DNA of 64,000 nt from Mayamaea pseudoterrestris (Eukaryota). Where the stretch lies: NCBI GenBank assembly GCA_027923505.1, contig BROI01000011.1, forward strand, positions 744,001 to 808,000. Reading direction: 5' to 3'. Within the stretch, counting starts at the first letter, position 1. Each line of letters begins with the position of its first letter. The notes beneath the pieces were generated by a model. That model ran no database searches. It saw nothing but the letters and a program-made list of their open reading frames with translations, and had not been told where the DNA came from. The translations under genes were made by a program, and so were the position numbers. Of this stretch, positions 1-64,000 are shown piece after piece.

Positions 1-533
1 TCACACCATACACTCAAGACTAGACGCAAGGGAACCAAACAAATACCGTAATTGGCTGACATTCACTTTGAACATCACTAACTGCCAATGATAGACTAGC
101 CCTTTAAAATATACAATATACTTGTAAGCTACCTATGGATCGTTGGCTCGGTGGGTACAATTCTCTGCTAGCTATGAATATAGCAGTGAGTTTCGAAAGC
201 GTCCGAATGTCTATGCGGTACTTAAAACTGCTGACGTCATCGTCATCGAAGCACACGCATTCGTTTCGCTTTTGGGAAGCGCGCGAGCAAAATCGTGACG
301 AGCGGAATCTCTAGCGCACAGCCAACCGAGCAGATAGATTCGAAAGACAACCGAAACGCAGCAACGCCAAAAGTCTAAAGTCGGCATTGCTGCAGGAGGA
401 GCGAAGGGTGAATTGTTCAGGTCATCAGTAGTGCATACAGAAACAATTGGTACGGAGGCACGAGAAGAAAAGACAGTTCACACTTCACACTCCTCATCAC
501 CGTGAGAACACATCATCTATCAATCATCCATCA

Positions 534-2459
534 ATGAAACGTCTCTTGCTGCTGTTCATATCTTTGGCTGTCAGTTCTGTTTCACTCAAGCTGCGTCCAC
601 TCATTAGGCGCCGTCGACATGCGTCTTTCCAAAAGCGATTCTACCGCGACAATTCTGATCTCGATCAGCCGCAGCAGTCATTAGAGGCTCCACCTCTTTC
701 TAAACGAGAAGACGATGCTTTACTCCGCAATGCGAATGCTCCACCGACCAATGACAAGTTGCTCCACGACAAAGTGGACTTGAAAGCTCCGATCAAATGC
801 GCACACGAGCTGAGGCGACGAGTGCTAGACGAAGGCGTGGAACTCAAGAAGTTACAGGTTCTTGTCGACACGGCAACAACGCCAAATCTTTCCCAACTGT
901 TGGATCATAATGTTGTTCAACTTTTGGCAGAACGCTATCGGACCAATTCGACTCCAGGTCATCGATCAGATAATGCAACGCTTGCATTAAGTATTGAAGG
1001 CGGCGGCATGCGCGGAGCAGTCAGTGCTGGAATGGCATCAGCGATTGCCTGCCTGGGATTGATTGACTCGTTTGACGTAATCTACGGGAGCTCTGCTGGA
1101 TCTGTCATTGGAGCGTACATGGTATCCCGTCAAATGTGTATGGACGTTTACGTGGACATTTTGCCGGCCGCCAAGCGTACGTTCGTTTGCGTCAAGCGAA
1201 TGCTCTCTGCCATTGCTGGAAATGCGATTGATCTGGTTTTGTACCGAGGCTCTCCCAAATATGGCCTAGCAAGCCCGGGAATGAACATTTCATTTGTATT
1301 GGACGGGATCATGCACGAGAATGAAGGGCTTCGACCAATTGATATTGAACGCTTTGAGAAGAACGACAAGCTTCAGCCACTCCGCATTGCATCATCGTAC
1401 GTCCAGGATGGAAAGCTGAAGACGCGATGCTTTGGGACGGAAGAGTTCTTTCCTGTGGGCGACGATGTGATGCAAAGGTCCGATGGACTGCGACATGGCT
1501 TGTTTGCATCGCTCGAGTCGTCCATGGCCGTTCCGGGTGCGACTGGTCCTCCGGTTCCGATTGTTGTCAAGAATGAGACGCTTTCATTCTTTGATGCCTT
1601 TTGTTTCGAGCCCATTCCCTATCGATCAGCAGTAGAGGATGGAGCGACGCATGTATTGGTTCTTGCTTCTCGACCTGAAGGCTTTCAGCCCAAGACAAAG
1701 CCAGGCGTTTATGAGCTTGGAGTTGCACCAATCTACTTTCGGTCCCATGGCGAAAAAGAAGTGGCTCGATTCTTTGAACGAGGCGGTCAGCAATATATAT
1801 ACGCCGAAGATTTGCTGACTCTGGAGGAAGGAAAGCGTTCCAAGGAAGCAGTGACGGTACCACCGCCTCGGGTCTTGTATGGCGTCGACCCTGATACAGA
1901 GACGCAGCGTTGCGCGTCAAATCGAGAAAACTGGAAAAAGGCGCATCTGTTGCCCCTCAAAGTTCCTCAAGGCACTCCAGAATTGGCCACACTAGAACAA
2001 GATCGTGATGAAGTGCTCAAAGCTGTCCGAGGAGGCTTTGCCGTCGCGTTTGATCTGCTAGCCCCGGCGATTGGATTAGAGATTGACGACGACTTGACAG
2101 GCTTTGACGTTGCCAGAGTGATATTTCCGAAAGGCAGTTTGCACAATGAAACTGAGATATTGGCGAAACAAATTTCATTTGAAGGAGACGAAATTCAGGT
2201 GTTTGAACCAGCACTCGTGGAAGCAGCAACAACGGCGAAGCCAAGGCGCACACAAGCACGAAATGTGGTTGTGCGTCTCGTCAATTTGCTGCGGCGAAAG
2301 AAGGAGGAAAATACTACGTTGCCGCTCAGCGTAGCACTTGATACACCCGATGATGCAATACAACAACTGCTCGCTGGATTACCCGGTCTTCAAGATGGGA
2401 AGTTGAAACATTTTGCCCGAAGTATTGAGGCGTCTCGACTTGATCGCGACAGTGTATAA
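534..2459 (+). CDS. Patatin-like phospholipase with N-terminal signal peptide
   Basis: Single-exon ORF. First ATG at 534 opens a hydrophobic leader (MKRLLLLFISLAVSSVS). Oxyanion motif EGGGMRG, nucleophile motif GSSAG, and a catalytic-Asp region FFDAFCFEPIP (variant of DGG). Confidence 0.85.
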   Translation: MKRLLLLFISLAVSSVSLKLRPLIRRRRHASFQKRFYRDNSDLDQPQQSLEAPPLSKREDDALLRNANAPPTNDKLLHDKVDLKAPIKCAHELRRRVLDEGVELKKLQVLVDTATTPNLSQLLDHNVVQLLAERYRTNSTPGHRSDNATLALSIEGGGMRGAVSAGMASAIACLGLIDSFDVIYGSSAGSVIGAYMVSRQMCMDVYVDILPAAKRTFVCVKRMLSAIAGNAIDLVLYRGSPKYGLASPGMNISFVLDGIMHENEGLRPIDIERFEKNDKLQPLRIASSYVQDGKLKTRCFGTEEFFPVGDDVMQRSDGLRHGLFASLESSMAVPGATGPPVPIVVKNETLSFFDAFCFEPIPYRSAVEDGATHVLVLASRPEGFQPKTKPGVYELGVAPIYFRSHGEKEVARFFERGGQQYIYAEDLLTLEEGKRSKEAVTVPPPRVLYGVDPDTETQRCASNRENWKKAHLLPLKVPQGTPELATLEQDRDEVLKAVRGGFAVAFDLLAPAIGLEIDDDLTGFDVARVIFPKGSLHNETEILAKQISFEGDEIQVFEPALVEAATTAKPRRTQARNVVVRLVNLLRRKKEENTTLPLSVALDTPDDAIQQLLAGLPGLQDGKLKHFARSIEASRLDRDSV

Positions 2460-2755
2460 TCGATTTCCATGTGCCAAATGACTACAAATACATCCACCTA
2501 AGCTATGATACTATAATGAACATATTGATTGCACAGCTATATGATACCCACCATAGCAGCTACTCTTATAGCTTCCCTCTGCTACGATGATACGCAAACC
2601 GGTAGAAGTGAGACATCTTTAAATACCGAACAGACACGTCTGACGCGCGGCACTTTCGGTTTCGGTCGCTCGGCCATGATGGCACGTTCACACGGCAGCT
2701 GACACCACTGATCTTCCTCATCGGCGCTCTTGCTTTTTACTGAATCTGCTGCATA

Positions 2756-3986
2756 ATGGGAAATCAGCAGCCAGTCAATGGCGCCGGCCAGGGAGGCTTG
2801 GTGCCGGGGACGCAAGGCGGCGATGTAACTCAACCAGGTGTTGCTCGTCAGCAGTTGCCTCCAGGGTCCTATCCAGGCGCCTACCTTCCACCGCAAGCAC
2901 CGCAAGGCTACCCTAGCTATGGCATGCCGCCACCAGATCCTTCACAGCAGCAGCAACAACCGAATAATATGGAGCGGACGATGAGTGATGCTTCCATGAC
3001 GATTATGGATAATGATCAGCAGCTGCAGCAGCAGGTTCTTCTGCAACAACAATTGTTACAGCAGCAACAGTCAACAGGGGTTTCTACGGAGAATTGGCTC
3101 GATGACGACAGCGTACCGACTGTCTTTCGATGGGAGCATGGTATGTGCAGCGCCTGTCTGCTTCCTTTGGAATTATAAGCGTCGCTTCTGACTGCTGACA
3201 TTGTCTCGGTCCTTTCCTTTCTCCTTATTTTCTTCAATATTTAGGAGGTCGCCAAGTTTACATTACTGGGACCTTTAATGGCTGGAGCCGACAGATTCCC
3301 ATGCATCGGAGCGGTAACGATTTCACTTATATTCATAATCTGAAACGAGGAAAGCATGCCTTTAAATTTATTGTCGATGATGAATGGAGGTTTGCGCCGG
3401 ATCAGCCGACGGTGGCAGACATTGAAGGACGAATCAACAACTTTATTGATGTGACGGATTTCAAGGTAAGTCGGTTAACCTTGTAGCTTTTCGTTCTGGC
3501 GCTTCAATGCGCAGCAGGGGACGGAGCCTGATCAAGTGTGACGTTCAATTGCATACTTTAAACTCACCTAACGATCACCTTTGCACCATTCTTTAGCCGT
3601 ACACGGGGGACATGGAATTTGAAAAAGAGAGAGCTGCTGCAGACTACGGAGCTCCGCCGGGTGAGGTTGACGCAGCGGACAAGGAGGACGCCACCCAAGG
3701 AATGGGCAAGCCGGACAAGGATGGCGAGATATTTTCTCACACGATGCCTGATCTTGATGACTACAACAAAGAACCTCCTCCACTGCCGCCGCATTTGCGG
3801 CATATAATTCTTAACAAGCCGCCCCAGCTCCAGGATACAGCCGCGCTTCCAGTACCACAGCATGTAGCGTTGAACCATCTTTACTGCACCGCCATCAAAG
3901 ACAATATGATGGTGCTGGCAACGACGCAGCGATACAAGACCAAGTTTGTGACTACTGTATACTATAGTCCATGTACGAGTAAATAG
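2756..3986 (+). CDS. AMPK/SNF1 beta regulatory subunit (CBM48 + ASC domain), 3 exons
   Basis: Exons 2756-3140, 3245-3465, 3597-3986 joined by GT-AG introns. Spliced protein has VPTVFRWEHGGRQVYITGTFNGW, FKFIVDDEWR, PPPLPPHL, PQHVALNHLY and RYKTKFVTTVYY. MG start fits myristoylation. Confidence 0.95.
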
Positions 3987-4222
3987 TAATTTGAGCTATA
4001 CTGTAAATTAATTTGGAACTGTAAACACACACACTGTTCAAGTCCGGTACCGGATATCACGGTTTACAGTGTAGTATCATTCAAATAATACTACATTTCC
4101 TATTATGTAAGACGCCCTCGTGTATATATCGCCATGGCAAGTTAACACTGTTAAAGTAGCGCTTTCGTCCCAACGTTCAACCTACTTTCCGCTGGCGGAT
4201 CATACTTGTTTCCACGCCCAAC

Positions 4223-5035
4223 TTACTTTTCCGCTGGCGGATCATATTCAGAGCTCTCTTGACTAATGGCCGTTCCCTGATGTTGCGGCGGCAGTCCATG
4301 CATTTCATCCATCATGGTCATGACGGCATTGCTGGGTTGATCGAGTATTTCTGAGCGATGTGCCGCCAAAATGGCAGCAAACGAACCAAGTAGTACTGAT
4401 TGTATCAAGGAAAAGAAGGCCATGATAGAGTCCATTTTAGACGAAACATTTGCTGTCCTTTGGTCCTTGACATATCCAAGGTACCTATGCGGGAAAGCGC
4501 AAGTAAAAGGAAATCGGCGAAGGTGAGCGACTGTACCTATCAAGTCGTCAAGTCGTCAGACATGATATTCATATATCACGCGACACAGCTTCTTACATTA
4601 AGAAGAGTAAAAAGAACAGCTGACTAGTACTGACGATGCCACCCATGAAGAAGCCAACTGCCATGCTATTGTGAAATTTTCTCATAATCATCGTGCCTCC
4701 AATGCTTAAAACGCAGAGCATAATGGCCGACCAAAAAGATGCAAATCCCTCAGAAAATGACCTTGTTCCCATGACACAAAATGACATGATGGAGAGAATC
4801 ACTGTCATGCCGAGAATAGAGTACCTAATGATAGGAAGACGGTAGAATAGAGGATGAGCCGAGTTCACTAAAATACTTGTCGTCCGTTTCGTTGTCAAAA
4901 TTGATCCTGGAAACGGCTCATTGCGGATTGTCTAGTGTCGCCTACTTACCACCAACCGGCAATTAGCTTGCGCGAGGATCCCCCGCATAGTCTATTGGAT
5001 AGATACGTTGTATAGTAGGATAAAAAGTTTGTCAT
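4223..5035 (-). CDS. Small multi-pass (~4 TM) membrane protein, hypothetical, 3 exons
   Basis: Exons 5035-4950, 4824-4597, 4484-4223. Both introns (gtaag...tag) restore the frame (..IAGW-W-YSILGM..; ..FLLFL-M-YLGYVK..). Several hydrophobic helices. Confidence 0.75.
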
Positions 5036-5458
5036 GATCAAAAGGCAGTGGCAGGGCAAAACAACATCATGGTCAAACGCAATGGGCGAAGCGATCCATG
5101 TGTGTGAAGCATGCGAGCCGTCCAATGAGTTGCTGTTCAACGGGCACAATCGCGCCGGCAGGACTTAAGTCGCAGTAGTTTTGAAACCTAGCTATCGTAC
5201 GACTACGTACTACACACATGCGAATTTACAGAGATACAAAACTACCGTATAGCGGCCCAATGACAGTCAGAAGCGTTCGCATGTAGAACACCATTTAAAC
5301 ATGCTTTGACTTTACTGATTGCCTTGGTCGTTAATTGCATCTTATCACACCGCGAGCTTCAAGTAGCAAGGTGGCCAACGCCCGGTACAGATTGAAATTC
5401 AACGTCTTCGTCCACCATGAGCTTTGCTTCTTCAACCAAAGAGACTTAACGAAAAGGG

Positions 5459-8400
5459 TTACAGTCCCCATGGGGACTGAGTTGGCGTCGCACATGCCTT
5501 GGATGCGGCGCTTTGCGTCATCGAGTGAGTTTCATCGCCTCCGTATACGGTCGAAGCCCAATCATTGTCAGTTGTAAATGAGCCCGACGTGCACATGCCA
5601 ACATCGCTACTATCATCGTCTGTCGCGGTCCCTGCATGCTTTTGGTGCTTCTGAAGTTTCTCAAGCTGCAAGCGAAAGCATAGCGCGGAGAAGCCTTCCA
5701 TGAGCATTCTGCATTGGTCAGAAGACGCAGCAGTGACGTCAAGTGTACGCTTGGAAAAGATAAGAGAAAAGCTCTTATTGGCAACGCCTTCTTTAGTGCA
5801 TTTTGCTCTCGTCGTCGCAGTCCCCGTCTTCTTGCGTGATTCAGGATCTGGCTCCCAGGCGTGCCTAACCTCTCGACATTTTATAAGATCCAGTTTTGGA
5901 CGCTTTCCCTTATTGATATCGGCTGATGGATCATCCTCGCATGGCTTCCATGTCAATGTCCTGCCATCCTCTTTTAGATAAATGACGCGCTTTGCCGACT
6001 TAGACCAGCGTGATTTGTTATGTTTAATTACAGTCAGTCCAGTACGCATGCGAGCGCAAAAAGGCCGCAGCACGTAGTCGGCCGCATTCAAACACCCTGC
6101 CGCTGGCTTAAATGCAGGAATTCGCTTGTCAGACCCCTTGACCTTGCCGTTGCGCTCTTCCAGCATAGCTCCCATGTCAATAATACTTCTATCGAGCGAG
6201 AGTCTTCGGCGAGGAGCCTGCTTGTACCGATCAAGCTCCTGGAAGACTTGAATGTCATTGTACATGCTGGCACCAAACGACAAATCCGAGTCTTCCGACT
6301 CATCATCTCCATCACTATCAAAATCAATATCAGCCCAGTTATAAGTGTTCCTGGCCGAAGCTGGTAGGATCTTATTACCATGATCGCTTATAACTGGCAA
6401 GCTTGGTGGTTGTTGGACTAGCTGCTTTTGCACCTCTACCAAATTATCTGCACTCAAAACAACATGCGGTGTGGTCAATGGGCGGGCTCGCGCTACTGCT
6501 GAAGACTTTAAACCAACCAGATGGGGCGGAGCAGCATTTGTTGTAGCCTCCTCGGGTTTGCGCGAAGATACATGCGGTAAGTGGGGTAATGGAACTATAT
6601 GCGACTCTTCTGTAGTGACGCTTTTGCCCTCGTCGGGCGTTACAGGAAGTGAATCGGTCGCGGATGTAATTTCGGCTGCCTTCGCCGCAGCAGCCGCTTC
6701 CCATTTCTTTTGCTCGGCTTCTTGCTGTTTCTTTTCCTTGGCCTTGTTTAAGACATCGAGCATACTCTCCTCATCACTCGAAGGATCATCTTCTTCATCA
6801 TTTGAAAAATTGTTGGCCTTGCCTCGTGCTAGATGCATTCCAAGCTTGCCCATCAGCTTTGGCTTCGTGTGCGTTTTCAAAACCGAATTAAGGTATCCGC
6901 TACGATTAAACAAGGAGTCTGGATCATTCATATCGTCGTCATCGTCATCCATGCCTTGTAGCAAATGCATTTCATCATCCGACGACATTCCTCGCTTGGA
7001 AGTGTCAGCGGTCGTGGCGCGATGACCCGAGGCAAACGACTGATCACCACCCGAGATGCTTCCATCAGGTCGCATCAAACATGAGTTTCGCCGCAAGCGT
7101 TTTGTGGAGCTCATTGACTGTTCCGAGTCACTGGCACCCTCTCGTTGCTCCTTATCGCTGTCGGCGTGTCCGTCAAAATCCTCGTCGCCCGATGTGGCGT
7201 TCCCTCCAGGTGATATTCCCGCAGCGATACCGTCTCCACTTCCATATCCATACATTTCAGTATTGTCCTGCTGATCCTCCGAGTCACTTGGCGTTGCATG
7301 GCCACCTTGTTCAGCGGTATCCGCATCCGGTTCCAAGTCACTCTCAGCCACGTGCAAGGCTCCCACTGATATTTCCTGCATTAACATGGGGTCTTGCTCC
7401 GGGCGGATCACGCACGAGTTGCGTCGACGAGATCGGCTGCTCGCCTGACTCCGATTGCTTCCTCGTCGCTCATATTTTGGAAGCTCCACGTTGCCCTGCC
7501 GCGGTGTTGGTCCGCCGTAGCCATAGCCCAATGAGTCGGCCGCACCATGATGACTGTGCGCGGACGCTTGGCTTCTATGACTTCCCCGCCGTTCGTAACC
7601 AGTTGCTGCGCCGCGCTTGGCAACTGTTGGGGCTGCGTATCCGTATCCCATGCCAGCGTCTTCGGCGTAGCCATAGTCAGGGTCGTCCTCATCATCATTG
7701 TCATCATCCTCGTCGTCGAGTCCCTGTGATGCAGCCTGCGCGGCGTTACCCGACATACGTCGACTCATACGAGCAACAACATCCGGATTGATACCAAACT
7801 TGAGTGTATGTGGTTCCGCCGGTGGAGGAGGCGCGGCCTCTACCGAGTTATTGTAACCATTGGACATGCGTCGTAGCTGTCGAGAAGAAGCGTTATTGCT
7901 GTAGCCGTTGGACATGCGACGGCTCTGCTTTCGTTGACTCGACGGCATGGTTCCTTGCTCCATAATCTCGTTGCCAGCTGCACTGTTGTCAGTATTGCTA
8001 AGGGACTGTCGTCGCGTACGGGATCGAACTGGCTGCTGGTCATGATATTGATAGTCGTCATTCGTGAGCAACATACCTCCACCAGTACTAGCTCGACGAC
8101 CCCGTCGCTGTGGAAGGGGCCGATGATACGGTTCGTCAAATGATCGCGACGTTATTGCAACATTTTGATGTGACTGCGATTGCCTGCGCTGAGAGCTACC
8201 TCCACTGTTGCTTCGACTAACACTTCCTCGTCGACGCACCGACGGTGGAGGAATCTGGTAAAAGGCGTCACCAGTAACAGCACGAGTGTCATGGTTACCA
8301 TAATAGTCATGCACCTGCGGAACAGCTCCCATGCTAGCGCGTCGATGTCGACGTTGACTAGCACATTCTTGTTGCTGCTGCATTGGTTGCACAAAGAGCA

Positions 8401-8650
8401 GCTCGCCAACGTGATGATTGACACTCACTTCGTGCTCGTAAGGCACTTCTCCTCCCAGGCTTGCTCGACGAGCCGTTTGTTTCAATTCATGGCGTTCCTG
8501 GGGCTGCGCGAAAAATTGGATAGTTGCGTCGACCCGCTTGGAGTGAGTGTTCATGTCACCTCCGCTTCCGTAACCGTACTCCATGTGCGCTTGCTGGAAT
8601 TCTTCGCTGCAGTCAATTAGATGGCTGCTGCTGTTGCTCTTCTTCACCAT
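5459..8650 (-). CDS. Large disordered protein with C-terminal PH-like domain
   Basis: 1063-aa ORF. Low-complexity N-terminus with many RRxS motifs. C-terminus (VIKHNKSRW..KRVIYL..TLTWKP..LDLIKCREVR..SFSLIFSKRTLDVTA..LMEGFSAL) matches the PLC/Num1-type PH pattern. Confidence 0.7.
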   Translation of the reverse strand: MVKKSNSSSHLIDCSEEFQQAHMEYGYGSGGDMNTHSKRVDATIQFFAQPQERHELKQTARRASLGGEVPYEHEVSVNHHVGELLFVQPMQQQQECASQRRHRRASMGAVPQVHDYYGNHDTRAVTGDAFYQIPPPSVRRRGSVSRSNSGGSSQRRQSQSHQNVAITSRSFDEPYHRPLPQRRGRRASTGGGMLLTNDDYQYHDQQPVRSRTRRQSLSNTDNSAAGNEIMEQGTMPSSQRKQSRRMSNGYSNNASSRQLRRMSNGYNNSVEAAPPPPAEPHTLKFGINPDVVARMSRRMSGNAAQAASQGLDDEDDDNDDEDDPDYGYAEDAGMGYGYAAPTVAKRGAATGYERRGSHRSQASAHSHHGAADSLGYGYGGPTPRQGNVELPKYERRGSNRSQASSRSRRRNSCVIRPEQDPMLMQEISVGALHVAESDLEPDADTAEQGGHATPSDSEDQQDNTEMYGYGSGDGIAAGISPGGNATSGDEDFDGHADSDKEQREGASDSEQSMSSTKRLRRNSCLMRPDGSISGGDQSFASGHRATTADTSKRGMSSDDEMHLLQGMDDDDDDMNDPDSLFNRSGYLNSVLKTHTKPKLMGKLGMHLARGKANNFSNDEEDDPSSDEESMLDVLNKAKEKKQQEAEQKKWEAAAAAKAAEITSATDSLPVTPDEGKSVTTEESHIVPLPHLPHVSSRKPEEATTNAAPPHLVGLKSSAVARARPLTTPHVVLSADNLVEVQKQLVQQPPSLPVISDHGNKILPASARNTYNWADIDFDSDGDDESEDSDLSFGASMYNDIQVFQELDRYKQAPRRRLSLDRSIIDMGAMLEERNGKVKGSDKRIPAFKPAAGCLNAADYVLRPFCARMRTGLTVIKHNKSRWSKSAKRVIYLKEDGRTLTWKPCEDDPSADINKGKRPKLDLIKCREVRHAWEPDPESRKKTGTATTRAKCTKEGVANKSFSLIFSKRTLDVTAASSDQCRMLMEGFSALCFRLQLEKLQKHQKHAGTATDDDSSDVGMCTSGSFTTDNDWASTVYGGDETHSMTQSAASKACATPTQSPWGL

Positions 8651-8924
8651 GGTAGAATGTCTTGACTTTGTAAATCAACGCAGTCTATTGATGAGTGCTT
8701 GTCGCGGAAAGCAGTTATGATCGGATGATGGCTTGTCATGTTGTGGGTCATGACGAATATGGCGCGACGGCGCGCCAAAGAAAATGACCGTCAAAATGAC
8801 CGCTCATACACGATAGGCAGCAATAACCTCTGGCAAGTTGAACGACGAACCGTCACAAGCGATTTCAATCGCTTCCATGATCAAGTAGTGCAAACACTTC
8901 ATACTTCAGCATCGAATAAGTAAG

Positions 8925-9167
8925 ATGGGTAACAGTCCATTAGCCGCCATGGGTGCCAAGCACCAAGCCAAGGGCATGCTACAGGACGCGACCGGAGGAT
9001 CAGAGGCGGACAAGAAGCGGGCAGCCGAGTTTGCAGCAAAGAAAAAGGACTTGGCCGCGACAAGAGCGGAACGAGACGAAGAATTCAAAAAGAAACAGGC
9101 AGAACGAGCTGAACGAAAGGGAAAGCTATCGGACAAGTGGGCGGCAAGCAAAAAGGCAAACAGCTAG
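8925..9167 (+). CDS. 80-aa charged helical protein, complexin(synaphin)-like central helix
   Basis: ATG-to-TAG ORF in an intergenic slot. MG start. Segment ERDEEFKKKQAERAERKGKLSDKW resembles the complexin SNARE-binding helix (see findings). Confidence 0.6.
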   Translation: MGNSPLAAMGAKHQAKGMLQDATGGSEADKKRAAEFAAKKKDLAATRAERDEEFKKKQAERAERKGKLSDKWAASKKANS

Positions 9168-9277
9168 TAAAATTGCATGATGCATGGCATGTAAGCGCCT
9201 GAACAATCTTCGATATGATACTTTGATCACAGCTTTAATTTGATAACACCCTTTACATAATAGAACACAAGAACTCG

Positions 9278-10661
9278 TTACATCTCTTTAATTTCAAAGG
9301 ATGCATCGAGCTCCTTTACAATTCGCTCCGTCAATCGACTCCCAAACGCAACCGCTGGAGTCATGACGCCGCCTTGGTTTGTTGTAGATTCCAACAAGAG
9401 TAAACCTGTCTCGACCAGCAAGGCAGCTGTGTAGAGATACCCAATGTCTTTGTTGAACTGAAATGTTGATTGAATTTTGATTTCTTCCTTTTCGCTCGAT
9501 AATTTGCGCATCACACCCAATCCATGTAGAATCAAGTACCCATTCTCCATTGTCTCTCTATCTGGACCTTCACCAGGAGAAGGTAAAAAGCGACCAAATA
9601 CCGAGGGAGCTGCAATTGCTGCAGCCAACAGCGCCGTCTTGCTCGTTTGGAGCAACCAACTAGAAAGTGATGATTGCTTGTATAGCTGCGCGTCACCATA
9701 CTGTAATGACTTGTTGTACTGCAACAAAGCGCTGACGTAATTGATACAATTGGATATGTTAGAACCTAGCTGTGACATGTAGAGAATCACACCTTCGTGC
9801 GACACGCGACAAAACACGTAACGTAAGTACAATGCACGATAACACTCACTTGCTGCGACGAACGCAATTTACCATGACGGGCCCCATGATCCACGGACCT
9901 GCCTTGCACTCCAATTCCGGTACTTCCACAGTCGCTTTGGGCGAAGCATTTGTCGTGACAAACTCGGAACTTGTCCCTTCGGTCGTTGTCAACAATGGAT
10001 CAAATGCAGGTTTGTTCGATTTGTCAGACCGATCCTTGTTCAACTGAAAAGTGGCCGTCGCAACCGTTCCACCCGAAAATGAGGCCGATGCGGGCATTTC
10101 GACAAAAGTCTTGACAGAGATTAGCTCGCAGTCCTTGGACCGAGCAAACTTGTTCATCTCATAAACTGTCAAATCTTGCGGAATACAGTCATTGCCGCAG
10201 TGATGAACAATCTTGGCACCGCTGGCTTGCGCGACCTTGTCAAAGTCGCGAATACACGCACGGACAAAGTCAGTTTCGCCCGTTACATCTGCATAGTGGA
10301 CACCGAGCTCGGCGCAGTATTTTACTAGCTTGGTGCCGTATCGCTCAAAAGGTCCAGCGCATGTCACGACGACGCGAGTCTGCGATACAACTTGCTTGAG
10401 AGCTTCTTCCTCGGATGGCGTTGCACAAAGCAAGTCTGCGACAAGAACGTCAGGTAGAGCAACTTGAACATCATCACTGTTGTCTACCATATTTTGAAGT
10501 ACCGCCTTGGCCTTCGCTTCGTTGCGTGCGCAGACGGCCCATTTAAAAGCCTTTGTTGTTTTGTCTTGCTGCTTTTGTAGCAAGTATTCGGCGGCCAGCT
10601 TGCCTGTGAAGCCAGTCACACCAAAGAGGATGATATCGTATTGTTTAAAGTTGCTCGACAT
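9278..10661 (-). CDS. Saccharopine dehydrogenase-like oxidoreductase (SCCPDH/trans-acting enoyl reductase family), 2 exons
   Basis: Exons 10661-9850 and 9731-9278, intron gtgag...cag. Motifs FGVTGFTG, CAGPF, HYADVTGE, CGNDCIPQD, SGGT, VRRSNALL (across the junction), PGEGP and GVMTPAVAFG. Confidence 0.9.
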
Positions 10662-11194
10662 TGTATAATGCTGATGGCGTCTTGAAAACCGAATGAAATT
10701 CTGTGTGTTTTGTCGAAACGTTAAGACAGCGGCCTAAAGTCGTGGTGTATCTAAATTTGCGAATAATATTGATTGCACGAGACAATGTCCTCAATACTTT
10801 GCACGAGAGTTAACAACGTTTTCGCCCTTGAATGACGGTTTGTCCATGGCTTGAGCTCGTCATCATCGAAGCGACGGCGACATATTTCGTAGCGTCATAA
10901 TATATACCGGTACGACTTCTTAGAGAGTCATTTTGAGCTTCGCCCTAAAGGCAATAGTTTCATTTGGCCCCAAATGACTTTTGCGAGTCATATTCGTTCA
11001 CACACGATCACTTGCTTCACAAACTCCCATCGCCGCGACGGAACATTACACGACGACACTGCAGTTGCTTTGCTCCTTCAAAGAAGCAGTCTCGGTCATA
11101 TAATAAATATACAGCCAAACACACTACCATTGCAACATCAAGCTGATTAATTGTTGGCGAGGTTGTACCTTGGCAAGCAGGATCAGCAGGAAGA

Positions 11195-13532
11195 ATGACG
11201 AGCACTTCATCATTGTCATATTATCAGCAATGCTATCTAAACACTCTAGGTGCTGATAATGTGCTCGAGTGTGTAACAAACATGCTGGTTGAGGAGCATG
11301 AGTTCCAAAAGGCAAATCTGGTGAACTGGCTTTTTGTCTTGACTGGTACGAGCAAAGAGTTAAAGATGCTGCCGGCTGCCGTGCGAAAGGTGGACTTAAT
11401 CCTTGATCTCATTTCCAATTTTTCTTTACATCAGGAGCGCTTGTGTTCTTCATGCAAACCGGCTTTGCCATGCTTTGTGCTGGCTGTGTGCGGAAGAAGA
11501 ATGTCCAGAAGTAAGTATCGACGGCTTTCTGACTCGTGATGTCTTTGATCGTCGCGGCTCTAACGCTGCCCCCTTGTCCTCACGTTCGTACAGCACCATG
11601 TTAAAGAACCTGCTTGATGCCTGCGGTGCTGCCGTCGCTTTCTACTCTATTGGCTACGCCTTTGCATTTGGAGGGCAAAATGAAATCGTCGGCAGCACTT
11701 TCATCGGTTATCAAAACTTCTTCTTATTGGGTGACGTCAATCCAGCATTTTTCTTCTTTGAGTTTGCCTTTTCGGCCACTTCCGTGACAATTGTCGCAGG
11801 AACGTTGGCCGAACGATGTCAAATGGCAGCATATCTTTGTTACAGCTTGTTTTTGACAGGAATTGTTTATCCGGTCGCGGCGCATTGTCTATGGAGCAAC
11901 AATGGATACTTGTCAGCATTCTCGGCAGCTCCGATATTTGGAAACGGTTGCATCGACTTTGCTGGAAGCGGAGTGGTGCACTTGACGGGAGGAACGACAG
12001 GTAAGTTTGTCGGTCCTCATCGATGACAATAATTTTTGCTGACTTAAAACTGTCTGCCTCCAGCATTGATTGCCACCTACATCCTCGGCCCCCGCCGCGG
12101 GCGCTTTTTTGATTCCAAAGGCCGAGCACTGGACAAACCTAAAGCATTCCCTGGACACTCAATGGCGTTGCAGCTCTTAGGAACAATGGTATTATGGTTT
12201 GGCTGGTACGGATTTAATCCCGGCTCAGGTGAGTGACAACGCGTAATTTCTTATTCCTGTAACACTGCTAGCGTTGCGTTGGAGCCATTGCGGGCTTCTT
12301 GTTCGACCAGCTGTGCAAGTCTAACGCATATCTGATCATCGACTTTTCTCTGACAGCTTTGCTGATCACAACACCGTATACTGGACAAGTAGCAGCCATC
12401 TGTGCCGTCAATACATCACTGTCAGCGGCTAGCGGTGCAATCGCTGGTCTTTTCGCCAACTTGCTTTATAACGAACGAAAGACTGGCGAGTACAATTATG
12501 ATCTTACATGCGCAATGAATGGAGCACTTGGAGGGCTAGTTGCTGTGGTCAGTGTTGAAACATTCTTATCGTATAACATCACGTCGCGGGTCTCTCCTCA
12601 CACTTCCTTTCTCGCAGACTGCCGGATGTGCGACAATGCCTTACTATGCCGCTGTTATCACTGGCCTGGTTGCTGGAGTCATCTACCTGGCCGGCTCAAA
12701 ATCATTAATTTACCTGCGACTAGATGACGCAGTCGACGGTAAGATTATATAAGCCTCTCGCAAGTATGTAAAAGTCTCGACGATGGCTGATCTGTGATTC
12801 TCCCTTTACTTTCGCTACCAATGTTGCAGCCATACCCGTGCATATGCTTTGCGGGGCATGGGGCATGTTAGCAGCTGGCTTGTTCACATCGCCAGTGCAC
12901 CTCGAGACAGCCTACGGATTCAATGAACATGTTGGACTGTTTTACGAATTCACCAGTGATTCCTTCGACGCCATACTGCTTTTAAACCAACTGATGGCCA
13001 TTCTTTTTGTTTTCGTTTGGTCGTTAGTAACAATGGGCCCTTTCTTCATTGTTCTCAACTACATGGGATGGTAAGTTGTGGCATTTTGTAAGCCTTGTTG
13101 TAGCTGTGCTTTATGGACATTTCCTCACCAACAATTATGTCCCGCAGGTTCCGCTCCGATTCATTGGAGGAGCTGGTGGGCCTTGACATGTCCTACCACG
13201 GTGGCGCTAATTCTGAGTTCGAGGATGTATCACCTTCACAAATGAGAGCTTTCAAGACACGAAAAAGCGGTTTGCGTCGCCGGTGTGTCGCCAATGACGG
13301 AGACGTTAATGAAAACGGCGCAGCCAACGATGAGGACGACGAAGACGATGACGAGGACGGAAGCTGGACTGACTTGACCGTTGCATCGACTCGCGAAGGC
13401 AGCCAGAAGCGAGAAACGGCACCGCGATGGCCCGTTCCGCAACATCAGGTTGATGCCGAAAGTGCCGATTGCGGTAACTACTCTTCGACATATTCACTGG
13501 GAGAAGAGAGTGAGTTCACTCGTCGTTCATAA
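11195..13532 (+). CDS. AMT1: Ammonium transporter (AMT1 family), 8 exons
   Basis: Exons 11195-11345, 11435-11510, 11594-12000, 12064-12228, 12357-12547, 12618-12738, 12830-13070, 13148-13532. Motifs [51 protein letters not shown] and [11 protein letters not shown]. Confidence 0.95.
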
Positions 13533-13704
13533 GGGTCGGCCAATTTTGAAATAAATTTTTGGTTTTTATTCCATATTCTCTGCTGGCTCGTACGATTTAT
13601 ATATTGAATTTCAGATACGCTTGATTTCGTAAAGTATCCTAGCCGTATTGATCTTGCATTGACAGTGGTCTTTTATACTAAAGGGTGTTCACGCCATCGG
13701 TGGC

Positions 13705-15024
13705 CTACACGGATCGAAGCTCTGGATAATCAGCAACGACGTCCTTCAGTGTCAATGTCTCGGTTCTATCCTCTGGGGTCCACAAAATCTCAGCCGACTG
13801 CAAACAATCATCGACTTTGACATCAGCCGCAATCTTGCGAAGCGCTTCCTCAATGTCTTGAATCGAGTTTATTTTGGGAACCTTGGTCGAGTCGCCGTCG
13901 ATAGCAAGGTTGAGCGTAATGACTGCTACAGTCGCCTGACCAGATACACCATTGCCGCGGCGTCCACCGCCGCTGCTGTAGTCCACGCCGCCAAACTTGC
14001 TCGTACTTTCCTGCTCAAACTTGCTGCGCTCCTTGACCGACATGCTGTTGTACTCACGCTGCGCCGCGTTCACGTCACGAAAGTGCTTGGACAGCGAGTA
14101 GCCAGAAACAATGGACGACTTTCGACGCAGAAGCTCCAACGCAACTTGACTCGTCAAGTTTTGGATTCCAACGCGACTGTCAGTCTTGGAGGTTGACGCC
14201 AATCGCTCCAGGACGCTGAGAATGGAGTTTGGGTCGTCGCGATTGCTTACCTCAAGCGCCACGCTCAATTGCACAACGCTCGTTCCAGTTCCAAGCATGG
14301 ACGAAACACTTTCCGTCCAAGCATCGTCCGTTCCCTTGTTGGCAAAGGCCGACCATGCCACGTAGGCAATTCCCCCGACAAGCATCAAGTCCAAAATACT
14401 TGGTCCGCGATTAATCGCAATAGCACCGCCCCCTCCATAAACCATTGGCCGCGGCGCATAGAATGGATTTCCAAAGGCCGAGTACGGACTATAGTAACCA
14501 GCTCCTCCAATGACTGGAGCAAGGGTGACGGACGGTCTTGAGTAGCTGCCTCCGCCGTAGCCTCCCCCACCGTAGGATGATCGCGAGGGTGCGGGACGAC
14601 TGTACGACTGCCGGGAGGATGAACCAAAACTTCCACCCATGCGACCACCACTCATTGCTGCATCCGCAGTCAATGGACTGAACACGAGTGTCAGTGCAAA
14701 TGCCGTAGCGGCGAATGCAATTGTCAAGGGAGATGATGGGGTGTCTTCTCCAATAGCTCTTGCAAGATTCTGTAGCGCTGACACCAAGACTGGCGTCGGA
14801 TTGTGAAGCTGTCGCTTGCTCTCACTCAATGCAGACTCTTGTTCCAACGGCGAGAGACCCAAGAATAGTGGAGGAGCTCTGAATGCTGGAGGTGTCAGAA
14901 AGCTTGTCGTGGCCGATGACGAGACTAATGGTGATGCTGGGGCGAATGCACTGAGAAACGGTGCGCTCAGCGACACTAGCAGCACCATTAGCATATTCTT
15001 CGTGCTGCTTGAAGTTAACAACAT
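13705..15024 (-). CDS. DUF1517 / FLAP1-like plastid membrane protein
   Basis: Signal peptide ends LSAF-AP (diatom ASAFAP plastid motif). Contains SGGRMGGSF, a Gly/Ser/Tyr-rich stretch, TM helices, and ERSKFEQE...EILWTP...LTLKDVVADYPELRSV, typical of DUF1517. Confidence 0.85.
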   Translation of the reverse strand: MLLTSSSTKNMLMVLLVSLSAPFLSAFAPASPLVSSSATTSFLTPPAFRAPPLFLGLSPLEQESALSESKRQLHNPTPVLVSALQNLARAIGEDTPSSPLTIAFAATAFALTLVFSPLTADAAMSGGRMGGSFGSSSRQSYSRPAPSRSSYGGGGYGGGSYSRPSVTLAPVIGGAGYYSPYSAFGNPFYAPRPMVYGGGGAIAINRGPSILDLMLVGGIAYVAWSAFANKGTDDAWTESVSSMLGTGTSVVQLSVALEVSNRDDPNSILSVLERLASTSKTDSRVGIQNLTSQVALELLRRKSSIVSGYSLSKHFRDVNAAQREYNSMSVKERSKFEQESTSKFGGVDYSSGGGRRGNGVSGQATVAVITLNLAIDGDSTKVPKINSIQDIEEALRKIAADVKVDDCLQSAEILWTPEDRTETLTLKDVVADYPELRSV

Positions 15025-15953
15025 GATTGATTCGTGTACGTGTGACCTTTTGCTATCGATTTGATGAAACAATGAGTGGCAGGTGGACTGTGTCGAATGC
15101 TTCAAACATGCACCTTTCGTGATCTTCTCTTGGCATCGTTGACGCAATCCCACATGGTGGATGACGATGTCACACCACCAATGTGCATCTTTCAACGTGG
15201 CCAGCTATGATTGGTTCATTATGTATCGTACTGGTATTTGGGGAGCTAACCTCTTCAACGCATTATACATTATGATATCGGTTAGTTAAAGCGTTTGCAG
15301 CACAGCAATGTCGAAATAAAACAGATAGCCAACAAAAATACTAGCAAATTGCACAACAAGGATTGCAGTTTGAGTGTATTTTCACCAATCAGGTTAGGAC
15401 TTTAGGAGGCATGATTCTGATGCATAGTCCATCCATCAAATGTTGCTTAGAGGCTGTACTTATTCTTGAATTCGATGAACCTTTGGCGACCGGTTCTGTA
15501 GTCTCTATGTGGCTGTCTCTTTGGCCCAAGCTCTCGCGCAAGTAGATCGTCAAACGCGTGGATGAATTCGATCGATGCAGCGACACACATACACGGCAGC
15601 CCATTCGCCTCATCATGACCATCACAGCTTCGGCATGCTCATCCATGTGAACCGCAAACGTCGACGAATTTTTGTTCCTATCCGCGGCTGCCGCGCCGCC
15701 TGCTTCGAACGATCGGTTGCAAGTCGGAACGATTGTTTGTGGGAATGAAAAGTGTGACCCATTTACGAGCCGGACGAGCCAGCCGTCCAAGGAACATGGC
15801 CGAATTTTCTTCGCTTCGAACGTCACACGAATAGTCGGCGTGCACCTATTTGTCGCCATCATCATCCATCCTTCCTTTTGCATTGCAGTGTAAATTTGAA
15901 ACGAAATAGGCTTGGTAGAGTTCTTAATCAAGCAAAGAAGAAGCAAAAACGAA

Positions 15954-18900
15954 ATGCGAGTCCTAAGCTGTGCCTTTACTTTGGCGGGCTTCCTGGCGGC
16001 GACTGATGCGGCGCACGTCGGGAGAGTGCGCGGCTTGGTCGACGATTCCGAACCCGTGAGGAAGCAACGACGTCTCATGGTAACGAGTGTAGGTGGAGGT
16101 CATTGGGGAAACAATGGACGCGTCACAAGTGGGAGCAGTGGTACGGTGTCGAACCCAGTTGTAGATGAAGGCGATACGGGAGGAAACAGCGGTGGCAGTG
16201 GAGGAGGAGGAGGCGGCGGCACAACTGTAACGAACCCTCAAGGAGGCGGTAGCGGAGCAACACCAGTTGTTAGTCCTGTCAGAGACGGAGGCAGTGGAGG
16301 CAACGCTCCTCGAGCCGACAATGGAGGCAGTGGAGGTGCGCCCCGCGCCCAACCCAAGGCGAGCAAGAGCAAGGGCGCAAGCAAGCAGGGAAGATCCATC
16401 AAGGGAAGTCAGGGTGGTTTCCGTGGAGGAGACGACGACCAAACTGGAACGACCGCCATTTGCACTTGCGCCAGCTGTACGACAGATGTCCTCAACACAA
16501 TGGCGGGAGGGTATACTTGCGGAGAACGCATTGATTTTCAGCTAAAGAACAATCCAGCATTGTTTCCAACCATTGCCACTGCGTGCCACCAAGTCGGAGG
16601 GTTGGAATTTCCAACTGGTAAGAGAACACGATGCTTGCACATACAAGTGCCATGTTGTAGCTTGAAATTGACTGACGATGTCTTCTTTTGACCTCCAGAG
16701 TGCGGAGCATGCGACCCCTTCACTTGTGATGGCCGCACGGAACCTGGCACAACAGACACCCACTGGTAGGTCGGAATCGCTAACATAATTGATCTTTAGA
16801 AAGCTGTGTGTCTCACTTTTGAATCGCTTTCTCACTTACAGTAACTGCGAGACATGCACTGCCGATGCTTGGAACATTGATGCCGGCGGTACGTAGCTTC
16901 TCTCTCGCTATGATTGAGGCGCGCTATATAGTTTGAAAATCACTCATCGGAAAACGTTGCTTTCTCATGCGCAGGCTACACATGCGGAGCTCGTATCTCA
17001 TGGGCCATGATTGTTGATCAAGCACAAGAGCAGGATGCGTGCAAGCTTGTCACCGCCAGTTATCCACAGTGTAAAGCGTGTAATCCACAAACTTGCGCTG
17101 TGCCGTTGACTGCAGCCCCAAGCATCGGTGGACGTTCGGAACCGACGTCGCCACCAGTCACCGCTCCACCTGTCACGCCCCCACCTGTTCTTCCTGTTGT
17201 TCCACGGCCTGTTCCTGTTGTTCCACAGCCTGTGGCTCCCGTGACCATGCCTCCCGTGACGGCAGCCCCAGTCACAGCTGCTCCCGTTACCGCGGCTCCC
17301 GTCACTTCCTCCCCCACGTCAGGCCGATCGGAACCGACCACTCCAGCTCCCGTGACGGCGGCGCCAGTGACTCCAGCGCCTGTGACGGCGGCACCCGTCG
17401 CCCCGCCTCCCGCCGCAACGGAGACGACTCCAGCTCCGACTGCAGCCGCTAAATGTCCCGAGTACTGCGACTGCTGGAGCTGCGCGGCCGCATGGAACAA
17501 TGTTGCGAACGGATTGACTTGCGGTCAGCGAATTAACTGGTTGATTGGAACGTAAGTAATGAGAATCGATGTGTTGAAGTTACCAAAAGCAATTCTCGCA
17601 TTTTACTTACCTCGCCAACTCTTGAAAACAATTTGCCAGTAACATTGGCGAAGCGGCAGCTTGCCGTGCCGTCGGCGGGACGGAATTCGTAGACGCGTGT
17701 GGGGCCTGCAATCCTGACACTTGCGACGGACGCACTTCGCCAGTCACCGCACCAGTCGCGGTCCCAGCGTCAACACCAGCCCCAACCGCCGGTCGGTCGG
17801 AACCAGAGACAACTCCTGTTCCAACGTACCCACCTGTCAGTGGTACTCCAGCGCCAACGGCTGGTCGATCAGAACCGGTATCGACTCCTGGTCCAACGTA
17901 CCCCCCGGTTAGTGGTACTCCGGCGCCAACGGCTGGTCGATCGGAGCCAGAATCAACTCCTGCCCCGACCTGCCAACCTGTCAATAGTACACCGGCGCCA
18001 ACTGCTGGGCGATCGGAACCTGTTTACACGCATGCACCGACCCATTTACCTGTAAGCAGTACACCAGCTCCAACTGCCGGCCGATCGGAACCAGTGATAC
18101 CAGCTCCAACACATCAGCCTGTTCAAGGCACGCCAGCGCCGACCGCTGGTCGATCCGAATCGTCTGAAATATATTGCTTCCCACCTTCGGATGAGCGCAA
18201 GCGATTCACTGGCGTCTGGGACAATTACATGTTGGAAGCGAAGGACAGCGCAGAAGATGTTTGCGGACCCGCCAACAATAATTTTGAGGATGTTCTTGTC
18301 TCGGTTAACGACGAGCGCAATGAGTTGAGCTTGACCTATCAATACGCAAACGGACTGTGGTATGGAAGTGAAGTACGCATTCTTCAAGAATCTGGGCCAT
18401 ACTCTTACGGAACGTTTACATACAGCGTCAAGTCGATCAACGTCATTGAAAATGGAACCGTCGTAAGCAATGTCCTGCCAGTCGGCCTCGTCGTCGGCAT
18501 GTTCACATGGGATTCAACGTACAGTGGAAGTGATCCCGAGATTTACGAAGTCGACATTGAGATTGGTCAGTTTGGAAATTCATCCAACGCAGATGCCCAA
18601 TTCCTTCTCCAACCGCCTGAACAGCCTCACTATTACCGATTCTGGACGGGGTCGGAAGGTGTCTGCGAGCAATCACCCCAGACATACGAGTTTACTTGGT
18701 TGCCCACATCGGTGGCTTGGTATTCCAGTGCTGGCGGAGGCCAGAATCATCTTTACACAACACAAGAAGCTATATCAACGAGTCAGACGGATCGTGTGCA
18801 GTGCATGCCATCATCTATTGAAGCTCGTGCCAGCTTGTGGAGCATTAGGGGCGCAGAAGTCGCACCTGATGGCATGAAGGAGAACCAGCAAGTTCAGGTT

Positions 18901-19023
18901 GTCTTTGACAAATTTACATTTACGCCTCTTGGTGTAACCGGAGTCGCAGATGGGGAAGCATGCTCGAAGAATTGCCAGTGTTTGAGTGGCTATTGTCAAA
19001 GTGGGGTCTGCGCAAGTCAGTGA
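15954..19023 (+). CDS. Secreted multidomain protein: Gly-rich region, three Cys-rich repeats, Pro/Thr linkers, GH16-like domain, C-terminal Cys module; 5 exons
   Basis: Exons 15954-16617, 16699-16765, 16842-16888, 16975-17551, 17640-19023, all GT-AG and frame-consistent. Signal peptide and RRL motif. EVDIE matches the GH16 catalytic E-x-D-x-E. Confidence 0.8.
17770..18165 (+). repeat. Coding tandem repeat, 6 x ~72 bp (TPAPTAGRSEP...)
   Basis: Six successive TPAPTAGRSE units about 24 aa apart in exon 5. Confidence 0.85.
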
Positions 19024-19193
19024 AACTAAAAGTATCAAGTGGCTATGATACTAAATGAACGTTTGTGTTACTGTAGGCATAATCGTAAAGAAATGTTTTT
19101 TTCGTTCTACTCTTAAGAAATTTGCTGAGAAAGCCAAAAGCGCGGGACGAAACTGTCAACTTTAGGTTGCAGGTGCAAGTATTTGGCCGAAGA

Positions 19194-20013
19194 TCACCCC
19201 TTTAACCAGCCCTTTCCTTTGGGTTTCATTGGTTGTATACCTTGAAGCTCGTTTCCTGCCAGTATCATCTGATCCGCTGCGAAAACCATTCGCTGACTAG
19301 AAAGTTCGGCATTTGCGTTTGCTGAATCAATCTTCTTGATAACAGTCGAAAGTAGCGTAAGATTCTTGCCGCCGACTGCAAGGTTTGCTCCCACAGTTGC
19401 TAATGGATCCTTTTGCATAATACATGCACCTGCCGCTTCGAGTGCGGTGCTTGTTGATTGCACGGGATCAATTGATAGTTCTGTATCAATGAGCCGAGCA
19501 ACAATGCAGCGTTAAGGTCAGATGTTACACAAAACATTCGTCAACCAAGGATACAGCAGACTGACAAACCTATAACATTTGCCAGCAAATCCATGTCATC
19601 TTCCTTTGCTTCTTGTACAGCAGCTTTAAGTTTCGAGCATGCTTCGTCGAGACATGTGGCGGCTTCTCGAAGTTCATCCGTAACAAGCTCGCTTCCAGTT
19701 TTGAATCGACAGGAGGCAGCTGCTTGCGCAATCGAGTCTCCTGCGTTTCGTATCTGAGCGCCTGCTGCTGATAGTCCACCTAAAAACGAATATTTAGAAA
19801 GCATGAGCTCGATTCAACTCGATAGTCATCTTTGTCATCCTTATTATCTTGCTTGCCTCCATACAAATTTAAATCCTGCGTGAGGTCAATCAAAAGTTCT
19901 CCGGCCCGGGCGAGCGCCTTGCCAGAATCCATCAATGGAACCGCTGCTGGCTTGAGTGAAAAACTACATATTCGGGTTATCAGTGGAAGCAACATTATCA
20001 AGCGTCGAAACAT
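19194..20013 (-). CDS. Hypothetical helical protein with signal-like leader, 3 exons (first intron GC-AG); copy 1
   Basis: Exons 20013-19857, 19779-19570, 19480-19194. Junctions give LNLYG-G-GLSAAGAQ and NVI-E-LSIDPVQST. Confidence 0.7.
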
Positions 20014-20241
20014 TCTTCCGTACTATATGGTGTTGACGATGAGCGGATGCTGGGGTTTTCCATAGTGGAACGCTGTGCGGGTGATGATCAATGCGACTGT
20101 CAGATCATTCGCAGCGGTTCTCATCCAGAACCGATGCGTCATCACAAGTCGCGCTTGAAGTTGGCACCATGGCCCAACGCGGATTTTCCATCCGCACAAA
20201 ATTGAAAAAAGTAGCACCCGATTCATGCAAACCTTAGAATT

Positions 20242-21141
20242 ATGCTTCACTTAAGAACCTTCACGCCAATGCTACTCCTGCTGGGATGCGAAGCTTTTTC
20301 TTTACAGCGACATTTTTCTCGCAGACAATCACCATTGGCATTTCCGAGCAGCAGGCTCCTCTCCTCGGCAGCTGCAATCCCCGAAGGCCTAACAAAGTCG
20401 GTCCAAACGCCAGGAAATGGACCGCCAGTATCATTTGGTGATATTTGTACGTTATCATATTCATGCTACGTTGTCGACAATAAGGATGACAGCAAGCTTT
20501 TCGCCAAGGCACGCTCCCAAAAATTCATGATTGGCGACGGAAGCATGATTGAAGCATGGGAAAAGATTGTTCCAACCATGCGGGTCGGTGAACGATCGAT
20601 TGTTCGTGTCAACGATCCATCATTGGGGTACGGAAGTGCAGGGGTTCCGCCAGTAGTTCCACCAAACGCAATCTTGGAGCTAGATATAGAGTTGATTACC
20701 GCACAAGCTGCCACGGCAAACATTGACTTTGATTCCATCGCCATGGCAGAAAAGGTGCCTAAAACTGCGGCAGACATTGAGGCTGCTTTCGCACTGAAAA
20801 TGGCAGGCAAGAGCGATGAACCAAAGCTAGAAGGATTTGAACTATTTCTCAAAAAGGCCAAGAACTTTTACTTTTTCGGTTTGTTTGAAGGTGAAACAGG
20901 CGAACGTCCACCATGGATTCTCCGGCCCAGTATCACCTTTCCGTTAGCGTTTGCCATTGTTGGTGCTGCCTTTTATATATCCTATGCGGGAGGAGCTATT
21001 AGCGAGCGTGGTGCGCAAGTCAAGGACGAGCTGGATGAAATTATTTTGAGTATGACTGGCATTGACGCTCGTGTTCCGACTTCACTGTTGGCAGCGACTG
21101 CTAATGTTGCAGCAAGCGTGATGGATGTAAGCATTTTATAG
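20242..21141 (+). CDS. FKBP-type peptidyl-prolyl isomerase, probably plastid-targeted, with C-terminal TM; copy 1
   Basis: Leader ends CEAF-SL. FKBP motifs FMIGDGSMIEAWE, MRVGER, LGYGSAGVPPVVPPNAILELDIEL. TM FPLAFAIVGAAFYISY. Confidence 0.9.
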   Translation: MLHLRTFTPMLLLLGCEAFSLQRHFSRRQSPLAFPSSRLLSSAAAIPEGLTKSVQTPGNGPPVSFGDICTLSYSCYVVDNKDDSKLFAKARSQKFMIGDGSMIEAWEKIVPTMRVGERSIVRVNDPSLGYGSAGVPPVVPPNAILELDIELITAQAATANIDFDSIAMAEKVPKTAADIEAAFALKMAGKSDEPKLEGFELFLKKAKNFYFFGLFEGETGERPPWILRPSITFPLAFAIVGAAFYISYAGGAISERGAQVKDELDEIILSMTGIDARVPTSLLAATANVAASVMDVSIL

Positions 21142-21275
21142 TTACGCTGTACTTGTTGCAATAATCTACGACTCCTTTATACTCGTAAAAAGTAAGGCGC
21201 TATGTTGCAGAGCGATAATTATTTCCTTTAATCTTTTCTCATCGTCAAACCGTATGGTTACACGTAAAATTTGAC

Positions 21276-22816
21276 CTACAAGTCATCTCCATCGGCAGTA
21301 AGAAAATGATTCTTGACATTTTGGCGTTTCTTGCGGTTGGCTTTAAGATCCAAGTCAGCAGCCTTGGCAGTATCGCTCGTCTTGGATAGCATTAAGCGCT
21401 TTTCGAGTTGCGACAAGGACCCACTTTCCATGAGTAGCTGACCGTTTGCCCCGAAAATCAGATGCAGCGTTTCATTAGTTAAAATTTGGATTTGAAAGCC
21501 GCCCTGGAGGCAGTGGCGAACAAAATTGAGCTGTATAATTTCCTTCCAATTATTCATCGATAGACGACCGCCTCGAAAAGCCACCACTTCTTCAGGCGCT
21601 TCGTCCTCCACAATCGTTTGCATAAAGTCCCTAAAAGTTGAACGTTGTTCTTTCTTAGCCTTACGGCTCAGATGATGGCCAGATTCAACCGATAGCTCGG
21701 CAATTCGCTGCTTGACCTCGTCCATGATGACTTCCCACTGCGACCCATCCCATGATCCGCGTCGAAACCGTCTTACAATGTAATGAAAGTTGTAAGTTAG
21801 CAAGTGTGCGCATATACAACGCGATAAAATGCAAGCAACCAATGCACTCACCTTGCTGTCGTATTTTCGCATTCCTCGGATCCGGCGCCAAGGTTTAGCC
21901 TCGCTTCGTGTATCAGCGAAAAGCATTCCCCTGCAGCTGACCTCAGATCAATCGAAGTATCATCCAAACAGTCACGAAGCAAATCCAATATCGCCAAACC
22001 GCGTCCCATTTGCGCATCATCTTGGCCAGCAAGGTGGTAGTCCAAGACAGTAGTAGCCAGTAGCGCCCAGCAATCCAGAGCCGTCGCTCTTAAAGTTGCT
22101 TGTACTTTTTCGTTCCGATATTCCTTGGCAGCGACAAGCTCGCAAAGATCCATCAGACCTTCCGTCGTGGCGGAATCCGACGAGCAAATAAAATCCGACA
22201 TGGTGAGTGCCCGTAGCGCAGCAATACGCACTGGGACGGCACGCTGCGTCGCCATGACAACGCTTCGTAGCTGGCGGTCTAATTTCTCGCACCACTCATC
22301 ATTGTTCGTACCCAAAACTACCGAGGCAACCTCCAAGGTTCGGCAGGCAGCGTACTGTTCCTGCGGACTGCCAACTCGAATACCATGAAACGCAGCGTCT
22401 TTAATACTTTCCGACCATTGGTACACAAGCTCGGCAGCCGCCGGGCCAGTTGCATACTGCGAAAGCGCCTTGAATAGTCGCTTCAAGGTCGCCTCACGCT
22501 TGACAGTGCGCTTCTCCGAAGCAAACTCCTCGCACAATGATAGCGTCTCCTTTAACTTGACGTAGCGTGCTTCTGCGGCAGCCATGGCATGATCCGCGTG
22601 ATCTCTTCCGCCGCCTTCGAGCAAAAAGTCGTCTTCTGGCGTATGGTCCGTCTGTGCAGAACCCCAGTCGCTTCCGAAATTCGTCTCAACGCCAATGGTA
22701 AAGTCGTCGTCCAGAAACTGCTGATTCTGCTGATCGAAATCACCGTCATCGCCATCGTCATCCTCCATGGACTGGCCCTTCTTGCGGCGCTGTGATCTAG
22801 GCGCTTTACGAGCCAT
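21276..22816 (-). CDS. Interferon-related developmental regulator (IFRD)-like protein, 2 exons; copy 1
   Basis: Exons 22816-21852 and 21771-21276. IFRD motifs EKRTVKRE..L, LRSAAGEC..LIHE, KKEQRSTFRD, LQGGF, KANRKKRQ. Confidence 0.85.
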
Positions 22817-23182
22817 GCTTTGCGAGTACTTGCAGTTTGAAGCAAGGATGTGGAATGAAGATCTTGATGGAGATGTCTGCTTGTGCTGATGCCGCAGCGA
22901 ATGCTTGTGGAGGAGCGAGTGCCGGATGAAAGCTGAACGACATCATGACGTTTCTCTAATTGTCGCAATTCACCGGAATGCGAAGAAATCGCAAGCCTAT
23001 CATTGTGGCGTCGTATAACTGCGGCAAAGTATAGTCAAAGTTATTCCGTATAATCTAAAGTATAGCAGTTAAAGATATGTATTCCAGTTGCGATCATGGA
23101 GGCAAACATTTGCCCCAGGCTTTCACGCGACCACAACTATCGACTGCGTGCATGGAGCAAGGCAGTGTGTTTCAAAACGAAC

Positions 23183-23923
23183 TCATATAGTACGTTTCTT
23201 TGCAGTTCGAACAATAATATTCTCCTCTTGCGCCCATTCGAGTCCGCATTCGCCAGTGAGATACTCGCGCTTCTTGTTCAGATTGTGTTGTTGCAGCGGA
23301 GGAGGAACCCATTCATGAGCATCCGACCACGCACGCAAGAGACTATACGGATCTTGTATACCGTCTAGGGCCGGCTGCCCACTGACAATAGGTACCACTT
23401 GAATTTCGCTCTCTGATGATGCTTGTTTCTGCAGGTGACTAACTGCCAATGACGATGAGTCGACCCGAGCAAGGACGACGCAGCCTTCCCGATGCTCAGA
23501 CCCTCGCCGAGAGTTCGGGTTGCCGGTTCCACCAATGACTTGATAATTTATTATGCAATATGCTTGAAGGTCTGCTAATGCATGAGCCTGTGTAGAAGCG
23601 TTTGAAAATGATTGGCCAGTAGGCAGTTGCTTGATCACCAAAGCATTCACGCGTCGCACCCAAAAGAGCTTTCCACGCGTCGAAAATGCATACTCGACTT
23701 CTTCCCCATTGCTCTTTAGAGGTATGGTTCGCACTGGCTCCTGACGAGCATAGGCATGGGCCGACTGACTGGCAACGTTATCAGCTAACGCTCGATTGGC
23801 GAAGAGCAAAGGCAAGTCCTTTGATGCTTCAAATCGTGGACCATCAAACCAACTCTTTCCAACAATGAAAAGTGATACTGTTCTCGTTGTGGCTGCAGCA
23901 GAGTGGGCAGTGGGTAAGTTCAT
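23183..23923 (-). CDS. Hypothetical protein; true 5' end uncertain, an upstream exon near 24030-24100 is possible; copy 1
   Basis: 246-aa ORF with globular composition filling an intergenic slot. No family recognised. Confidence 0.5.
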   Translation of the reverse strand: MNLPTAHSAAATTRTVSLFIVGKSWFDGPRFEASKDLPLLFANRALADNVASQSAHAYARQEPVRTIPLKSNGEEVEYAFSTRGKLFWVRRVNALVIKQLPTGQSFSNASTQAHALADLQAYCIINYQVIGGTGNPNSRRGSEHREGCVVLARVDSSSLAVSHLQKQASSESEIQVVPIVSGQPALDGIQDPYSLLRAWSDAHEWVPPPLQQHNLNKKREYLTGECGLEWAQEENIIVRTAKKRTI

Positions 23924-24887
23924 GGCGCATGAATGAGTGGACGTACTCGTCGGGTCTCGTTAGCGCAAAAGGGACGACGAATGCGGCGAAAACATGGATC
24001 GTCACACATAATATCGTACCGGTACTCGTAGTCGCACCTTCATTCACATTATTTACTTCGCATCGCCTCCCGCAGCGCGTGTTCTTCGTCGTTTCCAGAT
24101 CCATATCCTTCCTGTTAAGAAAATCACTACTCAATCGTATTAAGCTGCTCAACATCATGTCAATTTGCGATAGAAAGCAACATTTAAGAGTAATACTGGA
24201 ACGTGTAAGGTATAAGCCTTATAAAGTCTGAAGTGTTTCTAAGTTGGTGATGTGCGTGCCCACGGAGCGCGCAAAAGCCCACAACCTAATTGCCCATCTA
24301 CCTTGTTTTTCTTTTAAAGCAACATGCATAGTATGGCGTTTTATTTATTCGCGAGAAATGTTACAATGACCTAAATATGACCAGCTTTCTGTAATGACCC
24401 CATGGACTAACTGGTGTCAACAACTTATCTAAGATGATATAATTGAAGCTCGTAAGGTAGGCGTGTGCCTTTCGCGGTGTTGATAATGAAGCGTTGGGCA
24501 AGTTTACCATAGTGATATGCACTTGGACAAAAAAATCATCTTGTGCAAGATGAGGCCATGGACAACCGCTGCTGTATTCTTTTCAGACTTTTCACTGCGG
24601 TTGTTCAATTGCGCATGACAGGCGTTGCTCACAGAGTACTAAGTACACACAGTCAGATAGGCCCGGCAGGCGTGATGAACAGAAGGGAAAAGAACGCACG
24701 ACTTCCAATTTTTCAAAATTATTGCCCCAGGACTAGTTTTCGTCCAGTGAGTGCCTCCAGGAGCAGGAACGGACAAACGCATTCCTATGTAGGAGTGTCA
24801 ATCGCCACCAACGAGTCATTATGCGCAACCTGATGACCCTCTCCATCCCGTCGCTCATTCATCTTGTCGAACACACGCACCACGACC

Positions 24888-27800
24888 ATGAAGTCGAGCT
24901 ACATGCTCATCACCACGCTCATCTGCGTGGCCAATGCCTCAATAGATCCTTATTGGAGTTCATACACCCATCACAAAAGAGTTTTGCTTTTGGACCAGAA
25001 GATGGCGACGGCTGGAGCACGAGATCCCCCATCTAAGATGCGTAGTCGAGTCCAACTTTCAACGACATGCCCACGGCTATTGACGACTATGTTTCCACAG
25101 AGTGGCTTCTTGGAAAATGACGATGACAGTGTTTTAGAGCAACAAATCGCCACCCATGATGGGCAGACTGACAGAGATCCATCGGGTGGCAGTCGATGGG
25201 TGTCCGTGTGCTATGATACGACAACCAGTACGACACTTTTGAACGAGCCGCGGCGGAGTCAGTGTCACAGCAATCTGCTCTTCCGCTCATGTAGGCGCGG
25301 CGTCTGTCGGTTTCGACCAGCCTATCTTGTGAATAACTCACACCGCGACATCCAAAGTCTTGTAACATACGCAGCAAACAAAAAAGGTGATGATGAAATA
25401 CCTAATTATCGACACGTAAACCAAAAAGACAAGGGAACTGAAAATTTGAGCTCAGTTGAGGAAGGTGTGAGGAAGAGGGTGGACCTAAGAAGTTCAAAAG
25501 CTGGATATTGCTTCACTGTAAAAACATCAACAACCTCAATGTTATCTCTATATCCTGCAATTGAACCGCACACAAAAACACGTACTGTCAAGCGAAGATT
25601 ACAAGCGACAGAACCAAGTGCATTGCCAAGCAACCAGCCTTCCCTAGCACCGAGACCAAGCTCTATGCCAAGCAAGGTTCCAAGCGCTCAACCAGTGGAT
25701 GCTCCCAGTGCCTTGCCGAGCAAGGTTCCAAGCGCTCAACCAGTGATTGCTCCCAGTGCCTTGCCGAGCAAGGTTCCAAGCGCTCAACCAGTGGAAGCTC
25801 CCAGTGCCTTGCCGAGCAAGGTGCCAAGCACCCAACCTGCTGTGAATGCTCCCAGTGCCTTGCCGAGCAAGGTTCCAAGCGCTCAACCAGTGGATGCTCC
25901 CAGTGCCTTGCCGAGCAAGGTTCCAAGCGCTCAACCAGTGGATGCTCCCAGTGCCTTGCCGAGCAAGGTTCCAAGCGCTCAACCAGTGGATGCTCCCAGT
26001 GCCTTGCCGAGCAAGGTACCAAGCGCTCAACCAGTGGAAGCTCCCAGTGCCTTGCCGAGCAAGGTTCCAAGCGCTCAACCAGTGGATGCTCCCAGTGCCT
26101 TGCCGAGCAAGGTTCCAAGCGCTCAACCAGTGGATGCTCCCAGTGCCTTGCCGAGCAAGGTTCCAAGCGCTCAACCAGTGGATGCTCCCAGTGCCTTGCC
26201 GAGCAAGGTTCCAAGCGCTCAACCAGTGGATGCTCCCAGTGCCTTGCCGAGCAAGGTTCCAAGCGCTCAACCAGTGGATGCTCCCAGTGCCTTGCCAAGC
26301 AAGGTTCCAAGCGCTCAACCAGTGGATGCTCCCAGTGCCTTGCCGAGCAAGGTTCCAAGCGCTCAACCAGTGGATGCTCCCAGCGCCTTGCCGAGCAAGG
26401 TTCCAAGCGCTCAACCAGTGGATGCTCCCAGTGCCTTGCCGAGCAAGGTTCCAAGCGCTCAACCAGTGGATGCTCCCAGTGCCTTGCCGAGCAAGGTTCC
26501 AAGCGCTCAACCAGTGGATGCTCCCAGTGCCTTGCCGAGCAAGGTTCCAAGCGCTCAACCAGTGGATGCTCCCAGTGCCTTGCCGAGCAAGGTTCCAAGC
26601 GCTCAACCAGTGGATGCTCCCAGTGCCTTGCCGAGCAAGGTTCCAAGCGCTCAACCAGTGGATGCTCCCAGTGCCTTGCCGAGCAAGGTTCCAAGCGCTC
26701 AACCAGTGGATGCTCCCAGTGCCTTGCCGAGCAAGGTTCCAAGCGCTCAACCAGTGGATGCTCCCAGTGCCTTGCCGAGCAAGGTTCCAAGCGCTCAACC
26801 AGTGGATGCTCCCAGTGCCTTGCCGAGCAAGGTTCCAAGCGCTCAACCAGTGGATGCTCCCAGTGCCTTGCCGAGCAAGGTTCCAAGTGCTCAACCAGTG
26901 GATGCTCCCAGTGCCTTGCCGAGCAAGGTTCCAAGCGCTCAACCAGTGAATGCTCCCAGTGCCTTGCCGAGCAAGGTTCCAAGCGCTCAACCAGTGGATG
27001 CTCCCAGTGCCTTGCCGAGCAAGGTTCCAAGCGCTCAACCAGTGGATGCTCCCAGTGCCTTGCCGAGCAAGGTTCCAAGCGCTCAACCAGCTGTGAATGC
27101 TCCCAGTGCCTTGCCGAGCAAGGTTCCAAGCGCTCAACCAGCTGTGAATGCTCCCAGTGCCTTGCCGAGCAAGGTTCCAAGCGCTCAACCAGTGAATGCT
27201 CCCAGTGCCTTGCCGAGCAAGGTTCCAAGCGCTCAACCAGCTGTGAATGCTCCCAGTGCCTTGCCGAGCAAGGTTCCAAGCGCTCAACCAGTGAATGCTC
27301 CCAGTGCCTTGCCGAGCAAGGTGCCAAGCGCTCAACCAGTGAATGCTCCCAGTGCCTTGCCGAGCAAGGTGCCAAGCGCTCAACCAGTGAATGCTCCCAG
27401 TGCCTTGCCGAGCAAGGTGCCAAGCGCTCAACCAGTGGATGCTCCCAGTGCCTTGCCGAGCAAGGTTCCAAGCGCTCAACCAGTGAATGCTCCCAGTGCC
27501 TTGCCGAGCAAGGTGCCAAGCGCTCAACCAGTGAATGCTCCCAGTGCCTTGCCGAGCAAGGTGCCAAGTGCCCAACCAGCTGTGAATGCTCCCAGTGCCT
27601 TGCCGAGCAAGGTTCCAAGCGCTCAACCAGTGGATGCTCCCAGTGCCTTGCCGAGCAAGGTTCCAAGCGCTCAACCAGTGAATGCTCCCAGTGCCTTGCC
27701 GAGCAAGGTGCCAAGCGCCCAACCAGCTGTGAATGCTCCCAGTGCCTTGCCGAGCAAGGTGCCAAGCGCTCAACCAGCTGTGAATGCTCCCAGTGCCTTG

Positions 27801-28277
27801 CCGAGCAAGGTTCCAAGCGCTCAACCAGTGGATGCTCCCAGTGCCTTGCCGAGCAAGGTGCCAAGCGCCCAACCAGCTGTGAATGCTCCCAGTGCCTTGC
27901 CGAGCAAGGTGCCAAGCGCCCAACCAGCTGTGAATGCTCCCAGTGCCTTGCCGAGCAAGGTGCCAAGCGCTCAACCAGCTGTGAATGCTCCCAGTGCCTT
28001 GCCGAGCAAGGTTCCAAGCGCTCAACCAGCTGTGAATGCTCCCAGTGCCTTGCCGAGCAAGGTGCCAAGCGCTCAACCAGCTGTGAATGCTCCCAGTGCC
28101 TTGCCGAGCAAGGTGCCAAGCGCTCAACCAGTGAATGCTCCCAGTGCCTTGCCGAGCAAGGTGCCAAGCGCTCAACCAGCTGTGAATGCTCCCAGTGCCT
28201 TGCCGAGCAAGGTGCCAAGCGCTCAACCAGGAAGCGAAGGACAGCGCAGAAGATGTTTGCGGACCCGCCAACAATAA
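24888..28277 (+). pseudogene. 5' portion of the giant Pro/Ser-repeat protein, cut off at the duplication junction
   Basis: Same sequence as 34884 onward. The frame runs into GH16-gene sequence at 28231 out of frame and stops at 28277, so the KxxK region and TM are missing. Confidence 0.75.
25668..28230 (+). repeat. Coding minisatellite of 48/51-bp units (APSALPSKVPSAQPVD / ...QPAVN), ~52 units
   Basis: Unit gctcccagtgccttgccgagcaaggttccaagcgctcaaccagtggat repeated. Unit count estimated from array length. Confidence 0.97.
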
Positions 28278-29019
28278 TTTTGAGGATGTTCTTGTCTCGG
28301 TTAACGACGAGCGCAATGAGTTGAGCTTGACCTATCAATACGCAAACGGACTGTGGTATGGAAGTGAAGTACGCATTCTTCAAGAATCTGGGCCATACTC
28401 TTACGGAACGTTTACATACAGCGTCAAGTCGATCAACGTCATTGAAAATGGAACCGTCGTAAGCAATGTCCTGCCAGTCGGCCTCGTCGTCGGCATGTTC
28501 ACATGGGATTCAACGTACAGTGGAAGTGATCCCGAGATTTACGAAGTCGACATTGAGATTGGTCAGTTTGGAAATTCATCCAACGCAGATGCCCAATTCC
28601 TTCTCCAACCGCCTGAACAGCCTCACTATTACCGATTCTGGACGGGGTCGGAAGGTGTCTGCGAGCAATCACCCCAGACATACGAGTTTACTTGGTTGCC
28701 CACATCGGTGGCTTGGTATTCCAGTGCTGGCGGAGGCCAGAATCATCTTTACACAACACAAGAAGCTATATCAACGAGTCAGACGGATCGTGTGCAGTGC
28801 ATGCCATCATCTATTGAAGCTCGTGCCAGCTTGTGGAGCATTAGGGGCGCAGAAGTCGCACCTGATGGCATGAAGGAGAACCAGCAAGTTCAGGTTGTCT
28901 TTGACAAATTTACATTTACGCCTCTTGGTGTAACCGGAGTCGCAGATGGGGAAGCATGCTCGAAGAATTGCCAGTGTTTGAGTGGCTATTGTCAAAGTGG
29001 GGTCTGCGCAAGTCAGTGA
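28231..29019 (+). pseudogene. 5'-truncated duplicate of the GH16-like domain
   Basis: Same as 18235-19023. Lacks promoter, signal peptide and exons 1-4. Confidence 0.8.
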
Positions 29020-29189
29020 AACTAAAAGTATCAAGTGGCTATGATACTAAATGAACGTTTGTGTTACTGTAGGCATAATCGTAAAGAAATGTTTTTTTCG
29101 TTCTACTCTTAAGAAATTTGCTGAGAAAGCCAAAAGCGCGGGACGAAACTGTCAACTTTAGGTTGCAGGTGCAAGTATTTGGCCGAAGA

Positions 29190-30009
29190 TCACCCCTTTA
29201 ACCAGCCCTTTCCTTTGGGTTTCATTGGTTGTATACCTTGAAGCTCGTTTCCTGCCAGTATCATCTGATCCGCTGCGAAAACCATTCGCTGACTAGAAAG
29301 TTCGGCATTTGCGTTTGCTGAATCAATCTTCTTGATAACAGTCGAAAGTAGCGTAAGATTCTTGCCGCCGACTGCAAGGTTTGCTCCCACAGTTGCTAAT
29401 GGATCCTTTTGCATAATACATGCACCTGCCGCTTCGAGTGCGGTGCTTGTTGATTGCACGGGATCAATTGATAGTTCTGTATCAATGAGCCGAGCAACAA
29501 TGCAGCGTTAAGGTCAGATGTTACACAAAACATTCGTCAACCAAGGATACAGCAGACTGACAAACCTATAACATTTGCCAGCAAATCCATGTCATCTTCC
29601 TTTGCTTCTTGTACAGCAGCTTTAAGTTTCGAGCATGCTTCGTCGAGACATGTGGCGGCTTCTCGAAGTTCATCCGTAACAAGCTCGCTTCCAGTTTTGA
29701 ATCGACAGGAGGCAGCTGCTTGCGCAATCGAGTCTCCTGCGTTTCGTATCTGAGCGCCTGCTGCTGATAGTCCACCTAAAAACGAATATTTAGAAAGCAT
29801 GAGCTCGATTCAACTCGATAGTCATCTTTGTCATCCTTATTATCTTGCTTGCCTCCATACAAATTTAAATCCTGCGTGAGGTCAATCAAAAGTTCTCCGG
29901 CCCGGGCGAGCGCCTTGCCAGAATCCATCAATGGAACCGCTGCTGGCTTGAGTGAAAAACTACATATTCGGGTTATCAGTGGAAGCAACATTATCAAGCG
30001 TCGAAACAT
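29190..30009 (-). CDS. Hypothetical 3-exon protein, copy 2
   Basis: Same as 19194-20013 shifted by +9996. Confidence 0.7.
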
Positions 30010-30237
30010 TCTTCCGTACTATATGGTGTTGACGATGAGCGGATGCTGGGGTTTTCCATAGTGGAACGCTGTGCGGGTGATGATCAATGCGACTGTCAGA
30101 TCATTCGCAGCGGTTCTCATCCAGAACCGATGCGTCATCACAAGTCGCGCTTGAAGTTGGCACCATGGCCCAACGCGGATTTTCCATCCGCACAAAATTG
30201 AAAAAAGTAGCACCCGATTCATGCAAACCTTAGAATT

Positions 30238-31137
30238 ATGCTTCACTTAAGAACCTTCACGCCAATGCTACTCCTGCTGGGATGCGAAGCTTTTTCTTTA
30301 CAGCGACATTTTTCTCGCAGACAATCACCATTGGCATTTCCGAGCAGCAGGCTCCTCTCCTCGGCAGCTGCAATCCCCGAAGGCCTAACAAAGTCGGTCC
30401 AAACGCCAGGAAATGGACCGCCAGTATCATTTGGTGATATTTGTACGTTATCATATTCATGCTACGTTGTCGACAATAAGGATGACAGCAAGCTTTTCGC
30501 CAAGGCACGCTCCCAAAAATTCATGATTGGCGACGGAAGCATGATTGAAGCATGGGAAAAGATTGTTCCAACCATGCGGGTCGGTGAACGATCGATTGTT
30601 CGTGTCAACGATCCATCATTGGGGTACGGAAGTGCAGGGGTTCCGCCAGTAGTTCCACCAAACGCAATCTTGGAGCTAGATATAGAGTTGATTACCGCAC
30701 AAGCTGCCACGGCAAACATTGACTTTGATTCCATCGCCATGGCAGAAAAGGTGCCTAAAACTGCGGCAGACATTGAGGCTGCTTTCGCACTGAAAATGGC
30801 AGGCAAGAGCGATGAACCAAAGCTAGAAGGATTTGAACTATTTCTCAAAAAGGCCAAGAACTTTTACTTTTTCGGTTTGTTTGAAGGTGAAACAGGCGAA
30901 CGTCCACCATGGATTCTCCGGCCCAGTATCACCTTTCCGTTAGCGTTTGCCATTGTTGGTGCTGCCTTTTATATATCCTATGCGGGAGGAGCTATTAGCG
31001 AGCGTGGTGCGCAAGTCAAGGACGAGCTGGATGAAATTATTTTGAGTATGACTGGCATTGACGCTCGTGTTCCGACTTCACTGTTGGCAGCGACTGCTAA
31101 TGTTGCAGCAAGCGTGATGGATGTAAGCATTTTATAG
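30238..31137 (+). CDS. FKBP-type PPIase, copy 2
   Basis: Translation identical to 20242-21141. Confidence 0.9.
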   Translation: MLHLRTFTPMLLLLGCEAFSLQRHFSRRQSPLAFPSSRLLSSAAAIPEGLTKSVQTPGNGPPVSFGDICTLSYSCYVVDNKDDSKLFAKARSQKFMIGDGSMIEAWEKIVPTMRVGERSIVRVNDPSLGYGSAGVPPVVPPNAILELDIELITAQAATANIDFDSIAMAEKVPKTAADIEAAFALKMAGKSDEPKLEGFELFLKKAKNFYFFGLFEGETGERPPWILRPSITFPLAFAIVGAAFYISYAGGAISERGAQVKDELDEIILSMTGIDARVPTSLLAATANVAASVMDVSIL

Positions 31138-31271
31138 TTACGCTGTACTTGTTGCAATAATCTACGACTCCTTTATACTCGTAAAAAGTAAGGCGCTATG
31201 TTGCAGAGCGATAATTATTTCCTTTAATCTTTTCTCATCGTCAAACCGTATGGTTACACGTAAAATTTGAC

Positions 31272-32812
31272 CTACAAGTCATCTCCATCGGCAGTAAGAA
31301 AATGATTCTTGACATTTTGGCGTTTCTTGCGGTTGGCTTTAAGATCCAAGTCAGCAGCCTTGGCAGTATCGCTCGTCTTGGATAGCATTAAGCGCTTTTC
31401 GAGTTGCGACAAGGACCCACTTTCCATGAGTAGCTGACCGTTTGCCCCGAAAATCAGATGCAGCGTTTCATTAGTTAAAATTTGGATTTGAAAGCCGCCC
31501 TGGAGGCAGTGGCGAACAAAATTGAGCTGTATAATTTCCTTCCAATTATTCATCGATAGACGACCGCCTCGAAAAGCCACCACTTCTTCAGGCGCTTCGT
31601 CCTCCACAATCGTTTGCATAAAGTCCCTAAAAGTTGAACGTTGTTCTTTCTTAGCCTTACGGCTCAGATGATGGCCAGATTCAACCGATAGCTCGGCAAT
31701 TCGCTGCTTGACCTCGTCCATGATGACTTCCCACTGCGACCCATCCCATGATCCGCGTCGAAACCGTCTTACAATGTAATGAAAGTTGTAAGTTAGCAAG
31801 TGTGCGCATATACAACGCGATAAAATGCAAGCAACCAATGCACTCACCTTGCTGTCGTATTTTCGCATTCCTCGGATCCGGCGCCAAGGTTTAGCCTCGC
31901 TTCGTGTATCAGCGAAAAGCATTCCCCTGCAGCTGACCTCAGATCAATCGAAGTATCATCCAAACAGTCACGAAGCAAATCCAATATCGCCAAACCGCGT
32001 CCCATTTGCGCATCATCTTGGCCAGCAAGGTGGTAGTCCAAGACAGTAGTAGCCAGTAGCGCCCAGCAATCCAGAGCCGTCGCTCTTAAAGTTGCTTGTA
32101 CTTTTTCGTTCCGATATTCCTTGGCAGCGACAAGCTCGCAAAGATCCATCAGACCTTCCGTCGTGGCGGAATCCGACGAGCAAATAAAATCCGACATGGT
32201 GAGTGCCCGTAGCGCAGCAATACGCACTGGGACGGCACGCTGCGTCGCCATGACAACGCTTCGTAGCTGGCGGTCTAATTTCTCGCACCACTCATCATTG
32301 TTCGTACCCAAAACTACCGAGGCAACCTCCAAGGTTCGGCAGGCAGCGTACTGTTCCTGCGGACTGCCAACTCGAATACCATGAAACGCAGCGTCTTTAA
32401 TACTTTCCGACCATTGGTACACAAGCTCGGCAGCCGCCGGGCCAGTTGCATACTGCGAAAGCGCCTTGAATAGTCGCTTCAAGGTCGCCTCACGCTTGAC
32501 AGTGCGCTTCTCCGAAGCAAACTCCTCGCACAATGATAGCGTCTCCTTTAACTTGACGTAGCGTGCTTCTGCGGCAGCCATGGCATGATCCGCGTGATCT
32601 CTTCCGCCGCCTTCGAGCAAAAAGTCGTCTTCTGGCGTATGGTCCGTCTGTGCAGAACCCCAGTCGCTTCCGAAATTCGTCTCAACGCCAATGGTAAAGT
32701 CGTCGTCCAGAAACTGCTGATTCTGCTGATCGAAATCACCGTCATCGCCATCGTCATCCTCCATGGACTGGCCCTTCTTGCGGCGCTGTGATCTAGGCGC
32801 TTTACGAGCCAT
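31272..32812 (-). CDS. IFRD-like protein, copy 2
   Basis: Translation identical to 21276-22816. Confidence 0.85.
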
Positions 32813-33178
32813 GCTTTGCGAGTACTTGCAGTTTGAAGCAAGGATGTGGAATGAAGATCTTGATGGAGATGTCTGCTTGTGCTGATGCCGCAGCGAATGC
32901 TTGTGGAGGAGCGAGTGCCGGATGAAAGCTGAACGACATCATGACGTTTCTCTAATTGTCGCAATTCACCGGAATGCGAAGAAATCGCAAGCCTATCATT
33001 GTGGCGTCGTATAACTGCGGCAAAGTATAGTCAAAGTTATTCCGTATAATCTAAAGTATAGCAGTTAAAGATATGTATTCCAGTTGCGATCATGGAGGCA
33101 AACATTTGCCCCAGGCTTTCACGCGACCACAACTATCGACTGCGTGCATGGAGCAAGGCAGTGTGTTTCAAAACGAAC

Positions 33179-33919
33179 TCATATAGTACGTTTCTTTGCA
33201 GTTCGAACAATAATATTCTCCTCTTGCGCCCATTCGAGTCCGCATTCGCCAGTGAGATACTCGCGCTTCTTGTTCAGATTGTGTTGTTGCAGCGGAGGAG
33301 GAACCCATTCATGAGCATCCGACCACGCACGCAAGAGACTATACGGATCTTGTATACCGTCTAGGGCCGGCTGCCCACTGACAATAGGTACCACTTGAAT
33401 TTCGCTCTCTGATGATGCTTGTTTCTGCAGGTGACTAACTGCCAATGACGATGAGTCGACCCGAGCAAGGACGACGCAGCCTTCCCGATGCTCAGACCCT
33501 CGCCGAGAGTTCGGGTTGCCGGTTCCACCAATGACTTGATAATTTATTATGCAATATGCTTGAAGGTCTGCTAATGCATGAGCCTGTGTAGAAGCGTTTG
33601 AAAATGATTGGCCAGTAGGCAGTTGCTTGATCACCAAAGCATTCACGCGTCGCACCCAAAAGAGCTTTCCACGCGTCGAAAATGCATACTCGACTTCTTC
33701 CCCATTGCTCTTTAGAGGTATGGTTCGCACTGGCTCCTGACGAGCATAGGCATGGGCCGACTGACTGGCAACGTTATCAGCTAACGCTCGATTGGCGAAG
33801 AGCAAAGGCAAGTCCTTTGATGCTTCAAATCGTGGACCATCAAACCAACTCTTTCCAACAATGAAAAGTGATACTGTTCTCGTTGTGGCTGCAGCAGAGT
33901 GGGCAGTGGGTAAGTTCAT
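33179..33919 (-). CDS. Hypothetical protein, copy 2
   Basis: Translation identical to 23183-23923. Confidence 0.5.
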   Translation of the reverse strand: MNLPTAHSAAATTRTVSLFIVGKSWFDGPRFEASKDLPLLFANRALADNVASQSAHAYARQEPVRTIPLKSNGEEVEYAFSTRGKLFWVRRVNALVIKQLPTGQSFSNASTQAHALADLQAYCIINYQVIGGTGNPNSRRGSEHREGCVVLARVDSSSLAVSHLQKQASSESEIQVVPIVSGQPALDGIQDPYSLLRAWSDAHEWVPPPLQQHNLNKKREYLTGECGLEWAQEENIIVRTAKKRTI

Positions 33920-34883
33920 GGCGCATGAATGAGTGGACGTACTCGTCGGGTCTCGTTAGCGCAAAAGGGACGACGAATGCGGCGAAAACATGGATCGTCA
34001 CACATAATATCGTACCGGTACTCGTAGTCGCACCTTCATTCACATTATTTACTTCGCATCGCCTCCCGCAGCGCGTGTTCTTCGTCGTTTCCAGATCCAT
34101 ATCCTTCCTGTTAAGAAAATCACTACTCAATCGTATTAAGCTGCTCAACATCATGTCAATTTGCGATAGAAAGCAACATTTAAGAGTAATACTGGAACGT
34201 GTAAGGTATAAGCCTTATAAAGTCTGAAGTGTTTCTAAGTTGGTGATGTGCGTGCCCACGGAGCGCGCAAAAGCCCACAACCTAATTGCCCATCTACCTT
34301 GTTTTTCTTTTAAAGCAACATGCATAGTATGGCGTTTTATTTATTCGCGAGAAATGTTACAATGACCTAAATATGACCAGCTTTCTGTAATGACCCCATG
34401 GACTAACTGGTGTCAACAACTTATCTAAGATGATATAATTGAAGCTCGTAAGGTAGGCGTGTGCCTTTCGCGGTGTTGATAATGAAGCGTTGGGCAAGTT
34501 TACCATAGTGATATGCACTTGGACAAAAAAATCATCTTGTGCAAGATGAGGCCATGGACAACCGCTGCTGTATTCTTTTCAGACTTTTCACTGCGGTTGT
34601 TCAATTGCGCATGACAGGCGTTGCTCACAGAGTACTAAGTACACACAGTCAGATAGGCCCGGCAGGCGTGATGAACAGAAGGGAAAAGAACGCACGACTT
34701 CCAATTTTTCAAAATTATTGCCCCAGGACTAGTTTTCGTCCAGTGAGTGCCTCCAGGAGCAGGAACGGACAAACGCATTCCTATGTAGGAGTGTCAATCG
34801 CCACCAACGAGTCATTATGCGCAACCTGATGACCCTCTCCATCCCGTCGCTCATTCATCTTGTCGAACACACGCACCACGACC

Positions 34884-37800
34884 ATGAAGTCGAGCTACAT
34901 GCTCATCACCACGCTCATCTGCGTGGCCAATGCCTCAATAGATCCTTATTGGAGTTCATACACCCATCACAAAAGAGTTTTGCTTTTGGACCAGAAGATG
35001 GCGACGGCTGGAGCACGAGATCCCCCATCTAAGATGCGTAGTCGAGTCCAACTTTCAACGACATGCCCACGGCTATTGACGACTATGTTTCCACAGAGTG
35101 GCTTCTTGGAAAATGACGATGACAGTGTTTTAGAGCAACAAATCGCCACCCATGATGGGCAGACTGACAGAGATCCATCGGGTGGCAGTCGATGGGTGTC
35201 CGTGTGCTATGATACGACAACCAGTACGACACTTTTGAACGAGCCGCGGCGGAGTCAGTGTCACAGCAATCTGCTCTTCCGCTCATGTAGGCGCGGCGTC
35301 TGTCGGTTTCGACCAGCCTATCTTGTGAATAACTCACACCGCGACATCCAAAGTCTTGTAACATACGCAGCAAACAAAAAAGGTGATGATGAAATACCTA
35401 ATTATCGACACGTAAACCAAAAAGACAAGGGAACTGAAAATTTGAGCTCAGTTGAGGAAGGTGTGAGGAAGAGGGTGGACCTAAGAAGTTCAAAAGCTGG
35501 ATATTGCTTCACTGTAAAAACATCAACAACCTCAATGTTATCTCTATATCCTGCAATTGAACCGCACACAAAAACACGTACTGTCAAGCGAAGATTACAA
35601 GCGACAGAACCAAGTGCATTGCCAAGCAACCAGCCTTCCCTAGCACCGAGACCAAGCTCTATGCCAAGCAAGGTTCCAAGCGCTCAACCAGTGGATGCTC
35701 CCAGTGCCTTGCCGAGCAAGGTTCCAAGCGCTCAACCAGTGATTGCTCCCAGTGCCTTGCCGAGCAAGGTTCCAAGCGCTCAACCAGTGGAAGCTCCCAG
35801 TGCCTTGCCGAGCAAGGTGCCAAGCACCCAACCTGCTGTGAATGCTCCCAGTGCCTTGCCGAGCAAGGTTCCAAGCGCTCAACCAGTGGATGCTCCCAGT
35901 GCCTTGCCGAGCAAGGTTCCAAGCGCTCAACCAGTGGATGCTCCCAGTGCCTTGCCGAGCAAGGTTCCAAGCGCTCAACCAGTGGATGCTCCCAGTGCCT
36001 TGCCGAGCAAGGTACCAAGCGCTCAACCAGTGGAAGCTCCCAGTGCCTTGCCGAGCAAGGTTCCAAGCGCTCAACCAGTGGATGCTCCCAGTGCCTTGCC
36101 GAGCAAGGTTCCAAGCGCTCAACCAGTGGATGCTCCCAGTGCCTTGCCGAGCAAGGTTCCAAGCGCTCAACCAGTGGATGCTCCCAGTGCCTTGCCGAGC
36201 AAGGTTCCAAGCGCTCAACCAGTGGATGCTCCCAGTGCCTTGCCGAGCAAGGTTCCAAGCGCTCAACCAGTGGATGCTCCCAGTGCCTTGCCAAGCAAGG
36301 TTCCAAGCGCTCAACCAGTGGATGCTCCCAGTGCCTTGCCGAGCAAGGTTCCAAGCGCTCAACCAGTGGATGCTCCCAGCGCCTTGCCGAGCAAGGTTCC
36401 AAGCGCTCAACCAGTGGATGCTCCCAGTGCCTTGCCGAGCAAGGTTCCAAGCGCTCAACCAGTGGATGCTCCCAGTGCCTTGCCGAGCAAGGTTCCAAGC
36501 GCTCAACCAGTGGATGCTCCCAGTGCCTTGCCGAGCAAGGTTCCAAGCGCTCAACCAGTGGATGCTCCCAGTGCCTTGCCGAGCAAGGTTCCAAGCGCTC
36601 AACCAGTGGATGCTCCCAGTGCCTTGCCGAGCAAGGTTCCAAGCGCTCAACCAGTGGATGCTCCCAGTGCCTTGCCGAGCAAGGTTCCAAGCGCTCAACC
36701 AGTGGATGCTCCCAGTGCCTTGCCGAGCAAGGTTCCAAGCGCTCAACCAGTGGATGCTCCCAGTGCCTTGCCGAGCAAGGTTCCAAGCGCTCAACCAGTG
36801 GATGCTCCCAGTGCCTTGCCGAGCAAGGTTCCAAGCGCTCAACCAGTGGATGCTCCCAGTGCCTTGCCGAGCAAGGTTCCAAGTGCTCAACCAGTGGATG
36901 CTCCCAGTGCCTTGCCGAGCAAGGTTCCAAGCGCTCAACCAGTGAATGCTCCCAGTGCCTTGCCGAGCAAGGTTCCAAGCGCTCAACCAGTGGATGCTCC
37001 CAGTGCCTTGCCGAGCAAGGTTCCAAGCGCTCAACCAGTGGATGCTCCCAGTGCCTTGCCGAGCAAGGTTCCAAGCGCTCAACCAGCTGTGAATGCTCCC
37101 AGTGCCTTGCCGAGCAAGGTTCCAAGCGCTCAACCAGCTGTGAATGCTCCCAGTGCCTTGCCGAGCAAGGTTCCAAGCGCTCAACCAGTGAATGCTCCCA
37201 GTGCCTTGCCGAGCAAGGTTCCAAGCGCTCAACCAGCTGTGAATGCTCCCAGTGCCTTGCCGAGCAAGGTTCCAAGCGCTCAACCAGTGAATGCTCCCAG
37301 TGCCTTGCCGAGCAAGGTGCCAAGCGCTCAACCAGTGAATGCTCCCAGTGCCTTGCCGAGCAAGGTGCCAAGCGCTCAACCAGTGAATGCTCCCAGTGCC
37401 TTGCCGAGCAAGGTGCCAAGCGCTCAACCAGTGGATGCTCCCAGTGCCTTGCCGAGCAAGGTTCCAAGCGCTCAACCAGTGAATGCTCCCAGTGCCTTGC
37501 CGAGCAAGGTGCCAAGCGCTCAACCAGTGAATGCTCCCAGTGCCTTGCCGAGCAAGGTGCCAAGTGCCCAACCAGCTGTGAATGCTCCCAGTGCCTTGCC
37601 GAGCAAGGTTCCAAGCGCTCAACCAGTGGATGCTCCCAGTGCCTTGCCGAGCAAGGTTCCAAGCGCTCAACCAGTGAATGCTCCCAGTGCCTTGCCGAGC
37701 AAGGTGCCAAGCGCCCAACCAGCTGTGAATGCTCCCAGTGCCTTGCCGAGCAAGGTGCCAAGCGCTCAACCAGCTGTGAATGCTCCCAGTGCCTTGCCGA

Positions 37801-40800
37801 GCAAGGTTCCAAGCGCTCAACCAGTGGATGCTCCCAGTGCCTTGCCGAGCAAGGTGCCAAGCGCCCAACCAGCTGTGAATGCTCCCAGTGCCTTGCCGAG
37901 CAAGGTGCCAAGCGCCCAACCAGCTGTGAATGCTCCCAGTGCCTTGCCGAGCAAGGTGCCAAGCGCTCAACCAGCTGTGAATGCTCCCAGTGCCTTGCCG
38001 AGCAAGGTTCCAAGCGCTCAACCAGCTGTGAATGCTCCCAGTGCCTTGCCGAGCAAGGTGCCAAGCGCTCAACCAGCTGTGAATGCTCCCAGTGCCTTGC
38101 CGAGCAAGGTGCCAAGCGCTCAACCAGTGAATGCTCCCAGTGCCTTGCCGAGCAAGGTGCCAAGCGCTCAACCAGCTGTGAATGCTCCCAGTGCCTTGCC
38201 GAGCAAGGTGCCAAGCGCTCAACCAGCTGTGAATGCTCCCAGTGCCTTGCCGAGCAAGGTGCCAAGCGCTCAACCAGCTGTGAATGCTCCCAGTGCCTTG
38301 CCGAGCAAGGTGCCAAGCGCCCAACCAGCTGTGAATGCTCCCAGTGCCTTGCCGAGCAAGGTGCCAAGCGCCCAACCAGCTGTGAATGCTCCCAGTGCCT
38401 TGCCGAGCCAACCAGCTGTGAATGCTCCCAGTGCCTTGCCGAGCAAGGTGCCAAGCGCCCAACCAGCTGTGAATGCTCCCAGTGCCTTGCCGAGCAAGGT
38501 GCCAAGCGCCCAACCAGCTGTGAATGCTCCCAGTGCCTTGCCGAGCAAGGTGCCAAGTGCCCAACCAGCTGTGAATGCTCCCAGTGCCTTGCCGAGCAAG
38601 GTGCCAAGCGCCCAACCAGCTGATAATGCTCCCAGTGCCTTGCCGAGCAAGGTTCCAAGCGCTCAACAGCTGTGAATGCTCCCAGTGCCTTGCCGAGCAA
38701 GGTGCCAAGCGCCCAACCAGCTGTGAATGCTCCCAGTGCCTTGCCGAGCAAGGTGCCAAGCGCTCAACCAGCTGTGAATGCTCCCAGTGCCTTGCCGAGC
38801 AAGGTGCCAAGCGCTCAACCAGCTGTGAATGCTCCCAGTGCCTTGCCGAGCAAGGTGCCAAGTGCTCAACCAGCTGTGAATGCTCCCAGTGCCTTGCCGA
38901 GCAAGGTGCCAAGTGCCCAACCAGCTGTGAATGCTCCCAGTGCCTTGCCTAGCAAGGTGCCAAGTGCTCAACCAGCTGTGAATGCTCCCAGTGCCTTGCC
39001 GAGCAAGGTGCCAAGCACCCAACCTGCTGTGAATGCTCCCAGTGCCTTGCCGAGCAAGGTGCCAAGCGCCCAACCAGCTGTGAATGCTCCCAGTGCCTTG
39101 CCGAGCAAGCGCCCAACCGCAGCTGTGAATGCTCCCAGTGCCTTGCCGAGCAAGGTGCCAAGCGCCCAACCAGCTGTGAATGCTCCCAGTGCCTTGCCGA
39201 GCAAGGTGCCAAGCGCCCAACCAGCTGTGAATGCTCCCAGTGCCTTGCCGAGCAAGGTGCCAAGCGCCCAACCTGCTGTGAATGCTCCCAGTGCCTTGCC
39301 GAGCAAGGTGCCAAGCGCCCAACCAGCTGTGAATGCTCCCAGTGCCTTGCCGAGCAAGGTTCCAAGCGCTCAACCAGTGAATGCTCCCAGTGCCTTGCCA
39401 AGCAAGGTGCCAAGCGCCCAACCTGCTGTGAATGCTCCCAGTGCCTTGCCGAGCAAGGTGCCAAGTGCTCAACCAGCTGTGAATGCTCCCAGTGCCTTGC
39501 CGAGCAAGGTGCCAAGCGCCAACAGCTAAGTGAATGCTCCCAGTGCCTTGCCGAGCAAGGTGCCAAGCGCTCAACCAGCTGTGAATGCTCCCAGTGCCTT
39601 GCCGAGCAAGGTGCCAAGCGCTCAACCAGTGAATGCTCCCAGTGCCTTGCCGAGCAAGGTTCCAAGCGCCCAACCAGCTGTGAATGCTCCCAGTGCCTTG
39701 CCGAGCAAGGCTCCAAGCGCTCAACCAGTGAATGCTCCCAGTGCCTTGCCGAGCAAGGTTCCAAGCGCTCAACCAGTGAATGCTCCCAGTGCCTTGCCGA
39801 GCAAGGTGCCAAGCACCCAACCTGCTGTGAATGCTCCCAGTGCCTTGCCGAGCAAGGTGCCAAGCGCTCAACCAGCTGTGAATGCTCCCAGTGCCTTGCC
39901 GAGCAAGGTGCCAAGCGCTCAACCAGTGAATGCTCCCAGTGCCTTGCCGAGCAAGGTTCCAAGCGCTCAACCAGTGAATGCTCCCAGTGCCTTGCCGAGC
40001 AAGGTGCCAAGCGCCCAACCAGCTGTGAATGCTCCCAGTGCCTTGCCGAGCAAGGTGCCAAGCGCCCAACCAGCTGTGAATGCTCCCAGTGCCTTGCCGA
40101 GCAAGGTGCCAAGCGCCCAACCAGCTGTGAATGCTCCCAGTGCCTTGCCGAGCAAGGTGCCAAGCGCCCAACCAGCTGTGAATGCTCCCAGTGCCTTGCC
40201 GAGCAAGGTTCCAAGCGCTCAACCAGCTGTGAATGCTCCCAGTGCCTTGCCGAGCAAGGTTCCAAGCGCCCAACCAGCTGTGAATGCTCCCAGTGCCTTG
40301 CCGAGCAAGGTGCCAAGCGCCCAACCAGCTGTGAATGCTCCCAGTGCCTTGCCGAGCAAGGTGCCAAGCGCCCACCCCGCTGTGAATGCTCCCAGTGCCT
40401 TGCCGAGCAAGGTGCCAAGCGCCCAACCAGCTGTGAATGCTCCCAGTGCCTTGCCGAGCAAGGTGCCAAGCGCCCAACCAGCTGTGAATGCTCCCAGTGC
40501 CTTGCCGAGCAAGGTGCCAAGCGCCCAACCAGCTGTGAATGCTCCCAGTGCCTTGCCGAGCAAGGTGCCAAGCGCCCAACCAGCTGTGAATGCTCCCAGT
40601 GCCTTGCCGAGCAAGGTGCCAAGCGCCCAACCAGCTGTGAATGCTCCCAGTGCCTTGCCGAGCAAGGTGCCAAGCGCTCAACCAGCTGTGAATGCTCCCA
40701 GTGCCTTGCCAAGCAAGGTGCCAAGCGCCCAACCTGCTGTGAATGCTCCCAGTGCCTTGCCGAGCAAGGTTCCAAGCGCTCAACCAGCTGTGAATGCTCC

Positions 40801-43500
40801 CAGTGCCTTGCCGAGCAAGGTGCCAAGCGCCCAACCAGCTGTGAATGCTCCCAGTGCCTTGCCGAGCAAGGTGCCAAGCGCCCAACCAGCTGTGAATGCT
40901 CCCAGTGCCTTGCCGAGCAAGGTGCCAAGCGCCCAACCCGCTGTGAATGCTCCCAGTGCCTTGCCGAGCAAGGTGCCAAGCGCCCAACCAGCTGTGAATG
41001 CTCCCAGTGCCTTGCCAAGCAAGGTGCCAAGCGCCCAACCTGCTGTGAATGCTCCCAGTGCCTTGCCGAGCAAGGTGCCAAGCGCCCAACCTGCTGTGAA
41101 TGCTCCCAGTGCCTTGCCGAGCAAGGTGCCAAGCGCCCAACCTGCTGTGAATGCTCCCAGTGCCTTGCCGAGCAAGGTGCCAAGCGCCCAACCAGCTGTG
41201 AATGCTCCCAGTGCCTTGCCGAGCAAGGTGCCAAGCGCCCAACCGGCTGTGAATGCTCCCAGTGCCTTGCCGAGCAAGGTGCCAAGCGCCCAACCTCAGC
41301 TGTGAATGCTCCCAGTGCCTTGCCGAGCAAGGTGCCAAGCGCCCAACCAGCTGTGAATGCTCCCAGTGCCTTGCCGAGCAAGGTGCCAAGCGCCCAACCA
41401 GCTGTGAATGCTCCCAGTGCCTTGCCGAGCAAGGTGCCAAGCGCCCAACCAGCTGTGAATGCTCCCAGTGCCTTGCCGAGCAAGGTGCCAAGCGCCCCAC
41501 CAGCTGTGAATGCTCCCAGTGCCTTGCCAAGCAAGGTGCCAAGCGCCCAACCAGCTGTGAATGCTCCCAGTGCCTTGCCGAGCAAGGTGCCAAGCGCCCA
41601 ACCAGCTGTGAATGCTCCCAGTGCCTTGCCAAGCAAGGTGCCAAGCGCCCAACCAGCTGTGAATGCTCCCAGTGCCTTGCCGAGCAAGGTGCCAAGCGCC
41701 CAACCAGCTGTGAATGCTCCCAGTGCCTTGCCAAGCAAGGTGCCAAGTGCCCAACCAGCTGTGAATGCTCCCAGTGCCTTGCCGAGCAAGGTGCCAAGCG
41801 CCCAACCAGCTGTGAATGCTCCCAGTGCCTTGCCGAGCAAGGTGCCAAGCGCCCAACCAGCTGTGAATGCTCCCAGTGCCTTGCCGAGCAAGGTGCCAAG
41901 CGCCCAACCTGCTGTGAATGCTCCCAGTGCCTTGCGCAGCGCACTCCCAGTGCCTTGCCAAGCAAGGTGCCAAGCACCGCCAGCCCAACTTCCCAGTGCC
42001 GCAAGGTGCCAGTGCCCTCAACCAGCTGTGAATGCTCCCAGTGCCTTGCCGAGCAAGGTGCCAAGCGCCCAACCAGCTGTGAATGCTCCCAGTGCCTTGC
42101 CGAGCAAGGTGCCAAGCGCCCAACCAGCTGTGAATGCTCCCAGTGCCTTGCCAAGCAAGGTGCCAAGCACTACACCAGCAGCCAACACACCCAGTGCCTT
42201 GCCAAGCAAGCTGCCAAGCACTACACCAGCAGCCAACATTCCCAGTGCCCTGCCAAGCAAGCTGCCAAGCACTCAACCAGCAGCCAACACTCCCAGTGCC
42301 TTGCCAAGCAAGCTGCCAAGCACTCAACCAGCAGCCACACCCAGTGCCTTGCCAAGCAAGCTGCCAAGCACTGCACCAAGTTTATTTCCAAGTTCTGCTC
42401 CAATGCAATCTCCCAGCTTAGGACCCATTCAGCCATCTAGGCGTCCGTCACTTAATGACATGACAATGAATATGAACATGGGAGGAATGGGAAAGCGAAA
42501 CCCAACGAAAGCGCCCACACTTGTAATTCCTAGTCTGGCGCCAATTGCTCAACCAACAAGGAGACCAACGAGGCGGCCAATTACAAACATGATGAATTTG
42601 AACATGCGAATGAATGGAATGATGAGTATGGGGATGGGAATGAAGATGGTTGGTATGCTTAAAGGTATCAAAGGAAGTAAGAGTGTCGCAGTAAAAGGTC
42701 CAAAAGGAGGAATGATGAATAACGATAATAGCATGAAAGGCATTAAAGGAGGCATGGGTGGTAATTGGAAGGATGCTAAAAAGGCCATGAATGGCGGCTC
42801 ACAGAGTTTGAAAGGCGGCGTGAACAGCCAGTTAAATCGCTTCGTGGGGGGTGTTAAAGGCCCTATGAAGGTCACCAAAGTAGTCAAACGAGCAGAAATG
42901 AAGGGAAAAGCAACAAAAGGGTCCAAAGCAACTGCTGCCACGTTGGTGAAACGCGATGGCAAAGGCATGAAGCGAATTGTGTATACAAAACGACGCTCTC
43001 GAGTAGGTATGGCTCCTCATTCCATGTCTTCAAATCGTGGTATGAACACCCGAAAAGCAAATAAGGACATTCTGTTCTTCGTGACGGCTTTCTTACCCAG
43101 GGTGTCGCTAGCGAGCAAAGAAACTGTTCCTACCAGCGATACAGCCGCATTCCCCCCGCGTCTAGCATCGCCTGTGTTCGACAACGGTATTGGTAAACCT
43201 GACAAGGTACCCATCAGATCTGTAAATCCAGCTACCATAGCGGAAACGTCCGCAAGGCCGGAAAGAAGGTCATCAATGGCTTTAACCACCGTGTCGGAAA
43301 GTACTATTGATGGATATCGCTCCATACTTTTCGCGCTCGCATTGGTGCTATGTTTTCTGGGCGTGTTGCTTATGTACACAAGTTGGCGTTACAAGAATAA
43401 ACTTCGTGGAAAGCACCAACTATCTAAGCAGGCTCCTGGTGAACGAGGCCAACCGCTTATAAGTGCAGCGATTGAAAACATATACATGACAGAAAGGTAG
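34884..43500 (+). CDS. Giant (~2,900 aa) mucin/extensin-like type-I membrane protein; frame interrupted within the repeat array
   Basis: Signal peptide (MKSSYMLITTLICVANA), ~240-aa N-domain, KRRLQ, Pro/Ser repeat stalk, Met/Gly/Lys-rich region, TM SILFALALVLCFLGVLLMYTSW, short tail. Breaks at ~38667, ~39527 (TAA) and ~41296. Confidence 0.75.
35664..42380 (+). repeat. Coding minisatellite of 48/51-bp units, ~6.7 kb (~135 units)
   Basis: Same unit as above. 48-bp PVD units give way to 51-bp PAVN units, then degenerate KLPSTTPAANTP units. Unit count estimated from array length. Confidence 0.97.
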
Positions 43501-43879
43501 TGTTGTTGCTGAATGTAAAATATTGTAAACAGTAATAAATGTTATAATGCACACTTGGATAGTGACATGTTGAAGTGCAAATGGGCCATTCAGTAGTGTC
43601 AGGCAACGACTCCAAAAAGCTGTAACTCCTAGTAGCTAAAGAGTGGACTTTACTGAAAATGATGTTATGAATTATACAAGTCACTTCGCAAACGATTTCT
43701 ATAAGTTGCCTGATCATGGGAGAATGCGTGAGGTCAAAGATAAAGGGTCGTTTACGCTATTTTGGTGATACGGTGTGAGACAAAGATTTGTTTTCGCGCA
43801 CCATAACTTCACACAACACGTCCATGTTGTTTAGTCTGTAAAATCTATGCAGTAACGTGGGGAGCAGCCAACGTCATGT

Positions 43880-44860
43880 TCTGTAGTAGCACTCTTTCTT
43901 GCGCGCTCCAAAGCAGTTGCTATCGCATCGGACATCGTCGGGTCCAACCATTCTGGTTCATGCAGCCCCTTTTCTAGTAACAACGCTCGGTTAAACATCC
44001 CCTCTGGCTAGGCGCGATGCCGGACCCGACCTTGGCAAAACGCTTAGCGCCCGTAACGTTCATTCCCGACAAAAGCCCTAACGCCAGTCTGTCCTTCTTG
44101 AAAAAGCGCGAAGCATACGTACATTGCGTCATACGTAAAATCAGGTGTAATACTTTGTAACTGCAAGTAACGTGAGCTTGTCCAATACCCTTGGTAATGG
44201 AGCGCCCTTCATTGGCAAGCTCCCTTCATTGGCAAGCTCCCTTTTCTAAAATAGCGAGCAATGCATCTCCCTGTGGATTGATGTGAGCAATTTTGACATG
44301 AGAGTGATGCTAGCGAAATACAAGGCGCAGTGCCGCCTGTTCCATTTGTGCAACTAAACCCATCGGTCTTGAAAAGCTGCTGTGCTATATCCGCTGCCGA
44401 CATTTCGTAATGCGCTCTTCAGTTGTCGAGTTAAAATTCATCGAAATGATTGGCTCAGACGCCGTCTTCGATATGGTCCGCAAGTCTACCACTAGTTTTC
44501 ACGAAATTGTTGGCATTTGAATATGGCCATGGACCGACTTCCATAAGCGTTGCTTCAGCCTGGCGTAGAGAATCCTTCTATTCCGGTGACTGGTAGCTTG
44601 TTGCTTGGTCTGTGCTGACAACGACGCACTTGTAGCCTTTTAAATAGGCTATAGTTCCAGCCCAATCCCCGTATTATCGGCCGTACCATCTACAATCGTT
44701 GGACCAGGCTTGAGTAGTCCGTCTCGCACAAGTCCCTGATAAGGATTGACACTGCCGCCTATGTTCATGCGTTCGGCTTGCCGTAACTCTTGCAGCCACT
44801 TCTCTTACTCGGTCGCCACATGTAGATTCATGGCTTAATACCAACGGCATTGACAAGCTA
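43880..44860 (-). pseudogene. Decayed cysteine synthase (O-acetylserine sulfhydrylase, CysK-like) pseudogene
   Basis: Hand translation across frameshifts gives, in order: LVNAVG..SGCKSYGK, ERMNIGGSV, GLLKPGPTIVDGTADNTGIGL, GYKCVVV, QSPE*KDSLRQA, PYSNANNFVKTSGRLA, GV*ANHFD, RAHYE, DGFSCTNGTGGT, EGRSITKGIGQAHVT, LALGLLSGMNVTGA, MFNRALLLEKGL..PEWL. Confidence 0.85.
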
Positions 44861-45116
44861 TCGTAAACAGGGGCAACAGCATGAGTGTCTTCGACATGGC
44901 TCCATAAACCGTTCATGCATCAGCATGCATCGGCGGATCCGAGGCGTCGAACAAGCGATGCAGTTGCAAGTTTCGTACCGGTAAAAATTAAAAGATTCAA
45001 ATCGTCTTAGCGTTACTCAGTCTGGCGCACTTTTGGCTTGGATTTCTCGCGCTCGCAATGGCCAAGGGCTGTGGCTGCTCCCTGCTGCCGTAGACGACAG
45101 CTTCATACTCCTCACC

Positions 45117-46026
45117 ATGCTGCTCTGGATACCTCAGAATACGTGCCAGCATCACAATGGTGACGACGATGAAAAGTCGACCAAAGTGCAGCGACAAGCT
45201 CGAGTCCGCACCATTCGAACGACGCTCGCCTGCTTTGGTGCCTCCGTCATGGTTTTCTTGGTCATGATTCTGCAGCTCCGTCTGTACAAGTCGGAGAATG
45301 GAGCATATGAGCCAAACTTGCGTCGGAGGCGACTCCCATACAATAGCATTTATCGACTCTCAGTCATGGATGCGCAAGGACAAAGTACATCGTTGGAACG
45401 CTTTGCCGGCATGGTGACACTGGTGGTCAACGCTGCTTGCTTATGAGGCAAGACGGACGTGAGCTTTACGCAGTTACAGCAACTGCAGGATCAATATGCA
45501 AATGATGGGTTTTCAGTCTTGGCGTTTCCTACTAATGATTATCAACAAGAGCTTGCAAGCAATGCAGAAGTTGCTGCCTTTGTCAAGGAGCATTATCCAG
45601 GTTCGTCGTTATGCACACGTTATGCTCCTACGACCAAAAAATACTTGAGGATCCATTCTCACCTTTCTTTTGCTCGCTCATAACTTCATAGAAACGACAT
45701 TTCCGATCTTTGGACTTGGCCCTCTTTCCAGGAATCCAGTCTACTCGCTGCTTAGCAAGCAATTAGACTTGCCAGAAGCAGAATCTCGCGTCCGTCACAA
45801 CTTTTACAAGTATTTGGTCGACAGGAATGGTGTTGGTAAGTGTATTGATAATTGTATAGCGCAATGTTTTTGATATGTATGGAGAAGTGTTTGCGTCTCT
45901 CATCTACTCTACATCTGCTTCACCTTCACGCTCGCAGCCGTCAAACTTTACAACAAAAAGCAAGATCCCCTGTCCATCAAGGGTGCTATTGAAAAACTTT
46001 TAAAGCAAACAGTTGCTGCCTTATAG
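45117..46026 (+). CDS. GPX: Selenocysteine-containing glutathione peroxidase with N-terminal membrane anchor, 3 exons
   Basis: Exons 45117-45600, 45692-45835, 45938-46026. In-frame TGA at 45444-45446 sits in VTLVVNAACL-U-GKT (canonical NVASxUGxT). Also GFSVLAFPTNDYQQE, FPIF, HNFYKYLVDRNG and DPLSIKGAIEKLL. Confidence 0.9.
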
Positions 46027-46059
46027 ACTGCAACGAATAGGTTTTCTTTCCGACTAAAA

Positions 46060-46151
46060 GCCAGATGGCCATTCAAGAATGACAGTTTCAGAATCGGCTA
46101 CGTCAATATTCGAATGGTAGTCGTTTTGGAGCTTGAAATATCGGGTCGGCC
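46060..46151 (+). promoter_or_regulatory. Candidate SECIS element in the GPx 3' UTR
   Basis: AUGA at 46079-46082. AGUUUCAG (46084-91) pairs with UUGGAGCU (46126-33). AA at 46092-93. Upper stem CGGCUAC/GUAGUCG. 3' UGAA at 46134-37 completes the G.A/A.G quartet. Confidence 0.7.
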
Positions 46152-46193
46152 GCATTAACAAACAATGTTATATTAAATTACACACCTTTGCCA

Positions 46194-46886
46194 TTACTCC
46201 TTGCCGTACGCCAGCGTTAGCTTGTCGTTTGCCGTCAACTGAAAGCCTTGCAAGGCTTCCAGCGCTACAGTCGCACTCGCTGACGAATCAAACTCAACAA
46301 ACGCCATGCCTTCGCGCGGCATGCGCACCTCTTGAAATCCCTGGTATTGTCGGAAAAGCATGCTGAGCATGAGTTGGTTGCATTCGGTTGGAAGATCCGT
46401 CGCCAAGAGGTACTTGGAGGGCGGAGCAGCGGGCGACGACGGATCGGCTGCTGCTGCTGCTGTCGCTGATTCAGCTTCATTTGCATGCGATTCTTCGTCT
46501 TGCTTTAGCTTCTTGGCCTTTGGGGCGGCGTCGTTATCGTCGTCGGAGCCATCGTCTTGAGCTGCACCCGACGGCGATGCAGCAACATTTTTCTTGGCAG
46601 CCTTTTGGTTCGACAAATGCTTCGTCTTATCTCTGGCATACTCAATGACCATGTCCTTGTCAAAGAAATTGAATCCTTGTTCGGCTTGCAGACAGGCTGT
46701 TGCTGCTTGTACGGAATCCATCACCACCCAAGCCTGCCCGCGCAAGCCGTCGCGCCGCAAAACGAGCACCTCGAGAACCTTGCCATGACGCGTACACAAT
46801 GAGTAGAGTGCGCGCCGCAGTAGCGGTTTCTTGATCTTCCAGTCGATATTCTTGAAGTAAAGGGTATTGTTCGGTTCATTTATCAT
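46194..46886 (-). CDS. U1A / U2B'' spliceosomal snRNP protein (two RRMs)
   Basis: EPNNTLYFKNID.KIKK..LRRALYSL, LRGQAWVV, QGFNFFDKDMVIEYAR. Second RRM PPSKYLLATDLP..LSMLFRQYQGF..AFVEF. Confidence 0.92.
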   Translation of the reverse strand: MINEPNNTLYFKNIDWKIKKPLLRRALYSLCTRHGKVLEVLVLRRDGLRGQAWVVMDSVQAATACLQAEQGFNFFDKDMVIEYARDKTKHLSNQKAAKKNVAASPSGAAQDDGSDDDNDAAPKAKKLKQDEESHANEAESATAAAAADPSSPAAPPSKYLLATDLPTECNQLMLSMLFRQYQGFQEVRMPREGMAFVEFDSSASATVALEALQGFQLTANDKLTLAYGKE

Positions 46887-47129
46887 AATGGAATCTGGTG
46901 TTCAATAAGTCAGAAAGTAGATTGATGCAGTGAAGTTGTGGCGTTCATCGTGTGGCTAGAACGTGTGTCTCATCGGTTCTTGGTGTGACAGCGCCGCGCT
47001 GGCGCGCCTTTTTTGCTCCACCATGAATGGTTCGTTACTTTCGCTGCTTTCCACGCGCATTTGAATGGTAAAATCAGCAGCCTCTGGTCCAAATTAGCAA
47101 TCTACCGTCACATCCAATCACTTGTGTGT

Positions 47130-47810
47130 ATGGCTATCGCAGAATTAGCTGGAGGAGATGCCATGGACCTGGATGATGTTGATGTTGCACCATCATCCTT
47201 CTTGAATCAATCACAGTCGCATCTGTCCACCATGCAGCAACAAGACGTTGATCGCGTCTTTGAACAACTGTTTGGCTACAAGTGGGGAACACAGTTCGAT
47301 CTCGGAGTACCTGAAACGCGGCAAGAGATCCTGCTGTGTCGAATGCTAGGCAAGCGCGCTGCGGCGACGGTTCTCCACACAAAGAGCAAAAGCAAACGTG
47401 TGAAACGAATTTCTGCAGCTTCTGAAAAACCTTCGAGTCCGATAGTGAGACCTCCGCTAGAAGAGACTTTACTTTTGCCAAGAGCAGCAACTGGTCCAAC
47501 AGCTTTGAATAGAATTGAACCCGTTGAAATCGCAGCAATTGCAGCGGCGCCAATAGTGGCAACGAGCGGAAATGTCGACAGCGTTCTCAAGGCGCTTGAG
47601 GAAGGCCAAGGCACGTCTACTATCGCAAAAACGAGCGCTGATTGGGAAGTATTCAAGGACCAGACTGGTTTGGGCGACAAACTTGAAGAAAAAGCTGAAG
47701 GAAAGGACGCCTTTCTCAATCGACAAGCATTTTTGACGCGTGTCGATCATCGAACGTTTGAACTTGAGCGTAAGGATCGAGACAAGGAGCGAACGAAGCG
47801 AGGCACATGA
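47130..47810 (+). CDS. BCNT-C domain protein (CFDP1/Swc5-like)
   Basis: C-terminus STIAKTSADWEVFKDQTGLGDKLE...DAFLNRQAFLTRVDHRTFELER is the BCNT-C signature. Confidence 0.88.
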   Translation: MAIAELAGGDAMDLDDVDVAPSSFLNQSQSHLSTMQQQDVDRVFEQLFGYKWGTQFDLGVPETRQEILLCRMLGKRAAATVLHTKSKSKRVKRISAASEKPSSPIVRPPLEETLLLPRAATGPTALNRIEPVEIAAIAAAPIVATSGNVDSVLKALEEGQGTSTIAKTSADWEVFKDQTGLGDKLEEKAEGKDAFLNRQAFLTRVDHRTFELERKDRDKERTKRGT

Positions 47811-48947
47811 ACGTACTGGATGCGGGTAATTATCGTCCCTATAGTCCTGAATAGCGAACAGCCGTAAATATCTGTGCAGTGAGCCTTTGAGCAAAAAGGC
47901 GACATACGGTATATTTCTTCCTTGAGATAATAGATGAAATCCATACACTACGCGCAACTCTCCTTAACTTCTGCAGTCGTAATGATGGCTCCAAGTATGT
48001 CCGACATCATCTCAATCTATACTTCGCGCATTAACTGTGAATGGTACTTTTCAGACGTCTCTCCAAATCTCCAATGTTTTGTTTCCAACTCGACCATGAT
48101 TCTGGACAGTTTTGAATCGCTTCGAGGAAAGATTTGAGCAAATCCTTGACGTGAGTTCTGATCAAGAGAAGGAGAGGGTATTCACGCTGAAGTTGTGGGA
48201 AGATAAACGGAATCAAACATCAAACTGCTGACGCACTGATCACGCACATTTAAATCTTTGTAAGGATTTTGAGCCTACCTTTTGATCATATTCTCTCTCT
48301 GCCCTCATGAGTCCTTCCGAGCTGTCTAGAGCATTGAAACTAGTAGCATATTTGTTATAAGGCAGAGCAAAGATACAAAGGGCAAGATGAAAAGATATGG
48401 TTTAGTGATCGCATTGCAGGTGCATGACTTACACACAGAGTTATTACGTGGCTCTTGGTTGTTTGTGTTGCGTCGTGGCCATAATGTGAGACGCATCGCC
48501 GACTCGAAGTGCGAAGCAGTCGCGTTTTGTACTTCTGCACTATATATTATACTCCCCAAGTATCCCATTTGATTCTTTCAAACTGTCATTTGTGGTTTTT
48601 GTATCAATAGCCCCTTCTTGCAAGCTCAACCTGCAACAACGCGACAGCAACGATAAGATAAGTACCGGACCTGAACAGATCGCACCCAACAGCTCATCAA
48701 CTAACTGTATTATTTCGCAAACAGTACGCACACGCTTCCTTGGCATTCTCGAGTTGTTGGCAGCATTTTCGGATGAAGGCGAAGAATGTCGTGTCATGGG
48801 AACGCGAACGATGACTGCATGCGAACTTGAGGTTTCATTGGCAAAGCAAAACAGACGCCTTTCACCTTTCACCCTTCTCGTCGGGTAGCGATGCTCACTC
48901 CCATAAAACTTCCTTTCAACACTTTATCAAGCAACAACAGTATCGCC

Positions 48948-49304
48948 ATGACCATGAAAGCATTAGCTGATTCAATTCCACGCAAGCCCAGAAGATCCAC
49001 AGAGCCCTGGTGCAATGACAAGGCGCCGCGGCAGCCACAAAGAGCCAGCGAGCTTGCTGCTGCATCCCATGGTGATTGCGGCTGCCCTACCGGAGAGCGA
49101 CAATGTTGCGACTATCCTCCACGCATGCCAAATCGAACGATAGATCACGGCGTCAAACAAAAGGACTCATACGGGAGCTTGCCTCTCAGGCTAATGGGGT
49201 CACTTCCGCCACCTGCGTTCTTAAAGGGAGGATCGATAAGTTTGGATGGGGCCTTCATTGCCGAGTATCAAGACAAAAATACCATCATTGCCCTCTGTGC
49301 ATAG
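48948..49304 (+). CDS. Small hypothetical protein with repeated D-x-x-P-R-x-P-x-R motifs
   Basis: DSIPRKPRR, DKAPRQPQR and DYPPRMPNR occur within ~65 aa. Otherwise unassigned. Confidence 0.4.
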   Translation: MTMKALADSIPRKPRRSTEPWCNDKAPRQPQRASELAAASHGDCGCPTGERQCCDYPPRMPNRTIDHGVKQKDSYGSLPLRLMGSLPPPAFLKGGSISLDGAFIAEYQDKNTIIALCA

Positions 49305-49818
49305 TCTCACTCCTATTTCATACTGAAACTACATATCCATTGCACAATAAAAGTGGGCCAATGGCCAATAGCTATGTCCGTCCACGCTCTAGCTATCGAC
49401 GCAAGTGGTGGCAAGACGCAAGCCAATTCATGAAGATATCACCAAGAGCATATGGGGAGCGGCGTCCAGTTGAAGCATCATTGGCCATCGCAGGATGAAG
49501 AACGGCAAGGTTTCTGCGTATGAAATGTTCCCCTCGAGGCGCTTGATGAGGCCTTTACACCGATTCTCGTATCCTCGACCATCGTCGATAACGTTCCTCA
49601 ATCCCTTTCTTCGTCATCAAGGCGCTTCTTACGGTTGGTCAAGTTTTCTCCTGTACTTGTATCGTTATACATCATCCATTTTAGATTTCTGGCGATTGAG
49701 AAAATTAAGGTTGAGGCGCGCACTGCTAACTTCATAATAATTCTAACATCATTTAATTTATTAGTAACGTATGTCGTTCAAGTCAACTAGGCTTTAAGGT
49801 TGATGCAAGTGCGCGAGA

Positions 49819-52257
49819 TTAGGTGAACCGGATCTTCTTGTTCACTCGCTGTGATTCTTCACCGAGATCGCGCTCTGCTTTCTCGCGGAGCCGAGTAAGC
49901 TCATTTTCTTCATCGTCGGCCGTAGCCCATTCAATCACCAAGTGCCGACCATATAAGTGCGTTCTCGACAGTGCTGTCATTGCGGCTGCTGCTTCTTTCG
50001 GCGTCATATATTCAATGAAACAAAACCCACGGTGTCCGCCGGCAAACTTTTTCGGAAGACGAACCTTTTTTAGTTGCCCAAAAGAGCCAAAAAGCTGCAT
50101 CAATTCTTTGCGGGCGGCCTGAAATGGGACATTCCGAATCATGAGTTTTGCAGACTTCTTCAAAGGTCGAGTATCCGCGCGGTTTGGCTCTGCGACATTT
50201 TTTGAAAGCACCAGCTCCAGCCCATGGCCATCAAGAACAGCGCCTTGCATTTCCTTTATGATCTTGCGGGCAACCTGGTTAGATACGAGCTCAACAAAGC
50301 CGTAGCCCAGTGACATTTCCTTTGCTTCGTTTACTAAAAGGTTGCCACTTTGAGATCTTCTTGTCGGAGCAAGCTTTTTTGGAATCCGTACCGCACGCAC
50401 GTCCCCTGAATATGCCGATAGAAACTCTCGCAGACGCTCTTCCGATGTTGCAAAATTCAAATTTTTGACAAAAATTGTGGATGACGGTCCATCGCTGGCG
50501 TCCTCCATGTCATTCTCCGCTTCTACAACATTCTTGCTCGGCATATCTTCAGCAACATGGCTCTCCTTAGGATCAGCGCTGACAGCCATTAATGGAGCCC
50601 ATTCCAAATACAATGGAACAGACTTGAATCGCTTGTACGCCAAACGTTTAAATGCGGACTTGGCATCGTTCATGTGGATATACTCGACCATTGCAATTGT
50701 GCGTGACGGTGGTAGAAGAATACGCTTTGGCGCTTCGCCCACCGTACCAAATACTTTCAAAAGCTCCGCCTCAGTCGTATCAGCCGGTAAATTCTTAACC
50801 AAGATGCTTGTCTTACTTCGCTTTGCCAAAGTTACCGGCGTAGCATCATCCTTGTCTTCTCTATCTTCCGCACGATGTACTGACACCAAAGCATCCATGT
50901 CAATGCCATGCTCGGCAAAATATTTGCGGTTCTCTTCGATTAGCGCCGTTTCGCCCAGAGCCATTCGAACGGCAGCATCGCCGCCGCTCATTCCATCCTT
51001 GACGTTCAACACGAGAGATTTCCGTAGCCCGAGACGTTCAGCGAGTGTATCAATAACCGCATCGCCTCGAAGGTAACTTGCAGACCAGCCGGTAGTGTTC
51101 TTCATTGCATCTTGTCGCTGCTGCAGCTCCTGCTTCTGCTTGTAATTCATAAAAGATGCGTCGGCAACCGAAGCACCCTGACTTGGGTTGCTTTTCGCCG
51201 GCAAAATGTGTAGCAGGCGGCCTTGAAAATCAATGCCATCCAAATCCCTTAGTGCTTGTTCAGCGTCAGCCGCCGTAGCAAGTGTTACAAAGCCAAAGCC
51301 TTTGCTGTTCTTTAGATCGTCAACCGGCAAATGTACGTCAGTCGGCGAGTAGCTTTCAAAAAGTTTTGTAACATCGTCGCTGGTCGTTACAAAGGGCAAA
51401 TTGCGAAGGAAGAGGCGGCAAGAATCATTGGCTTCGACATTAGTCTCAGTAACACCATCCGCAATAGTGTGATTCTGTATTTCCTTCGTCGCTGCTTGTG
51501 ACTGCTCTGCCCTCAAGCTCGCGGAAGCAGTAGCAGTATCGTTGTTTTCCTTCATTTTTAAACCGTCGTCCTCAGTATCACGATCGTCGAGCTCATCGGT
51601 TTGAACTGTTTTTGATTTCAAAAAGTCCAAGTCTGAAGACTTTTGCGTGTTCGTCGTCAAGGGATCAACTTCGTCCGCGTCTGACGAGCTACTTGACGAG
51701 TCTTCATCGTCGTCACTATCAGAATCTTCTACTAAAGCGCCCTTGGCCTGTGGCTTGTCCGAGCTAACAAATTCGCCGCCGCCGCCACCGTCATCATTCG
51801 CCCATGACTTTTTTGGCTGAGCTTCCAACTTGCCACCGCCCATGACGGCAAGATATTCCAGTTTTCGCTTGTCCGTCTCTGCTTGTTGTTTTTCTTTTCT
51901 CAAATTCTTTTTAGTTTCAGTTTCCTTTTGAGTCTTTTCCTTGGCATGATCCTCGTCCGTCTTGATTGCCGTGTTCTTTGGTGCAACTGCCAACTCGACA
52001 GTGATCCGACTCGTCTGAAGATACGAGCGATTGCACTGATGAATCAAGTCCTGCGCTTCCTGTTCAGTCGATACACCAACAAACGCCATTTGTCGATTCT
52101 GCAAAACTCTGGCATCCGTCACCTTGAGGGTTGGCAGGCGAGCCTTGAGAAAGGACTGAAGCTGACTGCTGGTGAGGTTCTTTGGAAGATTCTTGAGGCA
52201 TAGACGCGTCTTGAGGAGCACGCTTGGCTCCTGCGAAGGTCTAGTCCGCTTCTTCAT
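49819..52257 (-). CDS. MRD1: Multiple-RRM ribosome biogenesis protein (MRD1/RBM19)
   Basis: RRMs at RLCLKNLPK, RLFLRNLPF, ILVKNLP, IFVKNLNF and LMIRNVPFQA. Family motifs AAVRMALGET, LAYKRFKSVPLYLEWAP and THLYGRHLVIEWA. Confidence 0.93.
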   Translation of the reverse strand: MKKRTRPSQEPSVLLKTRLCLKNLPKNLTSSQLQSFLKARLPTLKVTDARVLQNRQMAFVGVSTEQEAQDLIHQCNRSYLQTSRITVELAVAPKNTAIKTDEDHAKEKTQKETETKKNLRKEKQQAETDKRKLEYLAVMGGGKLEAQPKKSWANDDGGGGGEFVSSDKPQAKGALVEDSDSDDDEDSSSSSSDADEVDPLTTNTQKSSDLDFLKSKTVQTDELDDRDTEDDGLKMKENNDTATASASLRAEQSQAATKEIQNHTIADGVTETNVEANDSCRLFLRNLPFVTTSDDVTKLFESYSPTDVHLPVDDLKNSKGFGFVTLATAADAEQALRDLDGIDFQGRLLHILPAKSNPSQGASVADASFMNYKQKQELQQRQDAMKNTTGWSASYLRGDAVIDTLAERLGLRKSLVLNVKDGMSGGDAAVRMALGETALIEENRKYFAEHGIDMDALVSVHRAEDREDKDDATPVTLAKRSKTSILVKNLPADTTEAELLKVFGTVGEAPKRILLPPSRTIAMVEYIHMNDAKSAFKRLAYKRFKSVPLYLEWAPLMAVSADPKESHVAEDMPSKNVVEAENDMEDASDGPSSTIFVKNLNFATSEERLREFLSAYSGDVRAVRIPKKLAPTRRSQSGNLLVNEAKEMSLGYGFVELVSNQVARKIIKEMQGAVLDGHGLELVLSKNVAEPNRADTRPLKKSAKLMIRNVPFQAARKELMQLFGSFGQLKKVRLPKKFAGGHRGFCFIEYMTPKEAAAAMTALSRTHLYGRHLVIEWATADDEENELTRLREKAERDLGEESQRVNKKIRFT

Positions 52258-52935
52258 ATCAATTACAATATTTGTATGAATGCAAAACGTGTTAACAAAG
52301 ATGGCTATGAGTATGCTGCAACAAAAGCTGGCGCTCGTCGCTCGTCGCTGCAATGGCCGAAGGGAAAAACGATTGGGCCGAAGCGGAACGACCGTGCGGA
52401 GGACGGACGCGAGGAGGTCATTGTACTTTAACGAGTACAGTACTCGAAACGCGAAGGTTTCGAAACACCTACGTATCGTCGTAGCGTGAGCTACGAGGGA
52501 ATCTGAAGCGTCATCATGTCAAAGTATTATGACATTGTTTCACAGGGCTTATGATGCTCTGCAATAGCCAACAGCACAAAGGCCCATTGGGAACTTGTTC
52601 TTCTGTCGACGAAGAGTCATTTGGTACACTAGAGATAAGTCATTTTTCTTCTTAAACGCGAAGCCTCACGAATGCAATATTACAATAGCCTAATTAGGAA
52701 TGAAATGACCAGCTAGTTTGGACTATCAAATTTGTGTACACTGCCACTCAGCAAAGTACTGCAACACGTTTTTGGCCTTCCTGGAGGGAAGCGGGTCGTT
52801 CCGCGGAGAATTTTCTGCCCGACTGTCGGACATGCTTCGTTCTACGACCTGGACCATCTGAAAGTGACTGCACACATCGAGACGTTGGACCAAACGCCAA
52901 ACGCCGATTCTGCTTTTCCATTTTGGCGGTGAAAC

Positions 52936-55492
52936 ATGCATCGATTAAGAAGCCACCATGGAGACTTGGTGAATGCACTCTGCTACAGCATATTCGTGCC
53001 AGTTTACGGATACCTCGGCTGGGTGCAGCCTGGGCCTGGCTGTTTGTGGATCAACCTTTGGTTCAACGTCTGTGCCATTTGCTGTTGGGTCAGCTACTTT
53101 ACGGGCAGTGCCTTTGCAAGTCTACTAGCATGTTTGACTATGGCCATTTCCATCATTTGCATGAACTTGTATCAGTGGCCCATTTCAGACGAAGTGGTTG
53201 TTTTTCCGCAGTTTCTGTGGATGCTTCTCATAACCAGCGGGAACATTACACTTTCATTTCGACACAAACTAATAATGGGGGCAATTGCTCTAATGACGAC
53301 AGTGATTGTTGCCACTCTGAGCCCGCTGGTAGAATGGACGGAAAACATGCCGCTGTTGCTCTGCGCTTCCGCCGTGTTTACACTCTTTCACTACTACGCG
53401 GAGCAACATGAAGATAAAAGTCCAAGTGCCAAGACCGCGTCCATTGTCCTTGCAGGGGCACTCGCCTATCACTTTAGCGCGCAACTAGCCAAGATGAGAA
53501 CGACTGAAGGTTACACGGTCGAAGGTGGATACAGTATTCTGCAGGCGGGGTTCTTTGCCAGTGTTGGACTCGCTGCGGCGGGTGCCTTTCAAAAGCAGAT
53601 ATTCGTGACGGATGAACTGGAAGTTATTGTTGCCGAGAGAACCAAGGAAATTGCCAAGCAGGCCAAGGAGCTACACACGGTGGGACTTGCAGTGCAAGCG
53701 AGCGAGACGGCTGTTGCCATTGCCACGTCGGATCAGCGCATCGAATGGTGCAACGCGGCGCTCGAGCGCCTATTCCCGCAGCAAAATCTTATTGGAAAGT
53801 CACTTATGGATTTACTGGGGTCTGCAGAAGTCACGAAAACGTTCAGTCACACTAGTACGAAGCTGACAGAAGTGTTTGTCAAGGATGATCTTTACAGTAT
53901 TGATGTATCGCCCATTCCTCAGCTGGAAGTGACGCTAAATGGAGGAAGTAGCAGCTTGAAGGAAACAGAGCCCCTTCTCGCAACTTTTACGGGAACTCGC
54001 TACCTGGTTGTGCTCAAAGATATCACCGCACAACGAGCTCGGGAGCAAGCGGAGAAGCATGCACAAAAGGAAGCGATGCTTAAGCAAGCAATGATGACAA
54101 GTATGGAGGTACTTAGCCATGAACTTAGAAGCCCACTTCAAGGAATCATGGGTTTAACAAGCATGTTGTTAGACTCTGAAAGTATAACAATCGAAGACGC
54201 AAAGGAAGCCATGTCCATGGTCATGGTATCGAGCCGACTCTTGCTAACACTCATCAACAACTTGCTCGACGTTCGAAAATGTGACGCCAAGCTTATGAAC
54301 GAGTTCCAGCTTTCTAATGTGCCGTTAACTGAATCAATGCGAGACGCGGCTAACTTTTGCAGACCACTCGGGGCAGTCACGAACGTGAGCGTCAATTTGA
54401 GTGTAGATCCAAGCGGCGAGGACGTCTTGGTGCGAATGAACCCAATTCGATTTCAGCAGGTTGTCATCAATCTTGTTAGTAATGCCATAAAGTATACCAA
54501 GCCCGGATCGAATGTCGATATGCATGCTGAAGTCGTGGTGATGAGGGAAGTTCGTCATCTTATGGAAACGGCTCTGTCGTGTGGAATGTCGGCGGCTGAT
54601 GCTGCTCCAATTTCGGATAATGCACGAGTCGCCCTTATTACCGTTAAGGATGCTGGTGCTGGCATTGACACAGCTCATTTAAGCCAGATATTTTCCAAGT
54701 TCTCGCAGAGTCTCGCGCGAGAAGGTGTTTCAAATGTTGTTGGTAATCGAGTTGCACAGCCCACCGGAACAGGGCTCGGTCTAAATCTTTGTCTAAAGTT
54801 TGTCAAACGGATGAAGGGCAATATATTTGTTAGCGAGAATCCTGAGGGTGGTGCATGTTTCTCGTTTTATCTACAATGCTCCCATCAGTCCAGTGATGGG
54901 AAGGATCCCATTCGCTTTCCCGGCGAGAGTGTCTCGGCCTTGTCGCCAGCGCAGTCTCTTCACCGCTCAAGCGCCACGCTTACGCTTGATCCGAATGGTG
55001 CGATTGCCGATTATCGAGTTCTGATAGTGGATGATATTGCTATAAATCTAAAGGTTCTTGACCGCATGCTGTCGAGGATCGGTGTCCATAATGTGCATTG
55101 TGTGGGTTCGGGAGCCAAGGCACTTGAAGTTTTGGAAGTGCAGGAATTTGATCTTGTATTGACGGATATACAAATGCCTGAGATGAGTGGAATTGAATTG
55201 AGCGAACATATACATCGACGAAACGATCTTAGCTGCACGCCCCTGGTCATTGGACTCGTAAGTACGGCTTTGGTGAATCAGTACAGAGTCAAAATTCTAT
55301 TCACAACGTCAATCGTCTTTCTTTATTTTACAGACGGCAGAGACCAGTGAAGGCATACAGCAACGATGTTCAGACTCGGGCATGGTACATCTTTTACATA
55401 AACCCATCACTTCTTCGGAGCTACAGACGTTTTTCCTCGATATTTTATCAGGCAACATACGGAAAGAGACTTACCAAGCACCCATAGCATGA
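52936..55492 (+). CDS. Membrane-bound hybrid sensor histidine kinase (multi-TM, PAS, HisKA, HATPase, receiver), 2 exons
   Basis: Exons 52936-55257 and 55334-55492. H-box SHELRSPLQGI, N-box NLVSNAIKYT, DAGAGI, GTGLGL. Receiver LIVDD..TDIQMP..IGL|TAE..LHKP is completed by exon 2. Confidence 0.92.
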
Positions 55493-55728
55493 GAGGCAAG
55501 CATAGAGAGGCGCATTACAAATTTCCAGTTTATTTGCTTGCTTGCCTACTCACTTTACTCAAAGTGCTTTGCGTAATAGGCGCCGCCGTTTTTGATGCAT
55601 TTAGTAATCACGTTACATACATACGACAAGTATCTTTCGACGCGCATGCGAGAAAATGCAAGCATATTCGTTGACTTTAAATCTAGAGATTTGGCATGCA
55701 TTAAAGCGACGCAACCGACTCCGTGTGG

Positions 55729-57250
55729 TTAGGAATCAGAGCTTGCGAGATCGCTTGCGATGTCGTCGGCAAAGGATGCATTCAATTTCCGTTTCTCCAA
55801 AAGCCAATCCACGTGAGTCAAAAGTCTATCGCCCCCAGTAACGATACCCCAAGTCACTGCTGTGACAAAGCTTGTTCCGCCAATTCCGACAGCTAGCCAC
55901 AATGGCGCAGTCTTGCCCAAAAAATCGGCGGCGAGCGTCGACACGGATAGACCGAAAATACCAAGACACAATCGACGAATTCGTTGCATAGTCCACACTG
56001 ATTGCAGGGGTAATCGTGCATTTTGCACTCGACTTTTCAGCAGTTCTGGTGCTGCATTTGGATCACTGGGACATGGATCTCGTTGCGAAGATGGCGACAC
56101 AAACGTGCTTGGCAGCGACAAATGATCTAGCCCAGTATGATAATATGGCACGGGCAGTGTCAGAAACATGACGCTGATTTCATTATGCTCCAAAGGCTTT
56201 ATCTTATGGCCTGGTTTGAGAACGTCCTCGAGAAGAATGACGTCGCCAGCCGCAAGCGCCAAACTTTCGCCGCTGTTCAGTTCCAACAAACAAGCGTTCA
56301 ATGCTATCATCAGAACAGCGTGTTTTCCATCAGTGCCCGCCCAATAAGTTGAACCGCTAAGAGCGTTGCGAAAATAAGCGTTCTTTATAGGCAATGGCGA
56401 TGTTGTACCTGTAGAAATAAAGAGTAAGACAGTGAGCACCTGCAAACGGAGGTGGCACACATTCTCTTTTTCCATCGCAAGCATCTACTGTGGACGTACT
56501 TCCAGTGACACCGCAGTCCCAGTAAGGTATATGCGGCAGATCAGTACTCAAATGAGCAAGTGTGTCAGTTTGATTAATGTAAACTCGCGCCTTGATGCTG
56601 AATCCGTCTGGCGGAGGGTGCGACGGAACATCGTTTCGTGCCGATTTCGTAAACGGGAGTTTTGGCGCTTCGGAATGATGCGGCATACCCGTTGCGTCGC
56701 TCTTTGTCTTTGTAGCGTTCTCGGCAGAAGCAGTTCCCCACATGCGCTTGTTTTGATCCTTCGTCGCTGCAGTCAATGATGCTGCTGATGAATCTGAACC
56801 ATCATCATCCGTTTCCGCACCAGTCTGGGCGCCGACTTCCGTCTCTGCAACATCATCAAGTCCCCACGGACGCTTGTGCTCATTCTCATTGTTGGCCTCC
56901 TCAATATTTTGCTTTGCAATGCTTTCCTTGTCATCTTCGGAAGGTGATACAGCTTGCGATGACGACGAGGATGCTCCCCATGCCGAGCGCTGTTGGCTGC
57001 CAGCGTCCGGTTGTGATTCATTAGCTTCGGGTTCAACACTTCCCGCCGTTCCATCGTTGATTTTGTTGTGTATGTGCGCAGAGACTCGCGCAAATGGCTT
57101 AATTGGACGGGTTTCGTTTCCCTCCGAAAGCTCGTGCAAAGAGTCGGTCACATGATTGCGATCGCGGCTGCCATCATCTGCTGCATCATCTAGCTCGGAC
57201 TTGGCTTTGCAGCTCCAAATCCAGACAAGCAGCAAAACTAGCGTCTTCAT
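55729..57250 (-). CDS. Signal-peptide protein with disordered N-half, cupin-like segment and two C-terminal TM helices, 2 exons
   Basis: Exons 57250-56500 and 56408-55729 (gtacgt...ctacag) give CGVTG-S-TTSPLPIK. LELNSGESLALAAGDVILLEDVLKPGH resembles a cupin motif 2. Confidence 0.7.
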
Positions 57251-57680
57251 TTCGAATATACAATTTCTTGCACTTGGTAGATTATCGCGTACAAGGCACT
57301 GATTCCACTGGTTCGTGATCGAGGCTATCGTCATGGTGATGGCACGACATGACCGACAGAAACGGATGTCGTAGCGTTTATATAAATCGTGTCGTGACTG
57401 CGGTAGCTGCTCGGATGACGCCGCTTGTACATAGTATAAATCGCACAATGGTGGACTATGGGAAGAAGTTAGAACTTATATATGTTATTGTTAAGGGTGG
57501 TCCACTGGCTGACTGGCTGTTTACTTGCAGTCTGATTGCGGGCGGCAAGATTATGACTCAAGCGTACAAAGACTACTGCAAGGCTTTGGCGATAACTATG
57601 GCAACATCCATGCTTTTTACAAGTAAACGCTAACGCCTTACCAGCAGGCACCATTATACTTTCTCTATCATGATTCCTGC

Positions 57681-59717
57681 TCAAAAACATGAGCCGCCGC
57701 AGCAGTCACACTCGACGGCGCAGTCGACCGAAACAGACTTGAGCATGCCTGTTCGTGTGAGTTCGCATACCTCGGCTGTCATGGTGCCAGCCATCTGATT
57801 GCCCTGCAGACGAAGTCGCTGCAGCGAAGATAAACTTGCCAGAGTTGGTGGTAGAGCTCCAGTTAATAGATTGTTCTCGAGCTGCAGATTCACAAGCTTG
57901 GTAAGGTTGCCCCATTGCGGATGCACTGGACCCGAGAATTGATTGTCATTCATCCACAATTCTTCAAGATTGTTCAGCTTGCAAAAGCCTTTGGGCAAGA
58001 AGCTGTTTATACTGTTCTCTTGTATGTGGATCTTGCGGAGGGCATAGGCTTCCTTCCAGATTGGCATTGGGCCAATGAAATTATTATTATTGAACGATAC
58101 CTCCTCCACGTGTTTCAAAAGGCCAATCGGCGTAGGAAGTGTTCCTACCAATTGATTGTGCTGGAAGTTGATAACGCGCAGATTCTTTAGTCGCTCGAAC
58201 AAGAGGTCTCGCAGCGTGCCGTTGAACATGTTGTGGTCCGCCTCGAGGATTTGCAACGACTGAACATTGTTAAGCTCCACTGGACATTCGCCGGTGAATA
58301 GATTGTTACTGAGGCGCAGGGTTTCCAGTTCCTTTAAAAACCCGATAACGTAAGGGATTGTACCAGTGAGCTTGTTTTCGGATAGGTCAAGCACCGTCAA
58401 CTTTTTGGTGTCCTTTATCTCTGGAAATGGGCCAGTGAGCTCGTTGTTCTGCATCTCAAATATTTTGATATTGAGCATGCGATTTACTTCGGTTGGAATG
58501 GTGCCCCCGAATTTGTTGTTGTTGAATCTGAGCTCACGAATCTGCTCCAGTTGACCCATGTAAGTCGGCAAAGTACCAGTCATGGCGTTGTTGTTTAACA
58601 GCAAGTGTTGCATCTTGAAGATACGAGCAATTTGATAAGGAAACGTGCCCGCCAGCTTGTTATACGCCAAGTCCAGATACGACATGTTATCCAACGCTTT
58701 AAATGATATCGGTAGCGTTCCCATGACTTGGTTGCTGCTCAATTCTAGCGTGATAATGTCGGCATTGTCGTCATATTGCAACAAACTGCTACCGTCTACT
58801 TCTCGCTGCTTGCATTCAACACCGTACCACGTGCAGTAACCCTTTTCGCTAAGCCAATTGTCATGACGAGTCCAGCCAGGGTTTGGAACTCCTTCCGCCA
58901 GATTTGCTTTTTGGTCAAAATCTTGCACGCCCGCTCGCTTCTGAAAGCTGAAATATGAGCCGTAGAAAAAGACGGCTAGGGCGTACCGCTGGAACAGGAA
59001 CGGATCATCAACCCGTAGTCGCATCTGATCGCCGTACGCTATCCAGCGAATGGCGTGGTAGTCGGCGCTATTGGGATCCTGTAACGCGTCCGGATGGCTA
59101 AAGCCTTGGGCGAGAACGAGCTCCTCAATCTGAGTGTGACGCACCGAATTCTTTTGAATCAACACCTTTTCGGGGCGAGCCTTGAAGTAGCTGACAGTTG
59201 TGGCCGTAATGACAACGACGAACAAAATCATAATGAACAAGCCGCATAAAGTGCGATTGCGCTGTACCAAAACGACGCAGTTGGCATAGAGGTTCGTCCC
59301 ACGCGTCTTGGATGTTCGACGTCGCGGCTTCTGGCCAATGTAATCGTCACTCGGGGAAGCATCATACTCGGACCGCACCAGCAAGTTCTTGAACATTGAA
59401 CCGATTTGCTCACGTAGCGTTTTCGGTTCCTGGTAAATGCCAGCGTCATGATCCATCAAGTTGACGCTGGGTCGGATCGTGTCTGGCCGCTCGAATAGCT
59501 GCGTCGTTCGCATCCCCGTTTCTCGTGACTGGAGCAACTGTTGCTGTTGCTGCTGTTGCTGTAGGCGGGCCTCTTCGGTTCGACTACGGAGTTGTGCTTC
59601 GGCTAAAGCAGTGTCAAGTTCCATGGAAGGAATGGTTCCGCTCGCGGCAGCTTCCATAAGTTCCATTTGACGCTGACGAGCGAGCTTGCGCTCATATTGA
59701 GAACGAGCATCAGACAT
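57681..59717 (-). CDS. Type-II membrane leucine-rich-repeat receptor-like protein
   Basis: TM at about aa 158-177. LRR N-cap QRYALAVFFY..WLSEKGYCTWYGVEC, followed by a run of plant-type LxxLxLxxNxLxGxIP repeats and a Cys cap. Confidence 0.92.
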   Translation of the reverse strand: MSDARSQYERKLARQRQMELMEAAASGTIPSMELDTALAEAQLRSRTEEARLQQQQQQQQLLQSRETGMRTTQLFERPDTIRPSVNLMDHDAGIYQEPKTLREQIGSMFKNLLVRSEYDASPSDDYIGQKPRRRTSKTRGTNLYANCVVLVQRNRTLCGLFIMILFVVVITATTVSYFKARPEKVLIQKNSVRHTQIEELVLAQGFSHPDALQDPNSADYHAIRWIAYGDQMRLRVDDPFLFQRYALAVFFYGSYFSFQKRAGVQDFDQKANLAEGVPNPGWTRHDNWLSEKGYCTWYGVECKQREVDGSSLLQYDDNADIITLELSSNQVMGTLPISFKALDNMSYLDLAYNKLAGTFPYQIARIFKMQHLLLNNNAMTGTLPTYMGQLEQIRELRFNNNKFGGTIPTEVNRMLNIKIFEMQNNELTGPFPEIKDTKKLTVLDLSENKLTGTIPYVIGFLKELETLRLSNNLFTGECPVELNNVQSLQILEADHNMFNGTLRDLLFERLKNLRVINFQHNQLVGTLPTPIGLLKHVEEVSFNNNNFIGPMPIWKEAYALRKIHIQENSINSFLPKGFCKLNNLEELWMNDNQFSGPVHPQWGNLTKLVNLQLENNLLTGALPPTLASLSSLQRLRLQGNQMAGTMTAEVCELTRTGMLKSVSVDCAVECDCCGGSCF

Positions 59718-60196
59718 GTTTATTGCTTAATCGTCTAAGTTGTTAGACAGTCTGACAGAACTTTATAGTGCTTGAATGCTGAGGATTCGAGGATTTGATG
59801 GAGGAGTATGTTTCGCTTCCTCGCTAGAAGTGAAACTTGTGCGGCTGGCAGATTCTTCGTCTCACTCTTGTAATTCAACGACCCAGCAAGCTCTTTCCCC
59901 TTTGGTCAAAGAGTTCAACTCTTTTTCGTTTTATCTGTGGGGCCTGCCCGAGCAAGCAGTGAGAAGCAATGGGATCTCGGCGATTCTTGCCGTGACCGAT
60001 TTATGACTTTCGTCGCTTTGCATGACCAAGAATCACCAGTGCGACAGATACTGTGACAAATTGTGTGACGTTGAGTACCGGTTGAAGCTGCTGGTTGCTA
60101 AAAATCCATCGCGCGGATGAAGCTTCCATGCACCATGCACCATGACATTCGAGCCATTTTAGGTCATCCCATCGACCCTTTCCAAAGTATTTGAAT

Positions 60197-61417
60197 ATGA
60201 TAAGATCTATTACTTTCTTGATACTAGTGACGGAGGCCGCTATGGCGTTCACCGCGACTGCTTCTTCGCCGCGGTTCAACTCTCAACTCGGCTCCTCGGC
60301 CGCTCCTCCGGCGGAAGTTGTCCTTGGAAAAACCGAGACGCATTCCCACTGCAGTGCACCTGGTGATCGCGATATTCTCATCCGAGCGGCTCGCGGAGAA
60401 AAAGTGGAGCGTACGCCTGTGTGGCTCATGCGACAGGCAGGTCGCTACATGAGTGCGTTTCGCGAATACAGTGACAAGATTCCTTTTCGCGAACGAAGCG
60501 AAACACCCGACTATGCCGTTGAGCTCAGTCTCCAGTGCCATCGCGCGTACGGTTTGGATGGAATCATCATGTTTAGTGATATCTTGACGCCGTTGCCTTG
60601 TCTTGGGATTGACTTTGATGTCGTCAAAGGCACTGGACCTGTCATTCGATCACCGACTGACGAAGACTTGATGAAGCTACCGAGAGAATTCAAATTTGAC
60701 GAAAAAGTTCCATTCATTCGAGAAATATTACAAAGATTGCGCACAGAAGCAGAGGAGATGAACACTTCACTCATAGGCTTTGTCGGCGCTCCTTTCACGC
60801 TTGCCGCGTACAGTCTCGAAGGCAAATCGAGCAAGCATTGCGAAACCACCAAGAGTCTCATTTTGCGAAATGATTGCGGAGAGACGCAGGTCTTCCAAAC
60901 ATTCATGCACACTCTAGCTGAAATGATTGGTCAGTATGCATGCCATCAAATTGAATCAGGTGCCGAGGTAATCCAAATTTTCGAATCTTGGGCACATCAG
61001 CTGAGCCCCGACAATTTTGAGCGATACGCCAAACCAGCAGTCGAACGAGTTACCGCAATAATAAAAGACAAGCATCCCAATGTACCAGTCATTTATTTCG
61101 CCAATGGAGGATCTGGTTTCCTTGAACAACAAAAGGACATGTCTGCTGATATGATTTGCTTAGATTGGGCCGTCGATATGAGCGAGGCCAGACAACGACT
61201 CGGGAATAAGCCTGTCAGTGGTAACCTTGACCCGTCGATATTAAAGTATGGCTCGAAGGAGCAGATAGAGCAAGCGGTACGAAACTGCATTGACAAAGCG
61301 GGTGGGCCAGGCTCTCATTTGCTAAACTTAGGGCATGGTGTTATGCAAGGCACACCTGAGCAAAACGTCAAGTACTTGGTCGACGAGTGCAAACGCTACA
61401 AAGGTAAAAACATTTAG
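60197..61417 (+). CDS. hemE: Uroporphyrinogen decarboxylase, plastid-targeted
   Basis: PVWLMRQAGRY, IMFSDIL, LIGFVGAPFTLAAY, QIFESWA, SGNLDP, LNLGHGV. Leader ends AMAF-T. Confidence 0.97.
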   Translation: MIRSITFLILVTEAAMAFTATASSPRFNSQLGSSAAPPAEVVLGKTETHSHCSAPGDRDILIRAARGEKVERTPVWLMRQAGRYMSAFREYSDKIPFRERSETPDYAVELSLQCHRAYGLDGIIMFSDILTPLPCLGIDFDVVKGTGPVIRSPTDEDLMKLPREFKFDEKVPFIREILQRLRTEAEEMNTSLIGFVGAPFTLAAYSLEGKSSKHCETTKSLILRNDCGETQVFQTFMHTLAEMIGQYACHQIESGAEVIQIFESWAHQLSPDNFERYAKPAVERVTAIIKDKHPNVPVIYFANGGSGFLEQQKDMSADMICLDWAVDMSEARQRLGNKPVSGNLDPSILKYGSKEQIEQAVRNCIDKAGGPGSHLLNLGHGVMQGTPEQNVKYLVDECKRYKGKNI

Positions 61418-61599
61418 TCAGCAAGAGCTTACTAAATAGCTTATAGTATGGTGCCCGATTGGGGAATAAGCCCTTGGTCGACGAGTGCAAACGCTACAAA
61501 GGTAATAACACTTGCTGTAAATCCGCAAGAAGTACTAATTAGCATATAGTATGGCGCCCGTTCGGGGTATTATATCAGGCTATACGGTCTCTTGAGCAA

Positions 61600-62805
61600 C
61601 TACATAATCTGGCAGCATCCAGGCGGAGGTGGAGGTGGCGCCTCTTCTTTCTTAACTGCCGCGTGCCGAATAATTGGTATGCCATCCGCTGGGTTGTACG
61701 GTAATGGTGGAGCTACAGAGGGCTTGCCATCCTTGTCGAAGTCGCCTCCATTTCCGCCATTGCGAGTATCGCCGCCCATCCTCGCTTGTTCCTTTGAAGT
61801 GTCATCTGCTATCATTTCTTCGGCTGTTCTTTGGTCAAAGTTGGACTCAAGTGACATTTTCTGGTCGTCCGCACCCATCTTGTAGGGAAGATCGGCGACA
61901 GTTCCGGAGTGGCAACAGTCCATAATGAGTGTGCAATGCACACCTTTGCGCATTGGTTTAATCAAGTACTTTAATATGTCGTCGTCGACAATCTGACCAG
62001 CCTCTCGAAAATCAACTGGAATAATTGACTCATCCATGCCATCGTCTTCGTCCCTAAAGAAACGAATGGTCGACATTGTGAGAACCACTTTCATGAGCCA
62101 GGACGTCAGACGTTGGGTAGCATAGTCAAGCACATGTCCACCGGATACTCACCCGTCATCGTCTTTAACATTACCGCCATGACCACTGAAACTGATGAAT
62201 ACGACATCATTTGGCTGTGAATACTTTACCATTGCCTCGAAGCCTTTCTCAATATTGCTGCGTGTCGGCATGGCGTGTTTGCCGTCATCCATCAGCACAA
62301 GCATCTGGCTTTCTTGGAAACCCATGGCGTCGATCAAATACTGCCGAATATTAAGGCAGTCATGCTGGGGAGCCTTCAATTCGCCGGCTCCCTGCCCAAC
62401 ATAGTTTATGCCAATTAAAAGAGCTCGCCGACGCCCGGAATTGGGAGGGACAATGTTCAGAGGCTTTTCCGGATGCAAAGGCCGACTGCTCGATACTTGC
62501 GGCTCCTGTTTGTAGCCTTGCTTCTTCAGTTCCATTCTCATTTGCTTGAGGACCGCAATCCAGCTCAATTTGTTGACGCGATGTGCATTGTCATACAGCA
62601 CCTGTAGCAAGGCACTCGTGCAGCAACCACCACTCTTTCCGTTCGCGTTGGGAAGCTCAAACTGGGACGTATTGTAAGCTTCCTGAGCTTCCTGCGAATC
62701 GTCAGCCGCCGAAAGCATGTTGAACTCCGAAGGTATAGCTTTCTCAACGACGGCATGGTAGTCGGGACTGTCGTTCGCTGGGACCTTTGATGTGGACTTG
62801 GCCAT
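61600..62805 (-). CDS. Type III metacaspase (p10 precedes p20) with C-terminal CCQIM, 2 exons
   Basis: Exons 62805-62153 and 62053-61600. N-terminal p10 ([26 protein letters not shown]), then p20 ([22 protein letters not shown]). Confidence 0.93.
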
Positions 62806-63198
62806 CTTTCTTATTCAGTCATCGATGACGCATTCAATTCTTGCTACGATAAACCTGATGATGGAGTAAGCAGCAGCAAGTCTGTGTCTAAAATACAACT
62901 TGAACAAACATCAATGCTCCGCTACGTATGCATAGTTCACTCGACGGAAGCTTCCTGCTTATGACTCGTTTGTGACCGATCGGTCGTGGATGACCTTCAC
63001 TACCGGTCAGACTCACTATCTAATTTTCTCGCAAAAAGATACCTTTGCACATAAACGGCCGCCTCGGATATCAGCAATTGCTTCACCATGGAGTGATCTG
63101 AAAGAACGGCTGATATAATACATCTTTGCCGAAAAGTAACTAAAGCAATATTAGCAGGAAGCACGAACCACGAAGCACGGCAAGCATTACGCATCATC

Positions 63199-64000
63199 AT
63201 GACGGAAGAAGAGACGCAACAGCGTCTCATTCTCAGTCCAGAAGATGCCATGGACGACTTTGACACAAGCAGCGAGGATGAAAACAAACCGCCTCGTCCA
63301 CCGGGACGCGCCAAAGCTCCTCGTCCAAGCATGGTCGCACGACAAAGTCTTGCGACAAAGCGACGCCGTCGAAGCAGCATGATTCGCAATCGATTGAGTC
63401 TTACGTCGGCGAATGGAACGACACCTTCCGAACAGCACCTTGGTGAGCTCTATCGCAAGGCTATACGTATGAACGCCGAGAACCGCATCAATGCTCAAAA
63501 CTCTTGGAACTTGCCACTCATTGAGCACATTGACAAATTTTTGGAGGAAGATGAGGAGGAGGGAGAGGAAGAAAACCATATCAGCGATATGGAGTCAAGC
63601 CAGACGCCGAAAGCAAGCAAGCGAGTCAACTTCACCAAAGCCTCCTGCACACTTGATGCGTCAGTTAAAATTTACTCATTTCGAGTCGATGATGTCCATC
63701 TCACGAGCTACAAGGTCCTTGCGAACTTGAACCGCAATCAGAAACCGAATGAAAAGGACGGTGACGATGGAATCTTCCCGACGAATCATGACGATGAAGG
63801 CGACGAGACAGCCACCAAAACACCGGCCCGGAAGACGGCACGCTCCGCTCAAACCTTGGAAACTAATCGAGGTAAATTTTCTGATGGCATTCTTTATGGG
63901 AGTGTGCGCGCGCTTACTCAATCTTCCTTCTTTCTACTGACGCAGCAAACATTAATCTTAATCGCTTGGATGCGGCTTTTGACATTGACCCTCTCTTCCA
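63199..64000 (+). CDS. NCAPH: Condensin I kleisin subunit (Barren/CAP-H), 5' part; runs off the window
   Basis: Absent from the ORF track. ATG at 63199 gives LYRKAIRMNAENRINAQNSWNLPLIEH and NFTKASCTLDASVKIYSFRVDDVH. Intron 63872-63945, then AFDIDPLF. Confidence 0.92.
   Translation, partial: MTEEETQQRLILSPEDAMDDFDTSSEDENKPPRPPGRAKAPRPSMVARQSLATKRRRRSSMIRNRLSLTSANGTTPSEQHLGELYRKAIRMNAENRINAQNSWNLPLIEHIDKFLEEDEEEGEEENHISDMESSQTPKASKRVNFTKASCTLDASVKIYSFRVDDVHLTSYKVLANLNRNQKPNEKDGDDGIFPTNHDDEGDETATKTPARKTARSAQTLETNRGKFSDGILYGSVRALTQSSFFLLTQQTLILIAWMRLLTLTLSS

Follow-up and report, generated by a model that had tools for sequence, protein, structure and literature searches.

A family of small helical diatom proteins with a remote likeness to complexin

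Introduction

Few regulators of fusion are held to date from the animal stem, and complexin is described as one; exocytosis in choanoflagellates is described as experimentally intractable (PMC13454271, 2026). Accounts of complexin's range name animals together with the unicellular holozoans (PMC13454271, PMC9750855, PMC8377282). Its central helix (residues 48–70) is reported to lie antiparallel in the groove between syntaxin and synaptobrevin (PMC4611016), and R48 and R59 are described as contacting VAMP2 and syntaxin and as being needed for SNARE binding (PMC13454271). The C-terminal domain is said to end in a hydrophobic motif or a CaaX box (PMC5445133), and certain complexins are described as lacking its amphipathic part (PMC13454271). 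One account proposes that a stimulatory, synaptotagmin-independent role is primordial and suggests that N-terminal membrane binding can substitute for a missing C-terminal domain (PMC13454271).

In the open literature, we found no published complexin from diatoms or other stramenopiles, although sequences of this kind could already be present in some supplementary phylogeny. PMC7934909 names complexin solely in a reference. Here we describe P0001, a protein of 80 amino acids from the diatom Mayamaea pseudoterrestris. On our best reading it works like a complexin, and we think it reasonably probable that it is a remote, tail-less complexin homologue that acts on the plasma-membrane SNAREs. We stop short of assigning it to that family because it falls below the Pfam cut-off and has no C-terminal domain.

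Results and discussion

A single-exon gene

We analyzed a window of 64,000 nucleotides from contig C11 of the 30.6-Mb genome. P0001 is the product of a gene with one exon on the forward strand (8925–9167), as supported by translation, relatives and profile searches. An 80-residue ORF had been claimed in the preliminary description, and translation of this interval gives just that, with a Met-Gly start, Gly-Gly at residues 24–25, a charged segment at 46–72 and no CaaX box. Reading on from the preceding in-frame stop, this ATG is the earliest (the open frame is 92 amino acids, with this Met at position 13). The gene lies head to head with an ORF of 1063 amino acids (5459–8650, minus strand) and tail to tail with a saccharopine-dehydrogenase-like gene (9278–10661, minus strand), and these neighbors give no clue to its function.

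P0001 is a gene and not a chance ORF, since it has relatives at 78–83% identity, belongs to a profile family of 80 proteins, and some of those members come from transcriptome sets. Across four public runs, all from one study (X1–X4), the differences listed include 4 inside the ORF and all 4 are synonymous third positions; those listed are 63 less 23 over a 3-kb stretch, and by contig counts at most two more could fall in the ORF. Single bases are missing from two A-runs, at 9042 and 9150, in one contig of X2 (depth 7.7); neither loss is seen in X1 (the same sample), X3 or X4. Within this one study, the contigs from X3 and X4 end at 9251 and 9249 while those from X1 and X2 continue. An 835-bp contig from an independent run joins the ORF to the diatom neighbor gene.

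Searches of the genome with the family members P0102 and P0145 found no second copy. The second genomic match (L002; E = 1.8e-4) was ruled out as a family member, as it is an unrelated DUF6823 protein.

A conserved family across diatoms

With P0001 as a single query, we found three relatives (78–83% identity). A profile of 4 sequences then found 9 relatives, a profile of 10 sequences found 80 proteins (clustered at 90%), and a profile of 81 sequences, run against 1.84 billion proteins, found 99 representatives (clustered at 50%). None of these 99 matches is a true complexin. Among 30 proteins that we looked up, the named members are from Nitzschia (three records), Pseudo-nitzschia australis, Fragilariopsis kerguelensis, Entomoneis, Odontella aurita and Dactyliosolen fragilissimus, which covers both pennate and centric diatoms, and many derive from transcriptome sets. 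Most family members carry no organism label, so the named range is a lower bound on the true one. The sole named non-diatom member is a record labelled Tiarina fusa, a ciliate; because it groups with pennate sequences, we read it as prey or contamination.

Eight columns are strongly conserved among 95 of the 99 representatives (four truncated or frameshifted rows were left out): R50 (76%), F/Y54 (90%), K57 (83%), R61 (91%), R64 (75%), K65 (80%), L/I68 (88%) and W72 (86%). These columns form one face of a helix. Whether or not the homology to complexin holds, this is an unannotated, unnamed, strongly conserved and diatom-wide family.

Vesicles near the raphe are thought to discharge polymers, according to one account (PMC11420354), and a role in releasing mucilage had been suggested for P0001. 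We do not favor a mucilage- or raphe-specific role: the family is also present in centric diatoms, which argues for a general secretory role instead.

One subgroup (P0112, P0150, P0151, P0155, P0157 and P0172) lacks the Met-Gly start, has the N-terminus nearest to that of animal complexins, and gives the best scores against Pfam's complexin family, Synaphin (E down to 1.3e-4). These sequences carry no organism label.

Protein layout and membrane anchoring

The AlphaFold2 model of P0001 has two helices, residues 5–24 and 27–79 (mean pLDDT 79.6, pTM 0.40). A Foldseek search with this two-helix model returned 0 matches and is uninformative. Ahead of the first helix is a Met-Gly-Asn-Ser start (8925–8936, forward strand, as are all parts of the gene), which is a possible N-myristoylation site judging by counts across the family and the known motif; P0001 itself lacks Ser at position 6. 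The N-terminal helix (residues 5–24; 8937–8996) bears an Ala-Lys anchor and appears to align to the N-terminal domain of complexin, as indicated by the model (pLDDT about 60 here), hhalign, block shuffles and the column pattern. A Gly-Gly hinge (residues 24–25; 8994–8999), evident in the sequence and as a helix break in the model, separates the two helices. In the alignments and the model, a charged helix (residues 27–49; 9003–9071) stands at the place of complexin's accessory helix, and its length varies within the family. It leads into the conserved helix (residues 50–72; 9072–9140), which by conservation (75–91% among the 95 representatives) and by register is at the place of the SNARE-binding central helix and carries R50, F54, K57, R61, R64, K65, L68 and W72. 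The translation ends with a basic tail of 8 residues and the stop codon (9141–9167), with neither a C-terminal domain nor a CaaX box.

An amphipathic N-terminus had been noticed in the preliminary description. In P0001 alone this property is weak (moment 0.20–0.22, equalled by 549–809 of 2000 shuffles), but the pattern is clear across the family. Similarly, myristoylation through the Met-Gly start is plausible for many members but is not obligatory: the start is found in 59 of the 95 representatives, while two of the four closest relatives have Trp2. Gly2 with Ser or Thr at position 6 is the usual pattern for N-myristoylation, and 46 of these 59 have S/T at position 6.

Other ends are seen elsewhere in the family. 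C-terminal Cys clusters are present in 12 of the 95 representatives (P0138, P0140, P0145, P0149, P0152, P0156, P0158, P0159, P0162, P0163, P0164 and P0168), and may tie these members to the membrane in another way, by S-acylation or prenylation. Nine of the 95 have a short aromatic motif at the C-terminus. We found no member of the Cys-cluster subgroup in the M. pseudoterrestris genome in a search with P0145.

Comparison with complexins and other helical families

Like complexin-1 (PDB 5W5C chain E), P0001 is small and helical, and it has an N-terminal helix, a Gly-Gly linker, a charged helix and an Arg/aromatic helix in that order. An ungapped register against complexin had been proposed, and we reproduced it against complexin-1 from the PDB: R48, Y52, R59, R63, I66 and Y70 correspond to R50, F54, R61, K65, L68 and W72 without gaps. 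This pairs R50 and R61 with the two arginines, R48 and R59, that are described as SNARE contacts. In contrast, P0001 has K57 and R64 where complexin-1 has M55 and M62, Trp instead of Tyr70, and an additional N-terminal MGN segment. In this register the family's most conserved columns include those opposite complexin's SNARE-binding positions R48, R59 and Y70, namely R50, R61 and W72, with Q/K71 also in register, but the block does not rise above composition nulls and the M55 and M62 positions differ.

The family's Trp falls on position 74 of the Synaphin profile in all 21 matches with coordinates (of 23 matches), assuming no gap up to the end of the alignment, and in three of three true complexin controls that position is the central-helix Tyr. 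Because family members are related by ancestry, these 21 matches do not count as independent evidence for the register.

Whereas complexins continue into a C-terminal domain with a hydrophobic motif or CaaX box, P0001 stops 8 residues past the central helix. The two groups also differ in range, with this family in stramenopiles and complexin in animals and unicellular holozoans. The prenylated invertebrate complexins (18 CaaX-type sequences from the set L029–L055) share with the diatom proteins the Ala-Lys anchor, the N-terminal hydrophobic pattern and the theme of lipid anchoring; however, their anchor is C-terminal, while in most diatom members it is probably N-terminal. Position +2 is hydrophobic in these complexins and Gln/Lys in the diatom family, and His at position 52 is a further difference.

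Some family members also have sub-threshold Pfam matches to RNase_Y_N, rRNA_processing and V-ATPase_G. Unlike the matches to complexin, these fall within single subclades, reach at most 2 of 89 divergent representatives, and showed no reciprocal or structural support.

Complexin is the top match in several libraries

We compared P0001 to 24,736 Pfam families, and the best was Synaphin (PF05835; E = 2.6e-4, 21.7 bits). The gathering score is 27 bits: no family member reaches it (0 of 170; the best has 22.7 bits), while true complexin controls score 100–108 bits. When the Synaphin model was run against the 30.6-Mb genome, there was one candidate and one match, the P0001 ORF (E = 0.0024), as compared to 0 of 14 control genomes. 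Against 177,635 PDB sequences, complexin-1 was the only match for profile A2 (E = 0.93) and the first of three for profile A5 (E = 0.14, complexin residues 5–76), which is built from 55 members picked by length and start and not by score. Complexin was not found in the PDB with P0001 as a single sequence or with the untrimmed profile A3. In the ESM Atlas, the first match for P0001 is a "complexin-like" cluster (0.77), which we treat as a lead; a typical member (P0048) had no match there, and the structure rows are generic helices.

At E ≤ 0.05, Synaphin was matched by 16 of the 89 divergent representatives (the next family by 2 of 89). Within the 81-member set it was matched by 7, as against 10 for rRNA_processing. 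None of 44 natural helical decoys matched Synaphin at this threshold; the decoys are less charged than the family (90 were picked, with a median composition score of –0.03 versus 0.34 for the family, and 45 were scanned). A further locus, L040, was left out of the decoy count because it had been retrieved by a complexin motif. For one decoy, 5 of 10 families were seen among the matches listed. A SNARE decoy matched an unrelated helical family at E = 3.8e-5, so the E value of 2.6e-4 for P0001 and Synaphin can be spurious.

Matching is reciprocal, from P0001 to Pfam, from the Pfam model to the genome and from A5 to the PDB, but all of it lies below conventional significance, and A3 missed complexin. 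Indeed, no score in the Pfam, genome or PDB searches reached a curated or database-level threshold. The proposed likeness to complexin thus survives in part: complexin is the top or only match in Pfam, the genome, the PDB and the ESM Atlas, which makes it the best reading, but every score is sub-threshold. In a tree made by a quick method (108 rows by 88 columns), the complexins sit on a branch of length 2.7 and cannot be placed because long branches meet.

L040 (204–779) is a metagenome ORF of about 185 amino acids that is atypical for a complexin, with a hydrophobic N-terminus, a segment that resembles the central helix, and a Synaphin match at E = 0.0065. Since a motif retrieved it, it is possibly a chance match or possibly a captured fragment.

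The order-specific signal is in the N-terminal segment

We compared the family to complexins using shuffled profiles as nulls. The complexins were drawn from 27 metagenome loci retrieved by a short motif, of which 18 are invertebrate complexins and 16 were confirmed as a set; they are bilaterian and picked by one motif, and hence a narrow set. Two family HMMs gave these 18 sequences means of 11.8 and 12.4 bits, which were reached by 0 of 400 whole-length column shuffles and by 1–21 of 400 local shuffles. The N-terminal block alone beat 400 of 400 shuffles (the reversed block scored about –1). The DUF6823 protein L002, which is plastid-type, scored 6.9 bits on a family HMM, overlapping the lowest complexins.

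The central helix had been put forward as the evidence for the likeness, and by itself it does not bear that weight. Its alignment does not exceed composition-matched nulls (its score is equalled in 273–486 of 600 permutations and surpassed by that of the reversed profile), and in the HMM test the central helix alone was reached by 109 and 149 of 400 shuffles. Conversely, a complexin HMM gave the family a mean of 5.9 bits versus 4.3–4.7 for local shuffles, and the score of P0001 was reached by 60–69 of 1000.

The N-terminal block common to the family and complexins consists of the Ala-Lys anchor with hydrophobic residues at –3, –1, +3, +7 and +10, and a mismatch at +2. Using hhalign, we obtained 26 aligned columns in this segment with a probability of 39%. 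The spacing from the Lys to the aromatic residue is 55–70 residues versus 61–70 in the two groups, and the order of N-terminal domain, accessory helix and central helix is retained (collinear over complexin residues 5–76; helices 5–24 and 27–79 in the model). In these sequence comparisons, the order-specific complexin signal lies in the N-terminal segment together with the collinear layout and not in the central helix.

Candidate SNARE partners and a predicted complex

The genome contains one syntaxin of plasma-membrane type (L005/L017), seven R-SNARE matches, a Qb that is NPSN-like, and two divergent Qbc-like proteins. The subtype names are presumptive and were given by eye. In Phaeodactylum, a syntaxin of the L005/L017 type is reported to mark new plasma membrane (PMC4710849).

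We predicted a complex of P0001 with L005 (108–186), L028 (28–282) and L010 (92–160) and obtained a score of 0.59 (0.59, 0.60 and 0.58), with no interface in the output. The runs agreed in at least 73% of contacts, and the partners had pLDDT of at least 69. Unrelated partners scored 0.00 and 0.00, and replacing the Qbc chain gave 0.13. Of solved complexes, 51/78 reach the pass mark, as do 2/108 mismatches; those that pass at 0.60 or below are only 5 of the 78 solved complexes but all 4 passing mismatches, and our job is unlike those of the calibration. This prediction weakly suggests that P0001 binds a bundle of its own Qa, Qbc-like and R-SNAREs. A protein that binds the assembled complex would be expected to show such a drop in score once the bundle is broken. 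The pass itself may reflect a likeness to, or a memory of, the solved complexin-SNARE structure.

By eye, L010 (1480–2043) is an R-SNARE whose zero layer holds Asn in place of Arg. Acidic residues stand 9 and 12 residues past this layer, where VAMP2 has D65 and D68, but there is none at +1; R-SNAREs often carry acids of this kind. L026 (1468–3090) and L028 (829–1734) are divergent SNAP-25-like (Qbc) candidates, with a second motif that has non-Gln zero layers, and L026 has a long additional C-terminal region. Their assignment as Qbc SNAREs is from weak V-SNARE_C matches and reading by eye, and PDB searches gave no confirmation. The models for the SNAP-25 linker (PF00835) and MUN (PF06292) had no match in the genome, and the controls were equally silent, so this result is no sign of absence. 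Two other proteins, L014 (1435–3150) and L015 (1–1632), combine ankyrin repeats (and in one of them FYVE) with a C-terminal R-SNARE motif and have no membrane anchor. They are candidates for soluble SNARE decoys like tomosyn or amisyn, with an unusual architecture.

How P0001 might act

If P0001 works like a complexin, its N-terminal helix, which may be myristoylated on Gly2 in many members, would hold the protein at the membrane instead of the absent C-terminal domain. After the hinge, the distal half of the long helix would clip onto the exocytic bundle as it zippers, in the Qa/R groove. Specifically, helix 50–72 would run antiparallel to the assembled four-helix bundle where its plasma-membrane syntaxin and vesicle R-SNARE form a groove, with contacts through R50, F54, R61, K65, L68 and W72. 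We propose that groove binding would stabilize zippering and accelerate stimulus-evoked exocytosis instead of clamping it. Clamping seems less likely because inhibition by the worm complexin is reported to rely on the C-terminal domain (PMC5445133), which is missing here. Possible cargo includes extracellular polymers, silica-wall or cleavage membrane, and transporters.

Other explanations for the likeness

The family might instead be an unrelated, diatom-specific group of lipid-anchored helical adaptors, with the R/K/aromatic face binding another partner (cytoskeleton, a pump or lipid headgroups) and complexin being just the best of many weak matches to Lys/Glu/Arg-rich helices. We consider this unlikely. 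It would account for a central-helix block that does not exceed the nulls, for complexin scores that are all sub-threshold, for the matches to further charged-helix families, for the overlap of the DUF6823 protein with the lowest complexins, and, given the common ancestry of the members, for 21 registers that are not independent. But it leaves complexin coming first in four different libraries as a coincidence, along with two separate blocks that match in the same order at similar spacing and a docking score that falls so far once the bundle is broken. A quite improbable alternative is that the proteins do act like complexin but originated independently in diatoms, where selection by the acidic syntaxin/R-SNARE groove would have led to the same spacing of Arg, aromatic residue and Arg. 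The conserved positions suit the groove yet differ at the M55 and M62 equivalents and at Tyr/Trp, named members are absent between diatoms and holozoans, and the membrane anchor differs, all as convergence would have it. However, it is the N-terminal block that shows the greatest order-specific similarity, and this block is not the SNARE-binding part and would not be expected to converge in both sequence and spacing.

There is also a very slight chance that the gene is non-functional in M. pseudoterrestris, or that it is contamination from an animal. None of the four public runs is on record as RNA, and one contig has the two 1-base losses. Against this, the family is large and conserved and includes transcriptome-derived diatom members, the four listed differences in the ORF are synonymous, the independent contig links the ORF to a diatom gene, and P0001 is far from animal complexins.

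What a diatom complexin would mean

Returning to our preferred reading of P0001 as a remote complexin homologue, we tentatively propose, at somewhat less than even confidence, that a minimal complexin with an N-terminal membrane helix and a SNARE-binding helix was already present in the ancestor that stramenopiles share with opisthokonts. It would survive as an overlooked, N-myristoylated diatom family that controls stimulus-evoked secretion without synaptotagmin or a C-terminal domain. A true complexin likeness would imply that complexin originated much deeper, or was transferred long ago, or arose by convergence. If confirmed, complexin-type control would extend beyond animals and the unicellular lineages nearest to them. 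P0001 would then be a natural minimal complexin without a C-terminal domain, in organisms with knockout tools, and diatoms would have a first candidate for regulating timed secretion (wall exocytosis, cleavage membrane and adhesive polymers).

Other features of the window

The sequence at 18234–28230 of the window is repeated at 28230–38226 with 100.000% identity over 9,997 bases, and the repeat ends within a tandem array; this is probably an assembly duplication. At 24888–28277 and 34884–42369 is an ORF with a signal-peptide-like start and a coding tandem array with a 48/51-base unit (53 and 133 copies), whose repeats are rich in Pro, Ser, Ala and Gln. Its product is a putative mucin- or adhesive-like secreted protein.

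Follow-up and report, generated by a model that had tools for sequence, protein, structure and literature searches.

We identified in the pennate diatom Mayamaea pseudoterrestris what is very probably a functional nuclear gene for a single-pass membrane glutathione peroxidase (GPx) that contains selenocysteine (Sec), with the UGA at codon 110 decoded by means of a SECIS element in the 3′ untranslated region (UTR). By type, this is an ordinary algal selenoprotein; its active-site layout is unusual and common to a diatom clade. The initial annotation of the 64-kb window (the whole stretch of DNA analyzed) had proposed a hidden GPx-family selenoprotein, a reading borne out by a TGA codon in 31 of 32 related loci, a SECIS-type match, contigs that cross the TGA and public gene models that misread it.

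Gene structure

The coding gene lies on the + strand and comprises three exons (45117–45600, 45692–45835 and 45938–46026) with 238 codons. A stop-to-stop scan for open reading frames (ORFs) returned a pair sharing one frame, 44985–45446 and 45447–45683, whose joint is the TGA at 45444–45446, followed by GGC AAG ACG GAC. Translation of 45117–45599 with TGA read as Sec (U) gave ...VVNAACL-U-GKTDVSF.... Since an ATG stands at 45117 and a TAG stop at 46024–46026, the span 45117–46026 assigned by the initial annotation coincides exactly with the coding sequence, and both of its ORF fragments are present; the two introns that the gene requires had not been spelled out there.

Exon 1 (45117–45600, + strand; residues 1–161 plus the first base of codon 162, donor GT at 45601) encodes the N terminus MLLWIP...DDDEKSTK, the signal anchor and the GPx active-site strand and helix through ...KEHYP. 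It is followed by intron 1 (45601–45691, + strand; 91 nt, GT..AG, phase 1), after which frame and homology resume as KEHYP-ETTFPIF. Contig support for this intron is weak: it is absent from a single X2 contig, whose shorter arm measures 28 letters, and at least 31 were required to count a splice joint as supported. Exon 2 (45692–45835, + strand) carries His197-Asn198, with the His codon CAC at 45796–45798. Intron 2 (45836–45937, + strand; 102 nt, GTAAGT..AG, phase 1) is precisely the stretch missing from contigs of two of the four runs, with shorter arms of 118 letters in X2 and 132 letters in X4. Exon 3 (45938–46026, + strand) ends in the TAG stop, and the C-terminal ...AVKLYNKKQDPLSIKGAIEKLL matches relatives.

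In-frame TGA at the peroxidatic position

Homology, conservation across loci and bridging contigs mark the TGA at codon 110 (45444–45446, + strand) as a candidate Sec codon at the peroxidatic position. As first claimed, it falls exactly at this position, aligning to the catalytic Cys/Ser of the solved chains 2v1m/2wgr, which we take to be the Schistosoma mansoni GPx, and to that of GPx4; the family motif N-x-A-x-x-(U/C)-G-x-T is present as VVNAACL-U-GKT. The Pfam profile GSHPx (PF00255) matched residues 78–160 across the TGA (E = 2.3e-20, 72.7 bits, cutoff 27), covering profile positions 1–83 of 108, while the remainder lies in exons 2 and 3, which align with relatives. Compared with solved GPx chains, exon 1 matched 2v1m (3e-17), GPx4 (4e-15), GPx8 (3e-14) and GPx7 (1e-13), and the family member P0048 reached an E value of 1e-24.

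Loci of relatives were fetched with the patterns VN[TV]AC[KL][WC]GK and VLAFP[TS][NT]D[FY], which bias the 48 bacterial-type S-x-C loci obtained and the frequency of NDF among them. The 32 eukaryote-type loci among the 80 fetched, several of which are near-identical copies, had TGA at the site in 31 cases, TGC in one and TGG in none; Cys-form proteins are known alongside (P0012, P0029, P0047, P0048 and P0050). Among orthologs, the in-frame UGA is conserved and interchanges with Cys codons, the pattern by which selenoprotein genes are recognized. The column thus reads U or C, as had been anticipated, and conservation continues past the TGA, with G111, K112, T113, G131, F132, L135–P138, D141, Q144 and E145 invariant in 22 aligned sequences.

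The codon itself was checked in four public sequencing runs of unrecorded kind, available as contigs only. Contigs from two of them (X2 record 10 and X3 record 19), which may not be RNA, cross the TGA unchanged, and the X3 contig represents a divergent allele in which 15 codons differ (nine synonymous and six conservative changes). These contigs argue against the sequencing error that the initial annotation had named as a possible objection. A search for tRNA genes within the 64-kb window found none; diatoms generally possess Sec machinery, as stated in the accessible portion of a previous survey (PMC2375036). The sequence comparisons support the reading of UGA110 as a Sec codon in a functional gene.

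SECIS-type element

Folding and the covariance model R1 located a SECIS-type element in the 3′ UTR at 46075–46141 (+ strand), 49 nt past the stop. It comprises AUGA (46079–46082), C (46083), helix II (46084–46091 paired to 46126–46133), two unpaired A residues (46092–46093), an upper 7-bp stem (46095–46101/46117–46123) with a 15-nt loop and U-GA-A (46134–46137). R1 was built from 17 3′ UTR elements of relatives, with the window sequence excluded, and searched against the whole 64 kb on both strands. Four matches were returned, the top one being this element with 24.9 bits and a rough E value of 0.0015, and the next best reached 11.1 bits. Because the match spans model positions 9–69, helix I falls outside it; this helix is weak in the window, where only 4 bp can be drawn (46067–46070 with 46144–46147).

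The 17 elements of relatives share a common core, AUGA(C)-AG...CU-N-GA. On their common structure, 87.3% of cells pair, compared with 68.3% after shuffling and at most 47.1% after sliding, and none of 500 shuffles attained the observed value. Double-sided changes were found in all seven helix-I pairs, which, unlike the helix-II pairs of this alignment (A2), were not partly built in by the scan. In its strict form, the scan identified an unambiguous AUGA..GA hairpin in 13 of the 22 relatives’ loci with a complete ORF, and L001 and L002 entered after a relaxed look. Excluded from A2 were L009 (a copy of L008), L013 (a 33-nt hairpin, too short), L021 (a UTR of only 83 nt), L003, L004 and L006 (a different GUGAAUGA-type candidate) and L005 and L030 (no clear candidate).

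The SECIS families of Rfam gave no match in 44000–47500 or 46020–46260 at E values up to 10, and none in 20 relatives’ loci bearing the conserved TGA; given this silence on the relatives, the Rfam negative in the window carries no weight. The fold, the R1 match and the covariation among relatives support a SECIS kink-turn hairpin, ~50 nt into the 3′ UTR, that would direct UGA decoding.

Active-site residues and proposed chemistry

The Gln of the catalytic tetrad is retained. Q144 aligns to the q of ‘gkqe’/‘ggqe’ in solved GPx chains and is invariant in the 22 aligned sequences; its assignment follows Gln92 of GPx7 relative to Cys86, as given in the accessible text of a preprint (10.1101/2020.03.26.010116). 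Asp141 was considered as a substitute for the tetrad Gln and rejected, the tetrad Gln being the Q of G-x-Q-E; Asp141 stands for the non-tetrad Q of NQF. From the Trp-Asn pair (WNF), the protein keeps Asn198, but the Trp is replaced by His197. A search of solved structures with the 47 residues of exon 2 gave no useful match, and the column was instead checked through full-length P0048, whose ‘vqhnfykflvd’ aligned to ‘iqwnfakflvn’ of a solved GPx, with His in the Trp column. The HNF motif described by the initial annotation is real in this gene, but inside the clade the site varies among H, W, Q, K and G.

FPTNDY at residues 137–142 lacks the usual Cys, as first described, and both known resolving positions are empty: the Cys of FPCNQF is missing, and so is the Cys block known from plant and yeast enzymes. 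Besides Sec110, the protein contains only Cys10, Cys39 and Cys108. The last of these (codon TGC, 45438–45440, + strand), two residues before Sec110, is the sole other Cys of the catalytic domain; alignment A1 shows almost no variation at this residue, and Cys stands at −2 in 29 of the 31 TGA loci. The C-x-U motif of the initial annotation is accordingly present as Cys108-x-Sec110, but it is not unique, as 2v1m/2wgr read ...nvack-c/s-gatd.

In the proposed cycle, Sec110, held by Gln144, Asn198 and His197 in the place of Trp, would reduce H2O2 or an organic hydroperoxide and be converted to a selenenic acid, as expected from family chemistry. In GPx7/8, the Cys of FPCNQF is the resolving Cys, according to the accessible preprint text (10.1101/2020.03.26.010116). 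Because both canonical resolving Cys residues are missing here and Cys108 is the only other, nearly invariant Cys of the domain, we propose that Cys108 attacks the selenenic acid. The product would be a selenenylsulfide within the local C-x-U motif that might then be reduced by glutathione (GSH) or by a partner with a thioredoxin fold, of PDI or Trx type. We assign the resolving role to Cys108 tentatively, with somewhat more doubt than belief.

Direct attack on the selenenic acid by GSH or by a PDI/Trx partner, in a one-Sec mode like that of GPx4/GPx7 and with Cys108 in a structural or tuning role, has close to an even chance. In nine clade rows, Sec is accompanied by Ser at −2, and 2v1m/2wgr, the top match among solved chains, pairs Cys at −2 with otherwise canonical motifs (FPCNQF); both observations favor this alternative and count against the Cys108 step. 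The accessible preprint text (10.1101/2020.03.26.010116) adds that GPx7 can oxidize PDI by a one-Cys route. A merely structural Cys108 is harder to square with the vacancy of the canonical resolving positions and with the near invariance of Cys at −2, which is kept in all Sec-to-Cys converts seen: seven CxC_D_H rows, P0061 and locus L010 (‘_D_’ in these tree labels denotes only Asp at the non-tetrad Q of NQF).

Predicted membrane anchor and topology

A single transmembrane (TM) helix is predicted as a signal anchor at 45222–45278 (+ strand; codons 36–54). Its sequence, TLACFGASVMVFLVMILQL, is the top 19-residue Kyte–Doolittle window with a mean of 2.23, in line with the signal-anchor segment reported initially, and a comparable hydrophobic segment (Kyte–Doolittle value of at least 1.8) occurs in 27 of 31 related loci. 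The 15 residues preceding the helix have a charge of +5 and the 15 following it +1. In 22 of 31 relatives, the N flank likewise carries more positive charge than the C flank; the two are equal in five and the N flank is less positive in three, and locus L035, which completes the set, is a partial ORF whose flanks could not be scored. On the basis of hydropathy and the charge of the flanks, we infer a type II, GPx8-like orientation, in which a short conserved cytosolic N terminus would be followed by the anchor at residues 36–54, a linker of ~20 residues and a lumenal or extracellular GPx domain. An M-x-RR or MRR start is common among the relatives, a pattern that corresponds to the di-arginine endoplasmic reticulum (ER) signal of type II proteins.

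With the N terminus outside, the catalytic domain would be cytosolic and the protein, instead of being a lumenal enzyme, would reduce lipid hydroperoxides while tethered to the membrane. Such an arrangement would suit the basic residues on both sides of the helix (RRRR at residues 69–72) and the eight of 31 relatives in which the N flank is not more positive, but the charge difference in the gene itself, its direction in 22 relatives and the Arg-rich starts make it quite unlikely.

Public gene models

The public protein model P0003 is identical to the present gene model except for a missing 75-nt GT..AG stretch at 45414–45488, in frame, the loss of which deletes VTLVVNAACLUGKTDVSFTQLQQLQ. We judge 45414–45488 to be exon and the public intron to be invented. 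For the public model to be correct, the 75-nt intron would have to excise the TGA and yield a Sec-less product. GT..AG ends, an in-frame length and use by the deposited model speak for such an intron; it would remove the β-strand and the start of the helix that bear the entire active site, which is conserved in every relative, and relatives retain the segment together with its TGA. In addition, none of the four runs contains a joint across 45414–45488, and two contigs read straight through, so that the intron removing the TGA, raised initially as a point to check, did not appear in contigs of these runs of unrecorded kind. On these grounds, we consider the public model highly improbable. Seminavis and Nitzschia models also lack this segment, yet they avoid it differently, a sign that the gap is an artifact of gene calling.

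More broadly, at least three other pennate diatoms (Seminavis, Nitzschia and Amphora) have public models that skip or stop at the TGA codon, and the Sec position is given as Trp in metagenome protein sets. The initial annotation had foreseen that gene callers would mishandle the gene, and the public models indeed either splice out the TGA or stop there. A pseudogene, an assembly error or UGA termination leaving a 109-residue membrane stub, for which one might cite the missing Rfam SECIS match and the many database proteins that stop at the same point, is exceedingly improbable given the 128 codons beyond the TGA with intact frame, splice sites and invariant residues, the persistence of the TGA in 31 of 32 loci in alternation with Cys codons, the detection of the SECIS-type element by a model that never saw the window and the same TGA in a divergent allele.

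Distribution in pennate diatoms

The layout is common to ~78 sequences, whose named members are pennate diatoms. Judged from these sequences, the unusual active-site features are clade traits and not peculiar to the M. pseudoterrestris gene. The Cys of FPC is missing in 69 of the 70 rows that have Cys at −2; shared ancestry explains this association, and an independent-pairs test found four pairs and had no power. A literature search found no paper text describing a diatom clade of membrane-anchored C-x-U GPx, and ‘selen’ does not occur in the accessible text of the Mayamaea genome paper (PMC9724779). Clade members may already be catalogued in the supplements of PMC2375036 and PMC7539508.

Comparison with known systems

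Diatoms have 20–44 selenoprotein genes, and algal GPX is mostly of the Sec form, according to the accessible portions of two surveys (Lobanov et al. 2007, PMC2375036; Jiang et al. 2020, PMC7539508). The algal and diatom Sec-GPx homologs described there resemble the present protein in their GPx domain, UGA-encoded Sec at the peroxidatic site and 3′ UTR SECIS, whereas a membrane anchor, Cys at −2 and a changed Trp are not mentioned in these portions (PMC2375036 and PMC7539508).

Mammalian GPx8, with its soluble sister GPx7, offers the closest parallel in topology: a short cytosolic N terminus, one TM helix and a GPx domain on the far side, as predicted here. It is likewise a monomer-type GPx with a tetrad off the canon (accessible text of preprint 10.1101/2020.03.26.010116; chains 3kij/3cyn; GPx7, 2p31). 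The same text describes GPx8 with a peroxidatic Cys, the resolving Cys of FPCNQF and the Trp kept and the Gln replaced by Ser (10.1101/2020.03.26.010116), whereas the Mayamaea protein has Sec110, FPTNDY without the FPC Cys, a retained Gln and His for Trp. As the exon 1 scores show no special affinity to GPx8, the anchor is probably convergent.

The best solved matches are 2v1m/2wgr and GPx4. The chain 2v1m shares Cys at −2 (...nvack-c-gatd) and the GxT that follows the site. Unlike the Mayamaea protein, 2v1m/2wgr and GPx4 are soluble proteins that retain FPCNQF and WNF, with one extra residue between F and QE. SELENOF (Sep15), with its CXU motif, is similar in having Cys-x-Sec and a thioredoxin-like fold, and it is a secretory-pathway protein, as the Mayamaea GPx may be, with a cycle thought to involve a selenenylsulfide (accessible portions of PMC9304195 and PMC7539508). 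It belongs to another family and carries the motif at the CxxC position, whereas the Mayamaea Sec occupies the GPx peroxidatic position with the Cys upstream in the strand; the likeness extends to the proposed chemistry only.

A wider reading is that the pennate clade consists of Sec thiol oxidases/peroxidases of the secretory pathway that would run an intramolecular C-x-U selenenylsulfide cycle, like the one proposed for SELENOF, and hand oxidizing equivalents from H2O2 to PDI-type partners, as an independently evolved, Sec-dependent counterpart of the GPx7/8–PDI system. In the same reading, the clade would combine a type II anchor with the loss of the resolving cysteines and the tetrad Trp and the gain of a Cys two residues before Sec. 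Taken as a whole, this scenario is possible and, in our estimate, on the unlikely side.

Implications

The annotation error leaves the public Mayamaea protein without its entire active site. Since models skip or stop at the TGA or show Trp, comparative and expression studies see a ‘hypothetical protein’ or a dead enzyme. Not one element of this family was recognized by the SECIS families of Rfam, hence the need for lineage-specific models for diatom selenoproteins; the SECIS model built from relatives located the window element cleanly. If C-x-U is a redox couple, the clade would be a natural test of what selenium contributes to a GPx7/8-like membrane peroxidase and would tie the supply of selenium in diatoms to oxidative folding or to the handling of peroxide at the cell surface. 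M. pseudoterrestris is a freshwater species used in ecotoxicology.

An in-frame TGA within a spliced GPx gene

An ORF scan placed two stop-to-stop ORFs, 44985-45446 and 45447-45683, in one frame, joined at a TGA (45444-45446) that forms codon 110. Translation from the ATG at 45117, with TGA read as selenocysteine (U), gives MLLWIPQ...TLACFGASVMVFLVMILQL...VVNAACL-U-GKTDVSFTQLQQLQDQYANDGFSVLAFPTNDYQQELASNAEVAAFVKEHYP. The frame requires two introns on the + strand, at 45601-45691 (91 nt, GT..AG) and 45836-45937 (102 nt, GTAAGT..AG); after splicing, ...KEHYP continues as ETTFPIFGLGPLSRNPVY...RVRHNFYKYLVDRNGV and finally as AVKLYNKKQDPLSIKGAIEKLLKQTVAAL, and the coding sequence (717 nt, 238 residues) ends at a TAG on the same strand (46024-46026). 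A Pfam GSHPx match spans the TGA (residues 78-160, E 2.3e-20, 72.7 bits; cut-off 27 bits), and the best match of exon 1 to solved GPx chains has an E value of 3e-17. Sequence comparison supports a GPx-fold domain that keeps most of the catalytic tetrad. The initial annotation had proposed a hidden GPx split by an in-frame TGA, which the two ORFs and the domain match across their junction bear out; on direct reading of the stretch, every feature that it listed for 45117-46026 is present.

Contigs from four public runs of unrecorded kind were compared with positions 44800-46500. Two of them, X2 record 10 (45128-45590) and X3 record 19 (45087-45793), cross the TGA and extend more than 31 letters beyond it in both directions. 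A sequencing error replacing TGC or TGT had been raised as an alternative; in these runs, whose kind is unrecorded, both bridging contigs list no difference at 45444-45446. X3 record 19 departs from the window by 18 differences in 707 nt and represents a divergent allele or strain, with 15 codons changed in the coding sequence (nine synonymous, six conservative replacements), including A106T, which yields the NTACL of relatives. Intron 2 is matched by exact joints in runs X2 and X4 (shorter side 118 and 132 letters), and intron 1 by a weak joint in X2 with just 28 letters on one side.

Public gene models at the TGA

The best database protein, P0003 (named 'hypothetical protein MPSEU_000606900 [Mayamaea pseudoterrestris]' by its source), is identical in letters to the three-exon model minus VTLVVNAACLUGKTDVSFTQLQQLQ. 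The stretch absent from P0003 spans 75 nt (45414-45488), with GT at its start and AG at its close. Both bridging contigs read through it, and no joint is reported there in the four runs. This in-frame intron is a gene-caller invention to bypass the TGA. As had been anticipated, gene callers fail on this gene, and models of relatives likewise skip or stop at the site: those of Seminavis robusta (P0215) and Nitzschia inconspicua (P0258) skip the segment, each in other ways than P0003, the Amphora coffeaeformis entry P0040 terminates at ...NTACH, and many metagenome proteins end at ...AC(L/K) or begin downstream. P0011, P0013-P0028 and others from metagenome and transcriptome protein sets carry Trp at the Sec position (ACKWGKT). 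The DNA behind these proteins has TGA, as in locus L003, the DNA of P0024, and their contigs were apparently translated with a code in which TGA is Trp; such translation masks selenoproteins as seeming Trp proteins. In the accessible portion of the Mayamaea genome paper, gene models come from funannotate and selenium is nowhere mentioned (PMC9724779).

Conservation of the predicted Sec site

Metagenome contigs scanned with a 22-member family alignment returned 80 loci, a set biased by the fetching patterns. Among 32 eukaryote-type loci, which are not independent because several are near-identical copies, the site codon is TGA in 31, TGC in one (L010) and TGG in none; among the 31 TGA loci, the residue two positions before the site (-2) is Cys in 29 and Ser in two. 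The remaining 48 loci encode S-x-C proteins with a TGC or TGT codon. The initial annotation had expected U or C in this column with conservation on both sides, and the 22-sequence alignment is as conserved downstream of the site as upstream, with G111, K112, T113, L123, G131, F132, L135, A136, F137, P138, D141, Q144 and E145 invariant.

In a FastTree phylogeny of 120 domain sequences (from the window, database proteins and ORFs of the loci, with midpoint rooting solely for display), a branch with a local support of 97 separates off 78 sequences, the window among them. Within this clade are a group of 18 that combine CxU with WNF (support 100) and a larger one of 59 that includes the window (support 89). 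In the larger group, His predominates at the Trp site, alongside W, Q, K or G, and several conversions of Sec to Cys have left the -2 Cys in place. All named clade members are pennate diatoms. One family member, P0204 (Cylindrotheca, MMETSP, by its source's name), has neither Sec nor Cys in its active site (...VNVALQMRQDQGHYEEL...), being a degenerate copy or else a frameshifted transcript model.

A predicted SECIS element and a lineage-specific model

Rfam SECIS families gave no match (threshold E 10) in the window or in 20 relatives' loci with a conserved TGA, so this library is blind to the lineage. The 3′UTR of the gene is predicted to fold as a hairpin on the + strand, with AUGA-C (46079-46083), an 8-bp helix leading to AA (46092-46093), an upper stem of 7 bp with a 15-nt loop, and U-GA-A (46134-46137). 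A scan of relatives' 3′UTRs recovered the same frame, AUGA(C)-AG...CU-N-GA-(A/U), 45-110 nt past the stop. For 17 such elements from 14 loci, window excluded, RNAalifold returned helix I, an internal loop with AUGA and GA, and helix II, with compensatory changes in 11 of 12 pairs. Pairing cells reached 87.3%, compared with 68.3% in shuffled alignments (0/500 shuffles as high) and at most 47.1% with partners slid; the covariation score was 0.624 versus at most 0.228. Helix I, which played no part in candidate selection, shows double-sided changes in all seven pairs across the 17 elements.

Where the Rfam families had failed, a covariance model from these 17 elements succeeded immediately. Searched over the entire 64-kb window on both strands with filters off, it gave one good match (46075-46141, +, 24.9 bits, E 0.0015, with rough E calibration); the next three scored 11.0-11.1 bits (E 3.3-3.5). 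Being local (model positions 9-69), the match leaves out helix I, for which just 4 bp can be drawn in the window. Together, these sequence data support predicted Sec decoding through a 3′UTR SECIS. On the − strand, a converging gene with an RRM_1 domain (46197-46901, E 2.1e-17) terminates at 46194-46196. Just 53 nt separate it from the match, so both 3′UTRs must be very short or overlap. Three relatives' transcripts with a single-TGA ORF carry tandem SECIS-type hairpins in one 3′UTR: L015 (939-1023, 1097-1171), L016 (924-1008, 1085-1158) and L025 (1043-1122, 1247-1307).

Active site and a putative selenenylsulfide

The unusual residues noted initially, C-x-U, HNF for WNF and FPTNDY for FPCNQF, all read as described. 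Of the tetrad, Sec110 is present, Gln is retained as Q144 in alignment with solved GPx chains, Asn is retained as Asn198, and Trp is replaced by His197. The assignment of Gln to the Q of G-x-Q-E follows Gln92 versus Cys86 of GPx7, and the Cys of FPCNQF is the resolving Cys of GPx7/8, both according to the accessible text of one study (10.1101/2020.03.26.010116). In FPTNDY this Cys is gone and the non-tetrad Gln is Asp. The Y142-Q144 interval is one residue shorter than in canonical GPx, a trait shared by 69 of the 70 rows that have Cys at -2; rows with Ser at -2 have two residues there in 34 of 49 cases. Alignment with solved GPx chains revealed no Cys in the region that holds the resolving Cys of the poplar and yeast enzymes, and the whole protein contains, besides Sec110, only Cys10, Cys39 (in the membrane helix) and Cys108.

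In a possible mechanism, Sec110 would reduce peroxide, resolution by Cys108 would give a C-x-U selenenylsulfide, and a Trx-fold partner or GSH would reduce the latter. We propose the Cys108 step tentatively, as possible rather than probable. In its favour, Cys108 is nearly invariant and is kept where Sec has become Cys, and the canonical resolving positions are vacant; it is disfavoured by nine clade members that combine Ser at -2 with Sec and by a solved, otherwise canonical GPx (2v1m) that also has Cys at -2. An association test between Cys at -2 and loss of the FPC Cys offered no independent contrasts and was counted against this step.

Predicted membrane anchor and topology

The N-terminus (residues 1-35) is conserved in the 22-sequence alignment as MLLWxP...D(D/E)EK..K..R, with E19, K20 and K23 nearly invariant. 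The signal anchor claimed initially corresponds to a predicted hydrophobic helix at residues 36-54 (Kyte-Doolittle 2.23), followed by a basic linker of ~20 residues and the GPx domain. Charges of +5 before and +1 after the helix (15-residue flanks) favour a cytosolic N-terminus. A similar segment (at least 1.8) occurs in 27 of 31 relatives' loci, where the N flank is more positive than the C flank in 22, equal in five and less positive in three, the last locus being partial. The predicted topology is type II, with the GPx domain beyond the cytosol.

Paired termini among P0011-P0029 and loci L001-L031 come in two sorting-like flavours. One has an MLLWxP N-terminus and a C-terminus like ...KQPIVSYS (...KQTVAAL in the window); in the other, M(x)RR or MRRxxK at the N-terminus goes with an extreme C-terminus conserved as ...(K/R)(L/Y)VT(H/E/Q) or ...VPQT(H/Y). 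The N-terminal RR of this second flavour resembles the di-arginine signal of type II ER proteins.

Relation to known systems and genomic neighbourhood

Each single feature has a precedent in the available texts: diatom Sec-GPx genes are long known (PMC2375036, PMC7539508), GPx8 is a membrane-anchored GPx (10.1101/2020.03.26.010116), and SELENOF is a CXU protein (PMC9304195, PMC7539508). Their joint occurrence in a conserved diatom clade, with a signal anchor and Sec alongside Cys at -2, His in the Trp position and none of the canonical resolving Cys, did not turn up in searchable paper texts; supplementary sequence lists of selenoproteome papers may catalogue members.

Elsewhere in the window, 25551-28200 holds a long tandem array of 48-nt period, in which a 300-nt reference recurs in 34 copies that are mostly 98-99% alike. 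Two 300-nt segments in direct orientation (18234-18533 and 28230-28529) are 100% identical and lie 9,996 nt apart, a spacing shared by two identical weak model matches at 19549 and 29545. Together, these features suggest a ~10 kb duplication.
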